DNA from: Acutalibacteraceae bacterium
GTDB taxonomy: Bacteria > Bacillota > Clostridia > Oscillospirales > Acutalibacteraceae
Length of the DNA: 64,000 bases
NCBI GenBank assembly: GCA_045590395.1
Contig: JAZNQX010000063.1
Span: forward strand, 5,135 to 69,134
Direction: 5' to 3'
In this document: piece by piece, positions 1 through 64,000 of the stretch
How positions within the stretch are numbered: the stretch's first letter is position 1
How the letters are laid out: each line of letters starts with the position of its first letter
The notes under the pieces: generated by a model
Told to the model about the DNA's origin: nothing
Seen by the model: the letters and a program-made list of their open reading frames with translations, nothing else
The model's database searches: none
Program-made: the position numbers and the translations under genes

Positions 1-375
1 CTGCTTGTAGGCAGACCCGAAATAAATATTATGGGTGCGCCTATCGGTACTGCAGTTTGCTATATATTTATATTCCTTTCCAACACCTACTGTCTTATAA
101 AACATACGGGCGTTAAGATAAACTTTATGTCTGTGCTTATAAAGCCTGCAATTTCAGCTATTGTTTGCGGTGTAGTTGCCTTTATGATGTCATTGCTTTG
201 CGCAAAGCTTAGCCTTTCGAATATTGTTACGGTGGCTGTTTGTGTAGCGGTGGCGGCTGTGGTTTATCTTGTGGTACTTTTTGCCATTAAAACTATGACA
301 AAAGAGGATGTTGAAAGCTTTCCTAAGGGCGAAAAGATAGCCGCAATACTTGAAAAACTGCATTTCATTCGTTAA
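1..375 (+). CDS. C-terminal fragment of a MOP/MurJ-superfamily flippase (SpoVB/YabM-like); the 5' end lies outside the window
   Basis: The frame is open from nt 1 (LLVGRPEINIMGAPIGT...). The product is purely hydrophobic TM helices. Its position upstream of mazG-hup-yabO-yabP-yabQ-divIC-yabR mirrors the Bacillus yabM neighbourhood. Confidence 0.6.
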   Translation: MLVGRPEINIMGAPIGTAVCYIFIFLSNTYCLIKHTGVKINFMSVLIKPAISAIVCGVVAFMMSLLCAKLSLSNIVTVAVCVAVAAVVYLVVLFAIKTMTKEDVESFPKGEKIAAILEKLHFIR

Positions 376-450
376 AATGCACAAAAATTGTTAAAACAGC
401 CTGTTTTTAACAGCAAAAGTGAAAAAATCTATTGATTTTTAGGTGAAAAT

Positions 451-1242
451 ATGTTAAATTTAGATGTAGAGAATTTTGACGGTAAATATTCTATGGAGCA
501 ATTCTTAAGTATTATGAGAATGCTTCGCGCACCCGACGGATGTCCGTGGGACAGAGAGCAAACCCATAGCAGTATCCGCAATAATTTTCTTGAGGAAACC
601 TATGAGGTTATTGATGCTATTGACCGTGACTCTACTGAGGATATGCGGGAAGAGCTTGGCGATGTTCTTATGCAGGTTGTTTTCCACGCTATAATTGCTG
701 AGGAAGAAAACCGCTTTGATTTTTCCGATGTAGTAAATGAGGTTTCTCAGAAGCTTGTTTACCGACACCCTCACGTATTCGGTGATGTTACTGCCGAAAC
801 AAGTGAAAAGGTGCTTGATAATTGGGAAAAGCTGAAAAGGGCAGAAAAATCCCAAAGCACCTATACCGATACCCTTAAAAGCGTACCCCTTGCGTTTCCT
901 GCTTTGATGAGAGCGCAGAAACTTCAAAAACGCGCTTCAAAGGCAGGGCTCTGCGGAGAAAATTCTTTAAATGATGTAACAAAGCAGACCGAAAAACTGG
1001 CTAAGGCTTTTAAAACTTGTGATAAGGAAAAAGCGACAGAGGTAATCGGTGATTTGCTTTTTAGTGTGGCGGCTGCCGCCCGACTTTTACAGGTTGACTG
1101 TGAGGAAGCACTTCAAAGGTCTTCTGATAAATTTGTCAGCACCTTTGCCAAGGCTGAGGATATGATAACGGCAGACGGCAAGGATATGAAAGAGCTTTCA
1201 AAAGATGAGCTGAGCTCTTATCTTTTAAAAGCACAAGGATGA
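451..1242 (+). CDS. mazG: MazG-family nucleoside triphosphate pyrophosphohydrolase
   Basis: 263 aa. Contains the typical MazG motifs CPWDREQTHSSIRNNFLEETYEVIDAI and EELGDVLMQVVFHA. Confidence 0.9.
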   Translation: MLNLDVENFDGKYSMEQFLSIMRMLRAPDGCPWDREQTHSSIRNNFLEETYEVIDAIDRDSTEDMREELGDVLMQVVFHAIIAEEENRFDFSDVVNEVSQKLVYRHPHVFGDVTAETSEKVLDNWEKLKRAEKSQSTYTDTLKSVPLAFPALMRAQKLQKRASKAGLCGENSLNDVTKQTEKLAKAFKTCDKEKATEVIGDLLFSVAAAARLLQVDCEEALQRSSDKFVSTFAKAEDMITADGKDMKELSKDELSSYLLKAQG

Positions 1243-1299
1243 TTTCATACAGTAGGCGTTTTAACATACTGTTGAAAATAAAAAACGGAGGTTTTTACA

Positions 1300-1569
1300 A
1301 TGAAAAAGTCAGAATTAATTTCAGCAATCGCTGAAAAAGCAGGTATCTCCAAGGTAGCTGCTGACAAGGCTCTTGCAGCTTTCATCGATACTGTTGAAGG
1401 CGAACTCAAGGCTGGTGGCGAAGTTTCTTTAGTTGGTTTTGGTACTTTCAAGGTTGCTAACCGTGCTGCTAGAACCGGTATCAATCCTAAGACCAAAGAA
1501 AAGATTAAGATTGCTGCTTCTAAGGCTCCTGTTTTCAAAGCAGGCAAAGCATTCAAAGACGCTCTTTAA
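1300..1569 (+). CDS. hup: DNA-binding protein HU
   Basis: 89 aa: [18 protein letters not shown]...[20 protein letters not shown]. Strong RBS (GGAGG). Confidence 0.95.
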
Positions 1570-1578
1570 TTTTTCTGA

Positions 1579-1616
1579 AAGCCGTCCGCTGAAATTCGGG
1601 CGGCTTGGCTTTTTGT
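1579..1616 (+). terminator. Intrinsic terminator after hup
   Basis: Hairpin AGCCGTCCG...CGGGCGGCT followed by a T-run. Confidence 0.6.
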
Positions 1617-1625
1617 ATTTTAGTT

Positions 1626-1868
1626 ATGAGACTTGATAAATTTTTAAAAACTGCACGAATTATTAAACGCCGTACCATTGCAAATGAAGCCTGTGATGCG
1701 GGCAGAGTTTCGGTTAACGGCAAGGTTGCCAGAGCATCTTATGACGTTAAGGTGGGCGATGTAATTGAAATTGCTTTCGGAACACGAAATGTTAAGGTTC
1801 AGGTTACCGCCGTTGTTGATGCCGTTAAAAAAGATGATGCCGCAAATCTTTATAAAATAGTTCAGTAG
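1626..1868 (+). CDS. yabO: S4-domain RNA-binding protein (YabO/Hsp15-like)
   Basis: MRLDKFLKTARIIKRRTIANEACDAGRVSVNGK is an S4 domain. I chose the ATG at 1626 rather than the ORF-track start at 1605, which lies inside the hup terminator. Confidence 0.85.
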   Translation: MRLDKFLKTARIIKRRTIANEACDAGRVSVNGKVARASYDVKVGDVIEIAFGTRNVKVQVTAVVDAVKKDDAANLYKIVQ

Positions 1869-1917
1869 CATAAGGAAGCACCCTTCGCAATATATTTATT
1901 GTGGAGGGTGATTTTTT

Positions 1918-2184
1918 ATGGATAATAGCGGAGAACATTCACTGTATATGTCAAACAGAAAGTCGATGTCGCTTTCAGGAGTTCGCGATGTTCTGAGTTT
2001 TGATGAAAACAGCGTTAGTATAATTTCGGTTATGGGAAACATAGTTATTAAGGGTGATAACATAAAAATCGGCAGTTTCAATACCGAAACTGGAGATATG
2101 CAGATAGAGGGAAGATTTTCGGCAGTTGTTTATCTTGACAATAAAGGGGAAAGGGAAGGCTTCTTTAAGAGGATATTCAGATAA
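1918..2184 (+). CDS. yabP: Sporulation protein YabP
   Basis: 88 aa with YabP-like sequence (LSLSGVRDVLSFDENSVSI...GDNIKI). Conserved synteny with yabQ and divIC. Confidence 0.85.
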   Translation: MDNSGEHSLYMSNRKSMSLSGVRDVLSFDENSVSIISVMGNIVIKGDNIKIGSFNTETGDMQIEGRFSAVVYLDNKGEREGFFKRIFR

Positions 2185-2185
2185 T

Positions 2186-2632
2186 ATGTGGGAAATAAGC
2201 TCAATTTCGCAAATCGTATCTGTGCTTTATGCCTTGCTGACAGGAGTAATACTGTCGGTGTTTTTTGATTTTTTCAGAGCCGCACGCAAACTAAAGGTCT
2301 ATAGCAAGACAATGGTGTTTTTTCAGGATATGATTTTTTGGATTATCGCAACCTTTGTTACCTTTCTTTTGCTAATAGCAAGAACTAACGGTGAAGTAAG
2401 GTTTTATATTCTTCTATCTTTACTTGCGGGATTTTTTGTCTACAGGGTTACTTTATCTTCTTTTGTGTTACGGTTTTTGCTTTTTCTTTTTAAAGTTTTC
2501 GGCAAGATTTTCGGTGCTTATAGGAAATTTATAGAACGGCTGTCAGACTTTTTGACCAAGGTTTTGAGAAAAATAAAGAATTTGATATTAAAAAATGTAA
2601 AAAAAGTTGGCTTTAAGAGAAAAAACTCTTGA
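2186..2632 (+). CDS. yabQ: Spore cortex biosynthesis membrane protein YabQ
   Basis: The ATG at 2186 (MWEISSISQ...) lies just after the yabP stop. Multi-TM protein with conserved synteny. Confidence 0.75.
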   Translation: MWEISSISQIVSVLYALLTGVILSVFFDFFRAARKLKVYSKTMVFFQDMIFWIIATFVTFLLLIARTNGEVRFYILLSLLAGFFVYRVTLSSFVLRFLLFLFKVFGKIFGAYRKFIERLSDFLTKVLRKIKNLILKNVKKVGFKRKNS

Positions 2633-2697
2633 AAGTACATACCTAAATGTTGTATACTCATAGTGATAGATTGTTTATGTGAAGGAAAGAGAAAAGT

Positions 2698-2970
2698 ATG
2701 GGAAAAAGCGTGATTTTGCGTGTCCTTGTGCTGTGTGTGGCAATATATTTTGTATATTCGCTGTCATCTCTCTGGACCGATTTAATTAAGGGCAGAGAAA
2801 ACCTCGAAACTATCAGAAAAGAAATATCCGATACCGAAAGAACCATCGGTGAATATAAAGAACTTTTGGCTGAGGGTAATGAGGCTAAAATTATCGAAAA
2901 AGCCGCCAGAGAAAGACTGGGATATGTTTTTGAGGACGAGCAGGTTTATATAGATATATCTGCCGATTAA
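2698..2970 (+). CDS. divIC: Septum formation initiator (DivIC/FtsB family)
   Basis: 90 aa: N-terminal TM, coiled coil and C-terminal AARERLGYVFEDE motif. Confidence 0.8.
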   Translation: MGKSVILRVLVLCVAIYFVYSLSSLWTDLIKGRENLETIRKEISDTERTIGEYKELLAEGNEAKIIEKAARERLGYVFEDEQVYIDISAD

Positions 2971-3027
2971 TGTCAGCACAGTCTGTAAGACTTTTTCATT
3001 ATTTTTTAAGGGGGAACTGCATAGTTT

Positions 3028-3480
3028 ATGCAAATCGAGATAGGACAAATTGTAGAGGGTAAAATAACCGGAATAACCAACTTCGGCGTTTTTGTTGATT
3101 TAGGAGATTCCAAAAGCGGCATGGTACATATTTCCGAGGTTGCAAGAAGTTATGTTACCGACATACATGAGCATGTTAAGGAAAACGATGTTGTGAAGAT
3201 GAAGGTTCTGAGCATTGATGATAACGGCAAAATCAGCCTTAGTATCAAACGCGCTCAGGAGGAGCAGGGCGGTAAAGAACGCCGTGCAAATAAAGAAAAC
3301 CGCGAAAGACAGGCGGCAAAAATTGATTCTTCATATACATGGGCTCCTAAAAAGCAGGAACCTGCTTCCTTTGAAGAAATGATGAATCGCTTTAAGCAGA
3401 CAAGCGATGAAAAATTCTCTGATTTAAAAAGAAAGAACCCCGATAGCCGTCGTTCAAAACGCGGTGCCGGTGTAAAATGA
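3028..3480 (+). CDS. yabR: S1 RNA-binding domain protein (YabR-like)
   Basis: S1 fold sequence GKITGITNFGVFVDLGDSKSGMVHISEV with a basic C-terminal tail. Confidence 0.85.
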   Translation: MQIEIGQIVEGKITGITNFGVFVDLGDSKSGMVHISEVARSYVTDIHEHVKENDVVKMKVLSIDDNGKISLSIKRAQEEQGGKERRANKENRERQAAKIDSSYTWAPKKQEPASFEEMMNRFKQTSDEKFSDLKRKNPDSRRSKRGAGVK

Positions 3481-3487
3481 TTTATAG

Positions 3488-3515
3488 CGGCAGACTTTTA
3501 GTCTGCCCTTTTTAC
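3488..3515 (+). terminator. Intrinsic terminator after yabR
   Basis: GGCAGACT-TTTA-GTCTGCC followed by CTTTTT. Confidence 0.65.
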
Positions 3516-3532
3516 TGAAAGGAAAAGTAAAA

Positions 3533-4375
3533 TTGAGAGATATAGATGTATCGGTTATACGGGACATAGTGGCAAAGCTTTGTATTGATGCCAATAAGAC
3601 CCTGCCAAATGACCTTGTATCTAAAATAGAATATTATAAAAACCGTGAAACGAATGCTACTGCCTGTTCGGTGCTTTGTGATTTACAGGCCAATGCCGAC
3701 ACAGCAAAGGAACTTAATATACCTGTTTGTCAGGATACGGGAATGGCTGTTGTTTTTCTTATAATCGGTCAAGAGGTTCATTTTACAGGCGGAAATCTTT
3801 ATGATGCAGTAAATGAAGGGGTACGCAAGGGTTATATAGAGGGTTTGCTTAGAAAAAGTGTAGTATCCGACCCACTGAAAAGAGTAAACACCGATGATAA
3901 TACCCCTGCGGTAATACATACCGAAATAGTAAGCGGCGATAAGGTGGAAATCACCGTTGCTCCTAAGGGCTTTGGCAGTGAGAATATGAGCGGAGTTCGT
4001 ATGCTTACCCCTGCTGATGGTAAAGAGGGAGTAATAAGAGCGGTACTTGACATAGTAAAGACCGCAGGTGCAAATCCCTGTCCGCCTATGGTTATTGGTG
4101 TTGGTATCGGCGGAGATTTTGAGCAGTGCGCTTATCTTTCCAAAAAAGCGCTTTGCAGAAGTTCAAAAATCAGAAACCCCGACAATTATTATGCCGAGCT
4201 TGAAGAGGAACTGCTTTTAAAAATTAATGAGCTGGGCATAGGCCCTCAGGGTTTTGGCGGCGATACTACCGCCCTTTATGTTAATGTTGAGGTTGCCCCT
4301 ACACATATAGCAGGGCTTCCCGTTGCTGTTAATATCGGCTGTCACGTTACACGCCACGCCACAGAGCAGGTGTAG
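3533..4375 (+). CDS. Fe-S type hydro-lyase, alpha/N-terminal-domain type (class I fumarate hydratase / L(+)-tartrate dehydratase alpha subunit)
   Basis: 280 aa with a TTG start. Family-typical motifs: CQDTGMAVVF, GFGSENMS and NIGCHVTRH. Confidence 0.85.
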   Translation: MRDIDVSVIRDIVAKLCIDANKTLPNDLVSKIEYYKNRETNATACSVLCDLQANADTAKELNIPVCQDTGMAVVFLIIGQEVHFTGGNLYDAVNEGVRKGYIEGLLRKSVVSDPLKRVNTDDNTPAVIHTEIVSGDKVEITVAPKGFGSENMSGVRMLTPADGKEGVIRAVLDIVKTAGANPCPPMVIGVGIGGDFEQCAYLSKKALCRSSKIRNPDNYYAELEEELLLKINELGIGPQGFGGDTTALYVNVEVAPTHIAGLPVAVNIGCHVTRHATEQV

Positions 4376-4387
4376 AAAGGTAAAATA

Positions 4388-5512
4388 ATGAGTAATATTA
4401 AAATGGTGGCGCCCTGCCTTTTCGGTATAGAGGGTATAGCGGCTGACGAATTTAAAAGAATGGGCTTTGAAAAGGTTAATGCCGAAAACGGCAGAGTGCT
4501 TCTTGAGGGAGATGAAAACCTGCTTGTCAGGGCTAATATAAATTCCCGTTTTGCAGAGCGTATTCTGATAAATATGGGCGAATTTGACGCGCTCACCTTT
4601 ACAGAACTGTTTGACAATGTAAAAAATCTGCCTTGGGAGGATTATATAGGCAGGGAAGATGCTTTTCCTGTTAACGGCTGGAGTATTAATTCTCAGCTCA
4701 GCAGTATTCCCGACTGTCAGTCCATTATTAAAAAGGCTGTGGTAGAACGCCTTAAAAGTAAATATAATATTTCGTGGTTTAATGAAACCGATACCGAATA
4801 CCGTATTCGTTTTTCCATTCATAAAAACCGCGTTACAATGATGATAGATACCTCAGGCGAGGGACTTCATAAAAGAGGTTACAGAAGAAATTCCAATGCG
4901 GCACCCCTTAAAGAAACACTTGCCGCCGCTATATGTGATATGGCGCGAATTTACCCCGACAGCAAGGTTTTAGACCCATTCTGTGGCTCGGGTACATTGC
5001 TTATTGAATCGGCTATGATGGCTAAAAAAATGGCACCCGGACTTCGCAGAAGCTTTGCGGCAGAGCACTTTGCCTTTATTGATGAAAAGGTATGGCGAGA
5101 GGAAAGAGCAAGGGCGCAAAGTCTTATTCTGACTAATATTGATTTTACAGCGCAGGGCTTTGACATTGATGAGGAAGCGGTAGCACTTACCGAGAGAAAT
5201 GCAAAATTTGCAGGTGTGGATAAATATGTCAAGGCAAAGGTGGCTGATGTAAGGGATTTTACACCGCCAAAAGACAGATGCCTTGTACTTGCAAATCCGC
5301 CTTATGGCGAAAGACTGCTTGATGTAAGAGGGGCAGAAGAACTTTATAAGGTTATGGGAGAGCGATTTACCTTTGGCGACGGTCAAAAATATTTTGTTAT
5401 AAGCCCTCATGATGAGTTCGAAAAGTTTTTCGGAGATACCGCCGATAAACGCCGTAAGCTTTATAACGGAATGATAAAATGTCAGCTTTATATGTATTTT
5501 AAAAAGAGGTAA
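4388..5512 (+). CDS. THUMP-domain class I SAM-dependent RNA (N6-adenine/guanine-type) methyltransferase
   Basis: 374 aa: THUMP-like N-terminus, SAM motif DPFCGSGT and catalytic NPPYG. Confidence 0.85.
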   Translation: MSNIKMVAPCLFGIEGIAADEFKRMGFEKVNAENGRVLLEGDENLLVRANINSRFAERILINMGEFDALTFTELFDNVKNLPWEDYIGREDAFPVNGWSINSQLSSIPDCQSIIKKAVVERLKSKYNISWFNETDTEYRIRFSIHKNRVTMMIDTSGEGLHKRGYRRNSNAAPLKETLAAAICDMARIYPDSKVLDPFCGSGTLLIESAMMAKKMAPGLRRSFAAEHFAFIDEKVWREERARAQSLILTNIDFTAQGFDIDEEAVALTERNAKFAGVDKYVKAKVADVRDFTPPKDRCLVLANPPYGERLLDVRGAEELYKVMGERFTFGDGQKYFVISPHDEFEKFFGDTADKRRKLYNGMIKCQLYMYFKKR

Positions 5513-5523
5513 GGTAAAAAGGG

Positions 5524-6447
5524 ATGAAGTATGTTTTTATCATAAATCCTGCAGCAGGAAAAGGTAAAACAGTAAATGAACTTTACGGTGAGATTGCAAA
5601 TTATTGCTCTGATAAAAAGCTTGAATATGCCGTGCAGATAACTGCGGCGGCAGGAGATGCAGGCAGATTTGCCCGCGAACACGCTGAAAAAGGCGAACCG
5701 GTCACCATATTTCTTGCAGGTGGCGAGGGCACGGTTTTTGAAGCACTTAACGGCGTTTTCGGTTACGATAACGTAACGCTGGGTGTTATTCCCATAGGCT
5801 CTGCAAATGATTTTCTTAAATTCTTCCCTAAAGACGATAAGCAGGCCTTTGCCGATATTGACGACCAGATAAACGGTAGCGCAATAAAGATGGATGTTAT
5901 TAAAGCAGGGGAGTACTACTGCCTTAACAGTTGTTCGGCAGGTATGGATGCAGTTGTGGCAGGATATATGTCACGCTTTAAAAGACTGCCTTTTGTTAAC
6001 GGCAGTATGGCGTATAATCTTGCTATTGTCAAATGCTATCTGGGTAAAATAGGTTGCCGACTGGCACTAAAAGCAGACGGAAATGACCTTGGTAATAAAA
6101 AATGTCTTTTTGCCGTTGTTGCAAACGGCCCTGCCTATGGCGGCGGTTACCTTGCCGCACCTGATGCCGTTCCCTTTGATGGTGAGCTTGACTACACCAT
6201 TGTTGATAACATAAATAAACTGAAAATTCTTAAATTCATAGGCAGATATAAAAAAGGTGAGGTTGACGGATTGTCATTTATACATAAAGGAAAGTGTAAA
6301 ACATTTTCAATTAGAAGCGATAAAAAGCTGCCCGTAAACCTTGACGGAGAAATTTTTGAAATGAAGGAAATTGACTTTTCTATAATAAAAAGCGGTGTAA
6401 AATTCCAGCTTCCCTCATCGGTTGTTAAAAATTTCTTAACTAAGTGA
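5524..6447 (+). CDS. Diacylglycerol/lipid kinase family protein (YegS/BmrU-like)
   Basis: 307 aa. Motifs: IINPAAGKG, GGEGT and GSANDF. Confidence 0.85.
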   Translation: MKYVFIINPAAGKGKTVNELYGEIANYCSDKKLEYAVQITAAAGDAGRFAREHAEKGEPVTIFLAGGEGTVFEALNGVFGYDNVTLGVIPIGSANDFLKFFPKDDKQAFADIDDQINGSAIKMDVIKAGEYYCLNSCSAGMDAVVAGYMSRFKRLPFVNGSMAYNLAIVKCYLGKIGCRLALKADGNDLGNKKCLFAVVANGPAYGGGYLAAPDAVPFDGELDYTIVDNINKLKILKFIGRYKKGEVDGLSFIHKGKCKTFSIRSDKKLPVNLDGEIFEMKEIDFSIIKSGVKFQLPSSVVKNFLTK

Positions 6448-6466
6448 AAAATATTAGTAAATAGAC

Positions 6467-6494
6467 TTGATTTTTAGAAAAATATGGATACAAT
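6467..6494 (+). promoter_or_regulatory. Putative sigma-A promoter of groESL
   Basis: TTGATT, 16 nt, TACAAT, immediately upstream of CIRCE. Confidence 0.55.
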
Positions 6495-6499
6495 ATATA

Positions 6500-6526
6500 T
6501 TAGCACTCGAAGTAGCAGAGTGCTAA
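6500..6526 (+). promoter_or_regulatory. CIRCE operator (HrcA binding site)
   Basis: Perfect TTAGCACTC-N9-GAGTGCTAA inverted repeat 33 nt upstream of groES. Confidence 0.92.
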
Positions 6527-6558
6527 TTAATAAGTAATTTAATATTGGAGGAAATATT

Positions 6559-8498
<1,940 letters not shown>

Positions 8499-8509
8499 TA
8501 TTAAACTCG

Positions 8510-8540
8510 AAAAGGCGATGATTAATCATCGCCTTTTTTG
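8510..8540 (+). terminator. Intrinsic terminator after groEL
   Basis: AAAGGCGATGA-TTAA-TCATCGCCTTTT followed by a T-run. Confidence 0.75.
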
Positions 8541-8650
8541 TGTAACAATTATAGAGGTTGGTAAAGAATAAAATTTTTTGTTTGCTGGTTATAAAACAAA
8601 AAATGCCGGTTTCGACATTTTAATTTTTCATTATTAATTAGTGAAGCGAT

Positions 8651-8706
8651 TTCAATATTCATTATTCATTACGGAAATCCGCTTTTAATGAATGATGAAT
8701 ATTGAA
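8651..8706. repeat. AT-rich 21-bp inverted repeat (20/21 match) separated by 14 nt
   Basis: TTCAATATTCATTATTCATTA (8651-8671) pairs with TAATGAATGATGAATATTGAA (8686-8706). It is built from iterated ATTCATT/AATGAAT units. Confidence 0.7.
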
Positions 8707-8732
8707 TAATGAAGAATGAATAGTACAAAATC

Positions 8733-8763
8733 AAAAATCCGTCCACTTTCGTGAACGGATTTC
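8733..8763 (-). terminator. Intrinsic terminator (minus strand) after the tRNA-Leu-linked module
   Basis: Minus-strand hairpin AAATCCGTTCAC-GAAA-GTGGACGGATTT followed by TTGATTTT. Confidence 0.6.
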
Positions 8764-8769
8764 CGATTT

Positions 8770-8859
8770 TGGTGCGGGTGACAGGACGCAACTCGCTATG
8801 CGATTTGCCCTGCTTGACGACCGTTGCCTTGCAACAGTACCCGTCTGCGCACCACACAC
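8770..8859 (-). other. 90-nt tRNA-Leu-like element / displaced tRNA-Leu 3' fragment ending in ...GTCCTGTCACCCGCACCA
   Basis: The 18-nt 3' end (8770-8787) matches the tRNA-Leu 3' end (8977-8994) at 17/18. The T-stem GCAGG/CCTGT is retained around a 23-nt inserted hairpin. The 5' heptamer GTGTGTG can pair 6/7 with CACCCGC. No D-arm is present. It is homologous to the element at 39696-39785. Confidence 0.5.
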
Positions 8860-8931
8860 CTAAAAAACAGTTCACAGAACTGTTTTCTTAACGGCGTGTG
8901 CCTTCATAAGCTTCAAGTCCTACCACCGCAA
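8770..8931 (-). repeat. tRNA-linked conserved module, Leu copy. Order: inverted T-arm fragment, hairpin+U-run, two-tier hairpin, direct T-loop-to-CCA copy
   Basis: Shares the blocks GTTAAGAAAACAGTTCnGTGAACTGTTTTT and GACGGGTACTGTT(C)GCAArGC(G)AACGGTCGTC with 39634-39785. The inverted fragment TTCAAGTCCTACCACCGC lies on the + strand at 8912-8929. Confidence 0.6.
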
Positions 8932-8940
8932 ATAAAACAA

Positions 8941-8975
8941 ATTCCGAGCTTAACCTAAAGGTCAAACTCGGAAAT
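8941..8975 (-). terminator. Hairpin + U-run directly after tRNA-Leu (minus strand)
   Basis: TTCCGAGTTTGACC-TTTA-GGTTAAGCTCGGAA followed by TTTGTTTTATTT. Confidence 0.55.
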
Positions 8976-8976
8976 T

Positions 8977-9059
8977 TGGTGCGGGAGACAGGACTTGAAC
9001 CTGCACGGTGAACCGCTAGCTCCTAAGGCTAGTGCGTCTGCCAATTCCGCCACACCCGC
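8977..9059 (-). tRNA. tRNA-Leu (anticodon UAG), type II with a long variable arm; CCA is encoded
   Basis: The reverse complement is GCGGGTGTGGCGGAATTGGCAGACGCACTAGCCTTAGGAGCTAGCGGTTCACCGTGCAGGTTCAAGTCCTGTCTCCCGCACCA. The anticodon loop is CTTAGGA. Acceptor pair 6:67 is a U-U mismatch. Confidence 0.93.
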
Positions 9060-9267
9060 AAATATTATTGAAATTTTGTTTTAAATCGGTTAATGAAGTT
9101 CTACTTGTATATCATCGGCAGCCGCACTACGTGCGTTACCCTCAGAAATATAGTCGTTCTGCTCGCTTGGAGCGCGTCGCATTACTCCTTATTTCTTCAC
9201 CTCAGCAAAGTACCTTCATCATCCACCGGATGCGGCACTTTGCTTCGCCCAATTCCGCCACACCCGC
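9060..9267 (-). other. Leader of about 208 nt upstream of tRNA-Leu that begins with a 19-nt duplicate of the tRNA 5' end, followed by structured RNA of unknown type
   Basis: 9249-9267 is identical to 9041-9059 (GCGGGTGTGGCGGAATTGG on the minus strand). Internal stems: AGCAAAGT/ACTTTGCT, CATCC/GGATG, AGAAATA/TATTTCT and GCAC/GTGC. Confidence 0.5.
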
Positions 9268-9291
9268 ATAGTATTTTTAAACTGCTAATAT

Positions 9292-9320
9292 ATTTTATAA
9301 TAGAAACTCACTTATGTCAA
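9292..9320 (-). promoter_or_regulatory. Putative sigma-A promoter driving the leader + tRNA-Leu unit (minus strand)
   Basis: The minus strand reads TTGACA, 17 nt, TAAAAT. Confidence 0.6.
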
Positions 9321-9420
9321 GAATTACTCGTTGATTTTATAGTAAAGATGTGATATAATAACAAAAAAGGGAAATATTATTCACAATTTTTATTTATTAT
9401 ATACAAAAAAGGAGACACTT

Positions 9421-10047
9421 ATGAGTAGCGACAACTTCATTATTACTATTGGCAGAGAGTTCGGTAGCGGTGGTCACGCTATAGCAAAAATGTTGGCAGA
9501 GGATTTAGGCGTAAAATTATACGACAAAGAGTTGCTTGACCTTGCCGCAAAAAACAGCGGACTAAGCGCCGATATACTAAAAGAATATGACGAAAAGCCT
9601 ACAAACAGTTTCCTTTATTCGCTGTCTTTAGGCTCTTACACCTACGACAGTATTTTAAGCGGTGTTCACAATTTGCCTCTTGTGGATAAGGTTTTTTCTG
9701 CTCAATCGAAGATAATAAGAGAAATTGCTGAAAAAGAGTCTTGTGTTATAGTAGGCCGTTGCGCTGACAGTATACTAAAGGGTAGTGAAAATTTACTGAC
9801 GGTATTTATTCACGCCGATATAGATTTCAGAGCCAAGCGCGTTATGGAATATGAAAATATATCCTATGAAAAAGCGGTTGATATGGTACGTAAGTCTGAT
9901 AAAAAACGAGCCAGCTATCATAATTATTTTGCTGATAACAAGTGGGGTGACGCCTCATCCTATGATTTGTGCATTAACAGTGAAATTGGCTTTGAAAATG
10001 TTGTTCACATAATAAAATACTGTGTTAAAGAGCATATCCACGGATAA
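9421..10047 (+). CDS. Cytidylate kinase-like family protein (P-loop)
   Basis: 208 aa. ITIGREFGSGGHAIAKMLAEDLGVKLYDKELL is typical of the cytidylate-kinase-like family. Confidence 0.8.
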   Translation: MSSDNFIITIGREFGSGGHAIAKMLAEDLGVKLYDKELLDLAAKNSGLSADILKEYDEKPTNSFLYSLSLGSYTYDSILSGVHNLPLVDKVFSAQSKIIREIAEKESCVIVGRCADSILKGSENLLTVFIHADIDFRAKRVMEYENISYEKAVDMVRKSDKKRASYHNYFADNKWGDASSYDLCINSEIGFENVVHIIKYCVKEHIHG

Positions 10048-10062
10048 CTCAAAATATAACAA

Positions 10063-10106
10063 AAACCTGCTTTTTCCATAATATATATGGAAGGGCAGGT
10101 TTTTTT
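10063..10106 (+). terminator. Intrinsic terminator
   Basis: Long hairpin CCTGCTTTTTCCATA...TATGGAAGGGCAGG followed by T7. Confidence 0.7.
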
Positions 10107-10781
10107 ATGCGAAAAAAGAGTAAATTTTTACGGCTTTTAATAATATTTATTTTAGTAATAGCGGTGTGTTTATCCGCATTTTTAGTAGTAGACCGCCGTA
10201 TGCGCAGAGTTATATGCGACTACAGCGCGTCGGTGGGGGAAACCGTTATGGTGCGCACCGTTGATGAAGTGATAAGCGAAATATTTTGTGAGGAGAACAT
10301 AGAATATTCGGATATTGTAACGGTCAGCAGGGACAGCGAGGGAAAGGTGACCTCTCTTGAGGTTTCTGCCACAAAGGTGAACTACATAAAATCTAAAATT
10401 TCGGTAAAGGTGGCAGAAAGCATAGCACTTAAAGAAAAATATGATTTAGAAATACCTGTGGGCACCATAATAGGTAATGAATACACAATAGGCAGAGGGC
10501 CCAGTATAAAATTCAAAATGCAGATAACCACCACGGTAATTGCAGATTTTGAAAGTAAATTCTACAGCGCTGGTATAAATCAGGTGCTTCATCAGATACA
10601 TATTAAAGTGAAGATGAACGGACACACAGTGGTGCCCTGGTACCGTTCAGCCTTTAATGCCGAAACCAGCGTTATTGCGGCGCAAACCGTAATAGTAGGA
10701 ATGACACCCGATGCCTACACAAATGTTATAGAGGCAGGAACCGATGCTACACAGGATATATTTGATTTTGGTACTCACTGA
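10107..10781 (+). CDS. yunB: Sporulation protein YunB
   Basis: 224 aa with an N-terminal TM and YunB-like sequence (SRDSEGKVTSLEV..., NQVLHQIHIKV). Confidence 0.8.
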   Translation: MRKKSKFLRLLIIFILVIAVCLSAFLVVDRRMRRVICDYSASVGETVMVRTVDEVISEIFCEENIEYSDIVTVSRDSEGKVTSLEVSATKVNYIKSKISVKVAESIALKEKYDLEIPVGTIIGNEYTIGRGPSIKFKMQITTTVIADFESKFYSAGINQVLHQIHIKVKMNGHTVVPWYRSAFNAETSVIAAQTVIVGMTPDAYTNVIEAGTDATQDIFDFGTH

Positions 10782-11230
10782 CTATTAAGTTTTGTATCTA
10801 AAATTTCTAAAATGTTGTTAGGTTTGGTTTTAAGTGAATCTACCTTGCTTAGCGGCACCCATTCAAAAACATCGTCACTGTTTTTAAGACTGCAAAAGGA
10901 GTCACACTTTAAAAGCTCTTTATCAAGAAGCGTTACTCTGTGGTAAAAGCATATTTCGTGACAGGGTGGATTTTTTGAGGAGAAATCTTCACTTACAAAT
11001 TCAAATTCGTCTATTAAGATAACGGCGCCTATTTCTTCTGAGAACTTTCTGATAATTGCCTCTTTTGAGGTTTCGCTGAAGGCAATATTTCCACCCGGTA
11101 AAGAGTAGGTGCCGTTTTTACTTCTTTTAAGAAGCAGACGGTTATTGCAAAAACAAAAGCCTGATGCCTTAAGGCTGAAAATATTGTCGTCAACCTTTAG
11201 TAATATTTCTTTTTCCATATTATCACACAA
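10775..11230 (-). CDS. NUDIX hydrolase
   Basis: Nudix box: GGNIAFSETSKEAIIRKFSEEIGAVI. Confidence 0.8.
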   Translation of the reverse strand: MCDNMEKEILLKVDDNIFSLKASGFCFCNNRLLLKRSKNGTYSLPGGNIAFSETSKEAIIRKFSEEIGAVILIDEFEFVSEDFSSKNPPCHEICFYHRVTLLDKELLKCDSFCSLKNSDDVFEWVPLSKVDSLKTKPNNILEILDTKLNSQ

Positions 11231-11657
11231 GTTTCACGGATAAAACGCCGTCAATTTTTTTAATACTGCTTAAAAGTTCGTCAATGGATATAGGGGTATT
11301 ATCGGTGTTGATTGTAAGCGATACCGCCGCAGTTTCATCAACAGGGTGGTTCTGGTTAATGGTCAGAATATTAACACCCTGTTGGTATAATTTTGCAGTA
11401 AGTGCAGAAAATACACCTGCACGGTCACAAAGAACGGCGCTGATACAGATATTATTGCTCTCATTCTGTCCACTGTATACAAACACCTGGTCCTTATATT
11501 TATAAAAGGCGCTTCGCGAAATTCCTGCTTTTGAAACTGCCGCGCTGACACTTGAACAAGTGCCGTTTTGCAACAGTTCTTTTGCAAAAATTACCTTTGA
11601 GAAAACCTCGGGAAGTGCCGAAGCCTTAACCACCAGCATATCATAATTTTTCAACAT
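11223..11657 (-). CDS. ACT-domain protein (UPF0735/PheB-like)
   Basis: I chose the start at MLKNYDML, which has the RBS GGTGGTGGA. The N-terminus is HTH-like and the C-terminus is an ACT domain. Confidence 0.7.
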   Translation of the reverse strand: MLKNYDMLVVKASALPEVFSKVIFAKELLQNGTCSSVSAAVSKAGISRSAFYKYKDQVFVYSGQNESNNICISAVLCDRAGVFSALTAKLYQQGVNILTINQNHPVDETAAVSLTINTDNTPISIDELLSSIKKIDGVLSVKLV

Positions 11658-12788
11658 GTGTCCACCACCCGTAAACATTTTTTTAATTATAATACATTTG
11701 CGCACAAAAATCAATACAGAAAAGGGATTGATAGTACGGATAACGATAAAAAGAAAAAATTTCTTATATATGTGGCGTTTGTAACGGTAATAGCGGCGCT
11801 AACCTATTTTGTTATCAAGTTTTGCCTTGCTTATCTTTTACCCTTTATAATCGGTACTGCTATCGCTTTTTTGGTGCAAAAGCCTGCGGCTACGTTGTCA
11901 GGCAAAATGAATATAAGGCAGGGAACAGCATCACTGTGTCTTGTTATCGGGGTGTATATACTTCTGCTTGTTGCGGTTTTTCTGATTATCAACAGAATTT
12001 ACGGCTTTGCTGTCAGCTTTACTCAAAAAGCCCCTGAACTGTTATCAAAGGTTACGCTTATCGTGACCAAAATTACAAGCAGTGTAGAAGGCTTTACAGG
12101 AAAAATGTCGGGCGGCTCGGGTGATTTTGTTTCAAAAACGCTTGGTGATATTCTGCAGAGCGCGGCGGTAAAGGTATCAGGGATTATTTCTTCCTTTTTA
12201 AGCGGCTTTGTAACCGCTCTTCCGGGAATGGTACTAAGCATATTTGCGGCGGTAATTACCGGCTGTTATATAGCCAAAGATATTGACGCTTTAAAGCAGA
12301 ACCTTTATTTTGCATTAAAGCCCGAATATATGAAAACACTTAAAAAAATATGGTGCATTACGGTTAATAATGTATTCGGTCTTTTTAAAGGCTATCTGCT
12401 TTTAACATTGATAACCTTCATTGAACTATCCGTAGGCTTTTTTATTCTCAGAGTAAACGGTGCTTTCCGCGCGGCTTTTCTTACTGCAGTTGTTGATTTA
12501 CTCCCCGTATTCGGTTGCGGAACAGTGCTGATACCGTGGGCAATTATATCAGCCTTTAAGGGAAGTACCTTACGAGCGGTGGGACTGGTGGTAATATATC
12601 TGATAATAACTGCGGTGCGCAATATTCTTGAACCTAAAATAATAGGAAAACAGGTGGGGCTTCATCCGCTTATTACCCTTATTTCAATGTTTTTAGGGCT
12701 TAAAATTTTCGGGCTTTCGGGGCTCGTCTTTTTGCCGCTGATAGTTACGGTAGCCTACAAAGTAACAGAACAAAAAACGGCAGCATAA
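11658..12788 (+). CDS. ytvI: Sporulation integral membrane protein YtvI (AI-2E transporter family); the true start is uncertain and probably lies downstream
   Basis: Multi-TM AI-2E family sequence (NILEPKIIGKQVGLHPL). The ORF-track start abuts the divergent gene's start and a TATAAT box at about 11688, so the N-terminus is unreliable. Confidence 0.7.
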   Translation: MSTTRKHFFNYNTFAHKNQYRKGIDSTDNDKKKKFLIYVAFVTVIAALTYFVIKFCLAYLLPFIIGTAIAFLVQKPAATLSGKMNIRQGTASLCLVIGVYILLLVAVFLIINRIYGFAVSFTQKAPELLSKVTLIVTKITSSVEGFTGKMSGGSGDFVSKTLGDILQSAAVKVSGIISSFLSGFVTALPGMVLSIFAAVITGCYIAKDIDALKQNLYFALKPEYMKTLKKIWCITVNNVFGLFKGYLLLTLITFIELSVGFFILRVNGAFRAAFLTAVVDLLPVFGCGTVLIPWAIISAFKGSTLRAVGLVVIYLIITAVRNILEPKIIGKQVGLHPLITLISMFLGLKIFGLSGLVFLPLIVTVAYKVTEQKTAA

Positions 12789-12848
12789 TATATAGTGTAT
12801 TGCGGCAAATATATAAGCAATACAAGCATTGCAGGGCGGTTTTTTAAA

Positions 12849-13061
12849 ATGAATGAATATATTATAGCGACCGGAACAGTAACAAGCGCTATAAAAGGCA
12901 GAGATATTCTTAAAAAGAAGGGCTTTTATGCCGAAATAGAGCGTCTTGGCGTTTCGGACAGAAAGTACGGCTGCGGTTACGCAATTAAGACACGCGGAAA
13001 TATAACACAAATAGAAGAGCTTTTAAGACAGGCAAATGTAAAAATAATTAAAGTTTTATAA
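12849..13061 (+). CDS. DUF3343-like small protein (putative S/Se carrier-like)
   Basis: The start is at MNEYII. It is a small protein immediately upstream of a class V aminotransferase, a recurrent pairing. Confidence 0.55.
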   Translation: MNEYIIATGTVTSAIKGRDILKKKGFYAEIERLGVSDRKYGCGYAIKTRGNITQIEELLRQANVKIIKVL

Positions 13062-13110
13062 AATATGAGCACAGGTATATGCCTGTGCTTTTTTGAAAGA
13101 AGGTGAAAAA

Positions 13111-14241
13111 ATGATTTACCTTGACAATGCGGCGACATCTTCACCAAAGCCTGAATGTGTTGTAAAGACGGTTGAAAAGGCCTTAAGACAGCAAAGCGCA
13201 AACCCCGGCAGAAGCGGACACACATTGTCGGTTAAAAATGCCGAAATGGTATATAGAGTAAGGGAAAAGGTTGCTGATTTTTTCGGTTGCTCTCACCCTG
13301 AAAATGTTGTTTTTCTTTCAAATTGCACGCAGGCTATAAACTGCGTTTTAAAGGGTGTTTTAGAGAGCGGCGACCATTTTATAATTTCAAATCTTGAACA
13401 CAATGCAGTGACACGACCAGCCTTTAAAATAGCAAAAAATAATATAAAATTCAGCGTTTTTGATGCCTTTGCCGATGATATAGAGGCGGAAATCGAGCGC
13501 TATATTACCCCTAAAACCAAAATGATATTCTGTACCCACGCATCAAATGTATGCGGTAAGGTTTTGCCAATCGATAAAATAGGTAAATTTTGCAAAAACA
13601 GGGGACTCCTTTTTGGAGTAGACGCGGCACAAAGCGCAGGTATTTTGCCTATAAATATGGAAAAAACAGGCATCAATTTTCTGTGTATAGCCTCTCATAA
13701 AGGGCTTTTTGCGCCTATGGGAACAGGCATATTAATTGCAAATTCCAAAATTAACAGCACTGTTATTGAAGGCGGTACAGGCGTTAATTCCATGAGCCTT
13801 GAGCAAGGAGAGGATATGCCCGAAATGCTGGAGAGCGGTACCGTGAATTTACCCGGAATTATGGGGATATCTGCAGGAATAGACTTTATAAAAAAGCAGG
13901 GGATAAATAGGCTTTACGAGCACGAAATGAGCCTTTGCAAAATGATATATGAGAGGCTAAAAGATAACAGAAAAATAAAAATTTACTGGTATGATAATGA
14001 GCCTTGTGCACCTGTTCTGTCCCTGACTATAGAGGGGTTAGACAGCAACGAGGTGGCGGCAAAGCTCAGCAACAGAAAAATTGCGGTAAGGGCAGGGTAT
14101 CACTGTTCGCCGTTTGCGCATAAAACTCTGGGAACCGAAAACTCAGGCACGGTGCGAATTTCACCGGGAATTACTGCTGACAAAAAGCAGATAGACTATC
14201 TTTGCAAAATATTAACGGCTATTGCTGAAAAATATATATAA
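13111..14241 (+). CDS. Aminotransferase class V / cysteine desulfurase family protein
   Basis: IYLDNAATS, a PLP lysine context (ASHKGL) and an RBS AAGGTG before the ATG at 13111. Confidence 0.85.
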   Translation: MIYLDNAATSSPKPECVVKTVEKALRQQSANPGRSGHTLSVKNAEMVYRVREKVADFFGCSHPENVVFLSNCTQAINCVLKGVLESGDHFIISNLEHNAVTRPAFKIAKNNIKFSVFDAFADDIEAEIERYITPKTKMIFCTHASNVCGKVLPIDKIGKFCKNRGLLFGVDAAQSAGILPINMEKTGINFLCIASHKGLFAPMGTGILIANSKINSTVIEGGTGVNSMSLEQGEDMPEMLESGTVNLPGIMGISAGIDFIKKQGINRLYEHEMSLCKMIYERLKDNRKIKIYWYDNEPCAPVLSLTIEGLDSNEVAAKLSNRKIAVRAGYHCSPFAHKTLGTENSGTVRISPGITADKKQIDYLCKILTAIAEKYI

Positions 14242-14335
14242 AATATATAAAAATATTCAAAAAAGTTATTGATTCAGTAGTCTTGTTATGTTAAAATAAT
14301 ATTGAATGAAGACAAACTGATAAAGGAATGATGAT

Positions 14336-15256
14336 GTGAGCAATTTCTTAAATGCGATTTATACGCTGTGGAACCAGATAATATATGCTGTCGCCAGTAT
14401 TTCTCTGTTTGATATTATCGATATTCTTATAATTGCTTTTATCATTGCCAAAGCAATTCAGTTTTTAATAGATAGCCGCGGCGGACAGCTTGTTAAGGGC
14501 CTTTTTATACTCTTTGTTGCCTATGTGTTTTCAATATGGTTTGACCTTGTGTCTGTAAACTGGTTGCTAACCCGTGTGGTAGACTGGGGTATTATAGCCT
14601 TGGCTATCATTTTCCAGCCTGAGCTCAGACGCGCTCTTGAGCGTATAGGCCGCAGTCAGTTTGGTAAATTCGCACACGCGAATCAAAACGACGACGAATA
14701 TATTAAAAATTCTATAGACAGCATTTGCCTTGCCGTTCAGAATATGCGGGACCAGAAAATCGGCGCACTTATTGTGTTTGAACGTATAACCTCTCTGGGC
14801 GATATAATCAATACAGGAACAACTGTTAATTCCGATGCTTCTTCGCAGATGGTTGGCAGTATTTTCTATCCGAAATCACCTTTGCACGATGGCGCACTTA
14901 TAGTTCGTGACGGCAGACTGGTTGCTGCAGGCTGTATATTGCCCCTTACAAGTAATCAGGGCTTTAGTTCAAGTCTGGGTACACGCCACCGCGCCGCAAT
15001 AGGTGTCAGTGAGGTGTCTGATGCTGTTGTAATAGTTGTTTCAGAGGAAACGGGTAAAATCTCCCTTGTTCAAAACGGCACTATTGAAAGAGGTTACGAC
15101 CAGATAAGACTGAGAGAAGAGTTATATGCTCTTATGTTAAATTCCGATGAAGAAAGCAACGACGGTATTGTTGATAAAATAAAAAATGTTATCAACCGGA
15201 TTAAGCCTATAAAGAAAAAGGAAAAAGGAGAAGCTAGTGATGAAGAAAATAAATAA
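14336..15256 (+). CDS. cdaA: Diadenylate cyclase CdaA
   Basis: Three N-terminal TMs plus a DAC domain (DGALIV, TRHRAAIG). GTG start. Confidence 0.9.
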   Translation: MSNFLNAIYTLWNQIIYAVASISLFDIIDILIIAFIIAKAIQFLIDSRGGQLVKGLFILFVAYVFSIWFDLVSVNWLLTRVVDWGIIALAIIFQPELRRALERIGRSQFGKFAHANQNDDEYIKNSIDSICLAVQNMRDQKIGALIVFERITSLGDIINTGTTVNSDASSQMVGSIFYPKSPLHDGALIVRDGRLVAAGCILPLTSNQGFSSSLGTRHRAAIGVSEVSDAVVIVVSEETGKISLVQNGTIERGYDQIRLREELYALMLNSDEESNDGIVDKIKNVINRIKPIKKKEKGEASDEENK

Positions 15257-16232
15257 ATTTTCACTGCGCGTTCTTTTTTCAAACAAGCGCTTTACTGCTG
15301 TTTTTTCGGTTGTAGTTGCTTTTATATTCTGGCTGGTAATTACCGTTAATCAAACCGAAACAAGAACCACTACCTTTGCGAATATAGCCATAAATATCGG
15401 AATTGAAGACAGCTTTGCAGGTCAGCAGGGGCTTGAAGTTGTGAACGACGATTATATTAAAACGGCAAATGTTACGGTTGATGGTCCAAATTATATTGTC
15501 AGTGGACTTAAAACAAGTGATATTCTCGTAAATGCCGATTTAAGTCAGGTTACAAAGCCGGGTGATTATGATATACAGCTTGTTGCAAAATCAGCAAGCG
15601 GTGCAAGGGGCTTTACCTTTGTTGAAGTAAGTCCCAAGTCGGTAAAGCTTACCTTTGACTATGTAGATACTAAGGATTTTGACGTTGTGGCTAAGGCTGA
15701 CGGTATTACCGCCGCTGAAGGTCTTATTAAAGATACACCAATGCTTAACTATATGGGTGACAGCAAGAAAATTACCCTTAAAGGTCCCAGAAGCAATATG
15801 AGTAATGTGGACAGAGTTGAGGTTATAGTAAAGGCTGAAGAAAAGATAAACTCAAGCCAGACCTATGATGCAGATTTGGTTATCTACGATAAATCGGGTA
15901 ATATTCTTGAAAATGGTCTTTTTGAGTTTCCTGTAGATGAGCTTAAAGTGACGGTTCCCATTTATAAAGAGAAAACCGTTTCGGTGGTGCCTGTGTTTAC
16001 AGGCGAACCCTATTCGGGCGCAGGTGTTGCAAGGGTAGAACGGCTTTCTGTAACAAAAATTAAGGTTCAGGGTGCTCCCGAGGTTATAGATGCTCTTGAA
16101 TTTGTGGAGCTGTCAGCTATTGATTATACTACCGTTTCTTCCGGTAAGGTTTATGAGGTAACCCTCAACCTGCCGGGTGGTGTAAAGGCTGTTAATGCGG
16201 TAGATAAGGTTAAGGTTACCATAAAGAAGTGA
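15237..16232 (+). CDS. cdaR: CdaA regulator CdaR (YbbR-domain protein)
   Basis: Overlaps the cdaA end. N-terminal TM followed by repeated YbbR-like beta domains. Confidence 0.8.
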   Translation: MMKKINKFSLRVLFSNKRFTAVFSVVVAFIFWLVITVNQTETRTTTFANIAINIGIEDSFAGQQGLEVVNDDYIKTANVTVDGPNYIVSGLKTSDILVNADLSQVTKPGDYDIQLVAKSASGARGFTFVEVSPKSVKLTFDYVDTKDFDVVAKADGITAAEGLIKDTPMLNYMGDSKKITLKGPRSNMSNVDRVEVIVKAEEKINSSQTYDADLVIYDKSGNILENGLFEFPVDELKVTVPIYKEKTVSVVPVFTGEPYSGAGVARVERLSVTKIKVQGAPEVIDALEFVELSAIDYTTVSSGKVYEVTLNLPGGVKAVNAVDKVKVTIKK

Positions 16233-16300
16233 TTTAAAAGGGCGTGGATATTCCATAGCCCTTTTGTCATTTTTACCCATACTGCATATATTGTAACGAG

Positions 16301-16642
16301 GTGGTAAAAATGGTAGAAATTATTGTTATGATGATTTTTCTTTTCTTCGCGGTGGTGGGCTCAAGCTGTATTACATATCGGTTATGGATGTTTCTCATAA
16401 AGCCTAAAAAGAAAAATAAAGATCTTATAATTGTAAAGCTTGAAAAGGGCTGTGAGAAGGACCAGTTTATGTACTATTTTGAAAAATACCGTTGGAACGG
16501 TGATGATTATGTGCAGACGCTGGTTATGGTATATGACGAAACGGCAGAAAATCTGTGCAACTCATTTTGTAAGGCGCATAAAAATATAATCTGCTGTAAA
16601 AATGACGAATTGCCGTTTGTTATAAACAAGGTACTGGGGTGA
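16301..16642 (+). CDS. Hypothetical small membrane-anchored Cys-rich protein
   Basis: 113-aa ORF with one N-terminal TM. I recognise no family. Confidence 0.4.
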   Translation: MVKMVEIIVMMIFLFFAVVGSSCITYRLWMFLIKPKKKNKDLIIVKLEKGCEKDQFMYYFEKYRWNGDDYVQTLVMVYDETAENLCNSFCKAHKNIICCKNDELPFVINKVLG

Positions 16643-16646
16643 TGGT

Positions 16647-18863
16647 GTGTCGGATGTTCAAAACAACGAAGTTATAAAGGGCACGGTTAAAAGAATTACA
16701 TATACCAATGCGCAAAACGGCTACACTGTTGCAAGTGTGCTTTGCGATACAGAGGAAATAACGGTTGTAGGCACTATGCCTTTTATTCGAAGCGGCGACG
16801 ATATTGAGGCTGTAGGAAACTTTATTGTTCATTCGGTGTACGGACCGCAGTTCAAGGCTGTTTCGGTGCAGAAAAGTATGCCCACAAACACGGCGGCATT
16901 ACTCAGATATCTGTCAGCAGGTAATATAAAGGGTATAGGCCCCTCTACAGCCAGAAAAATTGTGGAAACCTTTGGGAACGACACTATGATGATTCTGGAA
17001 TCCGCCCCCGAAGAGTTAACGAGAATAAAAGGTATTTCTCTTTCAAAAGCCAAGACTATAGGTGAAGAATATACAAAGCTTTTTGGAATAAGAGATTTAA
17101 TGCTGCTTCTCTCAAAATTTAAAATATCGGGAGAAGACGCCATAAAGATTTACTCGGTTCTTGGAACCTCGGCAATATCTAAAATTGAAAATAACCCATA
17201 TTTACTGTGTGGCGAAAAAATAGATTTACCCTTTGAAAAGGCAGAGGATATAGCAGGGTATTTTAAAATTCCCGCAAATGATAAGTTAAGGCTTGGCGCA
17301 GGTATTGAGTATGTGCTGAGGAAAAATACATATAATGGTCATACCTGTCTGCCGCGGGGTAAGCTTTGCTCGGTGGCTTCTCAGCTTCTTGATACACCTC
17401 ATGACATTATAGATGACGCGCTGGATATGCTGCTTGAGTCTTTAAGGGTACGAAGCGCACATATCGGGGACACCGATTATATTGCTCTGCCCGAATATTA
17501 TTGCGCTGAGGAATATATTGCCGCCCGTCTTTCTGTTATGAACAGGGAAAAGAGAGCCTGCTTTGTAGATAATAAGGAAATAGCTCTTATTGAACAGCAA
17601 ATGGGAATTACCCTTGACGAAAAACAGCGCTTTGCGGTTTTAAAGGCCTTTGAAAACGGTTTACTAATCCTTACAGGTGGCCCAGGCACAGGCAAAACCA
17701 CAACCCTTAAGGCTATGATAGAAATGTTTAAGTATAGGGATATGAAAATAGAACTTGCCGCACCTACGGGCCGTGCTGCCAAGCGTATGAGTGAACTGAC
17801 GGGGTATGAAGCAAAAACCGTTCACCGTCTTTTAGAGGTTGACTGGAGTGATAATGAAGAGCAGGTATTTTGCAGAAACCAGAATAACCCGCTGGACTGC
17901 GATGTAATTATAGTGGACGAGGTGTCTATGATAGATTCCCGTCTGTTTGAAAGTTTACTTAGAGCCTTAAGACTTTCCTGCAGAATAATACTTGTGGGCG
18001 ATTCTGACCAGCTTCCCAGCGTTTCGGCAGGAAATGTGCTCAGCGACCTGATAACAAGCGACGCCTTTACGGTAGTAAAGCTTGATAAAATTTTCCGTCA
18101 GGCAAGAAGTAGTGCTATTATAAGAAATGCCCATAAAATAGTTGAGGGACTTAAGGCTGACCTTACTATTAGAGATTCCGACTTTTTCTTTCTGCAAAAA
18201 AATACCACAGAATCTTGTCTTGAAACGGTTGTTTCTCTTTGCAGTGAAAGACTGCCGTCGGCTTACGGTCTTGACTCTGTAAAGGATATTCAGGTGCTTT
18301 GCCCCTCAAGAAAAATGCCTCTTGGTACCTTAAATCTTAACAATCTGCTTCAAAGCTGTCTTAATCCTAAAAAGAAAAAAGAGCCTGAAATATTTTTTAA
18401 GGGCTTTTATATGCGCGCAGGCGATAAGGTTATGCAGATAAAAAATAATTACGAGCTTGAATGGATAAAGGATGATGGCGAAGAGGGAAGCGGCGTATTT
18501 AATGGTGATGTGGGTTATATTTTAAAGGTTAATTTAAGAGAAGGCACCCTTTCGGTTAAATACGACGACAAAACTGTTGTGTACGCTACAGAACAGCTTG
18601 AACAGCTTGAACTTGCCTATGCCGTTACGGTACATAAAAGTCAGGGCAGTGAGTTTGACTGTGTTGTTCTTCCGCTTTTTGATGTACCAAATCAGCTTAA
18701 ATACCGTAATCTGCTTTACACCGCCGTTACCAGAGCAAAAAAACTTCTTGTAATTGTGGGTAAGGACAGCGTGTTTTTTGAAATGGCGGCAAATGACAGA
18801 AAAATGCTGAGATATACTCTGCTTCGTGATTTTATTGAGGATATATATGATAACGATCATTAA
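16647..18863 (+). CDS. recD2: RecD2-type SF1B ATP-dependent DNA helicase
   Basis: 738 aa: Walker A GGPGTGKTT, DEVSM, helicase motifs and an N-terminal HhH region. Confidence 0.9.
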   Translation: MSDVQNNEVIKGTVKRITYTNAQNGYTVASVLCDTEEITVVGTMPFIRSGDDIEAVGNFIVHSVYGPQFKAVSVQKSMPTNTAALLRYLSAGNIKGIGPSTARKIVETFGNDTMMILESAPEELTRIKGISLSKAKTIGEEYTKLFGIRDLMLLLSKFKISGEDAIKIYSVLGTSAISKIENNPYLLCGEKIDLPFEKAEDIAGYFKIPANDKLRLGAGIEYVLRKNTYNGHTCLPRGKLCSVASQLLDTPHDIIDDALDMLLESLRVRSAHIGDTDYIALPEYYCAEEYIAARLSVMNREKRACFVDNKEIALIEQQMGITLDEKQRFAVLKAFENGLLILTGGPGTGKTTTLKAMIEMFKYRDMKIELAAPTGRAAKRMSELTGYEAKTVHRLLEVDWSDNEEQVFCRNQNNPLDCDVIIVDEVSMIDSRLFESLLRALRLSCRIILVGDSDQLPSVSAGNVLSDLITSDAFTVVKLDKIFRQARSSAIIRNAHKIVEGLKADLTIRDSDFFFLQKNTTESCLETVVSLCSERLPSAYGLDSVKDIQVLCPSRKMPLGTLNLNNLLQSCLNPKKKKEPEIFFKGFYMRAGDKVMQIKNNYELEWIKDDGEEGSGVFNGDVGYILKVNLREGTLSVKYDDKTVVYATEQLEQLELAYAVTVHKSQGSEFDCVVLPLFDVPNQLKYRNLLYTAVTRAKKLLVIVGKDSVFFEMAANDRKMLRYTLLRDFIEDIYDNDH

Positions 18864-19554
18864 AAAGATATACTTATCCTTGCTTGATTTTTTCTTTCCG
18901 TCACACTGTATGTCCTGCGGCAGAGCCGTTGAGGGCGGCAAAAAGGTATGTAATGAATGCGAAAAGGATATTGAGAAAATTGAAGTTCGTATTTGTAAGA
19001 AGTGCGGTATGCCTGAAAAAAGGTGTGACTGCAACAGGTATGTATATCATTTTGCAGGAGTATGCGCACCCTTCTTTAATGAGGGAATTGCCAGAAAGGG
19101 ACTGTATAAAATTAAGTTTTCAGGAATAAAACAGCTTGTTCCTTATTATGCTGAAGCTATGATAGAAAGCCTTTATAAAAATTTCGGTGACACTAAGTTT
19201 GATGCAGTTGTGTTTGTGCCTACAAATTTTATAAAGGGTGCAAGGCGCGGTTATAATCAGGCAGAGTGGTTGGCAGAATATATATCGTCCCGTCTTGGAA
19301 TTCCGCTTTTTGATAAGACACTTAAAAGACGAGTTTTCAGTAAAACACAGCATAAAAGCAAAAGCGTGGCAAGGCGTTTTATAAATGCCTATAAAAACTA
19401 TGAGAAGAATAAGCTCTTAAACGGCGGGACCTATCTGCTTATTGATGATATTAAAACAACCGGAGCATCTCTTGACGCCTGTTCAAGACAACTGCTTTAT
19501 GCAGGTGCAGACGAAGTTTTTTGCCTTACGGCGCTAATCGGTAACAACAGATAA
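18847..19554 (+). CDS. comFC: ComF family protein (ComFC, phosphoribosyltransferase fold with an N-terminal Zn finger)
   Basis: CxxC...CxxC pairs and the PRTase motif LLIDDIKTTGASL. The start overlaps the recD2 end. Confidence 0.85.
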   Translation: MITIIKKIYLSLLDFFFPSHCMSCGRAVEGGKKVCNECEKDIEKIEVRICKKCGMPEKRCDCNRYVYHFAGVCAPFFNEGIARKGLYKIKFSGIKQLVPYYAEAMIESLYKNFGDTKFDAVVFVPTNFIKGARRGYNQAEWLAEYISSRLGIPLFDKTLKRRVFSKTQHKSKSVARRFINAYKNYEKNKLLNGGTYLLIDDIKTTGASLDACSRQLLYAGADEVFCLTALIGNNR

Positions 19555-19622
19555 TAAAATATAGTTGAAAAACTTTGTGTTTTTTTGTATAATAACATTC
19601 AGAATTTATCGGAGGTGAAAGG

Positions 19623-20645
19623 ATGGCTACTGAAATAGGTATAGATTTAGGTTCATCAAAAACGGTTATATTTTCCGACTCTAAAATAGTAATAGAGCAA
19701 CCCAGCCTTGTTACTGTTGATGCCGAAACCTATGCGCCTGTATATTTCGGCGAAAAAGCAAAGCAAACACTTGGCAGAACGCCTGATACTCTTGAGTGTA
19801 TCCATCCTATTCAGCGCGGTCTTATAGCCGACTACGATATTGCTGAGGCCATGATAAAAAACTACACCGAAAAAGCCTTTGGAAACAAAGCCATAAGGCC
19901 TAAGGTAATAGCAACTATTCCTACGGGACTTACCGAGCTTCAGCACCACTCTCTTGCAAATGTTGTTCAGGCGGGCGGCGGCAGAAGTGTTAATGTTATT
20001 GAAGCGCCTATTGCTATTGCCGCAGGGCTTGGAATTGATTTTGAAGCCCCCGGCGGAAATCTTATTGTAGATATCGGCGCAGGTGTAACCGATATTGCCG
20101 TTTTATCCCTTGGCGGTATTGTTTCCTGTGATTCCTTTAAAACTGCATCCTACGATTTTGATGACATTATAGTCAATTATGTAAGAAGAAATCGTAATGT
20201 TGCTATCGGAAAGTTAACGGCTGAAAATATTAAAATACAAATCGGCTCGGTATCAAGCCGTCCTGTTGAGGTTACGGCTATTGCAAAAGGCAGAAATCTG
20301 TTCAGTGGTTTACCCGAGGCATTTGAGATTACTTCGGGTGAAATTTATAAAAAGCTTAACCACACCGCCCTTATAATCTGTAACGCTATCAGAAAGGTTC
20401 TTGAAAGAACTGAGCCTGACTTGGTGGCCGATATCAAGCAGAAGGGACTTCACCTTGTGGGCGGTGGCTCTAAAATTTTTGGAATGGCAGAACTTATTGC
20501 TGAGTATATCGGGGTAGAGGTTATAACCTATGACGAGCCTGAATACAGTCTTGTAAAGGGTGCTGCTATGGCTCTTTCTAAGCCTGAAATACTTAAAAAC
20601 ATTAATTATCAGGAGCGCTCGATAAGAGAACTTGAAATAAGATAA
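19623..20645 (+). CDS. mreB: Rod shape-determining actin homologue (MreB/Mbl family)
   Basis: IGIDLGSSKT, GRTPD..IHPIQRGLIADYD and DIGAGVTDIAV. Confidence 0.9.
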   Translation: MATEIGIDLGSSKTVIFSDSKIVIEQPSLVTVDAETYAPVYFGEKAKQTLGRTPDTLECIHPIQRGLIADYDIAEAMIKNYTEKAFGNKAIRPKVIATIPTGLTELQHHSLANVVQAGGGRSVNVIEAPIAIAAGLGIDFEAPGGNLIVDIGAGVTDIAVLSLGGIVSCDSFKTASYDFDDIIVNYVRRNRNVAIGKLTAENIKIQIGSVSSRPVEVTAIAKGRNLFSGLPEAFEITSGEIYKKLNHTALIICNAIRKVLERTEPDLVADIKQKGLHLVGGGSKIFGMAELIAEYIGVEVITYDEPEYSLVKGAAMALSKPEILKNINYQERSIRELEIR

Positions 20646-20653
20646 AAAAACAC

Positions 20654-20681
20654 TTGACAAATTTGAATTTTGTGATAAAAT
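20654..20681 (+). promoter_or_regulatory. Putative promoter of the infC operon
   Basis: TTGACA, 16 nt, (TGa)TAAAAT. Confidence 0.5.
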
Positions 20682-20689
20682 GATTAGGT

Positions 20690-20820
20690 AAAAAAAGAAG
20701 AACATTCCGTTCTCACCCTAAGGTTAAAGGTCCAAAAGGGTCATAAAGATTACTGAAATTACTATATTTTCGGGTATTTTTGTGCGTGAACGGATTATCG
20801 TTCACGCTTTTGTTTTATTT
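20690..20820 (+). promoter_or_regulatory. Probable L20 leader / attenuator upstream of infC-rpmI-rplT
   Basis: Long untranslated leader ending in the hairpin GCGTGAACG-GATTAT-CGTTCACGC plus TTTTGTTTTATTTT. The position fits the Firmicute L20 autoregulatory leader, but I did not fold the full motif. Confidence 0.45.
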
Positions 20821-20832
20821 TGGAGGTGCGTA

Positions 20833-21354
20833 ATTATCAGCAACAAAGAAGTAGCCATAAATGAGGCAATACGGTTCAGTGAAGTTCGTGTAATTGACAC
20901 AGACGGCAGTCAGCTTGGTATTCTTCCTATTAAAGAAGCCATAGCCGCCGCTTATGAGAGAGAGCTTGACCTTGTTAATATCTCTCCCAATGCAAATCCG
21001 CCTGTATGTAAAATAATGGATTTCGGTAAATACCGTTTTGAACAGGCTAAACGTGAAAAAGAGGCAAAGAAGAACCAGAAAACCTTTGATATCAAAGAAG
21101 TTCGTCTGGGACTTACTATTGACACTCACGACTTTGAAACTAAAGGAAATCAAGCCATCCGTTTTCTTAAAAGCGGTGACAAAGTAAAGGTTTCTATTCG
21201 TTTCCGTGGCAGAGAACTGGGTCATCCCGAAATCGGTCTGGAAACTATGGCAAGGTTTGCTGATTACTGTGCAGAATATGCAAGCGTAGAAAAGCCGGCT
21301 AAAATGGAAGGCAGAAATATGCTTATGTTCCTTGCACCGAAAACCAATAAATAA
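20833..21354 (+). CDS. infC: Translation initiation factor IF-3, with a probable AUU start
   Basis: GGAGG lies 6 nt upstream of the in-frame ATT at 20833. The product begins [24 protein letters not shown] starts are the classical autoregulatory feature of infC. Confidence 0.88.
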
Positions 21355-21380
21355 AGCAGACATTAAGAGGAGGATTTATT

Positions 21381-21578
21381 ATGCCTAAGATTAAAACTCA
21401 CAGTGGCGCAAAAAAGCGTTTCAAGCTTACCAAAAACGGTCAGGTTAAACGTGCACATGCGTTCAAGTCTCACATTCTTAACAAAAAAACTTCTAAGCGT
21501 AAGAGAAATCTTCGCAAGACAGTTATTGCTGATGTTACAAACACAGCAACTGTTAAGAGACTGATTCCTTATAAATAA
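21381..21578 (+). CDS. rpmI: 50S ribosomal protein L35
   Basis: [20 protein letters not shown]. Confidence 0.96.
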
Positions 21579-21612
21579 GGAAAATTAACGAAATTAACGG
21601 AGGTTTCTACAA

Positions 21613-21972
21613 ATGGCTCGTGTTAAAGGTGCGTTAGCTACACGCAAAAGAAGAAAAAAGATTTTAAAACTCTCTAAGGGTTATTTTGGAGCAAAATCAA
21701 AGCTCTTTAAAACTGCTAAAGAAGCAGTTATGAAATCAGGCAACTACGCTTATGTTGGCCGTCGCCTTAAAAAGCGTGATTTCCGTCGTCTTTGGATTAC
21801 AAGAATTTCTGCCGCAGCAAAAATTTGCGGTATGAATTATTCCACCCTGATGAACGGACTTAAGGTTGCAGGTGTGCAGATTAACCGTAAAATGCTGGCT
21901 GAAATTGCAGTTAATGACCCTGAGGGTTTTGCCGCAATTGCAGAGCAGGCTAAAAAAGCTTTAGCGAAGTAA
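21613..21972 (+). CDS. rplT: 50S ribosomal protein L20
   Basis: [26 protein letters not shown]. Confidence 0.96.
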
Positions 21973-21977
21973 AAATA

Positions 21978-22010
21978 ATCGCCCAAGTTATATCTTGGGC
22001 GAGTTTTTTA
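21978..22010 (+). terminator. Intrinsic terminator after rplT
   Basis: TCGCCCAAG-TTATAT-CTTGGGCGA followed by GTTTTTT. Confidence 0.75.
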
Positions 22011-22033
22011 ATATTATGAGGTGAGAAAAAAGT

Positions 22034-22810
22034 ATGGCTTATACTGAAATAAGCGGTAAGGATAATGTCCGTATTAAGCGTATTGTAAAACTGCAGACTT
22101 CTTCAAGATTCAGACGTGAAGAGGGCTGTTTTGTGCTGGAAGGACTGAGAACTGTAGAGGATGCTTTTTTAAACGGCATAAAGCTTTTAGAGTTCTATTT
22201 TACTGCATCCGCTTTTGATAAACACAGCTCTGATATTGAAAAATTCGCCCAAAATGCTGCTTTTGTTGCGCAAATCAGCGATTCTGTTTCGAAAAATATT
22301 TCCGATACCTTTACCCCTCAGGGCATATTTGCTGTTGCAGGTATTCCCGAGAGGGTTGAGGAAATTACCGAAAAGGGTAAATATATTGCCCTTGAGAATA
22401 TGCAGGACCCTGCTAATCTTGGCGCTGTTGCCCGTTCGGCAGAGGCGCTGGGTATTGACGGAATTATTTTGTCAAACGATTGTTGCGACCCATTCAGCCC
22501 CAAGTCACTCAGAGCGTCTATGGGAACACTACTTCGAATGCCGCTTATTTTTACCGACGATATCGCTCAGCTTCTTAAAAAGACTACGGCGTCTTCCTAT
22601 GCCTGTGTAGTGGATAGTGATGCCGAAAAAATCGGCTCTCTGTCTTTTAATAATTTTTCAATAGCCGTTATAGGTAACGAGGCTAACGGTCTTACCGAAA
22701 AGACAAAAGATGCTTGCGATATGGAGGTCACCATTCCTATGAAGGGCAGAGCGGAATCACTTAACGCCGCGGCTGCGGCTTCCATAGTGATGTGGGAGAT
22801 GGTCAAGTGA
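22034..22810 (+). CDS. TrmH/SpoU-family RNA 2'-O-methyltransferase
   Basis: SPOUT motifs: DPANLGAVARSAEALG, VIGNEANGL and ESLNAAAAASI. Confidence 0.85.
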   Translation: MAYTEISGKDNVRIKRIVKLQTSSRFRREEGCFVLEGLRTVEDAFLNGIKLLEFYFTASAFDKHSSDIEKFAQNAAFVAQISDSVSKNISDTFTPQGIFAVAGIPERVEEITEKGKYIALENMQDPANLGAVARSAEALGIDGIILSNDCCDPFSPKSLRASMGTLLRMPLIFTDDIAQLLKKTTASSYACVVDSDAEKIGSLSFNNFSIAVIGNEANGLTEKTKDACDMEVTIPMKGRAESLNAAAAASIVMWEMVK

Positions 22811-24003
22811 TTTATTGGATTTGGCTTCAGAAGGCACTCTCTCAGGGAAGTGACCGTTTAAATTATATTTTGGATAAATTTCCCTCTGCAAAGGCAGTTT
22901 ATACTGCAGGTGACGAGGGCCGCGCCGCTTCGGGAATATTCAACGAGAGGGAGCTTCGTCTTATGCGAAGCACCACTCTTGAAAGTGCTAAAAAGATATA
23001 CGACACCTGTCTTAGAGAAAATATAACCGTTATTACTCCCGAGTCAGAGGTTTATCCGAGTATTTTAAGAAATATTCCCGACCCTCCCTTTGTTTTGTAC
23101 GCAAAGGGTAGATTTCCTGATTTTGACAGAGAACCTGCTATGTGTATAGTGGGGCCGAGAGAGGTTAGCAATTACGGTTATAAATGCGCTTACTCCCTGT
23201 CAGGCAGACTTTGTCGCGGTGGCTTTATAATAGTCAGTGGCGGAGCAAAAGGCTCGGATTTCGCGGCGCATACGGGCGCTTTGCTTAACGGCGGTATTAC
23301 CGTAGCAATACTTGCAAACGGTTTTGGTGACGATTATTTAAAGCAGAATGAGGCACTTCGTAAAGATATTCTTGAAAAAGGCTGTCTTATTACCGAGTAT
23401 CCGCCCTATACTCCCGTCACAAAGTCGTCATTCAGAGTCAGAAACCGACTTATGTCGGGACTTTCCCACGGTGTTATTATTGTTGAGGCGCGTGAGAAAA
23501 GCGGAACTATTATTACTGCAAACAGAGCAGTAGAACAAAATAAAGATTTGTTTGTTATCCCGGGGAATCCGGGTCTTCCTCAGTACGAAGGCTCAAACAA
23601 ATTAATTAAAGACGGCGCTAAGCCGCTTATTGACCTTTCGGATATATTTTCGGAATATGAAACCAAGCTTCACGGTAAAATAGATATAAACAAAGCAAAC
23701 GCTCAGCCACTTGCCAAAATGAGCGAATATACCTATAAAGTCGAAAACACCGAAAAGGCTCAAAAGGAAAGACCTGTTTTACAAAAAACTAAAGTAAAAA
23801 GAGAATTTTCTAAAAAAATTTTGCCTGAACATCTTTCCAAAAACGCAAAAATAATATATAATCAATTAGATAAGCAAATTTTCACCTGTGATGATTTGCT
23901 CAGTCCCGAACTTAATTCGAACGATATACTGTCGGCGCTGGGTGAACTGGAGCTTTACGGTTTTTTAAGCTCTATACCCGGAGGTCGTTATACTTTAAAA
24001 TAA
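22792..24003 (+). CDS. dprA: DNA-processing protein DprA (Smf)
   Basis: Rossmann-like DprA core (VSGGAKGSDFAAHTGAL, RNRLMSGLS). GTG start; an alternative GTG lies at 22807. Confidence 0.85.
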   Translation: MGDGQVIYWIWLQKALSQGSDRLNYILDKFPSAKAVYTAGDEGRAASGIFNERELRLMRSTTLESAKKIYDTCLRENITVITPESEVYPSILRNIPDPPFVLYAKGRFPDFDREPAMCIVGPREVSNYGYKCAYSLSGRLCRGGFIIVSGGAKGSDFAAHTGALLNGGITVAILANGFGDDYLKQNEALRKDILEKGCLITEYPPYTPVTKSSFRVRNRLMSGLSHGVIIVEAREKSGTIITANRAVEQNKDLFVIPGNPGLPQYEGSNKLIKDGAKPLIDLSDIFSEYETKLHGKIDINKANAQPLAKMSEYTYKVENTEKAQKERPVLQKTKVKREFSKKILPEHLSKNAKIIYNQLDKQIFTCDDLLSPELNSNDILSALGELELYGFLSSIPGGRYTLK

Positions 24004-24022
24004 GAAAATAAGGAGAAAATAA

Positions 24023-26113
24023 ATGTCTAAACTTGTTATTATCGAGTCCCCCGGTAAACTCAAAAGTATTCAGAAATACCTTGGAAGCGATTATACAGTA
24101 ATGGCTTCTAAAGGTCATGTAAGAGATTTACCTAAAAACAAAATGGGCATTGATATAGAAAAAGGCTATTTACCTCAGTATCTTGAGATGAGTGATAAAA
24201 AAGAGCTAATCAAGAAACTCCGCGAAGCTGCCGCAAACAGTGATGCTGTGTATCTTGCAACCGACCCTGACCGTGAGGGTGAGGCTATTTCCTGGCATCT
24301 TGCTCAACTTCTGGCTCTTGATATGGAATCTCCTATCCGCGTTTGTTTTAACGAAATAACCAAAACAGGCGTAGATGCAGGTATGAAACAGCCTAAAAAG
24401 ATAAATATAAACCTTGTTGACGCTCAGCAGGCAAGACGAGTTCTTGACAGAATTGTTGGCTATAAATTAAGCCCGTTCCTTTGGAAAAAGGTTAAACGCG
24501 GTTTGTCGGCAGGTCGTGTTCAGTCTGTTGCACTAAAGCTGGTTGTTGACAGAGAAAGAGAAATTGAAAAGTTTATACCCGAAGAATACTGGACTATTGA
24601 CGCCAAGCTTTCAAAGCAGAAGAACATTATTGCTAAGTTCTACGGCACTGCAAACGGCGAAAAGCTGAATGTAGGCAGTGAAGCGGAAGCGGTAGCAATA
24701 GTTGAAGCTTCAAAGCAAGCCCAGTTTACCGTTTCTTCTATTAAAAAGGGCGTTCGCAAAAAGCAACCCCTGCCTCCCTTTATTACCTCAACTCTTCAAC
24801 AGGAGGCGGCAAGAAAGCTTAACTTTACAGGTCTTAAGACCATGCGTATAGCACAACAGCTTTACGAAGGCGTTGAAATAGCAGGAGAGGGCAGTACAGG
24901 TCTTATCACCTATATGAGAACCGACTCTCTGCGAATTTCTGCTGAAGCAGGAGCGGCTGCTTTAAAATATATAAGCTCTGTTTACGGCGAAAAGTATGCG
25001 CCTAAGAAACCGAGAGTATATAAATCAAAAAGCGGTGCTCAGGACGCTCACGAGGCTATAAGACCCACTCTTATTGACCTTACACCCGAAAAGGCAAAGG
25101 CTTCCCTGACAACAGACCAGTATAAGCTCTATAAGCTTATTTGGGAGCGCTTTATGGCAAGTCAGATGGAAAACTGTCTGCAGGATACCGTTTCGGTTGA
25201 TATTATTGCAGGTGAATATCTATACAGAGCAAGTGGCTATACCGTTAAATTTGACGGCTTCACCGTGCTTTATGATGATATTAAGGATAGTGACGACGAG
25301 GGTGAGGTATCATTACCCGAACTAATTGAAGGCGAAGTACTTAAATGCAAGTCGGTTACACCTGCGCAGCATTTTACTCAGCCCCCTGCGCGCTATAATG
25401 AATCTACACTTACAAAGGCTCTTGAAGAAAACGGCATAGGCCGTCCTTCTACCTATGCTCCCATAATTTCAAATATAGTTCAGCGTGATTATATTGAGAA
25501 AGAAAAGAAGGCATTTAAGCCAACACAGCTTGGTATGATAGTGACCGACCTTATTGCAGAGCACTTTAAAAAGATAGTTGACGTTAAGTTTACTGCAGGT
25601 ATGGAGCAGAGCCTTGATAAAATTGATGAAGGAAAGTTAGGCTTTACCGAAACCGTTGACCGCTTCTATAAAGACTTTGCCGTTACACTTAAAAAAGCTG
25701 AGGATTCTATGAATGGTGTTAAGGTTAAGGTGCCTGACGAGGAAACCGATGTGGTTTGCGAAAACTGTGGCAGAAAAATGGTGGTTAAAAGCGGAAGATT
25801 CGGCAAGTTTCTTGCTTGTCCGGGTTATCCCGAATGTAAAACCACCAAGCCTATGCCGGAGGAAAAAATAACTCAGCCCTGTCCTAAGTGCGGTGGAGAG
25901 CTTGTCAAGCGTGTTTCTAAGAAAACAGGCAAAAAGTTCTACGGCTGTTCAAAATATCCCGAGTGTGATTTTGCCGCTCCCGGACTTCCCTCAGGTGAGG
26001 TTTGCAGTGAATGCGGTTCTTATATCCTGCTGGGACTCAGGGGCAGAAAATACTGTATGAATGCCGCTTGTTCTACAAGAGCAAAAGCAAAAAGTAAAAA
26101 AGATGAAAAATAG
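24023..26113 (+). CDS. topA: DNA topoisomerase I
   Basis: TOPRIM ([20 protein letters not shown]), active-site region YMRTDS and C-terminal Zn fingers. Confidence 0.96.
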
Positions 26114-27395
26114 TATTACGGTTATCGGCGCAGGTCTTGCAGGCTGTGAAGCCGCCTGGCAGATAGCAAACAAGGGTATAAAGGTAACACTTTATGAAAT
26201 GAAGCCCCTTTATAAAAGCCCTGCCCATAAAAGCGATATGTTTGCCGAGCTTGTGTGCTCTAATTCTCTTAAAGCATCTCGTATTGACTCTGCGGCAGGT
26301 CTTTTAAAGGAAGAAATGCGAAGAATGGGCTCTTTGTGTCTTGAGGCGGCTGAGAGTTCTTCGGTTGCCGCAGGTGGCGCTTTAGCTGTTGACAGAGAGC
26401 ATTTTTCAGAGTTTATTACCGAAAAAATTAAGAATCATCCTAATATTGAGGTAATAAATGAGAAGATTGACGAAATAAAGAATGACGGCATTTGTATTAT
26501 AGCCACAGGCCCACTGACCGATGAAAAATTGGCTGAAGATATAGGCAGATACTGTGACACGGAAAACTTAAGTTTTTACGATGCCGCCGCGCCTATTGTA
26601 ACTAAAGAAAGCATTGATATGTCCAAAGCCTTTTTTGCCGCAAGGTATGGCAAAGGCGGCGACGACTATATAAACTGCCCCTTTAATAAGGCGGAATATG
26701 AGCTTTTTTATAACGAGCTTATAAACGCTGAGGGCGCACCTCTTAAAGAGTTTGATAAGCCATTTACGGTTTATGAGGGCTGTATGCCTATTGAGGTACT
26801 GGCAAAACGCGGTAACGATTCAATTCGCTTTGGCCCTATGAAGCCTGTAGGACTTACCGACCCCAGAACAAATCATCGTCCCTGGGCGGCTGTTCAGCTT
26901 AGAAAAGAAAATAATGACGGCACTCTTTATAATATCGTGGGTTTTCAGACCAACCTTAAATTTGGTGAGCAAAAAAGGGTATTTTCGCTTATTCCCGGCC
27001 TTGAAAATGCTGAATTCGTACGCTTTGGTGTTATGCACAGGAATACCTTTATAAATTCCCCAAAGCTTTTAAATAAGGATTTATCTTTAAGACAAAATTC
27101 CGATATATTTTTTGCAGGTCAGATAACCGGTGTTGAAGGTTATATGGAATCAGCCGCTTGCGGTATTGTGGCAGGTAAAAATGCTGTTGCCCGTCTTGAA
27201 AATAGCCAAGCGTTAATACTTCCAAGCTATACAATGACAGGTGCTCTACTCGGTTACATAACCGACCCCACAGTAGTTAATTTACAGCCTATGGGCGCTA
27301 ATTTCGGTATACTTCCCGCACTTGAAAATCATATAAGAGATAAACGGGAAAGATATGCCGCGCTGGCTGAGAGAAGTCTTTCTTGGTTTAAATAA
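26103..27395 (+). CDS. trmFO: Methylenetetrahydrofolate--tRNA-(uracil54-C5)-methyltransferase TrmFO
   Basis: The start is at [19 protein letters not shown], overlapping the topA end. Conserved dprA-topA-trmFO synteny. Confidence 0.93.
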
Positions 27396-27409
27396 GAGGA
27401 GGAAGAAAA

Positions 27410-28405
27410 ATGAGAGTTGTTATAGATGCTTTTGGCGGAGATTTTGCTCCTGCCGCGCCTATTGAGGGCGCCGCCCTTGCTCAGAAAGAGCTTGGCGTTG
27501 GTATTGTACTTACGGGTAATGAGGAAATAATCCGTAATTATATTAAAGAGCATAATGTTCAGTTTACCGACCTTGAAATAGTAAATACCACCGACGTTAT
27601 TTCTATGCACGATGAACCTACTTCACTTTTAAAGGCGCATAAAGAGTCCTCTATGGCTGTTGCCTTTAAAAAACTTGCCGATGATGAGGCAGATGCCTTT
27701 GTATCTGCAGGAAGTACAGGCGCTGTGGTTGTAGGCGGTACTCTTATTGTTAAAAGAATTAAGGGTGTAAAGCGTCCTGCTCTTGCCTCTATGATTCCAT
27801 CTCCTTCATCCTCTTATATGCTTATGGATATGGGGGCTAATGCAGAATGTCGCCCCGAAATGCTTCAGCAGTTCGGTATTATGGCAAGTGCCTATCTTAA
27901 AAGGGTAGAGGGCAGAAGCAATCCTAAAATTGCTCTGCTTAATATAGGAACTGAGGATTCTAAGGGCGGTGAGCTTCAGCAGGAAGCCTATAAGCTTTTA
28001 GAAAAAGCACCCATAAACTTTGTGGGTAATATTGAATCACGCGAAATGCCTAAGGGTAATGTTGACGCTGTTATTGCCGACGGCTTTACAGGTAATATTG
28101 CGCTGAAACTTATAGAGGGTACAGCCATTACCTTCTTCAAAATGGTAAAGGGCGTACTTTACAAAAACCTTATAAATAAACTTGCGGCGCTGGTTCTTAA
28201 AAAGGATTTATACTCTCTCAAAAGTATGATGGACAGCTCTGAGGTAGGCGGTGCTCTGCTTCTGGGTGTTAAAAAGCCTGTAATTAAAGCGCACGGAAAC
28301 TCTGATGCAAAGGCAATTAAAAATGCTATAAGACAGGCTAAATACTTTTATGATGGCAAGGTTATTGAAAGTATAAGTCAGGGCCTTGAGGCTGTTGAGG
28401 AATAA
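27410..28405 (+). CDS. plsX: Phosphate acyltransferase PlsX
   Basis: MRVVIDAFGGDFAP..., GFTGNIALK. Confidence 0.93.
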   Translation: MRVVIDAFGGDFAPAAPIEGAALAQKELGVGIVLTGNEEIIRNYIKEHNVQFTDLEIVNTTDVISMHDEPTSLLKAHKESSMAVAFKKLADDEADAFVSAGSTGAVVVGGTLIVKRIKGVKRPALASMIPSPSSSYMLMDMGANAECRPEMLQQFGIMASAYLKRVEGRSNPKIALLNIGTEDSKGGELQQEAYKLLEKAPINFVGNIESREMPKGNVDAVIADGFTGNIALKLIEGTAITFFKMVKGVLYKNLINKLAALVLKKDLYSLKSMMDSSEVGGALLLGVKKPVIKAHGNSDAKAIKNAIRQAKYFYDGKVIESISQGLEAVEE

Positions 28406-28406
28406 A

Positions 28407-29087
28407 ATGAAAAGATTAGAAGAAAACATAAAATATTCTTTTAAAAATATAGCACTTCTTGAAAATGCGCTCAGCCATTCTTCTTATGCAAATGAAAAGC
28501 ACTTAAAATACGGCTCTAATGAGCGTCTTGAGTTTTTGGGTGATGCAGTGCTGTCGGTAATAGTTGCCGATTATCTCTTTAAAAACTTTTCGGATAAGCC
28601 AGAGGGAGAACTGACAAAGCTTCGCGCATCCCTTGTTTGCGAGAAATCACTTTGTGGCTTTGCCCGTAGCTTAGAGCTTGGAAAATTCCTGCTTCTTGGT
28701 CGCGGTGAAGAGCAAAACGGCGGCAGAGAAAGAGATTCTATACTTGCCGATGCCTTTGAAGCGGTACTTGCCGCAGTGTATCTTGACGGCGGAATGGAAG
28801 CGGCAAGGGAATATGTACTCCATTTTATTATTGAGGAACTTTCTCACACAGAGGACGAAGCCTTCCATGACTACAAAACTATTCTTCAGGAAGTAATACA
28901 AAGAAATCCTGAAGAGCGACTTTCTTATGTTTTGTGCTCTGAGAGCGGTCCTGACCATAATAAATCCTTTACTGTGGAAGTGTACCTTAACTCAAATGTT
29001 ATAGGTAGCGGTACAGGTAAAACCAAAAAGAGAGCAGAGCAGATGGCCGCAAAGGATGCTCTTAAACTGATGGGAATAGAACCGTAA
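28407..29087 (+). CDS. rnc: Ribonuclease III
   Basis: Signature NERLEFLGDAVL plus a C-terminal dsRBD. The ATG at 28407 follows the plsX stop. Confidence 0.93.
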   Translation: MKRLEENIKYSFKNIALLENALSHSSYANEKHLKYGSNERLEFLGDAVLSVIVADYLFKNFSDKPEGELTKLRASLVCEKSLCGFARSLELGKFLLLGRGEEQNGGRERDSILADAFEAVLAAVYLDGGMEAAREYVLHFIIEELSHTEDEAFHDYKTILQEVIQRNPEERLSYVLCSESGPDHNKSFTVEVYLNSNVIGSGTGKTKKRAEQMAAKDALKLMGIEP

Positions 29088-30085
29088 TGGCAAAACACGC
29101 TAATATTTCCTTTTTCGTGCCGCATCTGGGCTGCAGTAACCGTTGTAGCTTTTGTAACCAGAACTCTATAACGGGTAAGGTAAGTCTGCCCGATAAGGCA
29201 GAAATAGATACTGCCGTAGAAATAGCCAAAAAAAGCCCAAAATATTCAGCTCAGGATACCGAAATTGCCTTTTTCGGCGGCAGTTTTACGGCAATTGACA
29301 GAGAGTATATGATGTATTTACTGTCCTGCGCTAATGTTTATGTTAAGGACGGTACGGTTAAAGGTATCAGGGTTTCAACCCGACCTGACGCTATAAACTG
29401 CCGGGTGCTTGATATTTTAAAGCAGTACGGTGTTACGGCTATTGAGCTTGGGGCACAGAGTACCGACGAAAATGTGCTTTTATTAAATAAAAGAGGGCAC
29501 AGCGCTGAGGATATTTTTAAGGTATCAGCCCTTATAAAGAGTTACGGCTTTTCTCTCGGTCTTCAGATGATGACGGGACTTTACGGCGCAACGGCTGAAA
29601 AGGACGCAAAAACGGTAGAGGATTTTATAAAAATTGCCCCGGATACCGTTAGAATTTACCCCACAATAGTGCTTAAAAAGACTGCTCTTGCTTTGCTTGT
29701 GGAAAAAGGCGAGTATCAGCCACCGTCCCTTGAAGAGTCGATTGAAAACTGCTGTGAATACTATAAACGCTTTAATGATAACGGGATTAGCGTTATACGG
29801 CTGGGGCTTCATCATATTGATGAAGAAGACTTTGTTGCAGGGCCGTGGCATCCTGCGTTCAGTCAGCTTTGTATGTCAAAAATCTGCTTTGAAAAGGTAA
29901 AAGAAAAACTAAGTAACAATACGGGAGATTATACCGTTTATGTTAACCCTGCAGAGATTTCAACCTTTGTAGGACAAAAAAGAAGTAATTTAACAAAATT
30001 TAAAGATATGGGATTTAATGTACGGATATCGGGTGATGAAAATATAAGCAATAACGATTTCCGTATAGAAAGGGAAGTGAAATAG
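29087..30085 (+). CDS. Radical SAM protein (ELP3-like radical SAM core without an acetyltransferase domain)
   Basis: The CSNRCSFCN motif (CxxxCxxC) lies near the N-terminus. Confidence 0.8.
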   Translation: MAKHANISFFVPHLGCSNRCSFCNQNSITGKVSLPDKAEIDTAVEIAKKSPKYSAQDTEIAFFGGSFTAIDREYMMYLLSCANVYVKDGTVKGIRVSTRPDAINCRVLDILKQYGVTAIELGAQSTDENVLLLNKRGHSAEDIFKVSALIKSYGFSLGLQMMTGLYGATAEKDAKTVEDFIKIAPDTVRIYPTIVLKKTALALLVEKGEYQPPSLEESIENCCEYYKRFNDNGISVIRLGLHHIDEEDFVAGPWHPAFSQLCMSKICFEKVKEKLSNNTGDYTVYVNPAEISTFVGQKRSNLTKFKDMGFNVRISGDENISNNDFRIEREVK

Positions 30086-30087
30086 GT

Positions 30088-33000
30088 ATGCTGCTTCGTT
30101 CAATAGTGGTGCAGGGCTTTAAGTCCTTTGCAGACAAGACCGTACTGAAATTCGGTACGGGTATTACGGCTGTTGTAGGCCCTAACGGTAGCGGAAAAAG
30201 TAATATTTCCGATGCTGTTCGTTGGGTGCTTGGTGAACAGTCTACTAAAAGTCTGCGTGGACAGTCTATGGAGGATGTTATATTCTCCGGTACCGCTTCG
30301 CGCCGTCCTCACGGCTTCTGCGAAGTAACACTTAACATAGATAACTCTGACAGAACACTGAATTTTGATAATGACAGTGTTTCTATTACCCGTCGTTATT
30401 ACCGCTCTCACGAGAGTGAGTATCTTATCAACAATGTTTCTGTTCGTCTTAAGGATGTTAATGAACTGTTTATGGATACAGGTCTTGGCAGAGACGGCTA
30501 TTCTATGATAGGACAGGGTAAAATTGATACAATTATAAGCTCAAAATCGGGGGAACGTCGCGATATCTTTGAAGAGGCTTCGGGTATTTCAAAATACCGT
30601 TACAGAAAAATTGAAGCCGAAAGAAAGCTGTCTGCTGCAGAAGAAAATCTGCTTCGTCTTAAAGACATTATGAATGAGCTTGAAAGCAGAGTGGGTCCTC
30701 TTGAACAGCAGAGTAAAAAGGCTGAAAGGTTTTTAGAACTGGCTGATAGGAAGAAGAATCTTGAAATCGGCTTGTGGCTTTATACATTGAGTAATTCAAA
30801 ACAGGCACTACGAGAGCAGGAAAATAAAATTTCTATTGCTACTATGCAGTATAAGGAAATTGACGAAAAACTGCAGAGCTTTGACCAGGAAAATGAGAAA
30901 AATAACCGAGAATTTGCGCTTTTAACCACAGCCCTTGAGGAATGCAGAAATAATATTGCCGCAAAAAATGAAGATATTGCAACCTTGAACGGTGAAATAT
31001 CGGTAGTTTGCCGCGATATTGAGCATAATGACGAAACTATTGAGCGTCTTATTTCTGAACGTGAAGAGCTTAAAAAGACCGATGAATCGGCAACAGGCGA
31101 AATTGAAAGCAAGAAGCTTGCGGTAGAGGAAGCCAAAGAGGAAATAAAGGGCTTTGAAGAAAAGCTTGTCGCCCTTGAAAAAGAGCTTAGCGATATGCTC
31201 AAGGAGAGCGAGAGCATTTCAAGAAATATTGAAGAACTTGTTAAACAGTTAAACACCGTTTCGGTTAAGAGCGGTGATTTAAGGGTTGCTATGATGACTG
31301 CCGAAAGCAGTATAACCGAAATTGAGGGCAGAACTGCAAGTGTCGATGAAACCCTAAAGGAAAAAGAAGTACAGCTTGACGCTCTAAATAATGAGTTTGA
31401 CGAAAATAAGGACTTCTTAAATAAAACAGAGGAAACCGTAACCGAGTGCACCAATGCTCTCGGCGGTTATGAGCTTAAATATAACTCACGCAAGGAAAAA
31501 GCCGAAATCTGTAAAGAGGAGTGCGAAAAGCTTCGTCTTGACAGAGAGGCAAAACTGCGCCGTATTCAGATTTTAAGTGAGCTTGAAAAGAATCTTGAGG
31601 GCTTCCACAATTCTGTTAAAGAGGTTATGAATGCCTCTAAGACAGGAACACTAAGAGGAATTCACGGCCCTGTTTCTTCCATTATAAATGTTGATAAAGA
31701 GTTTTCCGTTGCTATTGAAACAGCCTTGGGTGCGACCATTCAGCAGATTGTTTGTGACGGTGAAAATGATGCAAAGCGCGCCATTGAAATGCTGAAATCC
31801 TCAGGCGGCGGCCGTGCTACATTTTTGCCCATTTCCTCAATTAAATCAAGAGAATTTAAGGAATCGGGCTATGAGGAAATGTACGGCTATGTGGGTCTTG
31901 CACCCGAACTTATAAACTGTGACGAAAAGTACAGAGAGATTATTAAATATCTGCTTGGTAATACCGTTGTTTGTGAAGACCTTGACAGCGCGGTTGCTAT
32001 TTCTAAAAAGTTTGGTTACCGCTTTAAAACAGTTTCGCTTGACGGTCAGGTAGTAAACGCAGGCGGTTCTCTTACCGGTGGCTCTCTTATAAAGAATGCA
32101 GGTATTTTGAGCAGAGCAAGTGATATAAGACGCCTTCAGGATGAAAACGAAAAACTTGCCGCTAAACTCAAAATCAAGGAAGACGAGTTATCTGCTCTTT
32201 TAAGCGAACTTGCAAAAGCTGAGGACGATATTACTGCCGCAAAGGCTACTCTTGCAACTGCAAATGAAGATAAAATTAGAGTTCTTGGTGAGCTAAAGCG
32301 TATTGAGGACATCAGAAATTCTGTTAAACAGACTCTTGATGAGCTTAAAAGCGAGAAAACCTCGTCTGCTGAAAAGATAGCCACTCTTAAAGAAACAGCC
32401 GCTTCTTCTGCTAAAGAAATTGCTGTGCTTGACGGCGAAAAGCAGGAAATTCAGGCAAAAATTGATATGCACAGCGGTGGCAGAGATTCTCTTGCAGATA
32501 AGCGCGAGGAAATCGGCAATGCTATGACAGAGGTTAAGATGGACATCCTGAATAAAAAGAAGGATGTGGAAAATTTACTGCTCAGTGCTGATGCTATTGC
32601 CGCTACAATAGGCGACAGAAGTAAGCGTATGGAGGCTATAACAGGCGAACTAAGCAGTATCGACCTTTTAAAAGCCGACCTTAATAAAAAGCTTCTTGAA
32701 ATAAAGCAGGTAATTGAAGAACACAAAAACAGCATTACTTTAAATGAATCAGAAATAGAGCGCCTTACAAAAGAACGCGAAAATATTGAAAAACTTGGCC
32801 TTGAGATTCGCTCAAGCGAAAAAGAGCGTACCCTTGAGCGTGAAAAAATCGGTGGCGAGCTTGCCCGTCTTACCGAGCGTAAAGAGGTTATGCTAAAAGA
32901 ATATGACGCTGTTATCCGTCAGCTTTATGATGAATATCAGCTTACCCGTACCGAAGCAGAAAATACAGGTATTACGGTTGAAAACCCTGCTGAGGCAAAG

Positions 33001-33669
33001 AAAGAACTTCACGAGGTTAAATCGGGTATACGCGCTCTCGGTAATGTTAATGTTTCGGCTATTGAGGAATACAAGGAAGTATATGAAAGATACACCTTTA
33101 TGTCTGCGCAGATTGATGACGTGGAGAAATCCCGTACCGAGCTTAATAAGCTTATAAATCAGCTTACTGCACAGATGAAAGAGCTATTTACCGTAGGCTT
33201 TGAAAAGATAAGCCAAAACTTTGCCGTTACCTTTACAGAGCTTTTCGGCGGCGGAAGCGCTTCTCTTGCTCTTAGTGACCCCGAAAATGTGCTGGAAAGC
33301 GGTATAGATATACTTGTAAAGCTGCCGGGTAAAAATGTACCCAGCCTTGACGGTCTGTCAGGCGGTGAAAAGGCGCTTATTGCTCTTGCAATTTACTTTG
33401 CAATAATGAGAGTAAATGCTCCGCCTTTCTGCTTCCTTGATGAAGTTGATACAGCCCTTGACGAAATAAACGTTGAAAGGGTTGCAGAGTATATGCGCCG
33501 TCCTGACTTTACAACACAGTTTATCTGTGTTACCCACAGACGCGGTACAATGGAAGCGGCTGATATGCTTTACGGTGTTACTATGCAGGAAAAGGGCGTT
33601 ACAAAACTGCTTGAACTTAATGTTAACGAGCTTGAAAAAAGATTAATGCTTGAAAACGGTGATAAATAA
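30088..33669 (+). CDS. smc: Chromosome partition protein Smc
   Basis: 1193 aa: Walker A GPNGSGKSN, long coiled coils, a hinge, the signature LSGGEKAL and Walker B FCFLDEVD. Confidence 0.96.
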   Translation: MLLRSIVVQGFKSFADKTVLKFGTGITAVVGPNGSGKSNISDAVRWVLGEQSTKSLRGQSMEDVIFSGTASRRPHGFCEVTLNIDNSDRTLNFDNDSVSITRRYYRSHESEYLINNVSVRLKDVNELFMDTGLGRDGYSMIGQGKIDTIISSKSGERRDIFEEASGISKYRYRKIEAERKLSAAEENLLRLKDIMNELESRVGPLEQQSKKAERFLELADRKKNLEIGLWLYTLSNSKQALREQENKISIATMQYKEIDEKLQSFDQENEKNNREFALLTTALEECRNNIAAKNEDIATLNGEISVVCRDIEHNDETIERLISEREELKKTDESATGEIESKKLAVEEAKEEIKGFEEKLVALEKELSDMLKESESISRNIEELVKQLNTVSVKSGDLRVAMMTAESSITEIEGRTASVDETLKEKEVQLDALNNEFDENKDFLNKTEETVTECTNALGGYELKYNSRKEKAEICKEECEKLRLDREAKLRRIQILSELEKNLEGFHNSVKEVMNASKTGTLRGIHGPVSSIINVDKEFSVAIETALGATIQQIVCDGENDAKRAIEMLKSSGGGRATFLPISSIKSREFKESGYEEMYGYVGLAPELINCDEKYREIIKYLLGNTVVCEDLDSAVAISKKFGYRFKTVSLDGQVVNAGGSLTGGSLIKNAGILSRASDIRRLQDENEKLAAKLKIKEDELSALLSELAKAEDDITAAKATLATANEDKIRVLGELKRIEDIRNSVKQTLDELKSEKTSSAEKIATLKETAASSAKEIAVLDGEKQEIQAKIDMHSGGRDSLADKREEIGNAMTEVKMDILNKKKDVENLLLSADAIAATIGDRSKRMEAITGELSSIDLLKADLNKKLLEIKQVIEEHKNSITLNESEIERLTKERENIEKLGLEIRSSEKERTLEREKIGGELARLTERKEVMLKEYDAVIRQLYDEYQLTRTEAENTGITVENPAEAKKELHEVKSGIRALGNVNVSAIEEYKEVYERYTFMSAQIDDVEKSRTELNKLINQLTAQMKELFTVGFEKISQNFAVTFTELFGGGSASLALSDPENVLESGIDILVKLPGKNVPSLDGLSGGEKALIALAIYFAIMRVNAPPFCFLDEVDTALDEINVERVAEYMRRPDFTTQFICVTHRRGTMEAADMLYGVTMQEKGVTKLLELNVNELEKRLMLENGDK

Positions 33670-34583
33670 TGGGTTTTTTCGGTAAAATTAAAGCCGGCCT
33701 TGCTAAAACAAGGTCACAGCTTGCAGAAAATATAAATTCTGTTATAAACAGCTTTACAAAAATTGATGAAGAACTTTTTGAAGAGCTTGAAGAAATACTT
33801 GTGCTTTCTGACATAGGCTGTGTTACTGCGGCCCAGATTTGTGACGAGCTTAGAAGCGAAATAAAGAAAACAGGCGAAAAAGACCCTGCAAACATCCGCG
33901 TTATGCTTAAAGAAATTATCAAGGAAAAAATGCAGGGTGATTGCTCTTTAAAGCTTAGCACCAAGCCGTCACTTATTCTCGTTATCGGTGTAAACGGTGT
34001 TGGTAAAACAACATCAATAGGAAAACTTGCGGCAAAGTTTAAGGCAGAGGGTAAAAATGTGGTGCTTGGCGCCGCCGATACCTTCCGCGCCGCCGCTATT
34101 GACCAGTTATCTGTATGGGCAGAGCGTGCAGGTGTTTCCATTGTAAAAGGCAAAGAGGGAACCGACCCTGCGTCAGTTGTTTATGATACTATAGCTCACG
34201 CAAAAGCAAAGGGAGCAGATGTTATTATTTGTGATACTGCTGGAAGACTTCATAACAAGAAAAACCTTATGGATGAGCTTAGCAAAATTTACAGAATTAT
34301 AAACCGCGAACTTCCCGATGCCGATAAAGAATCCTTACTGGTGCTTGATGCTACAACGGGACAGAATGCTGTAAATCAGGCAAAGGAATTTAAAAATGCC
34401 GCAGATATAACGGGCATTATTCTTACAAAGCTTGACGGTACTGCCCGTGGCGGTGTTGTTCTTGCAATAAAGAACGAACTGGGTATACCTGTTAAATTTG
34501 TGGGTGTGGGCGAGGGTGTAGACGACCTTATGAGCTTTAACCCTGAGGAGTTTGCCGCAGGAATTATTGATGCTGAGGAATAA
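33669..34583 (+). CDS. ftsY: Signal recognition particle receptor FtsY
   Basis: GVNGVGKTTSIGKLA, DTAGR and TKLDGTARGG. Confidence 0.95.
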   Translation: MGFFGKIKAGLAKTRSQLAENINSVINSFTKIDEELFEELEEILVLSDIGCVTAAQICDELRSEIKKTGEKDPANIRVMLKEIIKEKMQGDCSLKLSTKPSLILVIGVNGVGKTTSIGKLAAKFKAEGKNVVLGAADTFRAAAIDQLSVWAERAGVSIVKGKEGTDPASVVYDTIAHAKAKGADVIICDTAGRLHNKKNLMDELSKIYRIINRELPDADKESLLVLDATTGQNAVNQAKEFKNAADITGIILTKLDGTARGGVVLAIKNELGIPVKFVGVGEGVDDLMSFNPEEFAAGIIDAEE

Positions 34584-34585
34584 TT

Positions 34586-35179
34586 ATGAAGTTTTTTATA
34601 GCCACTAAAAATAAGGGTAAGAAAAAAGAGCTTGAGAGAATTCTTATGCCTCTGGGTATTACCGTTATAAGTGAAGATGAGCTAAGCAGTCCTATTGAAG
34701 ACGTTGAAGAAACAGGTACTACCTTTGAGGAAAATGCTCTTATAAAAGCAAGGGCAGGGTGCATTGCTTCAAAGCTTCCTACCGTTGCTGATGATTCGGG
34801 GCTTTGTGTAGATGCGCTTGGCGGAGAGCCGGGTATTTATACCGCTCGATATGCAGGTGAGCCTACCGATAACGCAAAGAACAATGCAAAACTGCTTGAA
34901 AATTTAAAGGGTGTACCAAGCTTTAAGCGTACCGCTCGCTTTGTCAGCGCAGTTGCCTGTGTTTTCCCCGATGGCAGAGAATTTACCGTAAGGGGCGAGG
35001 TTGAAGGCATAATAGGTGAAAGCCTTTGCGGAACCAACGGTTTTGGCTATGACCCTCTATTTATAAGTGAGCTTGGCTGTTTCGGTGAGATAAGCGACGA
35101 AGAGAAGGACAGTATTAGTCACAGAGGAAGAGCTCTTAAAGAACTTTACATAAAACTGAAAGAGGAATATTTATGTTAA
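34586..35179 (+). CDS. rdgB: XTP/dITP diphosphatase (RdgB/HAM1 family)
   Basis: ATKNKGKKKEL, DDSGLCVDAL and FGYDPLF. Confidence 0.9.
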   Translation: MKFFIATKNKGKKKELERILMPLGITVISEDELSSPIEDVEETGTTFEENALIKARAGCIASKLPTVADDSGLCVDALGGEPGIYTARYAGEPTDNAKNNAKLLENLKGVPSFKRTARFVSAVACVFPDGREFTVRGEVEGIIGESLCGTNGFGYDPLFISELGCFGEISDEEKDSISHRGRALKELYIKLKEEYLC

Positions 35180-35472
35180 ACAGCAGACAGCGCGCCTTTC
35201 TACGAGGAATGGCAAACGACTATGAAACTATAATACAAATCGGCAAGGGCGGAATTTCACCTGCTCTTATAAAAACCGTCAGCGAAGCCCTTTATGTTAG
35301 AGAGCTTATTAAAATAAAGGTACATTCTACCGCACCCGATGATATTAAAAATATTGCGGCAGAAGTAGCAGAGCAGACAGACGCTGAGGTTGTTCATATT
35401 ATAGGTTCTAAAATAATTTTATATAAGCACAGCGACAACAAGGATATAACTCCTATTAAGTTGGTAAAATAG
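35173..35472 (+). CDS. yhbY: Ribosome assembly RNA-binding protein YhbY (CRM domain)
   Basis: LNSRQRAFLRGMANDYETIIQIGKGGIS. Confidence 0.85.
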   Translation: MLNSRQRAFLRGMANDYETIIQIGKGGISPALIKTVSEALYVRELIKIKVHSTAPDDIKNIAAEVAEQTDAEVVHIIGSKIILYKHSDNKDITPIKLVK

Positions 35473-35473
35473 T

Positions 35474-36064
35474 ATGGGAAATGTTGCTGTTTTCGGCGGA
35501 ACCTTTAACCCTATTCATAATGAGCATATACGAATGATAAGGTGCATAAGCGACCTTAACTTTATTGACAAAATCCTTGTTATACCCACCCATATTCCGC
35601 CGCATAAAACGGCAGAATACTTGGCAGACGATAACCACAGATACAATATGTGCAAAATTGCCGTAGATGGTATTAAAAAGACAGAGGTTAGTGATTTTGA
35701 AATAAAGCGTCAGGGCAAAAGCTATACCTTTTATACCATAAAGGCGCTGAGAGAAGAATATGCAAATGACAATTTTTTTGTGGTTTGCGGAGCAGATATG
35801 GCAATAACCCTTGATACCTGGCACAGATATGACGAGCTTAAAAAACTGTGCACCTTTCTGGTTGTTGACCGCCCAGGTACAGATAAAAATGAGCTTCGTG
35901 CCTATATTGAGCAGTTAAAACTGGACGGCGCTGAAATTCTCTTTGTTGACTTAAATACAGAGGATGTTTCCTCTACCAATTTAAGAAAAGGTATGGACAG
36001 CGCGCTTGTTCCAAAAGGTGTTGCCGATTATATAAAAGAAAAAGGTTTATATAATAATGAATGA
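35474..36064 (+). CDS. nadD: Nicotinate-nucleotide adenylyltransferase
   Basis: GGTFNPIHNEH and the ISSTxxR-like motif VSSTNLR. Confidence 0.9.
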   Translation: MGNVAVFGGTFNPIHNEHIRMIRCISDLNFIDKILVIPTHIPPHKTAEYLADDNHRYNMCKIAVDGIKKTEVSDFEIKRQGKSYTFYTIKALREEYANDNFFVVCGADMAITLDTWHRYDELKKLCTFLVVDRPGTDKNELRAYIEQLKLDGAEILFVDLNTEDVSSTNLRKGMDSALVPKGVADYIKEKGLYNNE

Positions 36065-36635
36065 AAATTATGAAAAATATGTAGAAATTATAAGAGAAAA
36101 GCTTGATGACTTTCGTTTTACACATAGCCTTGCTGTAGCCGATAGGGCAGTAGAACTGGCGGAAAAATACGGAGCAGATAAGGAAAAGGCTTATCTTGCT
36201 GGTCTTTTGCACGATATAACCAAAAATTTATCGAAGGACGAGCAGTTGCAATTTTTCGGTAGTTCTGCTATAATGCTTTCGAATGTTGAAAAGGCTTCCC
36301 CTAAGGTTTGGCACGCCATAAGCGGTGCTTGCTATATTAAAAATGTTTTAAAAATCGCTGACAGCGAAATTATAAATGCTGTTCGTTATCATACTACGGG
36401 AAGGGAGAATATGAGCCTTCTGGAAAAGGTGGTATACATAGCCGATTTTACGTCAATAGACAGAAACTATACGGATGTTGATATACTAAGAGCAAAGGTT
36501 AATGAAAATCTAAATGACGGCATTATATATGCTCTAAGATACACTATCAATTCGCTAAGTGAAAAAAATCAGGTTATTCATCCCGACACCTTGTCGGCCT
36601 ATAATCAATTATTATGTGAAGGTATGCTAAAATGA
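36057..36635 (+). CDS. yqeK: HD-domain bis(5'-nucleosyl)-tetraphosphatase YqeK
   Basis: HSLAVADRAVELA...GLLHDITK. Conserved nadD-yqeK-rsfS synteny. Confidence 0.85.
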   Translation: MNENYEKYVEIIREKLDDFRFTHSLAVADRAVELAEKYGADKEKAYLAGLLHDITKNLSKDEQLQFFGSSAIMLSNVEKASPKVWHAISGACYIKNVLKIADSEIINAVRYHTTGRENMSLLEKVVYIADFTSIDRNYTDVDILRAKVNENLNDGIIYALRYTINSLSEKNQVIHPDTLSAYNQLLCEGMLK

Positions 36636-36982
36636 AATCAACTGAAATATTAGAAATTGCTGTAAAGGCTCTTGACTCTAAAAAGGGTCAGGATATAAAT
36701 GCAATAAAGGTTGACGACCTTACCGTTATTGCCGATTACTTTGTAATGGCAACCGCTTCTTCAAGCACGCAGGTACGCGCTCTTGCCGAGGAGGTTGAAT
36801 ACCAGTTAGACCTTAAGAATAATCCTGTTCATCATATAGAGGGCAGGGGCTCAAATTGGATATTGCTTGACTACGGCAGTGTTATAGTTCACGTTTTCCA
36901 TAGAGAAGCCCGTGAATTTTACGGACTGGACAGAACTTGGGCTGACGGCCAGCAGATAGATATAACTAAATTCCTGACATAA
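36632..36982 (+). CDS. rsfS: Ribosome silencing factor RsfS
   Basis: 116 aa: DYFVMATASSSTQVRAL, WILLDYGSVIVHVF. Confidence 0.9.
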   Translation: MKSTEILEIAVKALDSKKGQDINAIKVDDLTVIADYFVMATASSSTQVRALAEEVEYQLDLKNNPVHHIEGRGSNWILLDYGSVIVHVFHREAREFYGLDRTWADGQQIDITKFLT

Positions 36983-37000
36983 GAAAGAGGTAGAAGATTT

Positions 37001-39409
37001 ATGAAACAGGAAAGATATAATTTTACTGAAATTGAAAAGAAATGGCAGGATATATGGGATAAGGAACAGCCCTTTGCCGCAAAGAATGACTATACTTTGC
37101 CCAAGTTTTACGGCCTTGTTGAGTTCCCGTATCCGTCAGGTCAGGGTCTTCATGTAGGACATCCCCGTTCATATACCGCCATTGATATAGTTGCGCGTAA
37201 AAAGCGTCTTCAGGGCTATAATGTGCTTTATCCTATGGGTTGGGATGCTTTCGGTCTTCCTACCGAAAACTTTGCAATTAAGAATCATATACACCCTGAA
37301 ATTGTTACTAAAAACAATGTAGAAAACTTTAAGCGTCAGTTAAAATCACTTGGTTTTTCTTTTGACTGGAACAGAGAAATAAATACCACCGACCCTGCTT
37401 ATTATAAGTGGACACAGTGGATATTCTTAAAGCTTTTTGAAAACGGCCTTGCTTATAAAAAGAAGATGGCTGTTAATTGGTGTACCTCTTGTAAGTGCGT
37501 TCTTGCCAATGAAGAGGTTGTAAACGGTGTGTGCGAACGCTGCGGAAGTCAGGTCATACATAAAGAAAAAAGCCAGTGGATGCTTAAAATCACCGAGTAT
37601 GCAGGAAAGCTTATTGATGACCTTGCTACTGTTGATTTTATTGACAGAGTTAAAACTCAGCAGGAAAATTGGATAGGCCGTTCCTTCGGTACTCAGGTTA
37701 AATTCACCGCTACAACAGGTGATGTATTCGAAATATACACCACCCGTGCCGATACACTTTTCGGTGCTACCTATATGGTACTCTCTCCTGAGCATCCTCT
37801 TATTGATAAATGGTCTGATAAAATTGAGAATATGGATGAAGTTCTGTCTTACAAGGCTGAGGCTGCAAAGAAATCAGACTTTGAAAGAACCGAACTCGCT
37901 AAGGACAAGACAGGTGTATGCCTTAAGGGTGTTAAGGCTATAAACCCTGTAAACAATACCGAAATTCCCATTTTTATTTCAGATTATGTTCTTATTTCTT
38001 ATGGTACAGGCGCTATTATGGCAGTTCCCGCCCATGATACACGTGACTGGGAATTCGCCAAGAAATTCGACCTTCCTATTATTGAGGTTGTAAAGGGCGG
38101 CAATGTAGAGGAAGAAGCCTTTACCGACTGCGCTACCGGTACTATGGTAAATTCGGGCTTCCTTGACGGTATGAGTGTTGAGGATGCCAAGGTTGCTATT
38201 CAGAACTGGCTTAGTGATAAGGGAATAGGCGAGAGAAAAACAAACTATAAGCTTCGTGACTGGGTATTCTCCCGTCAGCGTTATTGGGGTGAGCCTATTC
38301 CTATGGTTCACTGTGACTGTTGCGGATATGTTCCTCTGCCCGAGAACGAGCTTCCTCTGCTTTTGCCTGAGGTAGAGTCTTACGAGCCTACCGATAACGG
38401 TGAATCTCCTCTTGCTAATATTACCGAGTGGATAAACACCACCTGTCCCAAATGCGGCGGCAAGGCTGTTCGTGAAACCGACACTATGCCTCAGTGGGCC
38501 GGATCTTCCTGGTACTTCCTTCGTTACTGTGACCCCAACAATGATAAAGAACTGGCTTCTAAAGAGGCTCTTGAATACTGGGGCCCCGTTGACTGGTATA
38601 ACGGCGGTATGGAGCATACAACTCTCCATCTGCTTTATAGCCGTTTCTGGCATAAATTCCTTTATGATATCGGTGTTGTACCCAATCCTGAGCCCTACGC
38701 TAAGCGTACAAGTCACGGTATGATACTGGGTGAGAACGGCGAAAAGATGTCTAAGTCCCGAGGCAACGTAATTAACCCCGACGATATTATAAATGAGTAC
38801 GGCGCCGACACAATGCGTCTTTACGAAATGTTTATAGGTGACTTTGAAAAGGCGGCTCCCTGGAGTACCTCGTCTATCAAGGGCTGTAAGCGTTTCCTTG
38901 ACAGAGTATGGGCGCTTAAGGAAAATGTTATCGACGGTGATTCATACAGAGCAGAACTCGAAAGCGAAATTCATAAAATGATTCGCAAGGTGAGTGAAGA
39001 TATTGAAAGCCTTAAAATGAATACCGCTATTGCTTCTATGATGTCTTTCATTAATACTGTAGGCAATACTATCAACAAGGCAGAATATAAGACTCTTCTT
39101 ATCCTCCTTAACCCCTTTGCTCCTCATATAACCGAGGAAATCTGGGAGGAACTGGGCTTTGAAGGCAGACTTAATCAGGCAAGCTGGCCTCAGTATGACG
39201 AGGCTAAGTGCATTGAGTCTACCGTTGAAATTGTTATACAGATTAACGGTAAACTTCGCGGCAGAATAAATATTCCTGCCGAAATAGGCGCAGATGATGC
39301 AATTGCCCTTGCAAAAGAAGCAGAAGGTATATCTGCACTGTTCGAGGGCAAAACTATTGTCAAAGAACTTTATGTACCTAAGAAGCTTGTTAATATCGTA
39401 GTAAAATAA
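37001..39409 (+). CDS. leuS: Leucine--tRNA ligase
   Basis: 802 aa: HVGH (HIGH) motif, KMSKS and a CP1 editing domain. There is no room for a T-box leader (18 nt after rsfS). Confidence 0.97.
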
Positions 39410-39417
39410 AGTGTTTT

Positions 39418-39447
39418 CGTGGGGCATTTTTGCCCCACGATATTTTT
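39418..39447 (+). terminator. Intrinsic terminator after leuS
   Basis: CGTGGGGCA-TTTT-TGCCCCACG followed by ATATTTTT. Confidence 0.75.
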
Positions 39448-39458
39448 AAAGAAAGTGC

Positions 39459-39487
39459 TTGACAAAAGCAAGCCTCTTTGTTATAAT
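39459..39487 (+). promoter_or_regulatory. Putative sigma-A promoter of tRNA-Lys
   Basis: TTGACA, 17 nt, TATAAT. Confidence 0.65.
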
Positions 39488-39510
39488 AATTATCGTTGCA
39501 AAAAAGATAT

Positions 39511-39586
39511 GATCCATTAGCTCAGCCGGTAGAGCACATGACTTTTAATCATGGTGTCCGGAGTTCGATTCTCCGATGGGTCACCA
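39511..39586 (+). tRNA. tRNA-Lys (anticodon UUU); CCA is encoded
   Basis: GATCCATTAGCTCAGCCGGTAGAGCACATGACTTTTAATCATGGTGTCCGGAGTTCGATTCTCCGATGGGTCACCA forms a clean cloverleaf with anticodon loop CTTTTAA. Confidence 0.95.
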
Positions 39587-39619
39587 AAACCCGAAGCAAA
39601 AGCTTCGGGTTTCTTTTTT
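39587..39619 (+). terminator. Intrinsic terminator after tRNA-Lys
   Basis: AAACCCGAAGC-AAAA-GCTTCGGGTTT followed by CTTTTTT. Confidence 0.75.
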
Positions 39620-39633
39620 GTTCGATAATAAAA

Positions 39634-39785
39634 CGGAGAATCGAACTCTGAGAGAGTGAGCGGCGTTAAGAAAACAGTTCGGTGAACTGTTTTTAGACGC
39701 GAAGTGTGAGACGGGTACTGTTCGCAAAGCGAACGGTCGTCGAGGACGGAATGTGCGAAGCTCATTCTTCTCCGATGGGTCACCA
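39634..39785 (+). repeat. tRNA-linked conserved module, Lys copy. Order: antisense T-arm fragment, hairpin+U-run, two-tier hairpin, exact 18-nt T-loop-to-CCA copy
   Basis: CGGAGAATCGAACTC (39634-39648) is the reverse complement of the tRNA-Lys T-arm. 39768-39785 is identical to 39569-39586. The internal blocks are shared with 8770-8931 on the minus strand. Confidence 0.6.
39696..39785 (+). other. 90-nt tRNA-Lys-like element / displaced tRNA-Lys 3' fragment ending in ...TTCTCCGATGGGTCACCA
   Basis: Same length and architecture as 8770-8859: a 5' heptamer (GACGCGA, 5/7 complementary to ATGGGTC), a 7-nt linker, the conserved hairpin at 39710-39741, a T-stem-like CGGAA/CTCCG around an 18-nt insert, an acceptor 3' strand and ACCA. 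Confidence 0.45.
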
Positions 39786-39786
39786 G

Positions 39787-39818
39787 AAAAAACGACTTGT
39801 TAAAACAAGTCGTTTTTT
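39787..39818 (+). terminator. Intrinsic terminator closing the tRNA-Lys-linked module
   Basis: AAAAAACGACTTGT-TAAA-ACAAGTCGTTTTTT. Confidence 0.7.
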
Positions 39819-39820
39819 AG

Positions 39821-39989
39821 TTATATTTGCCTACGGCAAGTTATATTGCTGTGCAGTTATATTCGGCTTACGCCGAGTGATATTGTGCTCCGCACAGTTT
39901 TATGGCAAATATAATATCACTAAAACCAAAGGTTTTAATATCACTTTTGACTTGTCAAAAATATCACTCCATCGAAGATGGAATATCAC
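39821..39989. repeat. Array of 7-mers (4x T[T/G]ATATT, then 4x the complement-orientation ATATCAC) that alternate exactly with unrelated short palindromes
   Basis: Right half: ATATCAC units at 39914, 39938, 39961 and 39983, separated with no spare bases by the palindromes TAAAACCAAAGGTTTTA, TTTTGACTTGTCAAAA and TCCATCGAAGATGGA. Left half: TTATATT at 39821, 39841 and 39857, and TGATATT at 39878, separated by shorter palindromes. Confidence 0.75.
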
Positions 39990-40088
39990 TGAGAGAGAAC
40001 AGCATCATTATGCAAATCATTGAAAAATATTGATTTGAGTTATCATTGATATAAAAAAACTGGTTTTAAAAATTTTTTCAAAAAACCC

Positions 40089-40117
40089 TTGACAACTTAA
40101 AAATATGGTGCTATACT
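40089..40117 (+). promoter_or_regulatory. Putative sigma-A promoter of T-box leader 1
   Basis: TTGACA, 17 nt, TATACT. Confidence 0.65.
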
Positions 40118-40136
40118 CTTTTCATACTTAATAAAA

Positions 40137-40400
40137 GCTGTGACGAAGACGGTCAAGAGTTTGTATTTTCAGAGAGCCGGTGGTTGCTGAAAACCGGTAA
40201 TAGAAATTCTTAAAAGACCCATCCCTTCCGAGCCGGAAGTCCGAAAGGTTATCCTAGTAGACGCTTCCCGTGATTGCTGCGTAAAGGCATAGGAATTGTT
40301 TGATTCCAAGAGTGGCGGAAAATTTCCGCAATTTGAGTGGTACCGCGAGTGTATTTTCACACCCGTCTCAAAGTTTCTTTGAGATGGGTGTTATTTTTTT
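40137..40400 (+). promoter_or_regulatory. T-box riboswitch leader 1; tentative specifier AUC (Ile) at 40221-40223
   Basis: K-turn base GCTGTGACGAAG...CTTCCGAGC, an AGAGAG bulge, the distal loop CCGGTGGTTGCTGAAAACCGG, the T-box AATTTGAGTGGTACCGCG (40330-40347), and a terminator at 40360-40390 plus a U-run. Confidence 0.9.
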
Positions 40401-40423
40401 AAAAACAGAAAGGGAGTAATTTT

Positions 40424-42691
40424 ATGAAAACCAATACTGCAAAAGAGCAACTATTAGAGATAGCTCTGCGAATTAGAGAAATGCGCGAGATTATGGGCTG
40501 GTCTATTGCAGAAATGGCTTCTAAAACGGAAGTCAGCGAGGAAAAATATATTTCTTACGAAAGTGCTGAAGCTGACATACCTTTTTCATTTATTCATAAG
40601 TGTGCATTGTGCTTTGATGTAGAGCTTACCGAGCTTTTAGAGGGACACTCTGCTCGTCTTTCAACCTATACTGTAACACGAAAGGGAAAGGGTCAGGCAA
40701 CCGCTAAAGAAGACGGCATCGATATTAAAAACCTTGCCCCTAAGTTCAGAGATAAAATTGCAGAGCCTTACTGGGTAAAATATGAATATTCTGCCGCTCA
40801 GCAAAATAAACCTATACAGCTTTCTACCCACTCGGGACAGGAATTTGACCTTATAATGAGCGGTTCTCTTAAGGTTCAGGTCGGAAATCATATTGAAATT
40901 TTAAACGAGGGCGACAGCATTTATTATAACAGCTCTACTCCTCACGGTATGATAGCTGTAGGCGGAAGTGACTGTGTTTTCTGTGCTGTTGTTCTTCCCG
41001 GCGAAGAAGTAAAGGAAGAAACGGTGCGTCGCAGTATTGTTTCTGCTAAAAATTCAGAAGCACTTGTTTGCGAAAAGTTCCTACAAACTACCGAAAACGA
41101 AAACGGCGAGCTTTTAGATATCAAATTTAAAAATACCGATGAATTCAACTTTGGCTTTGACATTGTTGACGGTATTGCAGATAAATATCCTGAAAAACTT
41201 GCTATGCTTCATATAGACAGAGAAAAGAAGGAAAGACGCTTTACCTTTAAGGATATAAAGCGTGCTTCTAATCAGTGCGCTAACTACTTTACTTCTCTCG
41301 GTATCAAGAGGGGAGATAAAGTAATGCTGGTGCTCAAACGTCATTATCAGTTCTGGTTCTGTATGGTGGCTCTTCACAAAATCGGCGCTGTGGCTATTCC
41401 TGCTACTAATCAGCTTAAAGAGCATGATTTTGAATACCGTTTCAATGCGGCAGGTGTTAACACCCTTGTTTGTACTGCCGACGGTGATACTGCAGAAATT
41501 GCCGAGCGCGCCGCCGCTAATTGTAAGAGCGTTAAAAACCTTGTGCTTGTTAACGGAAAACGCGAGGGTTGGCACGATTTTGACAGCGAATATAAACTGT
41601 TTTCGGGCAAATTTGAAAGAGAAGAAAACGCTTCAGCAGGTGAAGATACCGCCCTTATGTTCTTTACTTCGGGAACTACGGGTAATCCTAAAATGGCGGC
41701 TCATAAGCATACCTACGCTTTAGGCCATTTTGTTACCGCAAAATATTGGCATTGTTGCGAAAGAGACGGTTTACACCTTACTATTTCTGATACAGGTTGG
41801 GGTAAATCACTCTGGGGTAAGCTTTACGGTCAGTGGCTTTGCGAGGGCGCCGTATTTGTATACGACTTTGACCGCTTTGATGCAGATGAGATTCTGCCTA
41901 TGTTTGCAGAGTACAACATCACAACCTTCTGCGCACCTCCTACAATGCTTCGTATGCTTGTAAAGAGTGACCTTTCAAAATATGACCTTTCCTCAATCAA
42001 TCATATGACCACTGCAGGTGAGGCGCTGAATCCTGAAGTATTCCGTCAGTTTGAAGAAGCAACGGGACTTCAGATAATGGAGGGCTTCGGTCAGACCGAA
42101 ACTACCCTTACCATTGCAAACCTTTGCGGAACTACCCCCAAGGTTGGCGCTATGGGTAAGGCTTCTCCTCAGTATGATGTTGATATTGTTGACCTTGACG
42201 GTAATCCTGTTGCCGACGGTGAAGTAGGCGAAATAGTTGTTCATACTAAGGACGGCGTTCCCTGCGGACTGTTTAAAGAGTATTATCTTGACGAAGAAAA
42301 AACAAATGATGCTTGGCACGACGGTATGTACCATACAGGTGATACCGCTTGGCGAGATGAGGACGGATATTTCTGGTATGTAAGCCGTATTGATGATGTA
42401 ATTAAGTCTTCGGGTTACCGTATCGGACCCTTTGAAATTGAAAGCGTTATTATGGAACTTCCTTATGTTCTTGAATGCGGTGTATCTGCTGCACCCGACG
42501 AAGTAAGAGGTCAGGTTGTAAAGGCAAGTATCGTACTTGTTCCCGGAACCGCTCCTACAGAAGAGCTTAAGAAAGAAATCCAAAACTATGTAAAAGAGCA
42601 TACCGCACCTTACAAATATCCGAGAATAGTTGTGTTTAAGGACGAACTTCCCAAAACTATTAGCGGAAAAATTCAGCGAAATAAACTGTAA
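40424..42691 (+). CDS. Fusion protein: N-terminal XRE-type HTH + cupin domain (about aa 1-200) joined to an AMP-forming medium/short-chain acyl-CoA synthetase (ACSM/MACS-like)
   Basis: 755 aa. HTH: LRIREMREIMGWSIAEMASKTEVSEEKYISYE. Cupin: GQEFDLIMSGSLKVQVG...GDSIYYNSSTPHGM. ANL motifs: FFTSGTTGNPKMAAH, SDTGWGK, GFGQTE, YHTGDTAWRDEDGYFWYVSRIDDVIKSSGYRIGPFEIE and SGKIQR. Confidence 0.85.
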   Translation: MKTNTAKEQLLEIALRIREMREIMGWSIAEMASKTEVSEEKYISYESAEADIPFSFIHKCALCFDVELTELLEGHSARLSTYTVTRKGKGQATAKEDGIDIKNLAPKFRDKIAEPYWVKYEYSAAQQNKPIQLSTHSGQEFDLIMSGSLKVQVGNHIEILNEGDSIYYNSSTPHGMIAVGGSDCVFCAVVLPGEEVKEETVRRSIVSAKNSEALVCEKFLQTTENENGELLDIKFKNTDEFNFGFDIVDGIADKYPEKLAMLHIDREKKERRFTFKDIKRASNQCANYFTSLGIKRGDKVMLVLKRHYQFWFCMVALHKIGAVAIPATNQLKEHDFEYRFNAAGVNTLVCTADGDTAEIAERAAANCKSVKNLVLVNGKREGWHDFDSEYKLFSGKFEREENASAGEDTALMFFTSGTTGNPKMAAHKHTYALGHFVTAKYWHCCERDGLHLTISDTGWGKSLWGKLYGQWLCEGAVFVYDFDRFDADEILPMFAEYNITTFCAPPTMLRMLVKSDLSKYDLSSINHMTTAGEALNPEVFRQFEEATGLQIMEGFGQTETTLTIANLCGTTPKVGAMGKASPQYDVDIVDLDGNPVADGEVGEIVVHTKDGVPCGLFKEYYLDEEKTNDAWHDGMYHTGDTAWRDEDGYFWYVSRIDDVIKSSGYRIGPFEIESVIMELPYVLECGVSAAPDEVRGQVVKASIVLVPGTAPTEELKKEIQNYVKEHTAPYKYPRIVVFKDELPKTISGKIQRNKL

Positions 42692-42712
42692 TGTTAATTT
42701 TATCTTTAAATA

Positions 42713-42741
42713 TTGACAATATTCCAAAGTTGTGATACAAT
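42713..42741 (+). promoter_or_regulatory. Putative sigma-A promoter of T-box leader 2 (extended -10)
   Basis: TTGACA, 17 nt, (TGa)TACAAT. The -35 lies inside the near-palindrome AATATTGACAATATT. Confidence 0.6.
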
Positions 42742-42756
42742 AAGACGGATATTAAA

Positions 42757-43019
42757 GGCTTTGACGAAGAGTGCGCTTAATTCTTCCTTGCAGAGAAACG
42801 GTGGTTGGTGAAAACCGTTAGGTTGGAATTTTGTGTTTGTAGCTTCTGAGCCGGGGAGAAGAAAGTATTTAATATCAGTAGAACTCCTCCGTGATTGCTG
42901 CGTTAATGCATAGGAATTGTTAGATTCCAAGAGTGGCGGATTTCCGCAATTTGAGTGGTACCGCGGGTGTGAATATCGGCACTCGTCTCAAAGGCATTAC
43001 TTTGGGACGGGTGTTTTTT
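42757..43019 (+). promoter_or_regulatory. T-box riboswitch leader 2; putative specifier GUA (Val) at 42839-42841
   Basis: GGCTTTGACGAAG...CTTCTGAGCC K-turn helix, AGAGAA bulge, distal loop ACGGTGGTTGGTGAAAACCGT, T-box AATTTGAGTGGTACCGCG (42948-42965), and a terminator at 42980-43013 plus a U-run. Confidence 0.9.
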
Positions 43020-43047
43020 ACGTCCTAACGGAAATGGAGATAAACTT

Positions 43048-45336
43048 ATGGAACAGATTACAGGGCTTGATTTTAAAATCAAGGAAATGGCGGGGCGTAT
43101 CAGAGAGCTTCGCGAAATCGAAGGCTTAACAACGGAACAAATGGCAGAAAAAACCGCTGTTTCGGTGGCTGAGTATATAGAATGTGAAAATGGCAACAGT
43201 GACTTAAACTTTGCCTTTATTTACCGTTGCGCACTTGCTCTTAACGTAAATGTTACCGATATTATTGAGGGTTACAGCCCTACACTTAAATCATATACCG
43301 TTACCCGTGCAGGCTCAGGCCAGAAAATTGCACAGGCTCACGGTATGACCTATTATAACCTTGCTTATGCGTTTAAAAACCGTATTGCCGAGCCTCTTTA
43401 TGTTCGCAGTATATACAGTGAAGAAGCGCAGTCAAGGGATATTGAGCTAACTACCCACGCCGGTCAGGAGCTTGATATAATTATTGAAGGTCAGCTTATG
43501 GTTCAGGTAGGCGAGCATAAGGAAATACTGGGCCCCGGGGACAGCATTTACTATGACAGTGACGTTGCCCACGGTATGATAGCAATAGGCGGTAAGGACT
43601 GTCTTTTCTACGCTATTGTTTTAAACCCCACAGGTGAGCCTATTCCCGAGCTTTTACCCGCTAAAACTATTCTTGAGCCTAAAGCGGTTAAAAAGGATAA
43701 TAAAGAAAGAGTATACCATAAATATATAGATGTTACCGAGAACGATAACGGTACACCTGTTTCTGTAAAGTTTAAAAATACCGATAAATTCAATTTCGGT
43801 TTCGATGTTGTTGATGAAATTGCTCACAAAAGCCCTGAAAAACGTGCAATGCTTCATATATCAAGGGACGGTACAGAGCGTAGCTTTACCTTTAAGGATA
43901 TTGAAAAAGCTTCTAACCAGTGCGCCAACTACTTTAAATCTCTTGGTATTAAAAAGGGCGACCGCGTTATGTTGGTGCTTAAACGCCATTATCAGTTTTG
44001 GTTCTCAATTATTGCACTTAATAAGCTGGGTGCCATAGCTATACCTGCTACAAATCAACTTGTTGAACACGATTTTGATTACCGCTTTAAATCTGCAGGT
44101 GTTAGTACAATTATCTGTACTGCAGATGGTGATACAGCATATCAGGCTGAGAAAGCTGCTGAGAATAATCCTCAGCTTGTAAACAAGCTTATAGTTAATG
44201 GAGCGCGTGAAGGTTGGAGAAGCTTTGACGAGGAATATATCCTTTACAGCACCCACTATAAGCGTACCGAGGATACCGCCTGCGGTGACGATTTAATGCT
44301 TATGTACTTTACTTCGGGTACATCGGGCTATCCCAAAATTGCCGCACACAGCTATAAGTATCCTCTCGGACACTTCCATACTGCAAAATATTGGCACTGT
44401 GTTGACCCTGACGGACTTCACTTTACAATATCTGATACAGGCTGGGCAAAGGCTACCTGGGGCAAAATTTACGGTCAGTGGCTTTGCGAGGCAGGTATAT
44501 TCGTTTATGATTTTGACCGCTTTGATGCTGCAGAAATACTGCCCATGTTTGCAAAGCACAATATAACCACCTTCTGTGCTCCTCCTACAATGCTCCGTAT
44601 GCTTATAAAGCAGGATATAGCACAATATGATTTTTCCTCTGTTAAGCATATGACAACGGCAGGTGAGGCGCTTAATCCCGAGGTTTACCGTCAGTTTGAA
44701 AAAATTACAGGGCTTCAGATTCTCGAGGGCTTCGGCCAGACCGAAAGCACTATGATTATCGGTAATATGACGGGCGCACCCCATAAAATAGGTTCTATGG
44801 GTAAACCTGCACCTATATACGATGTTCATATTGTAGATAGCGATGGCAAAGATGTTCCTGCAGGTGAAACAGGTGAAATCGTTATAAATATTGAAAACGG
44901 TCTTCCTTGCGGACTGGCTACCTGTTACTACGGTGATGAAGAAAAAACAAAAGAAACCTGGCGCGACGGTTATTACCATACAGGAGATACCGCTTGGCGT
45001 GATGAAGACGGCTTCTACTGGTATGTAGGTCGCGTTGACGATGTTATTAAGTCTTCGGGCTACAGAATTGGGCCTTTCGAAATAGAAAGTGTTATTATGG
45101 AGCTTCCCTTCGTTCTTGAGTGCGGTGTATCTGCTGCACCGGATGAAGTAAGAGGTCAGGTTGTAAAGGCAAGTATTGTACTTGTTCCCGGAACCGAGCC
45201 TTCAGAAGAACTAAAGAAACAAATCCAGAAATATGTTAAGGATAAGACTGCACCTTATAAATATCCTCGTATAGTAGTATTTAAAGATAGTCTTCCTAAA
45301 ACTACCAGCGGAAAAATTCAAAGAAATAAGTTATAA
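43048..45336 (+). CDS. Paralogous fusion protein: XRE-type HTH + cupin joined to an AMP-forming acyl-CoA synthetase (ACSM/MACS-like)
   Basis: 762 aa with the same architecture as 40424-42691. The C-terminal roughly 120 aa are nearly identical to the paralogue, while the N-terminal sensor part and the middle of the synthetase are clearly diverged. Confidence 0.85.
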   Translation: MEQITGLDFKIKEMAGRIRELREIEGLTTEQMAEKTAVSVAEYIECENGNSDLNFAFIYRCALALNVNVTDIIEGYSPTLKSYTVTRAGSGQKIAQAHGMTYYNLAYAFKNRIAEPLYVRSIYSEEAQSRDIELTTHAGQELDIIIEGQLMVQVGEHKEILGPGDSIYYDSDVAHGMIAIGGKDCLFYAIVLNPTGEPIPELLPAKTILEPKAVKKDNKERVYHKYIDVTENDNGTPVSVKFKNTDKFNFGFDVVDEIAHKSPEKRAMLHISRDGTERSFTFKDIEKASNQCANYFKSLGIKKGDRVMLVLKRHYQFWFSIIALNKLGAIAIPATNQLVEHDFDYRFKSAGVSTIICTADGDTAYQAEKAAENNPQLVNKLIVNGAREGWRSFDEEYILYSTHYKRTEDTACGDDLMLMYFTSGTSGYPKIAAHSYKYPLGHFHTAKYWHCVDPDGLHFTISDTGWAKATWGKIYGQWLCEAGIFVYDFDRFDAAEILPMFAKHNITTFCAPPTMLRMLIKQDIAQYDFSSVKHMTTAGEALNPEVYRQFEKITGLQILEGFGQTESTMIIGNMTGAPHKIGSMGKPAPIYDVHIVDSDGKDVPAGETGEIVINIENGLPCGLATCYYGDEEKTKETWRDGYYHTGDTAWRDEDGFYWYVGRVDDVIKSSGYRIGPFEIESVIMELPFVLECGVSAAPDEVRGQVVKASIVLVPGTEPSEELKKQIQKYVKDKTAPYKYPRIVVFKDSLPKTTSGKIQRNKL

Positions 45337-45360
45337 TTAAAGGAAAGGCAGGCGAGTATT

Positions 45361-46026
45361 ATGATAGGTAAAAAAAGACTTACGCTTTTTTGCGGACATT
45401 ACGGAAGCGGTAAAACAAATATAGCCGTTAATGTTGCAATTAAGCTTAAAGAGAGCTATAATAATATCGCCCTTGCTGACCTTGACATAGTAAATCCTTA
45501 TTTCAGAACAAAGGACAGCAGTGAAGAGCTTAAAAGCAAGGGTATAAGGCTTATCTGTTCTGAGTATGCAAACTCTAATGTAGATATTCCGGCTCTCCCA
45601 CAGGATGTGTACGCCATTACCGATGATAAAACACTTAAATGTGTACTTGATATCGGCGGTGATGACAGAGGAGCACTGGTTCTGGGCAGAATTTCGGATA
45701 AAATTTCAGAGGAAAATGACTTCGAAATGCTTATGGTTATAAATTCGTTTCGTCCCTTAACCAGAGATACCGAGTCTTTAATAGAGGTTTTTTCTGAAAT
45801 AGAGGCTGCGGCAAAAATTAAATTTACAGGCCTTGTTAACAATTCAAACCTTGGTGAAGAAACCACGGCAGAGGATGTTTTAAGCTCTGTCAACTATGCT
45901 AATGATATATCAAAAGCCACAGGCCTTCCTGTAGTTATGACCTGTGTAAAAGAAGACCTGTATGAGTCTTTAAAGGACAAGATACCTAATCTTTTGGGAC
46001 TTAAACTGCAGAAGAAAATTTTGTAG
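45361..46026 (+). CDS. P-loop NTPase of unknown function (SIMIBI-like; Walker A GHYGSGKT)
   Basis: 221 aa: FCGHYGSGKTNIAVNVA, DLDIVNPYFR and GGDDRG. It sits between the acyl-CoA synthetase and the oxidoreductase genes. Confidence 0.6.
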   Translation: MIGKKRLTLFCGHYGSGKTNIAVNVAIKLKESYNNIALADLDIVNPYFRTKDSSEELKSKGIRLICSEYANSNVDIPALPQDVYAITDDKTLKCVLDIGGDDRGALVLGRISDKISEENDFEMLMVINSFRPLTRDTESLIEVFSEIEAAAKIKFTGLVNNSNLGEETTAEDVLSSVNYANDISKATGLPVVMTCVKEDLYESLKDKIPNLLGLKLQKKIL

Positions 46027-46082
46027 ATTCCACAAATTAAATTTGTGCCTTCGAATATATAATTTGCTAAGGAGTGTTTATT

Positions 46083-46289
46083 TTGGCAAAATTAACATTT
46101 AAAACCGACAACTGTAAGGGTTGCGGCCTTTGCGTAGATGCCTGTCCCAAGCAGGTACTTATTCTCGCAAATGACAAAATCAACAAAAAGGGACATCACC
46201 CTGTAGAAGCGGCAAATATTGACGCTTGTATTGGCTGTGCTTTCTGTGCAACAATGTGTCCTGACTGTATCATTAAGGTAGAAAGGTAG
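46083..46289 (+). CDS. 2-oxoacid:ferredoxin oxidoreductase delta subunit (2x[4Fe-4S] ferredoxin)
   Basis: Two CxxCxxCxxxCP motifs (CKGCGLCVDACP, CIGCAFCATMCP). The TTG at 46083 lies 8 nt after AAGGAG and is preferred over the ORF-track GTG, which overlaps the RBS. Confidence 0.8.
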   Translation: MAKLTFKTDNCKGCGLCVDACPKQVLILANDKINKKGHHPVEAANIDACIGCAFCATMCPDCIIKVER

Positions 46290-47362
46290 TGAGTAAAGTG
46301 GCAGATAAAGTTTTGATGAAGGGTAACGAAGCTATTGCCGAAGCCGCTATTGTTGCAGGCTGTCGTCATTACTTCGGTTATCCTATAACTCCCCAGACAG
46401 AAATTGCCGCTTATATGGCAAAACGTATGCCCAAAATCGGCGGAACCTTCCTTCAGGCTGAAAGTGAAATCGCCGCTATCAATATGGTATACGGCGTTGC
46501 TTCTACCGGTAAGCGTGTTATGACCTCTTCTTCAAGCCCCGGAGTTTCCCTTAAGGGTGAAGGCCTTTCTTATATTGCAGGTGCTGACCTTCCGTCCCTT
46601 ATAGTAAACGTTCAGCGCGGTGGCCCCGGCCTTGGCGGTATTCAGCCCTCTCAGTCTGACTATTTTCAGGCTACAAAGGCAGGCGGACACGGCGACTTTA
46701 AAATGATAGTTCTTGCCCCCGCCTCTGTTCAGGAAATGGCTGACCTTACTGTTAAGGGCTTTGAACTCGCTGACAAATACCGTATGACATCTATGATTCT
46801 TGCCGACGGTACTATGGGACAGATGATGGAGCCTGTTTCTCTCGATTTTGAGGTATCAGAGAAAATAGATAAGCCCTGGGCTACCACAGGAACCAAAATG
46901 GAGCGCGAGCATAATATTGTTAACTCTCTTTTCCTTGTTCCCGAAGAACTTGAAAAATCAAACTTTGAGCGTTTTGAACGCTATAAGTACATAGAGGAAA
47001 ACGAAACCATGTGGGAAGAGTATCTTATGGACGATGCAGAAATTTGTATTGCCGCATTCGGTATTGCCGCCCGTGTTTCTAAAAACGCTATAAATGAGGC
47101 AAGAAAGCAGGGTATTAAGGTTGGTCTTATCCGTCCTATTACTCTCTGGCCTTTCCCCACAAAAGCATTTAAAGAGGCTGCCGAAAAGGTAAGCAGTATT
47201 ATATCTGTTGAGCTTTCTATGGGACAGATGATAGAGGACGTTCGTCTTGCAAGTGAGAGCAAGGTTCCCGTAACCCTTTGCAACCGTGCAGGCGGTATGA
47301 TTCCTTCTCCCGAACAAGTACTCGACGCAATTAAAGAAGCAGCAAAAGGAGGCGCAAAATAA
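46289..47362 (+). CDS. 2-oxoacid:ferredoxin oxidoreductase alpha subunit (VorB/KorA type)
   Basis: 357 aa: LMKGNEAIAEAAIVAGCRHYFGYPITPQTEI is typical of the OFOR alpha N-terminus. Confidence 0.88.
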   Translation: MSKVADKVLMKGNEAIAEAAIVAGCRHYFGYPITPQTEIAAYMAKRMPKIGGTFLQAESEIAAINMVYGVASTGKRVMTSSSSPGVSLKGEGLSYIAGADLPSLIVNVQRGGPGLGGIQPSQSDYFQATKAGGHGDFKMIVLAPASVQEMADLTVKGFELADKYRMTSMILADGTMGQMMEPVSLDFEVSEKIDKPWATTGTKMEREHNIVNSLFLVPEELEKSNFERFERYKYIEENETMWEEYLMDDAEICIAAFGIAARVSKNAINEARKQGIKVGLIRPITLWPFPTKAFKEAAEKVSSIISVELSMGQMIEDVRLASESKVPVTLCNRAGGMIPSPEQVLDAIKEAAKGGAK

Positions 47363-48117
47363 TGGTAGTTTTTGATAAACCGCATGCACTTACCGATGTG
47401 CCTATGCATTATTGCCCCGGCTGTACTCACGGTATTGTTCACCGTCTTGTTGCTGAGGTTATTGACGAACTCGGTATTGAGGGCAAAACCATTGGTATAG
47501 CCCCTGTTGGCTGTTCCGTTATGGCGTATAATTATTTCGGTTGTGATATGATAGAGGCCGCTCATGGACGCGCACCTGCCGTTGCTACAGGTGTTAAGCG
47601 CGCTGACCCTGAAAATCATATAGTATTTACCTATCAGGGTGACGGTGACCTTGCTTCTATCGGTATGGCAGAAACCGTACACAGTGCCGCAAGAAATGAA
47701 AACATAACCGTTATATTCATTAACAATGCTATATACGGTATGACAGGCGGACAGATGGCTCCGACCTCTCTTCCCGGTCAGGTAACACAGACCTCACCCT
47801 ACGGCAGAGATGTAAACCATTGCGGCTATCCCGTTAAGGTTTGTGAAATGCTCTCAAAGCTTGACGGCCCTGAGTATCTCGAAAGAGTCACAGTTAACAA
47901 TGTTAAAAATGTAAAGAACGCTAAGAAGGCAATTAAAAAGGCTTTCCAGAATCAGATAGACGGTAAGGGATTTTCTCTTGTTGAGGTTGTGTCAAGTTGT
48001 CCTACCAACTGGGGTATGACACCAAAACAGGCACTTGAGTGGATTGACGAGAAAATGATTCCTTATTATCCGCTTGGCGTTTATAAAGACAGAAGCGCAG
48101 AAAAGGGGGAAGAATAA
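47362..48117 (+). CDS. 2-oxoacid:ferredoxin oxidoreductase beta subunit (TPP-binding)
   Basis: YCPGCTHG and the TPP motif GDGD...NNAIYGMTGGQ. Confidence 0.88.
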   Translation: MVVFDKPHALTDVPMHYCPGCTHGIVHRLVAEVIDELGIEGKTIGIAPVGCSVMAYNYFGCDMIEAAHGRAPAVATGVKRADPENHIVFTYQGDGDLASIGMAETVHSAARNENITVIFINNAIYGMTGGQMAPTSLPGQVTQTSPYGRDVNHCGYPVKVCEMLSKLDGPEYLERVTVNNVKNVKNAKKAIKKAFQNQIDGKGFSLVEVVSSCPTNWGMTPKQALEWIDEKMIPYYPLGVYKDRSAEKGEE

Positions 48118-48650
48118 TGGCTACTAAACAGTTTTTGTTTTCGGGATTTGGCGGTCAGGGTATTCTTTTCGCCGGTAAGTTTATGGCTTATAAAGGCCTT
48201 ATTGATGATAAGCAGGTAAGCTGGCTTCCGTCATACGGCCCCGAAATGCGCGGCGGTACAGCAAGCTGTAGCGTAATTGTCAGTGACGAGCCCGTGGGTT
48301 CTCCCATAGTATCAAAACCTGATGTGCTTATCGCTATGAATCTTCCTTCTCTTGATAAATATGAGTCTACCGTAAAGAAAGGCGGTATGATTTTCCTTGA
48401 CTCAACCCTTATTGAGCGCAAGGTAGAAAGAGATGACGTTAAGGTTTTCTATATTCCTGCCACAAAGCTGGCAAGTGATAATAATATGCCTACCCTTGCT
48501 AATATGATTATAGTAGGTAAGGTATTAAGTGAACTTAACGATTTCCAAAAAGAAAGCGTTGACGCTGCTCTTTCAAAGGTTATTTCTGCAAAACGTGCAG
48601 ATATGGCTGATATAAACCGCAAGGCTATGCAGATAGGCGCTGAAAACTAA
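48117..48650 (+). CDS. 2-oxoacid:ferredoxin oxidoreductase gamma subunit
   Basis: [14 protein letters not shown]...[10 protein letters not shown]. Confidence 0.85.
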
Positions 48651-48671
48651 TCTTAAGGAGAATTAAGGAAT

Positions 48672-49736
48672 ATGAATATTTCTATTACTAAAACTGCCTG
48701 TCCTAAAGAAAAACCCGACAGCAGTGTACTGGGCTTTGGAAAATATTTTACCGACCATATGTTTATGATGGATTATTCAAGAGATAAGGGTTGGTATAAT
48801 GCAAGAATTGTTCCCTTTGAGAATATTTCTTTGCATCCTGCCTCTACTGTTCTTCATTACGGCAGTGAGATTTTTGAGGGCCTTAAGGCTTATAGACGCA
48901 AAGACGGTAAGGTACAGCTTTTCCGTCCTATAGAGAATATCCGTCGTATGAACAGCTCTGCAGAAAGACTTTGTCTGCCTCAGATTCCTGAAGAGGACGC
49001 TATGCAGGCTCTTAAAACCTTTGTCGCTTTAGAGCAGGACTGGACTCCCTCTGCGGCAGGTACTTCACTTTATCTTCGTCCCTTTATGTTCGGTAATGAC
49101 GAAACCTTAGGTGTTCACGCTGTACATAACGCAACCTTTGTTATTATTGCTTCACCTGTAGGCAGCTACTATAAAGAGGGCATTAACCCGGTTAAAATTA
49201 TGATAGAAGACCAGGATGTTCGTGCTGTGCGCGGAGGTACCGGTTATGCTAAATGTGGCGGTAACTATGCAGCAAGTAACAGAGCAGGTGAGCGCGCTGA
49301 ACAGCAGGGCTATTCACAGGTACTCTGGCTTGATGGTGTTGAGAGAAAGTATATTGAAGAGGTTGGCGCTATGAACGTAATGTTCAAAATCAACGGCGAA
49401 ATCGTTACTCCTATGCTTTCGGGCTCAATTCTCCCCGGTATTACAAGAAAATCCTGCCTTGAGGTGCTAAGAAGCGAGGGCTATAAGGTAAGTGAAAGAC
49501 TGCTTAGCATTGATGAGCTTGAAGAGGCTATGAACAACGGTACTCTTGAAGAGGCTTGGGGTTGCGGAACTGCTGCTGTAGTTTCTCCTATTGGTGAACT
49601 TTGCTACAAGGGTGTAAAGCACCAGGTTAGCGGCGGCAAAATCGGTGAAGTTACTCAGCACCTTTACGATACCCTTACATCTATTCAGTGGGGTAATGCT
49701 GAGGATAAGTTCAACTGGACCGAGCAAATCGACTAA
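48672..49736 (+). CDS. ilvE: Branched-chain amino acid aminotransferase (fold type IV)
   Basis: 354 aa: HYGSEIFEGLKAYR, LYLRPFMFG, GGTGYAKCGGNYA and GITR. Confidence 0.92.
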   Translation: MNISITKTACPKEKPDSSVLGFGKYFTDHMFMMDYSRDKGWYNARIVPFENISLHPASTVLHYGSEIFEGLKAYRRKDGKVQLFRPIENIRRMNSSAERLCLPQIPEEDAMQALKTFVALEQDWTPSAAGTSLYLRPFMFGNDETLGVHAVHNATFVIIASPVGSYYKEGINPVKIMIEDQDVRAVRGGTGYAKCGGNYAASNRAGERAEQQGYSQVLWLDGVERKYIEEVGAMNVMFKINGEIVTPMLSGSILPGITRKSCLEVLRSEGYKVSERLLSIDELEEAMNNGTLEEAWGCGTAAVVSPIGELCYKGVKHQVSGGKIGEVTQHLYDTLTSIQWGNAEDKFNWTEQID

Positions 49737-49750
49737 TTTTAAAAAAGTGG

Positions 49751-49779
49751 TTGACAAACTAAAATTGCGGTGATATAAT
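49751..49779 (+). promoter_or_regulatory. Putative sigma-A promoter of T-box leader 3 (extended -10)
   Basis: TTGACA, 17 nt, (TGa)TATAAT. Confidence 0.65.
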
Positions 49780-49796
49780 TATCTCAAATTTTTAAA

Positions 49797-50049
49797 TGCG
49801 ATGAAGGAATTATTCTTTATATGCGCTTGTTTTCAGAGAGTCGGCGGTTGGTGAGAGCCGATACGGTAGTATAAAGTAAGTCTCGTTCCGGAGCAGAACT
49901 GCTGAAACACAGTAAGCGGTTACGGCGTGCCCCGTTATCATGGCAAAAGGCTTGTTGGAGCCTTACTGAGTGACCGTTTATACGGTAATTAGGGTGGTAC
50001 CGCGAATATTATTCGTCCCTGAAACTATTATGGTTTCAGGGGCTTTTTA
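49797..50049 (+). promoter_or_regulatory. T-box riboswitch leader 3; putative specifier CUC (Leu) at 49882-49884
   Basis: TGCGATGAAGGAA...TTCCGGAGCA K-turn helix, AGAGAG bulge, distal loop TCGGCGGTTGGTGAGAGCCGA, T-box AATTAGGGTGGTACCGCG (49987-50004), and the terminator CCCTGAAAC...GTTTCAGGG plus a U-run. Confidence 0.9.
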
Positions 50050-50079
50050 TTTGTTTTAGTTTAGAAAGGAAGAATTATT

Positions 50080-51459
50080 ATGAGAAAAGTAAGAATTGCA
50101 GATACAACTCTTTGCAGTGGTGAAGTAAGCTACAGTTTCAAGGAAAAAATTGAAATTGCAAGACAGCTTGAAAATCTAAAAATTGATATAATAGAGCTTG
50201 GCGCTATTGAAAACGCAAGAACTGATATTTTACTTGTAAAAACTATTTCTTCTTTTGTTAAATCAGGTATCCTCTCTGTTGCAGGCGGTATGACAAAAGA
50301 AAGCATAGACAATGCTGCCTCCGCGCTTTCAAATGCGGTTAATAAAAGGATAAGAATTGAACTTCCCGTGTCCCCCGTGGGTATGGAATATGTTTGTCAT
50401 AAAAAGCCTGATAAAATGCTTCCCTTTATTGAATCTCTTGTTGGTGCCGCAAAAGAAAGGGTAGAGGATGTCGAGTTCTGTGCCATTGATGCTACCCGTG
50501 CTGAAGAAGACTTTCTTAAATCTGCCATCAAAACTGCTGTAAATGCCGGTGCTACATCGGTTTCGGTTTATGACAGCGCCGCAGAAACAATGCTGCCCGA
50601 TGAGTTTGCTGATTTTGCCCGTAAGGTTTGCAAAAAGGCAGATGTAGAGGTTGGCGCATTTTGCGATAACAAAAACGGTATGGCAGTAGCCGATGCCGTA
50701 CTTGCTGTAAGAAATGGTGTTTCTGTTGTTAAGACAGCAGTAGGTACAGGTGCCGTTCCTCTTGAAACCTTTGCAGAAATGATAAATAACTGCGGTAATT
50801 CCTTTGGTATATATGCAGATATAAATTATACAAATTTACACCGTATTATAAAACAGATAAACTGGGTTAAAGAAAACTCAAAGGATGGCAAAAACAGTGT
50901 AAGCAGTGAAAGTATAGATAATACCGTCGCTCTTGACAAAGATTCTGATCGCACCGCTGTTGCTACTGCAGTGCTGAAACTCGGCTATGATTTAAGTGAT
51001 GAGGACAGCGGTAAGGTTTATGATGAATTTGTGCGTGTGGCAGAAAAGAAAAATGTTGGCTATAAAGAGCTTGATGCTATAGTTGCAAGCGTAGCCTTGC
51101 AGGTTCCTGCCACATATAAGCTTATCAATTATGTTGTAAACACAGGTAATATTATTTCTTCAAGCTCTCAGGTTGCCCTTGAAAAAGAAGGCAAAACCTA
51201 TCAGGGTGTTTCTATCGGTAGCGGTCCTATTGATGCGGCTTTCCTTGCTATTGAGCAGATAATAGGAACCCATTTTGAACTGGATGATTTCCAGATTCAG
51301 TCGGTAACAGAAGGTAAAGAGGCTATGGGTAGCGCTCTTGTAAAACTGAGAGCAAACGGAAAGCTTTATTCGGGTAACGGTATTTCCACCGACATTATAG
51401 GCGCAAGTATTCGCGCATATCTTAGTGCTGTAAACAAGATAGTTTACGAGGAGGCATAA
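50080..51459 (+). CDS. 2-isopropylmalate synthase (LeuA/HMGL) homologue with substituted catalytic residues but a retained C-terminal LeuA regulatory domain
   Basis: 459 aa. DTTLCSGE replaces DTTLRDGEQ, AFCDNKNG replaces VHCHNDLG, DSAA replaces DTVG, and GTGAVPLE replaces GIGERAGN. The C-terminal GSGPIDAAFLAIEQI...GKEAMGSALVKL is the LeuA_dimer/R domain. Confidence 0.75.
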   Translation: MRKVRIADTTLCSGEVSYSFKEKIEIARQLENLKIDIIELGAIENARTDILLVKTISSFVKSGILSVAGGMTKESIDNAASALSNAVNKRIRIELPVSPVGMEYVCHKKPDKMLPFIESLVGAAKERVEDVEFCAIDATRAEEDFLKSAIKTAVNAGATSVSVYDSAAETMLPDEFADFARKVCKKADVEVGAFCDNKNGMAVADAVLAVRNGVSVVKTAVGTGAVPLETFAEMINNCGNSFGIYADINYTNLHRIIKQINWVKENSKDGKNSVSSESIDNTVALDKDSDRTAVATAVLKLGYDLSDEDSGKVYDEFVRVAEKKNVGYKELDAIVASVALQVPATYKLINYVVNTGNIISSSSQVALEKEGKTYQGVSIGSGPIDAAFLAIEQIIGTHFELDDFQIQSVTEGKEAMGSALVKLRANGKLYSGNGISTDIIGASIRAYLSAVNKIVYEEA

Positions 51460-51461
51460 AA

Positions 51462-53966
51462 ATGAAATTCTCTTTTTCTACAAAAGGATGGCATAATATA
51501 TCCTTTGAAGAATTTTGTGAAATAGCAAAAGACCTTAAGTTTGAGGGAATTGAACTTCATAATATAAATAATCCTCTTTTTACTGATAAGGACGGCGCTT
51601 TTCACGAGCATACAGCGGCAGGAACAATAAGAAAGCTTTACGAAAAGAAGCTTTCTTTACCCTGCATTGATACTATTTGCAATATAGCAGATAATGATGA
51701 ATTTGATAAAAGCGTGGATGAAATTCTTGCCTGTATTGATATTGCAAAGCGCCTTAAAATACCCTTTATAAGACTTCACGCCGGTATGGCAGAGGATATC
51801 GAAAAGGCTACAGCCTGCGTGGTTTCTATTATTGAAAAAACCATATCCGATGCCGAGGAAAACGGGGTTACATTGCTTCTTGAAACCTCGGGTATCTTCT
51901 CTAATACCGAGATTCTCAGAGATACTCTTGAACTCTTTGCAAGTGATAGTCTTGCGGCTTCGCTTGATATGTATTCTGCATATTTCATAGGTAAAGAAGA
52001 TGCTGAACAGATTATTAAAAATCTGGGTGCTTATGTAAAACACGTTCATGTAAGGGACGCGCAAAAAGTTAACGGTAAATTGGAAAATTGTCTTATCGGT
52101 GAGGGCGAAATGCCTATTAACGATATGATGCTGGCTCTTCGCAGTGTAAATTATGACGGATATTTCTCACTGATATGGGACCCCTCATGGTGTGAGGAGC
52201 TTGACGATATGGAGATTATATTCTCTCATTTTGTCAACTTTATGAAGCAGTATGGTGATATTTCTAAAAACGAAACTACACTTTACTACAACAAAACTCA
52301 TACGGGAAAATTTGTGTGGAAAAAGGATTTACTTATTGACCTTACCTTCCCACAGGTGCTTGACAGAATGGCAGAGGAATTTCCTGACCAGTATGCATTT
52401 AAGTACACCACCCTTGATTATACCCGTACCTACAGCCAGTTCAGAGATGACGTTGATACCTTTGCCAGAGCCCTTGTTTCTATGGGCGTAAAGGCAGGTA
52501 CCAAGGTAGCTGTATGGGCTTCGAATGTGCCTCAGTGGTATATTTCCTTCTGGGCGGCTACAAAAATAGGTGCCGTACTTGTTACGGTTAACACCGCTTA
52601 TAAAATTCACGAGGCTGAGTATCTGCTTAAGCAGTCGGATACCCATACCCTTATTATGACTCAGGGAAGCAAGGATACAAACTACGGCGAAATTATAGCC
52701 CGTCTTTGTCCTGAGCTTGAAACTATGAAGTCAGGAAGCGCTCTTCACAGCAAAAAACTTCCTTTCCTTCGTAATGTAATTACCGTAGGCTTTAAACAGA
52801 AGGGCTGTATGACCTGGAATGACGCCTTGGCACGTTCTATTGATACCCCTGTGGAAGAGGTTTACAGAATGGCGGCGGCTGTTGATAAGGACGACGTTTG
52901 TAATATGCAGTATACTTCGGGTACTACAGGATTTCCTAAGGGTGTTATGCTTACTCACTATAATGTTGTAAATAACGGAAAGTATATCGGCGACCATATG
53001 GATCTTTCTACCGCAGACAGAATGATGATACAGGTGCCTATGTTCCATTGCTTTGGTATGGTACTTTCTATGACCGCGTCTATGACTCATGGTACAACTA
53101 TGTATCCTATGCCGTATTTTTCACCAAAGCCTTCTCTCGCTTGTGTTCATAATGACCATTTTCCCGCCTTTATCGGCGTACCTACCATGTTTATTGCTAT
53201 GATGCAGCACCCTGATTTTGAAAAAACCGACTTTTCTTATATGCGTGTGGGCATTATGGCGGGCTCTAACTGTCCTGCCGACCTTATGAAACAGGCAACA
53301 GAGGTTATGAATATGAAGGAAATTGTATCTGTTTACGGTCAGACCGAAGCGTCACCCGGTTGCACTATGAGTAGCTGGTATGATTCTCTTGAGGTTAGAA
53401 CCGAAACCGTAGGCAGCGCATTTGCTAATGTTGAGTGTAAGATAATCGACCCCGAAACAGGGGAGGACTGCCCTGACGGAGTTAACGGTGAGTTTGTTGC
53501 CCGTGGCTATAATATAATGAAGGGCTATTATAAAATGCCTAAGGCTACAGCGGCGGCTATTGATAAGGACGGTTGGCTTCACACAGGCGACCTAGCTTGC
53601 AGACGCCCTGACGGAAACTATCTTATAACAGGTCGTCTTAAGGATATGATTATCAGAGGCGGAGAAAACATTTATCCTAAGGAAATTGAGGAATTTATAT
53701 TCACTAATCCTAAGGTAAGTGATGTTCAGGTTATAGGTGTTCCCGATAAGCAGTACGGCGAAGAAATTATGGCCTGTATTATTCTTAAAGAGGGCGAAAC
53801 TATGACCGAAGAAGAAATAAAGGGTTATATTTCCGCCAATATGGCGCGTCATAAGGTTCCTCGCTATATTGATTTTGTAGATAAGTTCCCAATGAATGCG
53901 GCAGGTAAAATACTTAAGTACAAAATGAGAGAGGAAGCCGCCAAAAAACTGGGACTTGATGAGTAA
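51462..53966 (+). CDS. Fusion protein: xylose-isomerase-like TIM barrel (sugar phosphate isomerase/epimerase family, about aa 1-270) joined to an AMP-dependent acyl-CoA synthetase/ligase
   Basis: 834 aa. The N-terminus has FEGIELHN...LLLET...HVHVRD TIM-barrel features. The C-terminus has YTSGTTGFPKGVMLTH, VYGQTEASP, TGDLACRRPDGNYLITGRLKDMIIRGGENIYPKEIE and AGKILK. Confidence 0.8.
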   Translation: MKFSFSTKGWHNISFEEFCEIAKDLKFEGIELHNINNPLFTDKDGAFHEHTAAGTIRKLYEKKLSLPCIDTICNIADNDEFDKSVDEILACIDIAKRLKIPFIRLHAGMAEDIEKATACVVSIIEKTISDAEENGVTLLLETSGIFSNTEILRDTLELFASDSLAASLDMYSAYFIGKEDAEQIIKNLGAYVKHVHVRDAQKVNGKLENCLIGEGEMPINDMMLALRSVNYDGYFSLIWDPSWCEELDDMEIIFSHFVNFMKQYGDISKNETTLYYNKTHTGKFVWKKDLLIDLTFPQVLDRMAEEFPDQYAFKYTTLDYTRTYSQFRDDVDTFARALVSMGVKAGTKVAVWASNVPQWYISFWAATKIGAVLVTVNTAYKIHEAEYLLKQSDTHTLIMTQGSKDTNYGEIIARLCPELETMKSGSALHSKKLPFLRNVITVGFKQKGCMTWNDALARSIDTPVEEVYRMAAAVDKDDVCNMQYTSGTTGFPKGVMLTHYNVVNNGKYIGDHMDLSTADRMMIQVPMFHCFGMVLSMTASMTHGTTMYPMPYFSPKPSLACVHNDHFPAFIGVPTMFIAMMQHPDFEKTDFSYMRVGIMAGSNCPADLMKQATEVMNMKEIVSVYGQTEASPGCTMSSWYDSLEVRTETVGSAFANVECKIIDPETGEDCPDGVNGEFVARGYNIMKGYYKMPKATAAAIDKDGWLHTGDLACRRPDGNYLITGRLKDMIIRGGENIYPKEIEEFIFTNPKVSDVQVIGVPDKQYGEEIMACIILKEGETMTEEEIKGYISANMARHKVPRYIDFVDKFPMNAAGKILKYKMREEAAKKLGLDE

Positions 53967-53969
53967 TCG

Positions 53970-54785
53970 GTGATAAAAATGGTTCAAAACAAATTTTATA
54001 CAGTAGATTCTCACTGTCATATCTATCCCGAAAAAATTGCTCAAAAGGCTGTAGAGGGTACTGATAATTTTTATAGTACAACTGCGGCAGGTCTGGGTAC
54101 GGTTTCTGACCTTTTGCATATGGGAAGCGAGGCAGGGGTTGACCACTTTATTGTTCAGTCTGTGGCAACAACGCCAAAGCAGGTAAAAAGCATTAACGAG
54201 TTTATTTCCAAAACCGTTTCAGAGCATAATGGTAAATTAACCGGTCTTGGCACACTTCATCCCGAAAGTGAAGACATAAAGGGTGATGTTGAGCATCTTT
54301 TAGAGTTGGGCCTTAAAGGCGTTAAGCTTCACCCCGACATACAGCGCTTCGAAAGCGACTGTGAAAGGTGTATGCAAATCTACGAGCTGTGTGAAAAGAA
54401 TAATCTTGTATTACTAATGCACACAGGTGATTACAGGTACGACTATTCAAACCCTAACAGAATAATTCCAATACTGGAAACCTTTAAAAAGCTGACCTTT
54501 ATCGGCGCACACCTTGCAGGTTGGTCGGTGTGGCAAGAAGCCTATGAAAAGCTGTCATATTATGATAATCTTTATGTAGACTGTTCATCTTGCTTTGGCT
54601 TTACCGAAAGGGAGGAAGTATACGCCCTTATGAAGAAATACGGGGCTGACAGAATACTTTTCGGTACCGATTATCCTATGTGGTCACCGAAAAGCGAAAT
54701 GGAAACATTTTTATCCCTTGATTTCACCGATGAAGAAAAAGCAAAAATCTTAGGTCTTAATGCTAAAAAAATATTTAATTTATAG
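53970..54785 (+). CDS. Amidohydrolase-2 (metal-dependent TIM-barrel hydrolase/decarboxylase) family protein
   Basis: DSHCHIYPE near the N-terminus, then ...KLHPD..., ...MHTGD... and FGTDYPMW. The start may instead be the ATG at 53979 (RBS GGTGA). Confidence 0.75.
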   Translation: MIKMVQNKFYTVDSHCHIYPEKIAQKAVEGTDNFYSTTAAGLGTVSDLLHMGSEAGVDHFIVQSVATTPKQVKSINEFISKTVSEHNGKLTGLGTLHPESEDIKGDVEHLLELGLKGVKLHPDIQRFESDCERCMQIYELCEKNNLVLLMHTGDYRYDYSNPNRIIPILETFKKLTFIGAHLAGWSVWQEAYEKLSYYDNLYVDCSSCFGFTEREEVYALMKKYGADRILFGTDYPMWSPKSEMETFLSLDFTDEEKAKILGLNAKKIFNL

Positions 54786-54790
54786 GGCAG

Positions 54791-54834
54791 AAAAGCCGCG
54801 AAGTAAAAAAACTTCGCGGCTTTTTTATTTTTTT
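54791..54834 (+). terminator. Strong intrinsic terminator closing the Leu-T-box operon
   Basis: AAAAGCCGCGAAGT-AAAAAA-ACTTCGCGGCTTTT followed by TTATTTTTTT. Confidence 0.85.
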
Positions 54835-54855
54835 GCATATTTTTTAAAAAAACTA

Positions 54856-54884
54856 TTGCAATTTGAATAAAAATGCTCTATAAT
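54856..54884 (+). promoter_or_regulatory. Putative dcw (mraZ) promoter
   Basis: TTGCAA, 17 nt, TATAAT. Confidence 0.6.
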
Positions 54885-54890
54885 AACAGT

Positions 54891-54940
54891 AAAAGTGGTT
54901 TAAAGTGGATAAAAAACACATAAAAGTGTTTAAAAGTGGT
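54891..54940 (+). promoter_or_regulatory. Probable MraZ operator: direct repeats with 10-nt periodicity
   Basis: AAAGTGGTTT AAAGTGGATA AAAAACACAT AAAAGTGTTT AAAAGTGGTA lies between the promoter and mraZ. MraZ is known to bind spaced direct repeats upstream of its own gene. Confidence 0.55.
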
Positions 54941-54961
54941 AAGAAAGAGGGGTGAAAACCT

Positions 54962-55387
54962 ATGTTATACGGTGGATATCAACATAATATTGACAAAAAG
55001 GGCAGGGTTTTCATTCCGTCCAAGCTTCGTGAAGAACTCGGCGCGGAGTTTATTATCTGCCGCGGTATATCTGGTAAATGCTGTCTTTGTGTTTATTCTA
55101 TGAGTGAGTGGAATAAGCTTGTTGAAAATATTGGCACCTTGCCCAGTACTAAATCAAGCGTTGTTAAGCGTTTTCTTTACGACGGCGCTTTCAATATAGA
55201 GTGTGATGCACAGGGCAGAATTCTTATTCCACCAACACTTCGAGAATATGCCAAGCTTGATGGTGAAGCCCATATTATCGGTATGGATACTAATCTTGAA
55301 ATATGGAACACTGCTCTCTGGCAGGAAGAAAACGAAAAATATACTCCCGAATCTGTTGCTTCTATTATGGAAGAACTAAACTTCTAA
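54962..55387 (+). CDS. mraZ: Transcriptional regulator MraZ
   Basis: 141 aa: IDKKGRVFIPSKLREEL and a second DAQGRILIPPTLREYA (two SpoVT/AbrB-like repeats). Confidence 0.93.
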   Translation: MLYGGYQHNIDKKGRVFIPSKLREELGAEFIICRGISGKCCLCVYSMSEWNKLVENIGTLPSTKSSVVKRFLYDGAFNIECDAQGRILIPPTLREYAKLDGEAHIIGMDTNLEIWNTALWQEENEKYTPESVASIMEELNF

Positions 55388-55397
55388 GGAGTATAAA

Positions 55398-56318
55398 ATG
55401 GAGTTTAATCACTATTCTGTACTTTTAAATGAAACAATTGATGCTTTAAATATAAAGCCCGACGGAATATATGTAGACGGCACTGCGGGTGGCGCTGGAC
55501 ACTCAAGAGAAATTGCTAAAAGGCTTAAAGGCGGTTTTCTTTATGCGCTTGACCAAGACCCCGATGCCGTTAAGGTGGCAACTGAGAGATTAGAGGGACT
55601 GCCGGCAAAGGTAATCAGAAGCAACTTTGTAAATATGAAGGATGTGCTTTTAAAGGAAGGCGTTACCGCCGTTGACGGTATACTTCTTGACCTTGGCGTA
55701 TCCTCTTATCAGCTTGATGAAGGCTCACGCGGTTTTTCCTATCATAAAGATGCCCCACTTGATATGCGAATGAGCAAAGAGGGAATAAGCGCCGCCGATA
55801 TAGTTGCACAGTATTCTTTAGAAAAACTAAGCGAAATTTTTTCTCTTTACGGCGAGGAAAAATTTTCATTTCGTATAGCAAAAGCAATAATAAAGGCAAG
55901 GGAAGTAGAGCCTATAACCACAACACTAAAACTTGCCGAAATAATAGCAAACAGTGTTCCTGCTCACGCAAGACGTGACGGACATCCTGCAAGGCGGGTA
56001 TTTCAGGCACTTAGAATTGCCGTAAATGGTGAGCTTGATGTTTTAAAAGCGGTACTTGACGACGCTTTTGATTTACTGAAAAAAGACGGTGTGCTTGCAA
56101 TTATAACCTTTCATTCTCTTGAAGACGGTATTGTTAAGAGAAAGTTTAAGGAATTTGCACAGGGCTGTACCTGTCCACCAGATATACCTGTTTGTGTCTG
56201 CGGTAAAACACCGAGAGGCAAAATTATAAACCGAAAGGGAATAGAGCCCTCAAGTGAGGAACTAAGTAAAAATAAGAGAAGCAGAAGTGCAAAACTAAGA
56301 ACCATAAAAAAACTGTAA
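55398..56318 (+). CDS. rsmH: 16S rRNA (cytosine1402-N4)-methyltransferase RsmH
   Basis: HYSVLLNETIDAL, DGTAGGAGHS and LGVSSYQLD. Confidence 0.94.
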   Translation: MEFNHYSVLLNETIDALNIKPDGIYVDGTAGGAGHSREIAKRLKGGFLYALDQDPDAVKVATERLEGLPAKVIRSNFVNMKDVLLKEGVTAVDGILLDLGVSSYQLDEGSRGFSYHKDAPLDMRMSKEGISAADIVAQYSLEKLSEIFSLYGEEKFSFRIAKAIIKAREVEPITTTLKLAEIIANSVPAHARRDGHPARRVFQALRIAVNGELDVLKAVLDDAFDLLKKDGVLAIITFHSLEDGIVKRKFKEFAQGCTCPPDIPVCVCGKTPRGKIINRKGIEPSSEELSKNKRSRSAKLRTIKKL

Positions 56319-56330
56319 AGGACGAGGCAA

Positions 56331-56798
56331 ATGAATAATCTCAAGTATTATAACGATTCTCTGGCATACGATTTTCAGATGTTTATGCCTAAAGAGAAGC
56401 CGCAGAGTGTGCCTGATGACAATATAATAAAAATGCCTCGCCGTAAAAGCAAGACGAGGCAAAAGGCTGTTGCAGCGCGTTTTTCAGCCAGTGCGTTTTC
56501 TATTGTTGCAACAGTTGTTATTGTGGGTGCTTTATGCACAAACATATTCTTAAGAATTCAGGTTAACGAGCTTAACAGCACCATAAACAAGGCAAAATCA
56601 GAACTTGCTACAAAGCAGAGCGAGAGCGTTGCTTTGCAGATGGAATATGAAAACCGTATTTCCTATGTAAACCTTGAAGCCGAGGCAACCGCCCTTGGTA
56701 TGCGCAAACTGGACAAGAGCCAGGTGGTTTATGTACGTGTAAATGATAAGAGTATGGCAAAAACTGGTGACGGAAAAATTCTTTTGGCAAATGAGTAA
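56331..56798 (+). CDS. ftsL: Cell division protein FtsL-like (single TM + coiled coil)
   Basis: The position between rsmH and the PBP gene, a single TM (FSIVATVVIVGALCTNIFL) and a coiled coil. Confidence 0.65.
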   Translation: MNNLKYYNDSLAYDFQMFMPKEKPQSVPDDNIIKMPRRKSKTRQKAVAARFSASAFSIVATVVIVGALCTNIFLRIQVNELNSTINKAKSELATKQSESVALQMEYENRISYVNLEAEATALGMRKLDKSQVVYVRVNDKSMAKTGDGKILLANE

Positions 56799-56909
56799 TT
56801 TGGCAAGGAATAGTAGAAGAATACAAATAATATAAATAAGGATACGGGAGTTGAAGTTTTCGGCTCTCGTTTTCAAGCATTTTAAAAGTGAGAAAGTGAG
56901 GATAATAAG

Positions 56910-59171
56910 ATGGTAAGTAAACCGGGTAAAATTATGCTTAAAAGAATATTTATTGTCCTGCTTTGCACTGTAATTATTACTGTGGGTGTGTCGGGTGTCA
57001 GACTTGTTCACCTTATGCTTATAAACGGCGAAAAGTATCAGGGTATGGCATCTGAACAACAGCTTTACGACAGCCTTATAACTGCGCCCAGAGGTAATAT
57101 ATACGACAAAAATATGAATGTTCTGGCTACAAGTACTACAGCCTGGACAGTATACATAACACCTAACGGTATATTCAGCATTAAGGATGCCGAGAAACAG
57201 GAAAAGGTAAGGAATATTATCGCTGACGGTCTGTCAGAAATTTTAGGCGTTGACAGAGAAGAGGTATATGAGGATACCGGTAAACGCTCTTACTATGTTA
57301 TTGTCAAGAAAAAGATTGATAAAGAAACCTCTGATAAGGTAAGACAGTTCATTGCCGATAACAGTCAGTATCAGCTTTCAAAATATATCGGTCTTGACGA
57401 GTCTACCAAGCGTTATTACCCCAATAATAATCTGGCTTCGGTTGTGCTTGGCTTTGTAGGTGATGATGACCAGGGTCTTGCAGGTATCGAAAGCTATTAT
57501 GATACAGCTCTGACGGGTGAGCCGGGCAGAGTAGTAGCGGCTAAAACTGCTCAGGGAATTGATATGCCATTTACCTATGAAATGGTAGAAGAGGCAACTC
57601 AGGGTAATTCTCTTGTTTTAACCATTGATAACTACATTCAGTATGTATGTGAAAAACAGCTGAAGCAGGCTGTTGAAGATAACAAATGTAATGAACGCGG
57701 TGTTGCTATTGTTATGAATGTTAACACCGGTGAAATTTTGGCTATGGCGGTTTCGGGTGACTTTAACCCGAATGACCCCTTTGCACTTTCCGCCTCAGAC
57801 CAGGCAATAGTGGATGCCCTTGAGGGCGACGAAAGAGCCGCAATGCTTAGCGAACTTAGAAACAGACAGTGGAGAAATAAGGCGGTATCCGATGCTTATG
57901 AGCCCGGCTCTGTATTTAAGATTTTCACCGCCGCCGCCGCGCTTGAGGAAAATGCAGTTGCGCTTGATTCTTCCTTTTCCTGCGTAGGTCATACTCAGGT
58001 AGCAGGTCAGCCCTATCATTGTCATAAAAGAACGGGTCACGGTGTGCAGACGCTTATGACTGCTATGAGTAATTCCTGCAACCCTGCCTTTATAACAATA
58101 GGTCAGATGCTTGGCGTAAATACATTTTCTAAGTATTTTGAGGCATTTGGTTTTACCGCCAAAACTGGTATAGACGTACCCGGTGAAACCTCTTCAATTT
58201 ACTATTCAGGCTCTAATATGGGTCCTGTAGAGCTAGCATCTGCATCCTTCGGTCAGACCTTTAAAATCACACCTGTTCAGCTTATAACTGCGGCTGCCGC
58301 ATCGGTTAACGGCGGTTATCTTGTTCAGCCCCATGTGGTTTCAAAGGTGGTTGACGCCAGCGGCAATGTTGTGGAAAATAAATCTACGGGATATCGCCGT
58401 CAGGTAATATCCGAAACTACCTCAGAGAAGCTTAGAACAGCGCTTGAGGGTGTTGTAAACGGCGGTGCCAAAAACGCTTATGTAGCGGGTTACCGTACAG
58501 GCGGTAAAACAGGTACCAGTCAGAAAATGGATAAAATAAATGCCACTAAAAAAAGCGGCTTTTATGTAGCTTCTTATGTTGGCATGGCGCCTATTGAAAA
58601 CCCTGAAATTGCTGTGCTTGTGCTTCTTGATGAGCCTATGGGCAACAGTATTTACGGCGGTACAATTTCCGCGCCTGTAGCTTCGGCTATTCTTGGTGAG
58701 ATTCTTCCTTATATGGGCTTTGAGCCTCAGTACAGTGAGGAGGAACTTGCTAAACGCGCTATTTCCGTTCCGTCGGTAATAGGAAAAACCGTTGACGAGG
58801 CTAAATCAAGAATTACAAGGTCTAACCTTATTTACAAGGTGGTAGGCGAGGGGGATACTGTAGTATCACAGCTTCCTTCCTCTAATGATACTCTTTATGC
58901 AGGTGGTCTTGTAATAATTTACACAGATGAAGAATCTGCACAAAATGAAACAACTACAGTTCCTAATTTTAGTGGAATGACGGTGTCACAGGTTAACGAT
59001 GCCGCCACCGCAGTGGGTATAAATGTTAAATTTTCGGGTAATACGTTATCCTCTGCAAATACACTTGCGTATAGTCAGAGTATAAAATCAGGAGAAACTG
59101 TAAGTACAGGTACGTCAGTTACGGTTTATTTCCGTGACAGTACGGTTACCGACTTTGTACCGGAAGAATAA
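56910..59171 (+). CDS. Class B penicillin-binding protein (FtsI/SpoVD type) with two C-terminal PASTA domains
   Basis: 753 aa: SVFK (SxxK), SNS (SxN), KTGT, and PASTA-like repeats at the C-terminus. Confidence 0.9.
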   Translation: MVSKPGKIMLKRIFIVLLCTVIITVGVSGVRLVHLMLINGEKYQGMASEQQLYDSLITAPRGNIYDKNMNVLATSTTAWTVYITPNGIFSIKDAEKQEKVRNIIADGLSEILGVDREEVYEDTGKRSYYVIVKKKIDKETSDKVRQFIADNSQYQLSKYIGLDESTKRYYPNNNLASVVLGFVGDDDQGLAGIESYYDTALTGEPGRVVAAKTAQGIDMPFTYEMVEEATQGNSLVLTIDNYIQYVCEKQLKQAVEDNKCNERGVAIVMNVNTGEILAMAVSGDFNPNDPFALSASDQAIVDALEGDERAAMLSELRNRQWRNKAVSDAYEPGSVFKIFTAAAALEENAVALDSSFSCVGHTQVAGQPYHCHKRTGHGVQTLMTAMSNSCNPAFITIGQMLGVNTFSKYFEAFGFTAKTGIDVPGETSSIYYSGSNMGPVELASASFGQTFKITPVQLITAAAASVNGGYLVQPHVVSKVVDASGNVVENKSTGYRRQVISETTSEKLRTALEGVVNGGAKNAYVAGYRTGGKTGTSQKMDKINATKKSGFYVASYVGMAPIENPEIAVLVLLDEPMGNSIYGGTISAPVASAILGEILPYMGFEPQYSEEELAKRAISVPSVIGKTVDEAKSRITRSNLIYKVVGEGDTVVSQLPSSNDTLYAGGLVIIYTDEESAQNETTTVPNFSGMTVSQVNDAATAVGINVKFSGNTLSSANTLAYSQSIKSGETVSTGTSVTVYFRDSTVTDFVPEE

Positions 59172-59188
59172 AAACCGGAGGTCAATTT

Positions 59189-60622
59189 ATGCTACTTTAT
59201 GAGCTTATCGGTGATGTTAAAACCAGTTTTGGTCAATGTGAGATTAAAGGCATAACCTGTGATTCACGTAAGGTTAGTGAAGGCTTTGCCTATATCTGTA
59301 TAAAAGGCGCTGTTAATGACGGTCATAATTTTGCGCAGTCCGCTATTGATAAGGGCGCCGCAGTAGTTATTTCTGAGAGAAAAACAGGCTGTGACAGAGA
59401 GGTAATAGTTGAGGATACACACGCTGCTTTTGCCTCTATGTCGGCTAAGTGGTTTGGTAATCCTGCCTATAAACTGAAGCTCGTTGGTGTGACGGGCACA
59501 AATGGTAAGACCTCTGTAACCTATATGGTTAAAAAGATTCTTGAAGCAGCAGGGGAAAAGGTTGGCCTTATCGGCACCATTCAGAATATGATAGGTGACG
59601 AGATAATTGAAACCGAAAGAACAACCCCCGACTGCTATCAGCTAAACGAACTTTTCAGCCAAATGGTAAATAAGGGCTGTACCTATGCCGTAATGGAGGT
59701 TTCCTCCCATGCTCTTGACCAGAAAAGAGTATACGGTGTTACCTTTGAAGCGGCTATATTTACTAATTTAACTCAGGACCATCTTGATTATCATATCACT
59801 ATGGATAATTATCTTGAGGCTAAAAAGAAACTGTTTTTAATGTGTAAAACCGCTATTGTAAACAGTGATGACCAGTATTCAGAGAGAATTTTAAGCGGAC
59901 TTTGCTGTAATAAAATTACACTGTCTGCAAATGATAAATCTGCTACATATTATGCAGATTCTATAAATTATAGGGCAGACGGAGTGGATTTCAAGCTTTG
60001 CGGAAAAGAAAGCATGGCTCTTTCTATGAGTACGGGCGGTAAATTCACTGTATATAACGCTATGTCTGCCGCAGTTTGCGCTATAGAACTCGGTATTGAT
60101 GCAAATATTGTTTTAAAGGCTCTCTGCTCACAAGAGGGTGTTAAGGGTAGGGCAGAGGTTGTTAAAAATCCCTTTGATTTTACGGTAATAATAGATTATG
60201 CTCACACCCCTGATGGTCTTAGCAATATACTTAATACCTTTTCGGAGTGTAAAAAGGGCAGACTGATAACATTGTTTGGTTGCGGTGGTGACCGCGATAA
60301 GACAAAGCGCCCCATAATGGGTAAAATCGCCGCAGAGCTTTCTGATTTTGTTATTGTTACAAGCGATAACCCCAGAAGCGAAAACCCTGCGGATATAATC
60401 AGCGATATTCTTGAGGGAATGAAGGACAGTAAAACCCCTTATGTTGCTATAAAAAACCGTATAGAAGCAATAAATTATGCAGTGGAAAATGCTTTATCAG
60501 ACGATATTATAGTTCTTGCAGGCAAGGGACACGAAACCTATCAGATACTTGCCGATAAAACAATACATCTTGATGAGCGTGAAATTGTAGCAGAGGCGCT
60601 GAAAAACAGAAAGGAAGTATAA
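59189..60622 (+). CDS. murE: UDP-N-acetylmuramoyl-L-alanyl-D-glutamate--2,6-diaminopimelate ligase
   Basis: GVTGTNGKTS, and the DNPR motif (TSDNPRSE) indicating meso-DAP specificity. Confidence 0.93.
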   Translation: MLLYELIGDVKTSFGQCEIKGITCDSRKVSEGFAYICIKGAVNDGHNFAQSAIDKGAAVVISERKTGCDREVIVEDTHAAFASMSAKWFGNPAYKLKLVGVTGTNGKTSVTYMVKKILEAAGEKVGLIGTIQNMIGDEIIETERTTPDCYQLNELFSQMVNKGCTYAVMEVSSHALDQKRVYGVTFEAAIFTNLTQDHLDYHITMDNYLEAKKKLFLMCKTAIVNSDDQYSERILSGLCCNKITLSANDKSATYYADSINYRADGVDFKLCGKESMALSMSTGGKFTVYNAMSAAVCAIELGIDANIVLKALCSQEGVKGRAEVVKNPFDFTVIIDYAHTPDGLSNILNTFSECKKGRLITLFGCGGDRDKTKRPIMGKIAAELSDFVIVTSDNPRSENPADIISDILEGMKDSKTPYVAIKNRIEAINYAVENALSDDIIVLAGKGHETYQILADKTIHLDEREIVAEALKNRKEV

Positions 60623-60623
60623 T

Positions 60624-61643
60624 ATGAGGGATATTACATCTATAATTGTTGCGGTCTTATCGTTTTTAATAACCGCCTTGCTTGGCTTTAAGGTAATACC
60701 CTATCTTCATAAACTGAAATTTGGACAGACCATACTTGATATCGGCCCGTCCTGGCATAAAAATAAGCAGGGCACACCTACTATGGGCGGTGTTATGCTT
60801 ATGGCGTCGGTGCTGCTTTCTCTGCTTATAGGAATTATTTATTCGGTTATAATAAAAGGAGAACTTATAAAGGAATTCGCCGACTCAAAACGCCTTTCTA
60901 TGTTTATAGCAGGTGTGGTTTTAGCCTTTGCTATGGGCTTTATCGGTTTTCTTGATGACTACATTAAGGTGGTTAAAAAGAGAAACTTAGGGCTTACTGC
61001 AAAGCAGAAAACCGTACTTCAGGGCTTTGTTTCGGCTATGTATCTGGTAGCACTTGCCTTTGCAGGTATGAATACAACCTGGATACCCTTTGTAGGTAAT
61101 ATATCCATTGTAAGCGGCGCGGGGCTTCTTTTCTGGCCTATTGCATTTTTCTTTGTTTACGGCTTTGTAAATGCGGTAAACCTTACAGACGGACTTGACG
61201 GTCTTGCTTCATCGGTTACACTGGTTGCGGCATGTGCCTTTATGATAATATCTGCTCTTGGTGGCTCACTTATGGGTATGAATGCCTACGGTGCCGCAGT
61301 AGCAGGAGCCTGCGGAGGCTTTTTGGTATGGAATATGCATCCTGCAAAGGTGTTTATGGGTGATACCGGCTCTATGTTTTTAGGAGGTGCTGTTGTAGCC
61401 CTTTCCTTTGGAACAGAACGCCCAATACTTCTTCTGCTTATAGGCATTGTTTATCTTATAGAAGCACTTTCAGTTGTGCTTCAGGTAACATTTTATAAGC
61501 TTACTAAAAAAAGAATATTCAAAATGAGCCCTATTCACCATCATTTTGAGATGTGTAATTGGAGCGAAGAAAAAATCGTATTTTCATTTTCTGCTGTCGG
61601 CTTTGTTTTTGCCGTACTCGCAGTACTTTTAGTAATACTTTAA
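60624..61643 (+). CDS. mraY: Phospho-N-acetylmuramoyl-pentapeptide-transferase
   Basis: TPTMGG, DDYIKV, NLTDGLDGLA and HHHFE. Confidence 0.95.
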   Translation: MRDITSIIVAVLSFLITALLGFKVIPYLHKLKFGQTILDIGPSWHKNKQGTPTMGGVMLMASVLLSLLIGIIYSVIIKGELIKEFADSKRLSMFIAGVVLAFAMGFIGFLDDYIKVVKKRNLGLTAKQKTVLQGFVSAMYLVALAFAGMNTTWIPFVGNISIVSGAGLLFWPIAFFFVYGFVNAVNLTDGLDGLASSVTLVAACAFMIISALGGSLMGMNAYGAAVAGACGGFLVWNMHPAKVFMGDTGSMFLGGAVVALSFGTERPILLLLIGIVYLIEALSVVLQVTFYKLTKKRIFKMSPIHHHFEMCNWSEEKIVFSFSAVGFVFAVLAVLLVIL

Positions 61644-61664
61644 ACCTCGGAGGTTAGTGGTCAG

Positions 61665-62816
61665 ATGAAAGATAACCTATTTGCAAGAGTACTTAAAAAA
61701 ATGGGTATATATCAGGAAGGAAAGCTGGATATCGGCTTCTTTTCCCTTGTTATTATACTTTTGTCAATAGGTCTTGTAATGCTTTTTTCTGCCAGCTATG
61801 CCTACTGTTACGCTCAGTTCGGTGACAGCTATAAGTTTATCGTCCGTCAGGCAATCTTTGCCGTTATCGGTGTGGCGCTTATGCTTTTTCTGTCCAGAAT
61901 TGACTGTAAAGTATACCGCAAATTTTCGCTGTTTATCTATATTCTGGCAGTTGCCATGTTGGTGCTGGTACTGGCTCTTCCGCCTATGCAGGAGGGTATG
62001 GAGCATAAACGTTGGCTTGTTATCGGTTCCTTTTCCTTCCAGCCGTCAGAAATAGGAAAATTTGCAATTATTCTTTTGTTTTCACACCTTATAGCGAAAT
62101 ACAACAAAAGAATGGATAATTTTAAATTTGTTTTATGCCTTGTGTTACTGCTTGGTCTTGTTTGCGGTCTTGTGGTTGTGGAAACACATCTTTCTGCAAC
62201 AGTGCTTATGTTGCTTATTGGTATTATACTGATGATAGTGGGCGGCCTTGCGGTAAAGTATATAATCGGCGGCGCTATTGCGGCGGCAGGTGCTGTGATG
62301 CTTATTGTAATTACAGGTCTTGTTAAGTATGCCGCAAGTCGTTTCCAGTATTGGCTTGACCCTTGGGCAGACGCTACAGGCGCCGGTTATCAGACCATTC
62401 AGTCCCTTTTGGCTATTGGCTCAGGCGGACTTTTTGGTAGGGGAATAGGCCAGTCAAGACAAAAATACTCATGGCTTCCTGAACCACATAACGATTTTAT
62501 TTTCTCAATAGTTTGCGAAGAACTGGGCCTTATCGGCGCTATGATAATAATTATTCTGTTTTGTCTTCTTGTATGGCGCGGCTTTTCTATAGCTATGCAT
62601 TCGCCGTCAAAATACAGTTCTTTAATGGCTGTAGGTCTTACCTTTCAGGTGGCATTACAGGCGGCGCTTAATATAATGGTTGTTACTAATACAATACCCA
62701 ATACGGGTATAAGTCTGCCGTTTTTCAGCTACGGCGGTACAGCCCTTGTAATTCTTCTTGCGGAAATGGGGATAGTACTATCTATCTCGCGAAGCGCAAA
62801 TTTAGAAAAGGTGTAG
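61665..62816 (+). CDS. ftsW: SEDS-family peptidoglycan glycosyltransferase (FtsW/SpoVE)
   Basis: 10-TM SEDS: QPSEIGKFA, GSGGLFGRGIGQS, PEPHNDFIFS and LPFFSYGGT. Confidence 0.92.
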   Translation: MKDNLFARVLKKMGIYQEGKLDIGFFSLVIILLSIGLVMLFSASYAYCYAQFGDSYKFIVRQAIFAVIGVALMLFLSRIDCKVYRKFSLFIYILAVAMLVLVLALPPMQEGMEHKRWLVIGSFSFQPSEIGKFAIILLFSHLIAKYNKRMDNFKFVLCLVLLLGLVCGLVVVETHLSATVLMLLIGIILMIVGGLAVKYIIGGAIAAAGAVMLIVITGLVKYAASRFQYWLDPWADATGAGYQTIQSLLAIGSGGLFGRGIGQSRQKYSWLPEPHNDFIFSIVCEELGLIGAMIIIILFCLLVWRGFSIAMHSPSKYSSLMAVGLTFQVALQAALNIMVVTNTIPNTGISLPFFSYGGTALVILLAEMGIVLSISRSANLEKV

Positions 62817-62826
62817 GTGAAATTTT

Positions 62827-63933
62827 ATGCATATACTTTTTGCCGGCGGAGGAACAGCAGGTCATATAAATCCCGCCCTTGCCGTTGCAGGATATATAAA
62901 AGAAAAACATCCTGATGCTAAAATCAGTTATATCGGTACTGCAAAAAAGCTTGAAGCAAAGCTTGTTCCCGAGAAAGGCTATGATTTTTACAGCATTGAG
63001 GTTCAGGGCTTTAAAAGAAAACTTTCACCGTCAGGTATAGTTCATAATGTTAAAACAGTATACCTTGCTATGAAGGCTTCGGTTGATGCAGAAAAGCTTT
63101 TAAAGAAGCTTCACCCAGATGTAGTTGTCGGCACCGGCGGATATGTAAGCGGCCCTGTGCTTAAAGCGGCGGCGAAACTTGGTATTAAAACCACCATACA
63201 CGAGCAGAACGCTTATCCGGGCGTCACCAATAAAATGCTTTCTAAAACAGTAGACAGAGTTATGCTTGCTATGCCTGAGGCAGAAAACCGACTGAGTCTT
63301 AATAAAAAGCCGTACATTACGGGAAATCCCGTGAGAAGTGAACTTAAAAATATGAGCAAAGAGCAGGCAAAAAAGAAGCTTGGCTTTGATGATAAGCCTG
63401 TTATACTGTCCTTTGGCGGAAGCCTTGGCGCCAGACCTATAAATGAGGCGGTGTCAGAGCTTATACGCCACTTTAACGGCAAAAACAGTCATTATCATAT
63501 TCACGGTACCGGTAAAGCAGGGTACAAAACAATGTGTGACTCTCTTGCTGATATAAAACTTGATGATAATGTATTTATACGCGAATATATTGATGATATG
63601 GACGTCTGTATGGCGGCGGCAGACCTTGTTATTTGCCGCGCAGGTGCCATAACACTCAGCGAACTTACTGTTTGCAGAAAACCGTCTATTCTTATTCCGT
63701 CTCCTTATGTTGCAGAAAACCATCAGTTCCATAATGCTATGACACTTAAAAACGCTGGTGCGGCTGAGGTTATAGAGGAAAAGGATTTAAACGGTGAAAA
63801 ACTTATCAAAACAGTAGAAACCATAATTAGTGATAAGTCACTGTTGAGTAGCATGAGCGTAAACGCTCAAAAAGTTGCTATAGACGATGCAAATAAGCGT
63901 ATTTACGATATAATAATGGAATTAATAGGCTAG
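62827..63933 (+). CDS. murG: UDP-N-acetylglucosamine--N-acetylmuramyl-(pentapeptide) pyrophosphoryl-undecaprenol GlcNAc transferase
   Basis: FAGGGTAGHINPALAV, GGYVSGP and GGSLGA. Confidence 0.95.
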   Translation: MHILFAGGGTAGHINPALAVAGYIKEKHPDAKISYIGTAKKLEAKLVPEKGYDFYSIEVQGFKRKLSPSGIVHNVKTVYLAMKASVDAEKLLKKLHPDVVVGTGGYVSGPVLKAAAKLGIKTTIHEQNAYPGVTNKMLSKTVDRVMLAMPEAENRLSLNKKPYITGNPVRSELKNMSKEQAKKKLGFDDKPVILSFGGSLGARPINEAVSELIRHFNGKNSHYHIHGTGKAGYKTMCDSLADIKLDDNVFIREYIDDMDVCMAAADLVICRAGAITLSELTVCRKPSILIPSPYVAENHQFHNAMTLKNAGAAEVIEEKDLNGEKLIKTVETIISDKSLLSSMSVNAQKVAIDDANKRIYDIIMELIG

Positions 63934-64000
63934 TTTTTGTCAAAAAACAACATCCGGCATATTATACAGTATAAGATAATTTGCGGGGTGCTTATATGAG

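Follow-up and report, generated by a model that had tools for sequence, protein, structure and literature searches.

The tRNA-Leu(UAG) gene (8977-9059, minus strand; ARAGORN, and 54 bits against the Rfam tRNA model) lies in a 64,000-nucleotide stretch of an Acutalibacteraceae genome, here called the window, and is followed on the same strand by a 160-nt module (8770-8929) flanked by two terminators. The original prediction had listed five elements behind this gene, namely a terminator-like hairpin, an inverted 3' fragment of the tRNA, a hairpin with a U-run, a 90-nt segment read as tRNA-like and a second terminator, and all five were found on the minus strand between 8726 and 8976, with the inventory and the coordinates right. 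Terminator 1 (8930-8976, minus strand) consists of a hairpin (8942-8973) and a T-run, and this hairpin is the single site flagged in the region by a terminator scan. The inverted fragment GCGGTGGTAGGACTTGAA (8912-8929, minus strand; TTCAAGTCCTACCACCGC on the plus strand) is the reverse complement of the T-loop, the T-stem and the acceptor 3' strand of the tRNA, and forms a long quasi-palindrome together with the tRNA T-arm and terminator 1. It provides the 5' strand of a helix, P1, and an unpaired anti-T-loop, ACTTGAA. Next come a small hairpin, P2 (GCTT-ATGA-AGGC, 8900-8911, minus strand), in or close to whose loop the truncated copies found in relatives stop, and a helix P3 (GCACACGCC with GGTGTGTG, 8853-8901, minus strand) that surrounds P4 (AAAACAGTTCTGTGAACTGTTTTTT, 8862-8886, minus strand), an A-run/T-run hairpin of the form AAAACAGTTC-TGTG-AACTGTTTTTT with a U-run. 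The linkers between P3 and P4, GTTAAG and TAG, are conserved, and no unit of the family is more conserved than P3-P4, which is found also alone in other phyla. P5 (8810-8852, minus strand) comprises an outer helix and a core hairpin, GACGGGTACTGTTGCAAGGCAACGGTCGTC, with a conserved GGGTAC bulge, and the hairpin P6 (GCAAATCGC-ATA-GCGAGTTGC, 8788-8809, minus strand) varies between copies. The module ends with a direct 18-nt copy of tRNA positions 59-76 (GTCCTGTCACCCGCACCA, 8770-8787, minus strand), which supplies the 3' strand of P1 and an ACCA tail. Terminator 2 (8726-8769, minus strand), a terminator-like hairpin AAATCCGTTCAC-GAAA-GTGGACGGATTTTT, follows, and after it an array of ATTCAT-type heptamers that is likewise present behind several other tRNA genes of the genome. 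No ORF is present within the module (8770-8929), and its folding energy is -67.9 kcal/mol (z = -4.55). A separate module lies on the 5' side of the same tRNA gene (9060-9267, minus strand), where tRNA positions 1-19 are copied at 9249-9267, directly after a promoter (9292-9320), with a structured segment of 132 nt, B' (9117-9248), and then a spacer beyond the copy.

The locus had been described as a second copy of a module linked to tRNA-Lys, with ends specific to its own tRNA, and this proved correct. Two core strings common to the Lys copy occur exactly twice each in the window and in none of 100 shuffles. In the genome as a whole (1.6 Mb, 186 contigs), the module is also present behind at least seven other tRNA genes, those for Lys(UUU), Leu(CAA), Leu(GAG), Ser(GGA), Thr(UGU), Glu(UUC) and Ser(CGA), the Leu(GAG) module being divided between two contig ends and the Ser(CGA) module representing a variant form. 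A covariance model (R1) built from five copies of this genome scores the Leu(UAG) copy at 150 bits (E=4e-43), and the P1 of this copy is made, as elsewhere in the family, from antisense and sense copies of the host tail. Relatives detected by R1 occur in 40 of the 121 sampled genera of the same bacterial family, with at most eight copies per genome. A scan of named genomes for the exact P4-hairpin pattern returned assemblies of Ruminococcus, Acutalibacteraceae, Oscillospiraceae, Eubacterium, Faecousia and Christensenella, among them that of the cultured strain Ruminococcus sp. JE7B6 (NZ_CP162391.1), a complete genome with tandem arrays behind tRNA-Ser(GCU) and a single unit behind tRNA-Ala(CGC). 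Among the 132 hairpin matches, 59 have a tRNA gene no more than 140 nt upstream, with 30 tRNA species represented. About 38 loci, belonging to more than 15 tRNA species, were compared, and most of them have a direct repeat of exactly 18 nt. Other core types have their front part in common with this one.

The host gene is not always a tRNA gene. In 11 of the 132 hairpin matches, the arms are copied from the 3' end of rpsI, the neighbouring gene being that of ribosomal protein S9 (Pfam, 3e-49). The rpsI-type arm ATTATCTCTTTGAGAACTG, of 19-20 nt, is the reverse complement of the last rpsI codons and the stop codon and lies just 5' of P3-P4, and the true end of rpsI is found 95-140 nt beyond the copied arm. 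In the rpsI sense, the gene end is followed by a terminator, an inverted copy, the core and a direct copy, which is the arrangement seen at tRNA genes except that the core is flipped. The design of the cassette is therefore not specific to tRNA genes, as it is found at about 30 tRNA species and at rpsI, with arms that match each host gene. In addition, a lone P3-P4 unit, complete with the GTTAAG and TAG linkers, is present in Bifidobacterium and, between rpsM and rpsK, in Sphingomonas panni. In two proteobacterial assemblies, this lone unit with its linkers is located inside what we take, from the flanking sequence, to be a putative IS630-family transposase gene. The P3-P4 hairpin is near-invariant across genera and crosses phyla.

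The 200 bases behind tRNA-Leu(UAG) represent one member of a group of folded cassettes that encode no protein, are undescribed and are widespread among Clostridia of the gut and the rumen. The family is large and gene-less, with a unit of about 150-200 nt. Each cassette lies directly 3' of a gene that is highly conserved, in most cases one for a tRNA but in some cases rpsI, and its order is host-gene 3' end, terminator, antisense copy of the 3' end, P2-P6 core, sense copy of the last 18-20 nt and second terminator. Rfam searches at gathering and at permissive thresholds returned no family and only chance-level matches to miRNAs and snoRNAs, the GenBank phage records contain no DNA match to the module, and literature searches by topic and by hairpin sequence retrieved no matching paper.

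The fold of the cassette was evaluated on an alignment of 50 family copies, whose consensus has nine helical segments, grouped as P1-P6. Consensus pairs are formed in 91% of 2364 cells, compared with 35-46% when the partners are slid; as the alignment was fitted to the model, these pair counts are somewhat inflated, but the margin is large. Compensatory changes are present in 45 of the 55 pairs, and the covariation score (0.447, versus 0.05-0.06 in slid controls) was reached by none of 500 shuffles. P1, which closes the five-helix fold, pairs the tRNA-derived 18-mer with the inverted fragment, and in the minimum-free-energy fold of the Leu copy it has 13 bp and leaves the ACCA single-stranded. 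The inverted fragment had been listed as an item of its own; it is present, but it belongs to a helix with the tRNA-derived 3' strand. With both arms copied from a single tRNA, some of the covariation in P1 is automatic, and the difference between the Leu and Lys ends that had been put forward as covariation has the same origin, both arms deriving from the neighbouring tRNA. In the Ser(CGA) copy, however, the match between the two arms is closer than their match to the tRNA, an argument for P1 itself. G-U and U-G pairs (166) outnumber A-C and C-A pairs (24), and the folding strand is accordingly the tRNA-sense one; single-stranded DNA would give equal covariation and much the same bias, as G-T. 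A pseudoknot between the anti-T-loop and the P5/P6 junction was also considered, and the correlation was not convincing.

The expectation of a structured element is hence borne out by a strongly supported multi-helix fold, though not by the one first drawn. That drawing folded the last 90 nt like a tRNA, with an acceptor-like helix (GTGTGTG with CACCCGC) and a T-stem-like helix (GCAGG with CCTGT). Over the 50 copies, the former is paired in 35% of cells and the latter in 52%, without covariation, and together they are paired in 42.4%, compared with 42.0% in shuffles and 27-46% with slid partners. The covariation check that accompanied the drawing, run on the same copies, gives a score of 0.109 versus 0.116 in shuffles and speaks against both helices.

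Comparison with related genomes shows that the Leu cassette is an insertion lacking in most congeners. When the tRNA-Leu(UAG) locus was read in 13 congeners, the terminator and flank straight after the gene proved unrelated in 12 of them, and the remaining one (G007, locus L041) has the same terminator 1 and inverted fragment, followed by unrelated DNA, with the break just past the inverted fragment. The distal 18-mer agrees with the 3' end of the host tRNA (GTCCTGTCTCCCGCACCA) at 17 of 18 bases, the exception being position 67, which is A in the copy and T in the tRNA, where it creates a T6-T67 mismatch. All 13 congeners have A67 in tRNA-Leu(UAG), and the distal 18-mer is identical to their 3' end. 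T67 may be a private later mutation, or a consensus error in this metagenome-assembled genome. A67 also raised the idea that the distal 18-mer is the displaced native end of the gene, which is weakened by G007, where A67 and terminator 1 occur together, and by an empty site at tRNA-Lys. Either terminator of the Leu locus may be the native one.

The empty tRNA-Lys site is found in G018, which is syntenic on both sides and reads tRNA, terminator 1, CTTTTTTGG and TTATATTTGCC. In the window, a 199-nt insert lies between the T-tract and TTATATTTGCC and consists of a spacer, the inverted fragment, the core, the 18-mer and terminator 2, so that the tRNA and its native terminator are untouched and the insert comes after them. 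Terminator 2 of the Lys copy resembles the native tRNA-Lys terminator of another genome (G014). The repeats are longer at some other loci. At Leu(GAG), the repeat comprises the 18-mer and the whole terminator (57 nt), and in G009 (Lys), in several Thr-Tyr spacers and in JE7B6 it extends through the inverted fragment and ends in or near P2/P3. Junctions therefore differ from locus to locus. Tandem arrays also occur, made up of two or three units that recur every 198-202 nt. The spacers after tRNA-Thr and after the 18-mer of its module are alike within a genome and different between genomes, from which we conclude that the two flanking repeats keep exchanging sequence. Moreover, one locus (L011 in G003) has a core 82% identical to the Leu(CAA) copy of this genome, together with a Gln-type 3' copy and a Leu-like antisense arm. 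This hybrid indicates that cores move between tRNA species and that the antisense arm is not rewritten on moving.

Where the cassette is inherited vertically, it is under purifying selection, as judged from orthologous sequences. At least 12 genomes of the genus have a Thr copy, placed between tRNA-Thr and tRNA-Tyr, and 12 orthologous modules (153 nt in 11 of them, 149 in one) have a mean pairwise identity of 90%, compared with 54% and 51% for the spacers on their two sides and 96.5% for tRNA-Tyr. P3 shows double substitutions between these orthologues (GACAC/GTGTC, GGCGC/GCGCC and GCCTC/GAGGC). Decayed Thr-Tyr copies in two genomes indicate that the cassette can also be lost. In the present genome, promoter-like sites of the tRNA-Thr/module/tRNA-Tyr unit are found only upstream of tRNA-Thr, the single terminator-like site downstream of tRNA-Thr lies after tRNA-Tyr, and this tRNA-Tyr(GUA) is the sole Tyr gene found; on this layout, transcription would have to cross the module in the tRNA sense. 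The promoter scan detected no promoter-like site inside the Leu module, and an internal promoter using TTGAA of the anti-T-loop as its -35 element, which had been considered, is not supported by it. The cassette is most likely made as RNA, as the trailer or the internal spacer of a tRNA transcript, and selection would then act on this RNA. P4 with its T-run is terminator-like and could end transcription ahead of the core.

A search for enzymes that could move the cassette yielded no shared candidate. The 18-nt length, which is also that of the retroviral primer-binding site, prompted a search for reverse transcriptases, but RVT_1 (PF00078) is absent from seven of the eight cassette-bearing genomes tested, this one included, and this route was set aside. 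The Y1 transposase domain (Y1_Tnp, PF01797) is absent from this genome, from G133, which has eight copies, and from G121; cassette presence is uncorrelated with Y1, and an HUH/Y1 hairpin transposase was rejected. This genome encodes two Xer-like tyrosine recombinases and one of phage type, none adjoining a module, G121 encodes two Xer-like ones only, and no integrase is common to the high-copy genomes examined. A large serine recombinase gene on contig C107 ends exactly at GCACCA, beyond which come a terminator and the front portion of a module of the Leu(GAG) type, and the same junction occurs in G014, whose contig terminates within the recombinase gene, and in G121, which makes three genomes in total. 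As a mobiliser this enzyme was discarded, being single-copy and similar to a prophage integrase sitting on a tRNA-Leu tail, with distant relatives that lack the module. Where viral contigs carry modules, these are in the host DNA past int-attR and not within the prophage, the provirus records examined containing the attR side only.

The reading that we favour, and to which we would give an even chance of being right, is that of a transcribed trailer RNA cassette spread by short-homology recombination through its copies of host genes. The DNA would spread without an enzyme of its own, the homology being provided by the copies of host-gene tails and by the T-tracts of the terminators. The route might be a Campbell-type integration of a looped-out unit, or incoming DNA might recombine with the conserved host gene as its anchor. 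Tandem arrays, variable repeat lengths and solo first parts would all follow from such a short-homology route. As a working guess, since the real T-arm and its decoy copy are alternative pairing partners for the antisense arm, the RNA would exert its effect in cis on the tRNA transcript. However, for RecA-type recombination a homology of 18 nt, or a T-tract of 7 nt, is very short, which makes the proposed spread kinetically weak, and the sharp 58|59 boundary in many tRNAs, together with the 19-20-nt repeat at rpsI, looks more like a measured, enzyme-made junction than like a chance crossover. The sharp 18-20-nt repeat at unrelated targets also hints at such a junction, and this reading does not account for the near-invariance of P3-P4 from phylum to phylum.

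A non-autonomous form of an undescribed guided mobile system, in which an enzyme acting in trans would recognise P3-P4 and the antisense arm would serve as a guide, could account for these junctions, since cuts at the ends of the guide-target duplex would yield a duplication of 18-20 nt. The arms match whichever gene is the host, among about 30 tRNA species and rpsI, and the repeat has a similar length in both settings, 18 nt at tRNA genes and, despite the lack of a T-loop, 19-20 nt at rpsI. The near-invariance of P3-P4 across genera, its solitary occurrence in Bifidobacterium and Sphingomonas and inside the putative IS630 transposase gene of Proteobacteria, and the presence of close cores at different tRNAs, as in L011 with its Gln-type 3' end and the Leu(CAA) copy (82%), are consistent with such a system. 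However, no candidate enzyme emerged, reverse transcriptase and Y1 being absent in the genomes tested and the recombinases not shared; the antisense arm of L011 stayed Leu-like beside a Gln-type 3' copy, a poor match that did not block the move, and junctions that vary with the locus are unlike a measured cut. We consider this explanation rather unlikely. An equally doubtful proposal is an undescribed programmable insertion system, of which the cassettes would be the visible half. In it, a single-stranded nucleic acid with the invariant P3-P4 hairpin as a handle would direct its own insertion behind a conserved gene, by means of an arm whose sequence is complementary to the final 18-20 nt of that gene, using an enzyme from the host or from an as yet unrecognised partner, and the RNA would then play a selected part in the host-gene transcript.

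We attach a similarly low probability to the cassettes being scars or miniatures of integrase-driven islands, that is, CIME-like remnants bounded by attL and attR, left when a phage or island integrase of the T-loop class recombined an element bearing the last 18 nt of the tRNA into the gene, and still mobilisable in trans by such integrases. The 18-nt direct repeat begins in the T-loop, and a T-loop class of att sites in tRNA genes was reportedly described by Williams in 2002. At the Leu locus, the distal copy carries the ancestral A67 and is followed by a native-looking terminator and array, which is compatible with a crossover inside the tRNA; the Lys copy contradicts this expectation, as there the native terminator is intact, with the insert lying beyond it and supplying an 18-mer and a terminator of its own. 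Tandem arrays resemble repeated integration, tyrosine-integrase prophages and one large-serine-recombinase prophage use the same tRNA tails beside modules, and the unit of about 200 bp has the size of a complete attP, which is around 200 bp. On the other hand, rpsI has cassettes of the same design, with a flipped core, the core is folded as a single strand and under purifying selection, unlike a scar, and the multi-copy genome G121 has Xer-like recombinases only. Furthermore, because no more than 2 nt of the T-loop are identical to the tRNA, this loop is excluded as the overlap region, and the modules of viral contigs lie in the host flank beyond attR. Finally, a tRNA-like RNA (tRNA mimic or pseudo-tRNA) with acceptor-like and T-like stems in the last 90 nt is barely credible, for although 6 of 7 acceptor-like and 5 of 5 T-stem-like pairs can be drawn in the Leu copy alone and the segment ends in NCCA, these pairs stay at control level without covariation across the 50 copies, neither ARAGORN nor Rfam finds a tRNA at 8770-8859, even at E<=10, and the 3' strand is already taken by P1.

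The cassette shares features with several known systems. With T-loop-class integrative elements and CIMEs it has in common the direct repeat of the tRNA 3' end starting in the T-loop, the position next to a tRNA gene, the tandem arrays and the patchy distribution among relatives, but it differs from them by having no integrase, no cargo gene and a core that is selected and folded as a single strand, as well as by the extra inverted copy of the tRNA tail, the position of the Lys copy past the native terminator and the rpsI sites. REP/BIME (REPIN), BOX, RUP and the MITE-like Correia elements are similarly small, gene-less, multi-copy and hairpin-rich, lie at gene 3' ends and are often terminator-like. 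However, these elements have fixed terminal sequences, and REPIN has a RAYT/Y1 partner, whereas in the cassette the arms differ with the host gene and only P3-P4 is constant, and Y1 is absent in high-copy genomes. The E. coli sRNA sponge 3'ETS-leuZ is also a non-coding RNA from a tRNA trailer or spacer that is conserved for a function of its own, as predicted for the cassette, but it is short, non-mobile and devoid of tRNA-tail copies. IS200/IS605 guides, the IS110 bridge RNA, group IIC introns and casposons variously share complementarity to the target, insertion by terminators or gene 3' ends, and a long duplication; for casposons, the target duplication is long and lies at the 3' end of a tRNA or EF-2 gene. 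In contrast to IS200/IS605 and group IIC introns, TnpA (Y1) and reverse transcriptase are absent in the cassette-bearing genomes tested (seven of eight for reverse transcriptase).

For annotation, this means that the short tRNA-tail repeats found behind tRNA genes here should not be called simple phage att scars. If the interpretation of a transcribed trailer RNA cassette is true, gut and rumen Clostridia hold thousands of small folded RNA cassettes on the tails of tRNA and ribosomal-protein genes, kept by selection and with neither an Rfam family nor a matching paper. It would then be asked what role is played by a trailer RNA that carries both a decoy and an antisense of the tRNA T-arm and acceptor end, how a gene-less 200-nt unit reaches some 30 target genes with matching arms, and whether the cassettes drive rearrangements of tRNA loci. 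Ruminococcus sp. JE7B6, which is cultured and has a complete genome with tandem arrays, opens these questions to testing at the bench.

The 5' side of the tRNA-Leu(UAG) gene carries a separate module, unlike the one on its 3' side, at 9060-9267 on the minus strand of the window. A promoter (TTGACA-17-TAAAAT, 9292-9320, minus strand) is directly followed by a copy of tRNA positions 1-19 (9249-9267, minus strand) and then by a 132-nt segment, B', which contains the hairpin GGGTAACGCACGTAGTGCGGCTGCC and a K-turn-like TGATGA...CTGA motif. The source genome has one copy of this module, which is shared by five congeners (G005, G006, G012, G009 and G013); the long repeat found there in G006 and G012 consists of the hairpin, a spacer and the 19-mer, and only the hairpin remains in G001 and G014. 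On the other side of the gene, a two-armed heptamer array (ATTCATT... then AATGAAT...) lies 3' of the second terminator, at about 8600-8725 on the minus strand. Many tRNA genes are trailed by a similar terminator and heptamer array, and in the source genome such an array site is also present behind tRNA-Gly, Leu(UAA), Pro(CGG), Ser(UGA) and Thr(CGU). The heptamers at other loci are TGAAATA, GTTATAT and ATATCAT, and the next gene after the array often codes for a four-helix-bundle (23S rRNA IVS-type) protein.

An unrelated second module family (..AAGTCTCGAGTAAGGCA..ACCGCTCGGAGCGGTC..ATGCCGACGnAGAGTA), whose terminus is a partial copy of the T-arm of its own tRNA, follows tRNA-Arg(CCG) in the source genome (contig C132) and tRNA-Tyr in G013 (L024). 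A compact cassette type, in some cases in tandem, is placed 3' of rpsI, coding for ribosomal protein S9 (L181, L183, L200, L222, L238, L243, L172, L185 and other loci), where the flanking 19-20-nt repeats correspond to the last codons and stop codon of the gene. Finally, the 40-nt hairpin unit CGTTAAGAAAACAGTCCnGnGGACTGTTTTTAG is found on its own, bordered by short complementary sequences, in distant phyla, namely in Sphingomonas panni (L154), Bifidobacterium (L148, L204) and Proteobacteria MAGs (L191, L174). One solo copy is located between rpsM and rpsK, and another interrupts a putative IS630-family transposase gene.

A large serine recombinase gene with Resolvase, Recombinase and Zn-ribbon domains was found in the source genome (contig C107, 429-1990), G014 (L012) and G121 (L062). 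Its 3' end (...GGTGCACCA) is fused to a tRNA-Leu tail, a terminator and module parts, with an identical junction in the three genomes, and the locus is probably a prophage integrated at the tRNA-Leu 3' end. Three module units in tandem, with a reduced core of the GTTGATGAA...GAACAAGCC type, accompany IMG/VR proviruses (L116, L110, L111, L119), immediately outside the tyrosine-integrase attR, which carries a 26-nt tRNA tail.

The tRNA-Leu(UAG) gene itself (8977-9059, minus strand) is the sole one of its kind in the assembly and has a T6-T67 mismatch in its acceptor stem, whereas position 67 is an A in 13/13 congeners and in the distal 18-mer copy. Its downstream flank differs in nearly every congener, and a CobW-like GTPase gene that follows tRNA-Leu(UAG) in G001 (L040) lies after the tRNA-Leu(GAG) module in the source genome (contig C76). 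Because of this difference in gene position and the variability of the flank, tRNA tails look like rearrangement breakpoints.

What the first reader, a model, noticed from the sequence alone, without database searches (positions are those of the whole stretch)
39587..39818. Conserved structured module downstream of tRNA-Lys that ends in an exact 18-nt copy of the tRNA's T-loop-to-CCA end
After tRNA-Lys and its terminator, the elements come in this order:
1. CGGAGAATCGAACTC (39634-39648), the reverse complement of the tRNA-Lys T-arm.
2. A hairpin plus U-run, AAAACAGTTCGGTGAACTGTTTTT (39671-39694).
3. A 90-nt segment (39696-39785) containing the two-tier hairpin GACGGGTACTGTTCGCAAAGCGAACGGTCGTC (39710-39741). 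It ends with TTCTCCGATGGGTCACCA (39768-39785), identical to 39569-39586.
4. Another terminator.

The same layout, with the same internal sequence blocks, occurs downstream of tRNA-Leu at 8770-8931 on the other strand. There the antisense T-arm piece and the terminal 18-mer match tRNA-Leu instead. The hairpin stem shows compensatory changes (TTCGC/GCGAA vs TTGC/GCAA).

A conserved core with tRNA-specific ends is not what simple gene duplication gives. I see two readings:
- Miniature or decayed integrative elements that target the T-loop sublocation of tRNA genes. The 18-mers would be attL/attR cores.
- A family of about 90-nt tRNA-like RNAs. These would have an acceptor-like 5' heptamer, no D-arm, an expanded T-loop and an encoded CCA.
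Basis: seen in the sequence. Interest (0 to 1): 0.66.

Follow-up and report, generated by a model that had tools for sequence, protein, structure and literature searches.

The report
Tiny non-coding element inserted after tRNA genes
The 199 bases after tRNA-Lys are a recently inserted copy of a widespread, protein-less mobile element that lands behind tRNA genes in gut Clostridia, folds into a conserved structure and carries an arm complementary to its target tRNA, which hints at an undescribed, nucleic-acid-guided way of choosing insertion sites.

Summary

- **Recent insertion.** Two metagenome contigs of the same species lack exactly 199 nt here. In them tRNA-Lys runs straight into the second terminator. 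So the module is a precise, recent insertion flanked by the 18-nt repeat, and it brings its own terminator.
- **Large family.** At least 60 relatives of 137-243 bp lie just 3' of at least 16 tRNA species and of tmRNA in Clostridia MAGs, often in tandem.
- **Conserved fold.** The tRNA-sense strand forms a five-helix fold with strong covariation and U:G pairs.
- **Target-matching arm.** An arm complementary to T-arm nt ~51-65 tracks the neighbouring tRNA, including nt 57, which lies outside the repeat (32 of 32).
- **No linked protein or known family.** No protein gene is linked. There is no Rfam family, no phage or plasmid match, and no paper was found.
- **Repeat belongs to the element.** Off-target copies keep their own 3' repeat, so it is attP-like, not a target-site duplication.

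The "90-nt tRNA-like RNA" reading fails. The "miniature integrative element" reading holds, but the element is not decayed.

Best guess: a non-autonomous element whose single-stranded fold and arm specify the tRNA target, moved by an unidentified enzyme acting in trans.

The parts
39511..39586 (+). tRNA-Lys(UUU), the target gene. It stays intact after the insertion.
   Evidence: ARAGORN; Rfam tRNA model, 67.5 bits.
39569..39586 (+). Left copy of the 18-nt repeat (tRNA nt 59-76).
   Evidence: Exact duplicate, 0 expected by chance.
39587..39619 (+). Element-borne intrinsic terminator (stem-loop 39587-39612 plus a T run). It is absent from the empty-site contigs.
   Evidence: Terminator scan. Missing in L123 and L124. 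Terminators travel with element lineages in other genomes.
39620..39633 (+). A/T-rich spacer with a -10-like GATAAT just upstream of the arm. It may be a weak promoter; this is an inference.
   Evidence: Sequence. The consensus scan calls no full sigma-70 promoter here.
39634..39648 (+). Antisense arm: exact reverse complement of tRNA-Lys nt 51-65. Its first 6-7 nt pair with the start of the right repeat (helix H1).
   Evidence: Across the family the arm tracks the tRNA's own nt 57 in 32 of 32 cases.
39645..39657 (+). Helix P0, ACUCU-GAG-AGAGU. Its 5' strand is the end of the antisense arm and its 3' strand repeats tRNA nt 51-54.
   Evidence: Compensatory CTC/GAG versus CCC/GGG follows the T-stem of each tRNA.
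39661..39702 (+). P1 (variable, covarying), internal loop GUUAAG/UA, and P2 hairpin AAAACAGUUC-GGU-GAACUGUUUU.
   Evidence: P2 is fully compensated in L129.
39704..39746 (+). P3, a two-tier hairpin (GACG-GGUAC-stem-GGU-CGUC) with a flanking 3-bp helix.
   Evidence: Covariation.
39748..39768 (+). P4, a variable hairpin with a GCGAAGC-type loop that abuts the right repeat.
39768..39785 (+). Right copy of the 18-nt repeat. It closes the fold and leaves the acceptor 3' strand plus ACCA unpaired.
39787..39818 (+). The host's original tRNA-Lys terminator. It follows the tRNA directly in empty-site strains.
8770..8976 (-). Second family member, after tRNA-Leu(UAG) (8977-9059). Parts: element terminator about 8976-8931; antisense arm about 8930-8908 (covers tRNA nt ~51-73 with mismatches); core 8913-8809; right repeat 8787-8770.
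   Evidence: covariance model, 92.7 bits. Present in all three strains compared.

Best explanation
The segment is one copy of a family of very small (about 140-240 bp), protein-less, site-specific insertion elements that settle immediately 3' of tRNA and tmRNA genes.

**Layout.** Each element consists, in order, of:
- its own terminator;
- a short A/T-rich spacer;
- an arm complementary to the target's T-arm (nt ~51-65);
- a conserved structured core (P0-P4);
- an attP-like copy of the tRNA 3' end that begins in the T-loop.

After insertion the tRNA is intact and is terminated by the element's terminator. The second copy of the tRNA end sits in front of the old host terminator.

**Proposed mechanism.** The tRNA-sense strand is the active form, either as a transcript or as single-stranded DNA. 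It folds so that the antisense arm pairs with the start of the repeat. The same arm can pair with the sense strand of the target T-arm. Arm and repeat together specify which tRNA gene is used. Joining happens within, or at the 3' end of, the shared tRNA segment. Catalysis comes from an enzyme encoded elsewhere in the genome, most likely a recombinase acting on a small circular, folded single-stranded intermediate.

**Shown:** precise insertion polymorphism, the family and its target range, the fold with covariation and its strand, arm-target tracking, and that the repeat and terminator belong to the element.

**Inferred:** that the arm acts as a guide, the single-stranded or circular intermediate, and the trans-acting enzyme.
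For: - **Empty site.** L123 and L124 are near-identical to the window but lack exactly 199 nt. tRNA-Lys is followed directly by terminator 2.
- **Family.** About 45 carry the exact hairpin next to 16 tRNA species, and one sits next to tmRNA. The covariance model finds 53 strong matches (E <= 1e-12) in 44 of these loci and only two in this window. Tandem arrays of two or three are common.
- **Structure.** 89% of cells are paired, against 30-44% when partners are slid. There are 77 double-change cells against 26 in shuffles (0 of 500 shuffles reach the observed value). U:G pairs at three positions place the fold on the tRNA-sense strand. The Lys copy folds with z = -4.3. P2 is fully compensated in L129.
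- **Arm.** The lower edge is always at nt 50-54, so the arm spans the left edge of the repeat. It matches its own tRNA at nt 57 in 32 of 32 cases (18 G, 14 A) and at nt 59 in 31 of 32.
- **Element-borne parts.** Terminators are shared by lineages sitting at different tRNAs: L043 (Leu) with L116 (Pro), and L039 with L048. Off-target copies in L129, L039 and L073:6343 keep a complete right repeat, while the left flank shares only a few bases ending in ..CCA.
- **No linked protein.** Flanking genes are housekeeping. No ORF family recurs in more than 4 of the 69 loci compared.
Against: - No transcript, circular form or enzyme has been seen.
- The predicted circle or tandem junction of this copy was not found in JGI metagenomes.
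- No full sigma-70 promoter is called upstream of the arm.
- Cores that are 98% identical sit at tRNAs with different acceptor parts, and both repeats match the local tRNA (L039 versus L043). Simple reciprocal recombination does not produce this. It needs either a two-step capture or gene conversion between cores.
- Arm-target matching could reflect how the arm is made rather than a guiding role.
Confidence: 0.5

Rival explanations
1. Classical hitch-hiker. The element is a minimal double-stranded attP cassette, like a cis-mobilisable element. It is integrated and excised by tyrosine integrases of co-resident prophages or integrative mobilisable elements that use tRNA T-loop sites. The conserved fold would then be a separate cargo, such as a small regulatory RNA, and the arm would be a by-product.
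For: - The repeats start in the T-loop and end at the tRNA 3' end, as in known tRNA-integrating elements.
- The right repeat is carried by the element.
- An integrase-bearing 4.6-kb element shares the tRNA-Cys locus with a module in L032.
Against: - That element uses the anticodon-loop site with a 48-nt repeat, not the module's site.
- No integrase is linked to any module.
- In the predicted attP, the sequences to the left of the repeat (the P4 end) and to its right (the terminator) are not conserved and do not resemble the T-arm half-site.
- It would need a matching integrase specificity for more than 16 tRNAs.
- Double-stranded circles of 137-243 bp are sterically unfavourable (general knowledge).
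- It does not explain why the arm tracks nt 57.
Confidence: 0.2
2. SINE-like retroelement. The structured RNA is copied by a reverse transcriptase encoded elsewhere and inserted at tRNA genes. The RNA would be either the element's own transcript or the stretch between two tRNA-type 3' ends of a read-through precursor. The arm and the tRNA-end copy would anneal to the two strands of the target.
For: - The fold is strand-specific, with U:G pairs.
- The unit runs exactly from just after one CCA to the next CCA.
- In L002, L053, L058, L065 and L085 the element's terminator is homologous to the host tRNA terminator, as expected if flanking sequence is captured by transcription.
- The 18-nt repeat equals tRNA nt 59-76, the same stretch retroviruses copy from their tRNA primer (general knowledge; a lead only).
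Against: - The repeat is not a target-site duplication (L129, L039).
- Copies next to tRNA genes without an encoded CCA also lack CCA, so mature tRNA was not the template.
- The promoter would lie outside the transcript.
- No reverse transcriptase gene is linked.
- Simple target-primed schemes do not reproduce the observed order of parts (own reasoning).
Confidence: 0.15
3. A host small-RNA gene tied to tRNA operons, for example one acting on tRNA maturation or on the T-arm of its neighbour. It would spread between strains only by transformation and homologous recombination, not by transposition.
For: - The fold is conserved.
- Both tRNA genes in this window carry a copy.
- The arm is perfectly complementary to the neighbouring tRNA.
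Against: - Presence or absence varies within one species with an exact boundary.
- Tandem arrays and decayed copies exist.
- Copies occur at non-tRNA sites, including inside the 3' end of a prophage serine-recombinase gene.
- Near-identical cores sit at different tRNAs.
Confidence: 0.1
4. Ordinary prophage or island scars: leftovers of large integrative elements after internal deletion.
For: Direct repeats of the tRNA 3' end are what such scars would leave behind.
Against: - More than 50 copies share the same complete about 200-bp architecture with covariation.
- There is no similarity to any phage or plasmid record.
- The insertion is exact and recent.
Confidence: 0.02

Closest known systems
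Integrative elements that use the T-loop sublocation of tRNA/tmRNA genes (tyrosine-integrase islands, prophages, integrative mobilisable elements)
   Same: It inserts at the 3' side of tRNA and tmRNA genes. It is flanked by direct repeats that run from the T-loop to the tRNA 3' end. The element supplies a copy of that segment, so the tRNA stays intact. Tandem arrays form.
   Different: It is only 140-240 bp and has no integrase or any other gene. It has a conserved single-strand fold and an arm antisense to the T-arm. One core family serves more than 16 tRNA species.
Folded single-stranded recombination sites (integron attC; CTX-phi attP(+))
   Same: Structure is conserved rather than sequence, on one specific strand. 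A fold-back rebuilds part of a duplex that resembles the target site (arm paired with repeat start, plus P0). The small size fits a single-stranded intermediate.
   Different: No R/L boxes were recognised, and no IntI or Xer link has been shown. The arm extends beyond what the fold-back needs and matches the target itself.
IS110/IS1111 bridge (seek) RNAs
   Same: A non-coding structured RNA inside a mobile element carries one segment complementary to one strand of the target and another segment identical to it. Specificity changes when these segments change.
   Different: Bridge RNAs use short guides in two internal loops and lie next to a DEDD recombinase gene. Those elements leave only a 2-nt repeat. 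Here the segments are 15 and 15-30 nt at the two ends of the fold, and no recombinase gene is present.
MITEs and SINEs (non-autonomous elements)
   Same: It is small, non-coding, multi-copy, found in intergenic DNA, and dependent on a function supplied in trans.
   Different: It has no terminal inverted repeats. Its repeat is carried by the element rather than created from the target. Its insertion is strictly site-specific, after tRNA genes.

Membership tests
tRNA-gene integrative element (T-loop sublocation) | Located at the 3' side of a tRNA or tmRNA gene, flanked by direct repeats of the tRNA 3' part starting in the T-loop | tested here: met
   Repeat starts fall at nt 59, 55-57, 61-62 or 47 and reach the 3' end. 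A tmRNA case is L070.
tRNA-gene integrative element (T-loop sublocation) | Precise presence/absence at the att site between strains | tested here: met
   L123 and L124 lack exactly 199 nt.
tRNA-gene integrative element (T-loop sublocation) | Encodes its own integrase next to an att site | tested here: not met
   The element has no credible ORF. Neighbouring genes are housekeeping.
tRNA or tRNA-like RNA | Cloverleaf with an acceptor stem formed by the 5' and 3' ends | tested here: not met
   ARAGORN and the Rfam tRNA model give no hit. The proposed 5' heptamer belongs to P1.
MITE | Terminal inverted repeats and a short target-site duplication of fixed length | tested here: not met
   The ends are a terminator and a tRNA-end copy. 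Off-target copies show that the repeat is element-borne.
SINE / target-primed retroelement | Flanking repeats are duplications of the target, and a reverse transcriptase partner exists | tested here: inconclusive
   A duplication origin is contradicted by L129 and L039. A reverse transcriptase partner cannot be tested without whole genomes.
IS110 bridge RNA | Two internal guide loops in an RNA encoded next to a DEDD/serine recombinase gene | tested here: not met
   No such gene is adjacent. The architecture differs.
Integron attC / CTX-type folded single-stranded att site | The recombination site is formed by fold-back of one strand and recognised by a tyrosine recombinase | not testable with these tools
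   A fold-back of the arm on the repeat exists, but no enzyme or single-stranded DNA data are available.
Any Rfam family | Score at or above the family's gathering threshold | tested here: not met
   Only tRNA and T-box models hit the window. Nothing relevant appears at E <= 10.

The most novel reading that the evidence does not exclude
A roughly 200-nt non-coding element programs its own site-specific insertion. One end of its folded single strand (RNA or DNA) base-pairs with the sense strand of a tRNA gene's T-arm. The other end is a copy of the tRNA 3' end. An unlinked enzyme uses this two-sided recognition to integrate the element. Retargeting to another tRNA needs only changes in the two arms. 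This would be a new, naturally reprogrammable, guide-directed integration system.
Probability: 0.3. Interest if true: 0.9.

Novelty: new variant of a known kind. Interest (0 to 1): 0.75.

Why it matters
- **If the arm and repeat direct insertion**, this would be a minimal, protein-less cargo that carries its own address, served by an enzyme still to be found. That is the same logic that made bridge RNAs and OMEGA systems useful.
- **Even on the conservative reading**, it is an abundant, unannotated mobile element that decorates the 3' ends of tRNA operons in major gut and rumen Clostridia.
- **Practical consequences:**
  - It creates strain polymorphism.
  - It duplicates tRNA 3' ends, which gives extra attachment-like sites for other elements.
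  - It adds terminators and possibly small RNAs.
  - It can break assemblies: contig L122 ends inside the T-arm.

Tried and rejected
- **Rfam.** Nothing at gathering thresholds or at E <= 10, including ribozyme, T-box, tRNA and HEARO models.
- **BLAST of the element against phage and plasmid collections.** No match.
- **Circle or tandem junction, and this copy's fingerprint, in JGI metagenomes.** No match.
- **A linked protein.**
  - Pfam on neighbouring ORFs found only housekeeping genes.
  - All-against-all clustering of 323 ORFs from 69 loci found no recurrent family.
- **The tyrosine integrase in L032.** It uses a different (anticodon-loop) site, so it is a separate element.
- **The serine recombinase in L129.** It is the victim of an off-target insertion, not a partner.
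- **Retro-copy of mature tRNA.** Rejected, because copies lack CCA where the gene lacks it.
- **Target-site duplication.** Rejected by off-target copies.
- **90-nt tRNA-like RNA.** Rejected.
- **Flavo-1 RNA.** Some hairpin hits in Flavobacteria lie inside the variable terminal loop of Flavo-1, not in its consensus, so the family name does not transfer.
- **Literature.** Five word searches and one sequence-string search found no description.

Full report
**1. The observation**

tRNA-Lys(UUU) lies at 39511-39586 and tRNA-Leu(UAG) at 8977-9059 on the minus strand. They are the only tRNA genes in the window.

- The 18-mer TTCTCCGATGGGTCACCA occurs exactly twice, at 39569-86 and 39768-85. No shuffle of the window gives a match.
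- The reverse complement of T-arm nt 51-65 sits at 39634-48.
- The hairpin block CGTTAAGAAAACAGTTCNGTGAACTGTTTTT occurs only at 39664-94 and at 8863-93 on the minus strand.
- Both terminators are called by the consensus scan.
- The Leu locus has the same order of parts.

**2. It is an insertion**

I used the neighbouring RsfS-like protein as a handle and recovered contigs of the same species. L123 and L124 match the window almost base for base on both sides, but they lack exactly 199 nt. In them tRNA-Lys is followed directly by GAAAAAACGACTTG..., the second terminator.

- The first terminator, the arm, the core and one repeat copy were therefore inserted together, recently and precisely.
- Contig L122 stops inside the T-arm, as expected where two alleles confuse an assembler.
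- At the Leu locus the 3' module is present in all three strains compared.

**3. It is a family**

One viral contig (L001) showed the same layout after a tRNA-Arg. About 45 of them have the hairpin within about 100 nt downstream of a tRNA on the same strand.

- The tRNAs belong to 16 anticodon species: Lys, Arg, Met, Leu, Glu, Pro, Gln, Cys, Ser and Phe isoacceptors. One copy follows tmRNA (L070). Thr and Pro(CGG) cases appear.
- Almost all hosts are Clostridia MAGs (Acutalibacteraceae, Oscillospiraceae, Ruminococcus).
- A covariance model of the core (R1) finds 53 strong matches (E <= 1e-12) in 44 of these loci, and only the two known copies in the window.
- Element length, measured repeat to repeat, is 137-243 bp. 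Tandem arrays of two or three are common, for example L005, L057, L069 and L115.

**4. Anatomy**

The order of parts is constant:
1. tRNA.
2. Terminator.
3. A/T-rich spacer.
4. Arm antisense to the T-arm. Its lower edge is at nt 50-54 and its upper edge at nt 61-74.
5. P0, a short hairpin with a GNRA-like loop.
6. P1, internal loop GUUAAG/UA, then P2.
7. P3.
8. P4.
9. Copy of the tRNA from nt 59 (most copies), 55-57, 61-62 or 47 to the 3' end.
10. A second terminator.

The first 6-9 nt of the arm pair with the start of the copy (H1). This leaves the acceptor 3' strand and NCCA unpaired.

**5. Structure**

I tested a hand-drawn structure of 34 pairs on 24 sequences.

| Measure | Observed | Control |
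|---|---|---|
| Cells paired | 89% | 30-44% (3' partners slid by 1-3 columns) |
| Cells with a change on both sides | 77 | 26 (mean of 500 shuffles) |
| Covariation score | 0.262 | 0.107 (mean of 500 shuffles) |

- None of 500 shuffles reaches the observed value on these three measures.
- P3, its flanking helix and P1 all show double changes.
- U:G pairs are frequent at three positions: 12 of 24, 8 of 24 and 16 of 24 sequences. These would be C-A mismatches on the other strand, so the fold belongs to the tRNA-sense strand.
- The Lys copy folds into H1 plus four hairpins at -59.3 kcal/mol, z = -4.3.
- P2 is nearly invariant in sequence in my sample, but the search pattern biases this. In L129 its stem is entirely replaced by compensating bases while the GGUG loop is kept.

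**6. The arm follows the target**

Across 32 copies next to tRNAs that end in CCA, the arm matches its own tRNA at nt 57 in 32 of 32 cases (18 G, 14 A). In the main classes nt 57 lies outside the repeated segment. The arm also matches at nt 59 in 31 of 32 cases.

Where the T-stem is GAG rather than GGG, the arm reads CTC and the P0 partner strand reads GAG. The arm is therefore either templated from the T-arm of the local tRNA or selected to complement it. It is not merely complementary to the element's own repeat.

**7. What belongs to the element**

- **Terminators travel with core lineages.** L043 (Leu) and L116 (Pro) share one terminator. L039 and L048 share another.
- **Off-target copies keep their right repeat.** L129 sits at the 3' end of a prophage large serine recombinase gene. 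Its left flank shares only GGGTTC... and ...TCCACCA with the element's repeat. L039 and L073:6343 have no tRNA upstream. So the repeat is carried by the element, like an attP segment, and is not made from the target.
- **The copy is of the gene, not of mature tRNA.** In L017 and L097 the tRNA gene does not encode CCA, and the copy lacks it too.
- **Some element terminators resemble the host's.** This holds in L002, L053, L058, L065 and L085. In L002 the difference includes a compensatory change, as if the element had come from the orthologous locus of a relative.

**8. Retargeting**

Cores that are 95-99% identical sit at different sites with different arms (L039, L043, L048 and two copies in L073). 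High identity runs from the arm to the first bases of the repeat and stops there.

L039 and L043 have the same T-arm sequence in the repeat, but the acceptor part is Met-like in one and Leu in the other. One possibility is that the arms are exchanged easily. An off-target entry at ...CCA followed by exit through a crossover in the shared T-arm part would create a repeat of the new type; this is my own reasoning. The other possibility is that cores are homogenised by gene conversion. I cannot tell which.

**9. No partner found**

- The genes around both window copies are housekeeping. Around tRNA-Lys these are leucyl-tRNA synthetase and RsfS upstream, and T-box-controlled AMP-binding enzymes downstream. 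Around tRNA-Leu they are GroES/GroEL and a cytidylate-kinase-like gene.
- ORFs next to other family members are unrelated host genes.
- Clustering 323 ORFs from 69 loci gives no family present in more than four loci.
- The 4.6-kb element in L032 (tyrosine integrase plus Mob_Pre relaxase) uses a 48-nt repeat reaching the anticodon stem. It is an independent tenant of the same tRNA.
- There is no similarity in the phage or plasmid collections.
- There is no Rfam family and no paper was found.

**10. Mechanism**

Mobility, site specificity, the fold and arm-target matching are shown. How the element moves is inferred.

I favour a folded single-stranded intermediate, and I prefer DNA or RNA over a double-stranded minicircle, for four reasons:
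- Circles of 137-243 bp are hard to make in duplex form.
- Structure is conserved on one strand only.
- The duplex flanks of the predicted attP are not conserved.
- The arm can rebuild or recognise the T-arm.

A recombinase supplied in trans would join the element within, or at the end of, the shared tRNA segment. The main rivals are a classical integrase hitch-hiker, a retroelement, and a non-mobile small-RNA gene. They are scored in the rival list. None is excluded except the scar model.

**11. Comparison and novelty**

The element behaves like a tRNA-gene integrative element in where and how it sits, but it fails the defining feature of carrying an integrase. It also adds two things not known for that class: a conserved single-strand fold and a target-complementary arm.

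It resembles bridge-RNA logic in having one antisense and one sense segment for the target. It is not a member of that family.

I rate it a new variant of a known kind. There is a substantial chance that the targeting mechanism is new.

Noticed in passing
window 9268-9041 (minus strand), upstream part of tRNA-Leu: A second kind of small element. A 208-nt segment flanked by a 20-nt direct repeat TGCGGGTGTGGCGGAATTGG (tRNA-Leu nt -1 to 19; copies at 9268-9249 and 9060-9041) is absent from two other strains (L126, L127). It is therefore a precise, recent insertion at the 5' part of the same tRNA gene. It contains GTGCGGCTGCCGAT, about 12 of 14 complementary to tRNA nt ~13-26 across the repeat edge. 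It is 74% identical over 113 nt to a repeat family in other Clostridia (L024), which there includes the same P2 hairpin. Only weak C/D-box-like Rfam hits were found (E 0.09-0.9).
   Followed up: partly
window 39819-39990: An array of four AGTKATATT motifs followed by four copies of the inverse motif AATATCACT. They are spaced 22-24 nt apart, each separated by a small hairpin, and lie between the tRNA-Lys terminator and the next T-box promoter. The array is also present in the empty-site contigs, so it is not part of the element. It could be a set of operators for the HTH-cupin-AMP-binding proteins encoded downstream.
   Followed up: partly
window 40131-40373, 42752-42993, 49792-50023: Three T-box leaders. 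The first two precede paralogous proteins of about 760 aa that fuse an HTH domain, a cupin domain and an AMP-binding enzyme. These are unusual cargo for T-box control.
   Followed up: no
window 8977-8994 (minus strand): tRNA-Leu in this window reads GTCCTGTCTCCCGCACCA. Two other strains and the element's repeat read ...GTCACCC.... The window's version would give a U6-U67 mismatch in the acceptor stem. This is either a real mutation or a sequencing error.
   Followed up: partly
L028 4934-5077; L096; L047; L061; Streptococcus loci L035-L037, L049, L091: The same 21-nt hairpin, with a similar GAGCGUAAAA...UAGCGAAG frame, occurs in Flavobacteria, in one case inside the variable terminal loop of a Flavo-1 RNA. 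It also occurs in tandem BOX-like repeats of Streptococcus azizii and in Spirochaete MAGs. The hairpin module may be shared by several families of small repeats across phyla.
   Followed up: partly
L129 5151-6870 (IMG/VR UViG 3300032167_002428): A family member with a fully compensated P2 stem sits at the very 3' end of a prophage large serine recombinase ORF. The ORF reads through the element's terminator and arm before it stops.
   Followed up: partly
L032 (whole locus): A 4.6-kb integrative mobilisable element (tyrosine integrase, Mob_Pre relaxase) is integrated into tRNA-Cys with a 48-nt repeat. It lies between the tRNA and a module. This shows that different elements stack at one tRNA.
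   Followed up: yes
L053, about 211-320 nt after tRNA-Lys: Behind an intact module lies a second unit that keeps the terminator, spacer and arm but has lost the core. It is either a deletion derivative or a footprint.
   Followed up: no

Follow-up and report, generated by a model that had tools for sequence, protein, structure and literature searches.

Isoleucine-, valine- and leucine-type T-box leaders in a putative branched-acid salvage cluster of an uncultured gut Clostridium

Introduction

In a T-box riboswitch, the cognate tRNA is recognised by Stem I, which contacts it with the specifier codon and a distal platform. An uncharged tRNA also pairs through its 3' end with the UGGU bulge, stabilising the antiterminator so that RNA polymerase reads through; a charged tRNA leaves the overlapping terminator to form. 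Three such leaders lie within 10 kb of the window (the whole stretch of 64,000 nucleotides that was analysed), one for each branched-chain amino acid (BCAA) according to an earlier note, which placed them before operons for acyl-CoA ligases and not before aaRS or ilv/leu genes. This raises the question of what the leaders read and why such genes should respond to them. Most likely, with a probability of roughly 70%, an uncultured herbivore-gut Clostridium rebuilds Ile, Val and Leu from branched short-chain fatty acids by a T-box-gated salvage route.

Results

Three T-box leaders in one cluster

The region from 40.1 to 54.8 kb of the window is a single co-directional cluster on the + strand, which carries all features described below and contains three T-boxes with a sigma-A promoter each. 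Its genes are closely spaced or overlapping, and no strong internal terminator was found inside the operons. The cluster ends at a strong intrinsic terminator (54789..54826) directly before mraZ and the cell-division and cell-wall (dcw) genes.

Rfam cmscan returned three full-length + strand matches to RF00230 in the window, each spanning model positions 1-219 of 219. The Ile leader (match 40131-40373, 99.6 bits, E 1e-20) and the Val leader (42752-42993, 95.6 bits, E 1e-19) barely exceed the gathering score of 93, and certain orthologues score beneath it. The Leu leader scored 133.3 bits (49792-50023, E 2e-29).

All three sigma-A-type promoters have 11-12 of 12 matches and a TG extension, and orthologues share them. 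The Ile promoter (TTGACA-17-TATACT, 40089..40117) is kept in 70 orthologous leaders. The Val promoter (TTGACA-17-TACAAT, 42713..42741) begins 22 nt past the stop codon of the preceding ligase gene, and the Leu promoter is TTGACA-17-TATAAT (49751..49779). Leader 1 (Ile, 40131..40400) comprises Stem I (40137-40233), the 18-mer AATTTGAGTGGTACCGCG (40330-40347) and a terminator (40359-40391). The same 18-mer, AATTTGAGTGGTACCGCG, recurs in leader 2 (Val, 42752..43022) at 42948-42965, between Stem I (42758-42851) and the terminator (42978-43015). Leader 3 (Leu, 49792..50052) has Stem I at 49798-49894, the 18-mer AATTAGGGTGGTACCGCG at 49987-50004 and a terminator at 50015-50043. Each terminator is followed by a U-run, and the antiterminator 3' arm is the terminator 5' arm in every leader. 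The T-box-to-terminator segments fold at -26.3 (40330-40400), -27.5 (42948-43022) and -22.9 kcal/mol (49987-50052), with z from -4.1 to -6.0.

In an alignment of 128 sequences (A3), the columns for the K-turn base helix, for the AGAGA bulge and for the distal GGTTG(G/C)TGNNA loop vary hardly or not at all. The S-turn motifs of the specifier loops are degenerate. Every part that the earlier note had listed, from promoter and K-turn helix through bulge, distal loop and 18-mer to terminator, was thus found in all three leaders, as was UGGU in the T-box sequence. The RNAs themselves are ordinary T-boxes, and almost certainly they are canonical transcription-attenuating riboswitches. A scan of the window and of 54 loci found no tRNA-Ile, tRNA-Val or tRNA-Leu(GAG) gene.

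Specifier codons

In the Rfam alignment, ATC plus C (ATC at 40221-40223), GTA plus G (GTA at 42839-42841) and CTC plus G (CTC at 49882-49884) stand immediately 5' of the 4-bp helix above the K-turn (model positions 91-94), at the coordinates given in the earlier note. The ileS, valS and leuS leaders of Bacillus use the same codons.

A census with our own Stem I covariance model took in the window together with 80 loci of related genomes, the latter recovered from uncultured herbivore-gut Clostridia. The 144 Stem I elements carried ATC (76), GTA (52), CTC (14), CTG (1) and CCC (1). The gene 3' of an ATC leader was an orthologue of ligase 1, the gene behind the window's Ile leader, in 75/75 loci. 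A GTA leader was followed by an orthologue of ligase 2, its counterpart behind the Val leader, in 49/49, and a Leu-type (CTC or CTG) leader by a LeuA-like gene in 15/15, so that codon and downstream gene paired with zero exceptions. Stem I was 92% paired, versus 70% in shuffles and 34-45% with the partners slid. Both sides had changed in 19 of 21 pairs (census model; a MAFFT version was also run), and the register-setting helix beneath the specifier loop showed compensatory changes. The Ile, Val and Leu calls hold across the Rfam alignment, the census, the gene pairing and the covariation, and the specifiers are very probably AUC, GUA and CUC. The Ile call, previously rated the weakest, is now the best supported by comparison, ATC being invariant in 76 leaders.

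A Lys reading of leader 1 would have GGTC (40152-40155) pair with GACC (40216-40219), exposing AAA and not ATC. This pairing is feasible in the window sequence, where a non-purine C follows ATC, but it is absent from the Rfam alignment. The AAAAGACC stretch varies freely among orthologues (TGAAACCC, AATGCCCC, AGTGGCCC and others), while the invariant ATC is most often followed by A and the GAAG/CTTC register helix covaries. We rejected the Lys reading, which is extremely improbable, as the sequence giving AAA is unconserved in orthologues.

The base after a specifier is usually a purine. Among the 76 Ile leaders it is A in 55 and C in 20, and the window leader deviates from the usual purine in the same way, with C.

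Genes behind the Ile and Val leaders

Ligase 1 (40424..42691, 755 aa) joins HTH_19, Cupin_2 and an AMP-forming acyl-CoA ligase (Pfam). Its top PDB match, 3ETC (MacsMa), covers the whole ligase core (E 1.5e-188), and its top NCBIfam match is MbcS. Ligase 2 (43048..45336, 762 aa; Pfam, NCBIfam) is an HTH-cupin-AMP ligase paralogue, 64% identical to ligase 1. Both are nearest to MacsMa in the PDB and to MbcS by family model; their N-terminal HTH-cupin domains are unusual. MacsMa prefers 2-methylbutyrate (PMC10455477), and MbcS is selective for 2-methylbutyrate and isobutyrate, with isovalerate a poor substrate (PMC10026030). Ligase 1 is therefore a predicted 2-methylbutyrate-CoA ligase and ligase 2 a predicted isobutyrate-CoA ligase, specificities that are extrapolated because the MbcS scores (439 and 428 bits) are far under the equivalog cut-off of 850.

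Behind ligase 2, the Val operon continues with a P-loop ORF, VorD, VorB, VorA, VorC and IlvE. The conserved P-loop ORF (45361..46026, 221 aa) has weak Pfam CbiA and ParA matches and zero NCBIfam matches, and keeps its synteny in most loci; a role in oxidoreductase maturation is a guess. By translation and synteny, the next ORF (46074..46289, 71 aa) is a VorD-like ferredoxin subunit with two CxxCxxCxxxCP motifs of the 2x[4Fe-4S] type. The remaining subunits of a 2-oxoisovalerate:ferredoxin oxidoreductase (VOR) fill 46289..48650 (Pfam, NCBIfam): VorB (alpha, 46289-47362; NF005507, 547.7 bits, cut-off 399), the TPP-binding beta subunit (47362-48117) and the gamma subunit (48117-48650). Their Pfam domains are POR_N, PFOR_II, TPP_enzyme_C and POR. 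The branched-chain amino acid aminotransferase IlvE (48672..49736) matches NF009897 (483 bits, cut-off 307) and TIGR01123 (402 bits, cut-off 250). VOR and IlvE are present behind the Val leader only, though all three branches would require both.

Genes behind the Leu leader

The third leader is directly followed not by a ligase gene but by one for a LeuA-like protein (50080..51459, 459 aa) with HMGL-like catalytic and LeuA_dimer regulatory domains (Pfam). Its top NCBIfam 2-isopropylmalate synthase match reaches 277 bits, under the cut-off of 532, and it matches the 2-isopropylmalate synthase 3EWB in the PDB (E 1.7e-29). The second gene (51462..53966, 834 aa; Pfam) fuses AP_endonuc_2, a xylose-isomerase-like TIM barrel, to an AMP-forming acyl-CoA ligase. 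It scores 644 bits against PRK12583 (cut-off 832), and its 26% identity to ligase 1 places it in a different clade; by inference only, it is a candidate isovalerate-CoA ligase. An Amidohydro_2 family protein (53970..54785, 271 aa; Pfam, 115 bits) completes the operon; its top PDB match, 3IRS, is itself uncharacterised. The trio is conserved as a unit across loci.

The ligases of the earlier framing are present, but its exclusion of ilv/leu genes is not supported: VorD/B/A/C and IlvE stand beside the Val ligase, and the Leu leader governs a LeuA-like gene with the TIM-barrel-ligase and Amidohydro_2 genes. This gene content fits branched-chain amino acid biosynthesis better than the generic carboxylic-acid activation suggested before. 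Given the VOR, IlvE and LeuA-like genes among the cargo, the best reading of the regulon is BCAA biosynthesis via an unusual salvage route. The literature searched contained no prior description of this T-box cargo.

Proposed route and alternatives

In the proposed route, an AMP-forming ligase would convert a branched short-chain fatty acid to its acyl-CoA, VorDBAC with reduced ferredoxin would reductively carboxylate this to the 2-oxo acid, and IlvE would transaminate the product to the amino acid. Each branch would open in response to its own uncharged tRNA. The Ile leader would control ligase 1 (2-methylbutyrate), and the Val leader ligase 2 (isobutyrate), VOR and IlvE. The Leu leader would control a LeuA-like enzyme making Leu from 2-oxoisovalerate, and also the ligase of the other clade, for which isovalerate may be a substrate. 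We take the cargo as an amino-acid supply route because induction by uncharged tRNA is sensible only for such a route. Judged from gene content, an anabolic path from acid to amino acid is likely; that each ligase takes one specific acid, a prediction from sequence, has about even odds.

Reductive carboxylation of 2-methylbutyrate has been proposed as the Ile route of a rumen methanogen (PMC2812497). Work by Allison (1958, 1966), as cited in PMC10701908, describes Leu formation via isovalerate carboxylation and volatile fatty acids as growth factors of rumen cellulolytic cocci. The cluster would offer candidate genes for this nutritional trait, which has been cited for rumen bacteria since 1958.

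Three parts of the Leu operon, namely the TIM barrel, the Amidohydro_2 protein and the divergent LeuA, fall outside the chemistry that the salvage scheme assigns.

The same genes could be catabolic, with IlvE and VOR oxidising BCAAs to acyl-CoAs, the AMP-forming ligases reversed or unrelated and branched acids released. VOR usually carries a catabolic annotation, the VorB family is named 'dehydrogenase', and both VOR and IlvE are reversible. We consider this very unlikely, as T-boxes induce on scarcity and inducing the breakdown of a scarce amino acid would be counter-productive; activation is also the normal direction of AMP-forming ligases, and the biosynthetic LeuA-like enzyme shares the regulon. 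It is less improbable, yet still doubtful, that the T-box part is right and the ligases use other substrates (2-oxo or 2-hydroxy acids, or amino acids), the Leu operon being an undescribed route with a catalytic TIM barrel and Amidohydro_2 protein. All three ligases score beneath equivalog cut-offs and have unusual N-terminal domains, HTH-cupin or TIM barrel, and two parts of the conserved Leu trio lie outside simple isovalerate activation. Against this stand the very strong MacsMa match across the ligase core and the VOR in the operon, which requires acyl-CoA as its substrate. The branched-acid reading also accounts for all operon genes where ligases 1 and 2 are concerned.

Alternatively, the ligases might turn scavenged branched short-chain acids into branched acyl-CoA primers from which membrane fatty acids are made, like MbcS in Staphylococcus aureus, with the T-boxes inducing them when BCAAs, the normal primer source, are scarce. 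Primer supply is the demonstrated role of MbcS (PMC10026030, PMC11167679), the top NCBIfam match, and in some lineages the Ile-leader-ligase module is solitary, without VOR or IlvE nearby. Yet the Val ligase shares its operon with VOR and IlvE in most loci, and primer supply requires neither. The LeuA-like gene has no lipid-priming function, and a separate leader for each amino acid suits amino acid supply better. As the explanation of the cluster, primer supply is thus improbable, to nearly the same degree as the use of other substrates. The roles in primer supply and in amino acid supply are compatible and not mutually exclusive.

T-box architecture of the three leaders

The three RNA leaders of the window are ordinary T-boxes with an ordinary riboswitch mechanism. 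A cmscan of the whole window against Rfam returned three matches to the T-box model RF00230, all on the forward strand, all spanning model positions 1-219 of 219 and all exceeding the gathering score of 93. They correspond to the Ile leader (leader 1, 40131-40373, 99.6 bits, E 1e-20), the Val leader (leader 2, 42752-42993, 95.6 bits, E 1e-19) and the Leu leader (leader 3, 49792-50023, 133.3 bits, E 2e-29). This bears out an earlier note that had proposed three T-box leaders, and the T-box 18-mers it had described were recovered by motif search at 40330, 42948 and 49987 on the forward strand. Both the GGGTGG and the GAGTGG motif variants occur among T-box sequences.

Upstream of each leader, on the forward strand, is a sigma-70-type promoter that is close to consensus and has a TG extension (40089, 42713 and 49751). 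Each leader ends in a terminator followed by a U-run (40359-40391, 42978-43015 and 50015-50043). In all three leaders the T-box sequence forms an antiterminator with a UGGN bulge, which is mutually exclusive with the intrinsic terminator: the strand that the Rfam alignment draws as the antiterminator's 3' arm doubles as the 5' arm of the terminator. Folding energies of the segments from T-box to terminator range from -22.9 to -27.5 kcal/mol (z-scores -4.1 to -6.0). At the base of Stem I lies a K-turn, where UGA...GA flanks a 2-bp and a 4-bp helix. Higher up, the AGAGA bulge is nearly invariant in an alignment of 128 sequences, while the G, T, G and A of the distal GGTTGGTGNNA loop are invariant.

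The K-turn, specifier loop, AG bulge and distal loop are shared with the Bacillus subtilis tyrS, ileS, valS, leuS and ilv-leu T-boxes. Stems II and III, the T-box sequence, the UGGN bulge and the overlapping terminator are likewise shared with transcription-attenuating T-boxes of the B. subtilis type, and the logic is the same, with one specifier codon per regulated amino acid. The leaders differ from these T-boxes in that the S-turn consensus of the specifier loop (AGUA/GAA) is degenerate in all three, and in that a C follows the Ile specifier in a quarter of the Ile leaders.

Specifier codons and their conservation

The Rfam alignment places ATC (40221-40223), GTA (42839-42841) and CTC (49882-49884) at model positions 91-93 of the Ile, Val and Leu leaders. 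A single base follows at position 94 (C, G and G, respectively), and then the 4-bp helix above the K-turn. The specifier register read in the earlier note is thus exactly that of the covariance model, and the coordinates were re-checked.

For comparison, one genome per species was scanned with an alignment of the two ligases encoded behind leaders 1 and 2. This gave 252 matching stretches, of which the best 80 loci were kept. All of these best 80 belong to uncultured metagenome-assembled genomes (MAGs) from the guts of goat, sheep, yak, buffalo, deer, horse, rabbit and similar hosts, and their taxon labels are Acutalibacteraceae, Oscillospiraceae, Christensenellaceae or Clostridia. A Stem I covariance model built from 128 leaders, in which pairing was not required, identified 144 elements in the 80 loci plus the window. 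The triplet starting four bases 5' of the helix was ATC in 76 elements, GTA in 52, CTC in 14, and CTG and CCC in one each. In this census the specifier codon was invariant within each class, and it tracked the gene found at most 450 nt downstream. That gene was a ligase 1 orthologue for 75/75 ATC leaders, a ligase 2 orthologue for 49/49 GTA leaders and a LeuA-like gene for 15/15 CTC or CTG leaders; since the relatives are close (their ligase 1 orthologues share 74-95% identity with the window's ligase 1), these leader counts are not counts of independent events. The extra Leu leaders were confirmed by independent Rfam matches on six loci. The base after ATC was A in 55, C in 20 and G in one of the Ile leaders, making it a purine in 56/76. 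With 20 of 76 sharing the C of the window's leader, we regard that C as a tolerated variant.

Compensatory changes in Stem I across related genomes, a check named in the earlier note, are present and include the helix that sets the register. In the model-based alignment, Stem I is 92.4% paired, versus 69.8% for column shuffles and 34-45% for slid partners. Changes on both sides are seen in 19 of 21 pairs, and an alignment made with MAFFT only agrees. The register helix GAAG/CTTC is replaced by GGAG/CTCC, AAAG/CTTT, GAGG/CCTC, GAAA/TTTC, GGAA/TTCC, GGCA/TGCC and GATA/TATC. The 2-bp and 4-bp helices flanking the K-turn are 100% and 99.7% paired across homologues; a K-turn base pair changes from G-C to A-U, and in the upper helix each of the four pairs has changed on both sides. 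The 100% pairing of helices 1 and 2 in the MAFFT alignment arises partly by construction, because the sequence parser demanded pairing; the independent evidence for these two helices is the model-based alignment and the kinds of compensatory change.

A Lys (AAA) reading of leader 1 was also considered and rejected, because the stretch needed for it is not conserved. The single CCC (Pro) specifier, at L060:14676-14769 in one of the related loci, belongs to one further T-box Stem I unrelated to the cluster. No gene for tRNA-Ile, tRNA-Val or tRNA-Leu(GAG) was found in the window or in the 54 related loci scanned.

Gene content of the cluster

The earlier note had assigned acyl-CoA ligases alone to the leaders. 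The gene map revises this: genes for 2-oxoisovalerate:ferredoxin oxidoreductase (VOR), IlvE and a LeuA-like protein are also behind them. Leader 1 precedes ligase 1 (40424-42691, forward strand, 755 aa). Leader 2 precedes an operon whose first gene encodes ligase 2 (43048-45336, forward strand, 762 aa), followed in order by a P-loop ORF, a 2x[4Fe-4S] ferredoxin, VorB, the TPP-binding beta subunit, the gamma subunit and IlvE. The beta, gamma and ferredoxin subunits of VOR are thus all encoded in the Val operon. VorB matches NF005507 at 547.7 bits against a cut-off of 399, and IlvE matches NF009897 at 483 bits against 307. The Leu operon consists of the LeuA-like gene, a gene for an 834-aa fusion protein that joins an AP_endonuc_2 TIM barrel to an acyl-CoA ligase (TIM-ligase, 51462-53966) and an Amidohydro_2 gene, and is closed by a strong terminator at 54789 on the forward strand.

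Genes within the operons overlap or lie 2-47 nt apart. No terminator was found between the ligase 1 stop and the Val promoter (42691-42757) or between the ilvE stop and the Leu promoter (49736-49797), so the three T-boxes stand in series in one co-directional array of 14.7 kb. Gene order within the cluster is kept across related loci, and in some lineages the module of Ile leader and ligase occurs alone in an unrelated context. In the window, VOR and IlvE, which would be needed for all three amino acids, sit only behind the Val leader. In two of the related loci (L037 and L062), the vor genes are instead behind the Ile-leader ligase, as is ilvE in L037.

The cluster is flanked by leuS and a tRNA-Lys gene on one side and by mraZ/dcw genes on the other; the remaining window holds housekeeping genes of a spore-forming Firmicute. 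The leuS gene (37001-39409), just upstream, has no T-box: the cmscan of the window gave no RF00230 match before it, and the preceding ORF ends at 36982. The tRNA-Lys(UUU) gene (39511-39586) between leuS and leader 1 has a consensus promoter (39459) and a terminator (39587) of its own. In the closest relatives, leuS, tRNA-Lys and the cluster follow one another in the same order.

Ligases 1 and 2 and their N-terminal module

Ligases 1 and 2 are 64% identical, and both carry HTH_19 and Cupin_2 domains before the AMP-binding core. The core, at residues about 217-755, aligns over its whole length with PDB 3ETC, the MacsMa enzyme of Methanosarcina acetivorans (E 1.5e-188), and the catalytic motifs are intact in both. 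The preferred substrate of MacsMa is 2-methylbutyrate (PMC10455477). The best NCBIfam model for both ligases is MbcS (NF047394), an enzyme selective for 2-methylbutyrate and isobutyrate and poor with isovalerate (PMC10026030). Their scores of 438.9 and 428.3 bits are about half the equivalog cut-off of 850, and we therefore consider them relatives of MbcS rather than MbcS itself. Ligases 1 and 2 are strongly homologous to two enzymes that both prefer alpha-branched acids (PMC10455477, PMC10026030). They differ from MacsMa, which lacks the N-terminal module of about 200 residues, and from MbcS of Staphylococcus aureus, whose role is lipid priming and not amino acid synthesis.

The N-terminal modules, an XRE-type HTH plus a cupin, are encoded at 40424-41068 and 43048-43700 on the forward strand. 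Among the best 150 matches from 1.84 billion 50%-identity representatives, only three proteins (P0241, P0242 and P0244) look like full-length HTH-cupin-ligase fusions, and the other relatives in this set are unfused proteins of 540-600 aa. Fourteen residues separate 64 ligase 1 orthologues from 39 ligase 2 orthologues, and six of the 14 fall at residues 96-120, the N-terminal edge of the cupin domain. The module may serve in class-specific ligand sensing or as a trigger-enzyme domain. Around the Ile and Val promoters, no conserved palindrome that could act as an HTH operator was found; conservation there is limited to the -35 element, the extended -10 and an upstream A-rich tract. A PDB search gave no match to the HTH-cupin region. 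In the source databases the proteins bear only the generic names 'AMP-binding protein' or 'cupin domain-containing protein'.

The Ile and Val units resemble each other in RNA as well as protein. Leader 1 matches leader 2 at 81% identity from Stem II to the T-box but at only 65% in Stem I, and the ligase coding sequences share 69% nucleotide identity. These values fit a tandem duplication of leader plus ligase, which would have been followed by a switch of specifier. The Ile/Val split is fixed in all loci carrying both leaders. T-box duplications and changes of specificity are described for Firmicutes and have been noted in regulon surveys (PMC3766115, PMC2494555). The Ile/Val switch in the window tracks a duplicated enzyme and not a transporter or an aminoacyl-tRNA synthetase.

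The Leu operon

The LeuA-like protein has HMGL-like and LeuA_dimer domains in Pfam. It scores 277.6 bits with NF002086 (equivalog cut-off 532) and 250.7 bits with TIGR00973 (598.7), and since it falls short of both cut-offs we call it LeuA-like only. The ligase part of the TIM-ligase is 26% identical to ligase 1 and belongs to another clade; such a difference would fit a different, beta-branched substrate. The trio of LeuA-like, TIM-ligase and Amidohydro_2 genes (50080-54785) is kept as a unit, with a CTC or CTG T-box before it in 15/15 cases. The TIM barrel and the Amidohydro_2 protein match only weak or uncharacterised PDB entries. This conserved trio may represent an undescribed step towards leucine.

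A candidate route from branched acids to amino acids

T-boxes induce transcription on uncharged cognate tRNA, so the cargo should supply the amino acid in question. Ligase, VOR and IlvE are exactly the set needed for a reductive carboxylation route from acid to amino acid, which is the most likely function of the cargo. A branched short-chain acid would be activated to its acyl-CoA by the ligase, carboxylated to the 2-oxo acid by VOR with reduced ferredoxin, and aminated by IlvE. We predict one acid per ligase: the Ile leader would control a 2-methylbutyrate ligase, and the Val leader an isobutyrate ligase together with VOR and IlvE. The Leu leader would control a LeuA-like enzyme with 2-oxoisovalerate as substrate and, possibly, an isovalerate ligase. 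The leaders themselves are observed; the cargo pathway, like all metabolic statements on the cluster, is one that we infer from homology, the make-up of the operons and the logic of their regulation.

The anabolic direction is inferred from the T-box logic, which a catabolic reading would contradict. The ligases may supply lipid primers, as MbcS does, and such a role could coexist with amino acid supply; on its own, it leaves the co-operonic VOR, IlvE and LeuA-like genes unexplained. Other ligase substrates, or an undescribed Leu route, are possible as well; the branched-acid scheme leaves the TIM barrel, the Amidohydro_2 protein and the divergence of the LeuA-like protein unexplained. The supply of amino acids by reductive carboxylation is nevertheless the reading we prefer. 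Its fullest form would be a complete tRNA-gated system with a dedicated ligase for each amino acid, allowing uncultured Clostridia of the herbivore gut to live on branched short-chain acids obtained by cross-feeding rather than make their branched-chain amino acids de novo. The HTH-cupin modules would sense ligands in a class-specific way or bind DNA as 'trigger enzyme' domains, and the Leu trio would form an undescribed enzymatic leucine route. We give this joint reading a probability of only about one in four.

The predicted chemistry is that of the rumen route described by Allison, Bryant and Robinson and for Methanobrevibacter ruminantium, where reductive carboxylation of 2-methylbutyrate to Ile has been invoked (PMC2812497). 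The habitat is also the same, as all 80 related loci are from ruminant or other herbivore gut MAGs. Entries in the reference list of PMC10701908 concern volatile fatty acids as growth factors for rumen cellulolytic cocci (1958) and an isovalerate carboxylation route to leucine (1966). Isoacids are in use as ruminant feed additives, according to PMC12272956. The rumen route is known from physiology and labelling; the cluster offers candidate genes and a proposed tRNA-based regulator for it. We found no paper naming dedicated activating enzymes or a regulator for this route, gut Firmicutes included.

Known T-box cargo comprises aminoacyl-tRNA synthetases, transporters and de novo ilv/leu genes, whereas the cargo here comprises acyl-CoA ligases, a ferredoxin-dependent 2-oxoacid oxidoreductase and unusual fusions. 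Our literature search turned up no account of T-boxes controlling acyl-CoA ligases, VOR or reductive carboxylation, although a precedent may exist. In the T-box regulon surveys PMC2494555 and PMC3766115, CoA is never mentioned, and a term search found no acyl-CoA ligase and no oxidoreductase. The T-box regulon would thereby come to include the activation of carboxylic acids and CO2 fixation dependent on ferredoxin. Each specifier codon is a built-in label that ties its ligase or operon to Ile, Val or Leu, giving three directly testable enzyme-substrate predictions. An old question, that of the activating enzymes of branched volatile fatty acids, becomes testable in this way. The assignments would also improve the annotation of genes now generically named and draw attention to two unstudied fusion architectures, HTH-cupin-ligase and TIM-barrel-ligase.

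Additional observations

The 221-aa P-loop ORF (45361-46026, forward strand), which separates ligase 2 from vorD, is conserved and keeps its synteny in most loci. It has a marginal match to Pfam CbiA (25.6 bits, cut-off 25.4), a sub-threshold match to ParA/NUBPL and no NCBIfam match. A relationship to CodY was rejected, as the sole PDB match (E 0.014) is probably due to chance. The ORF could encode a maturation factor for the Fe-S oxidoreductase.

The Ile and Val leaders of the window exceed the Rfam gathering score by only 3-7 bits. In several related loci, L056, L078 and L037 among them, Ile and Val leaders scoring 60-73 bits with the Stem I model go unreported by Rfam at its gathering threshold. 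This Ile/Val subgroup of T-boxes may therefore escape routine annotation.
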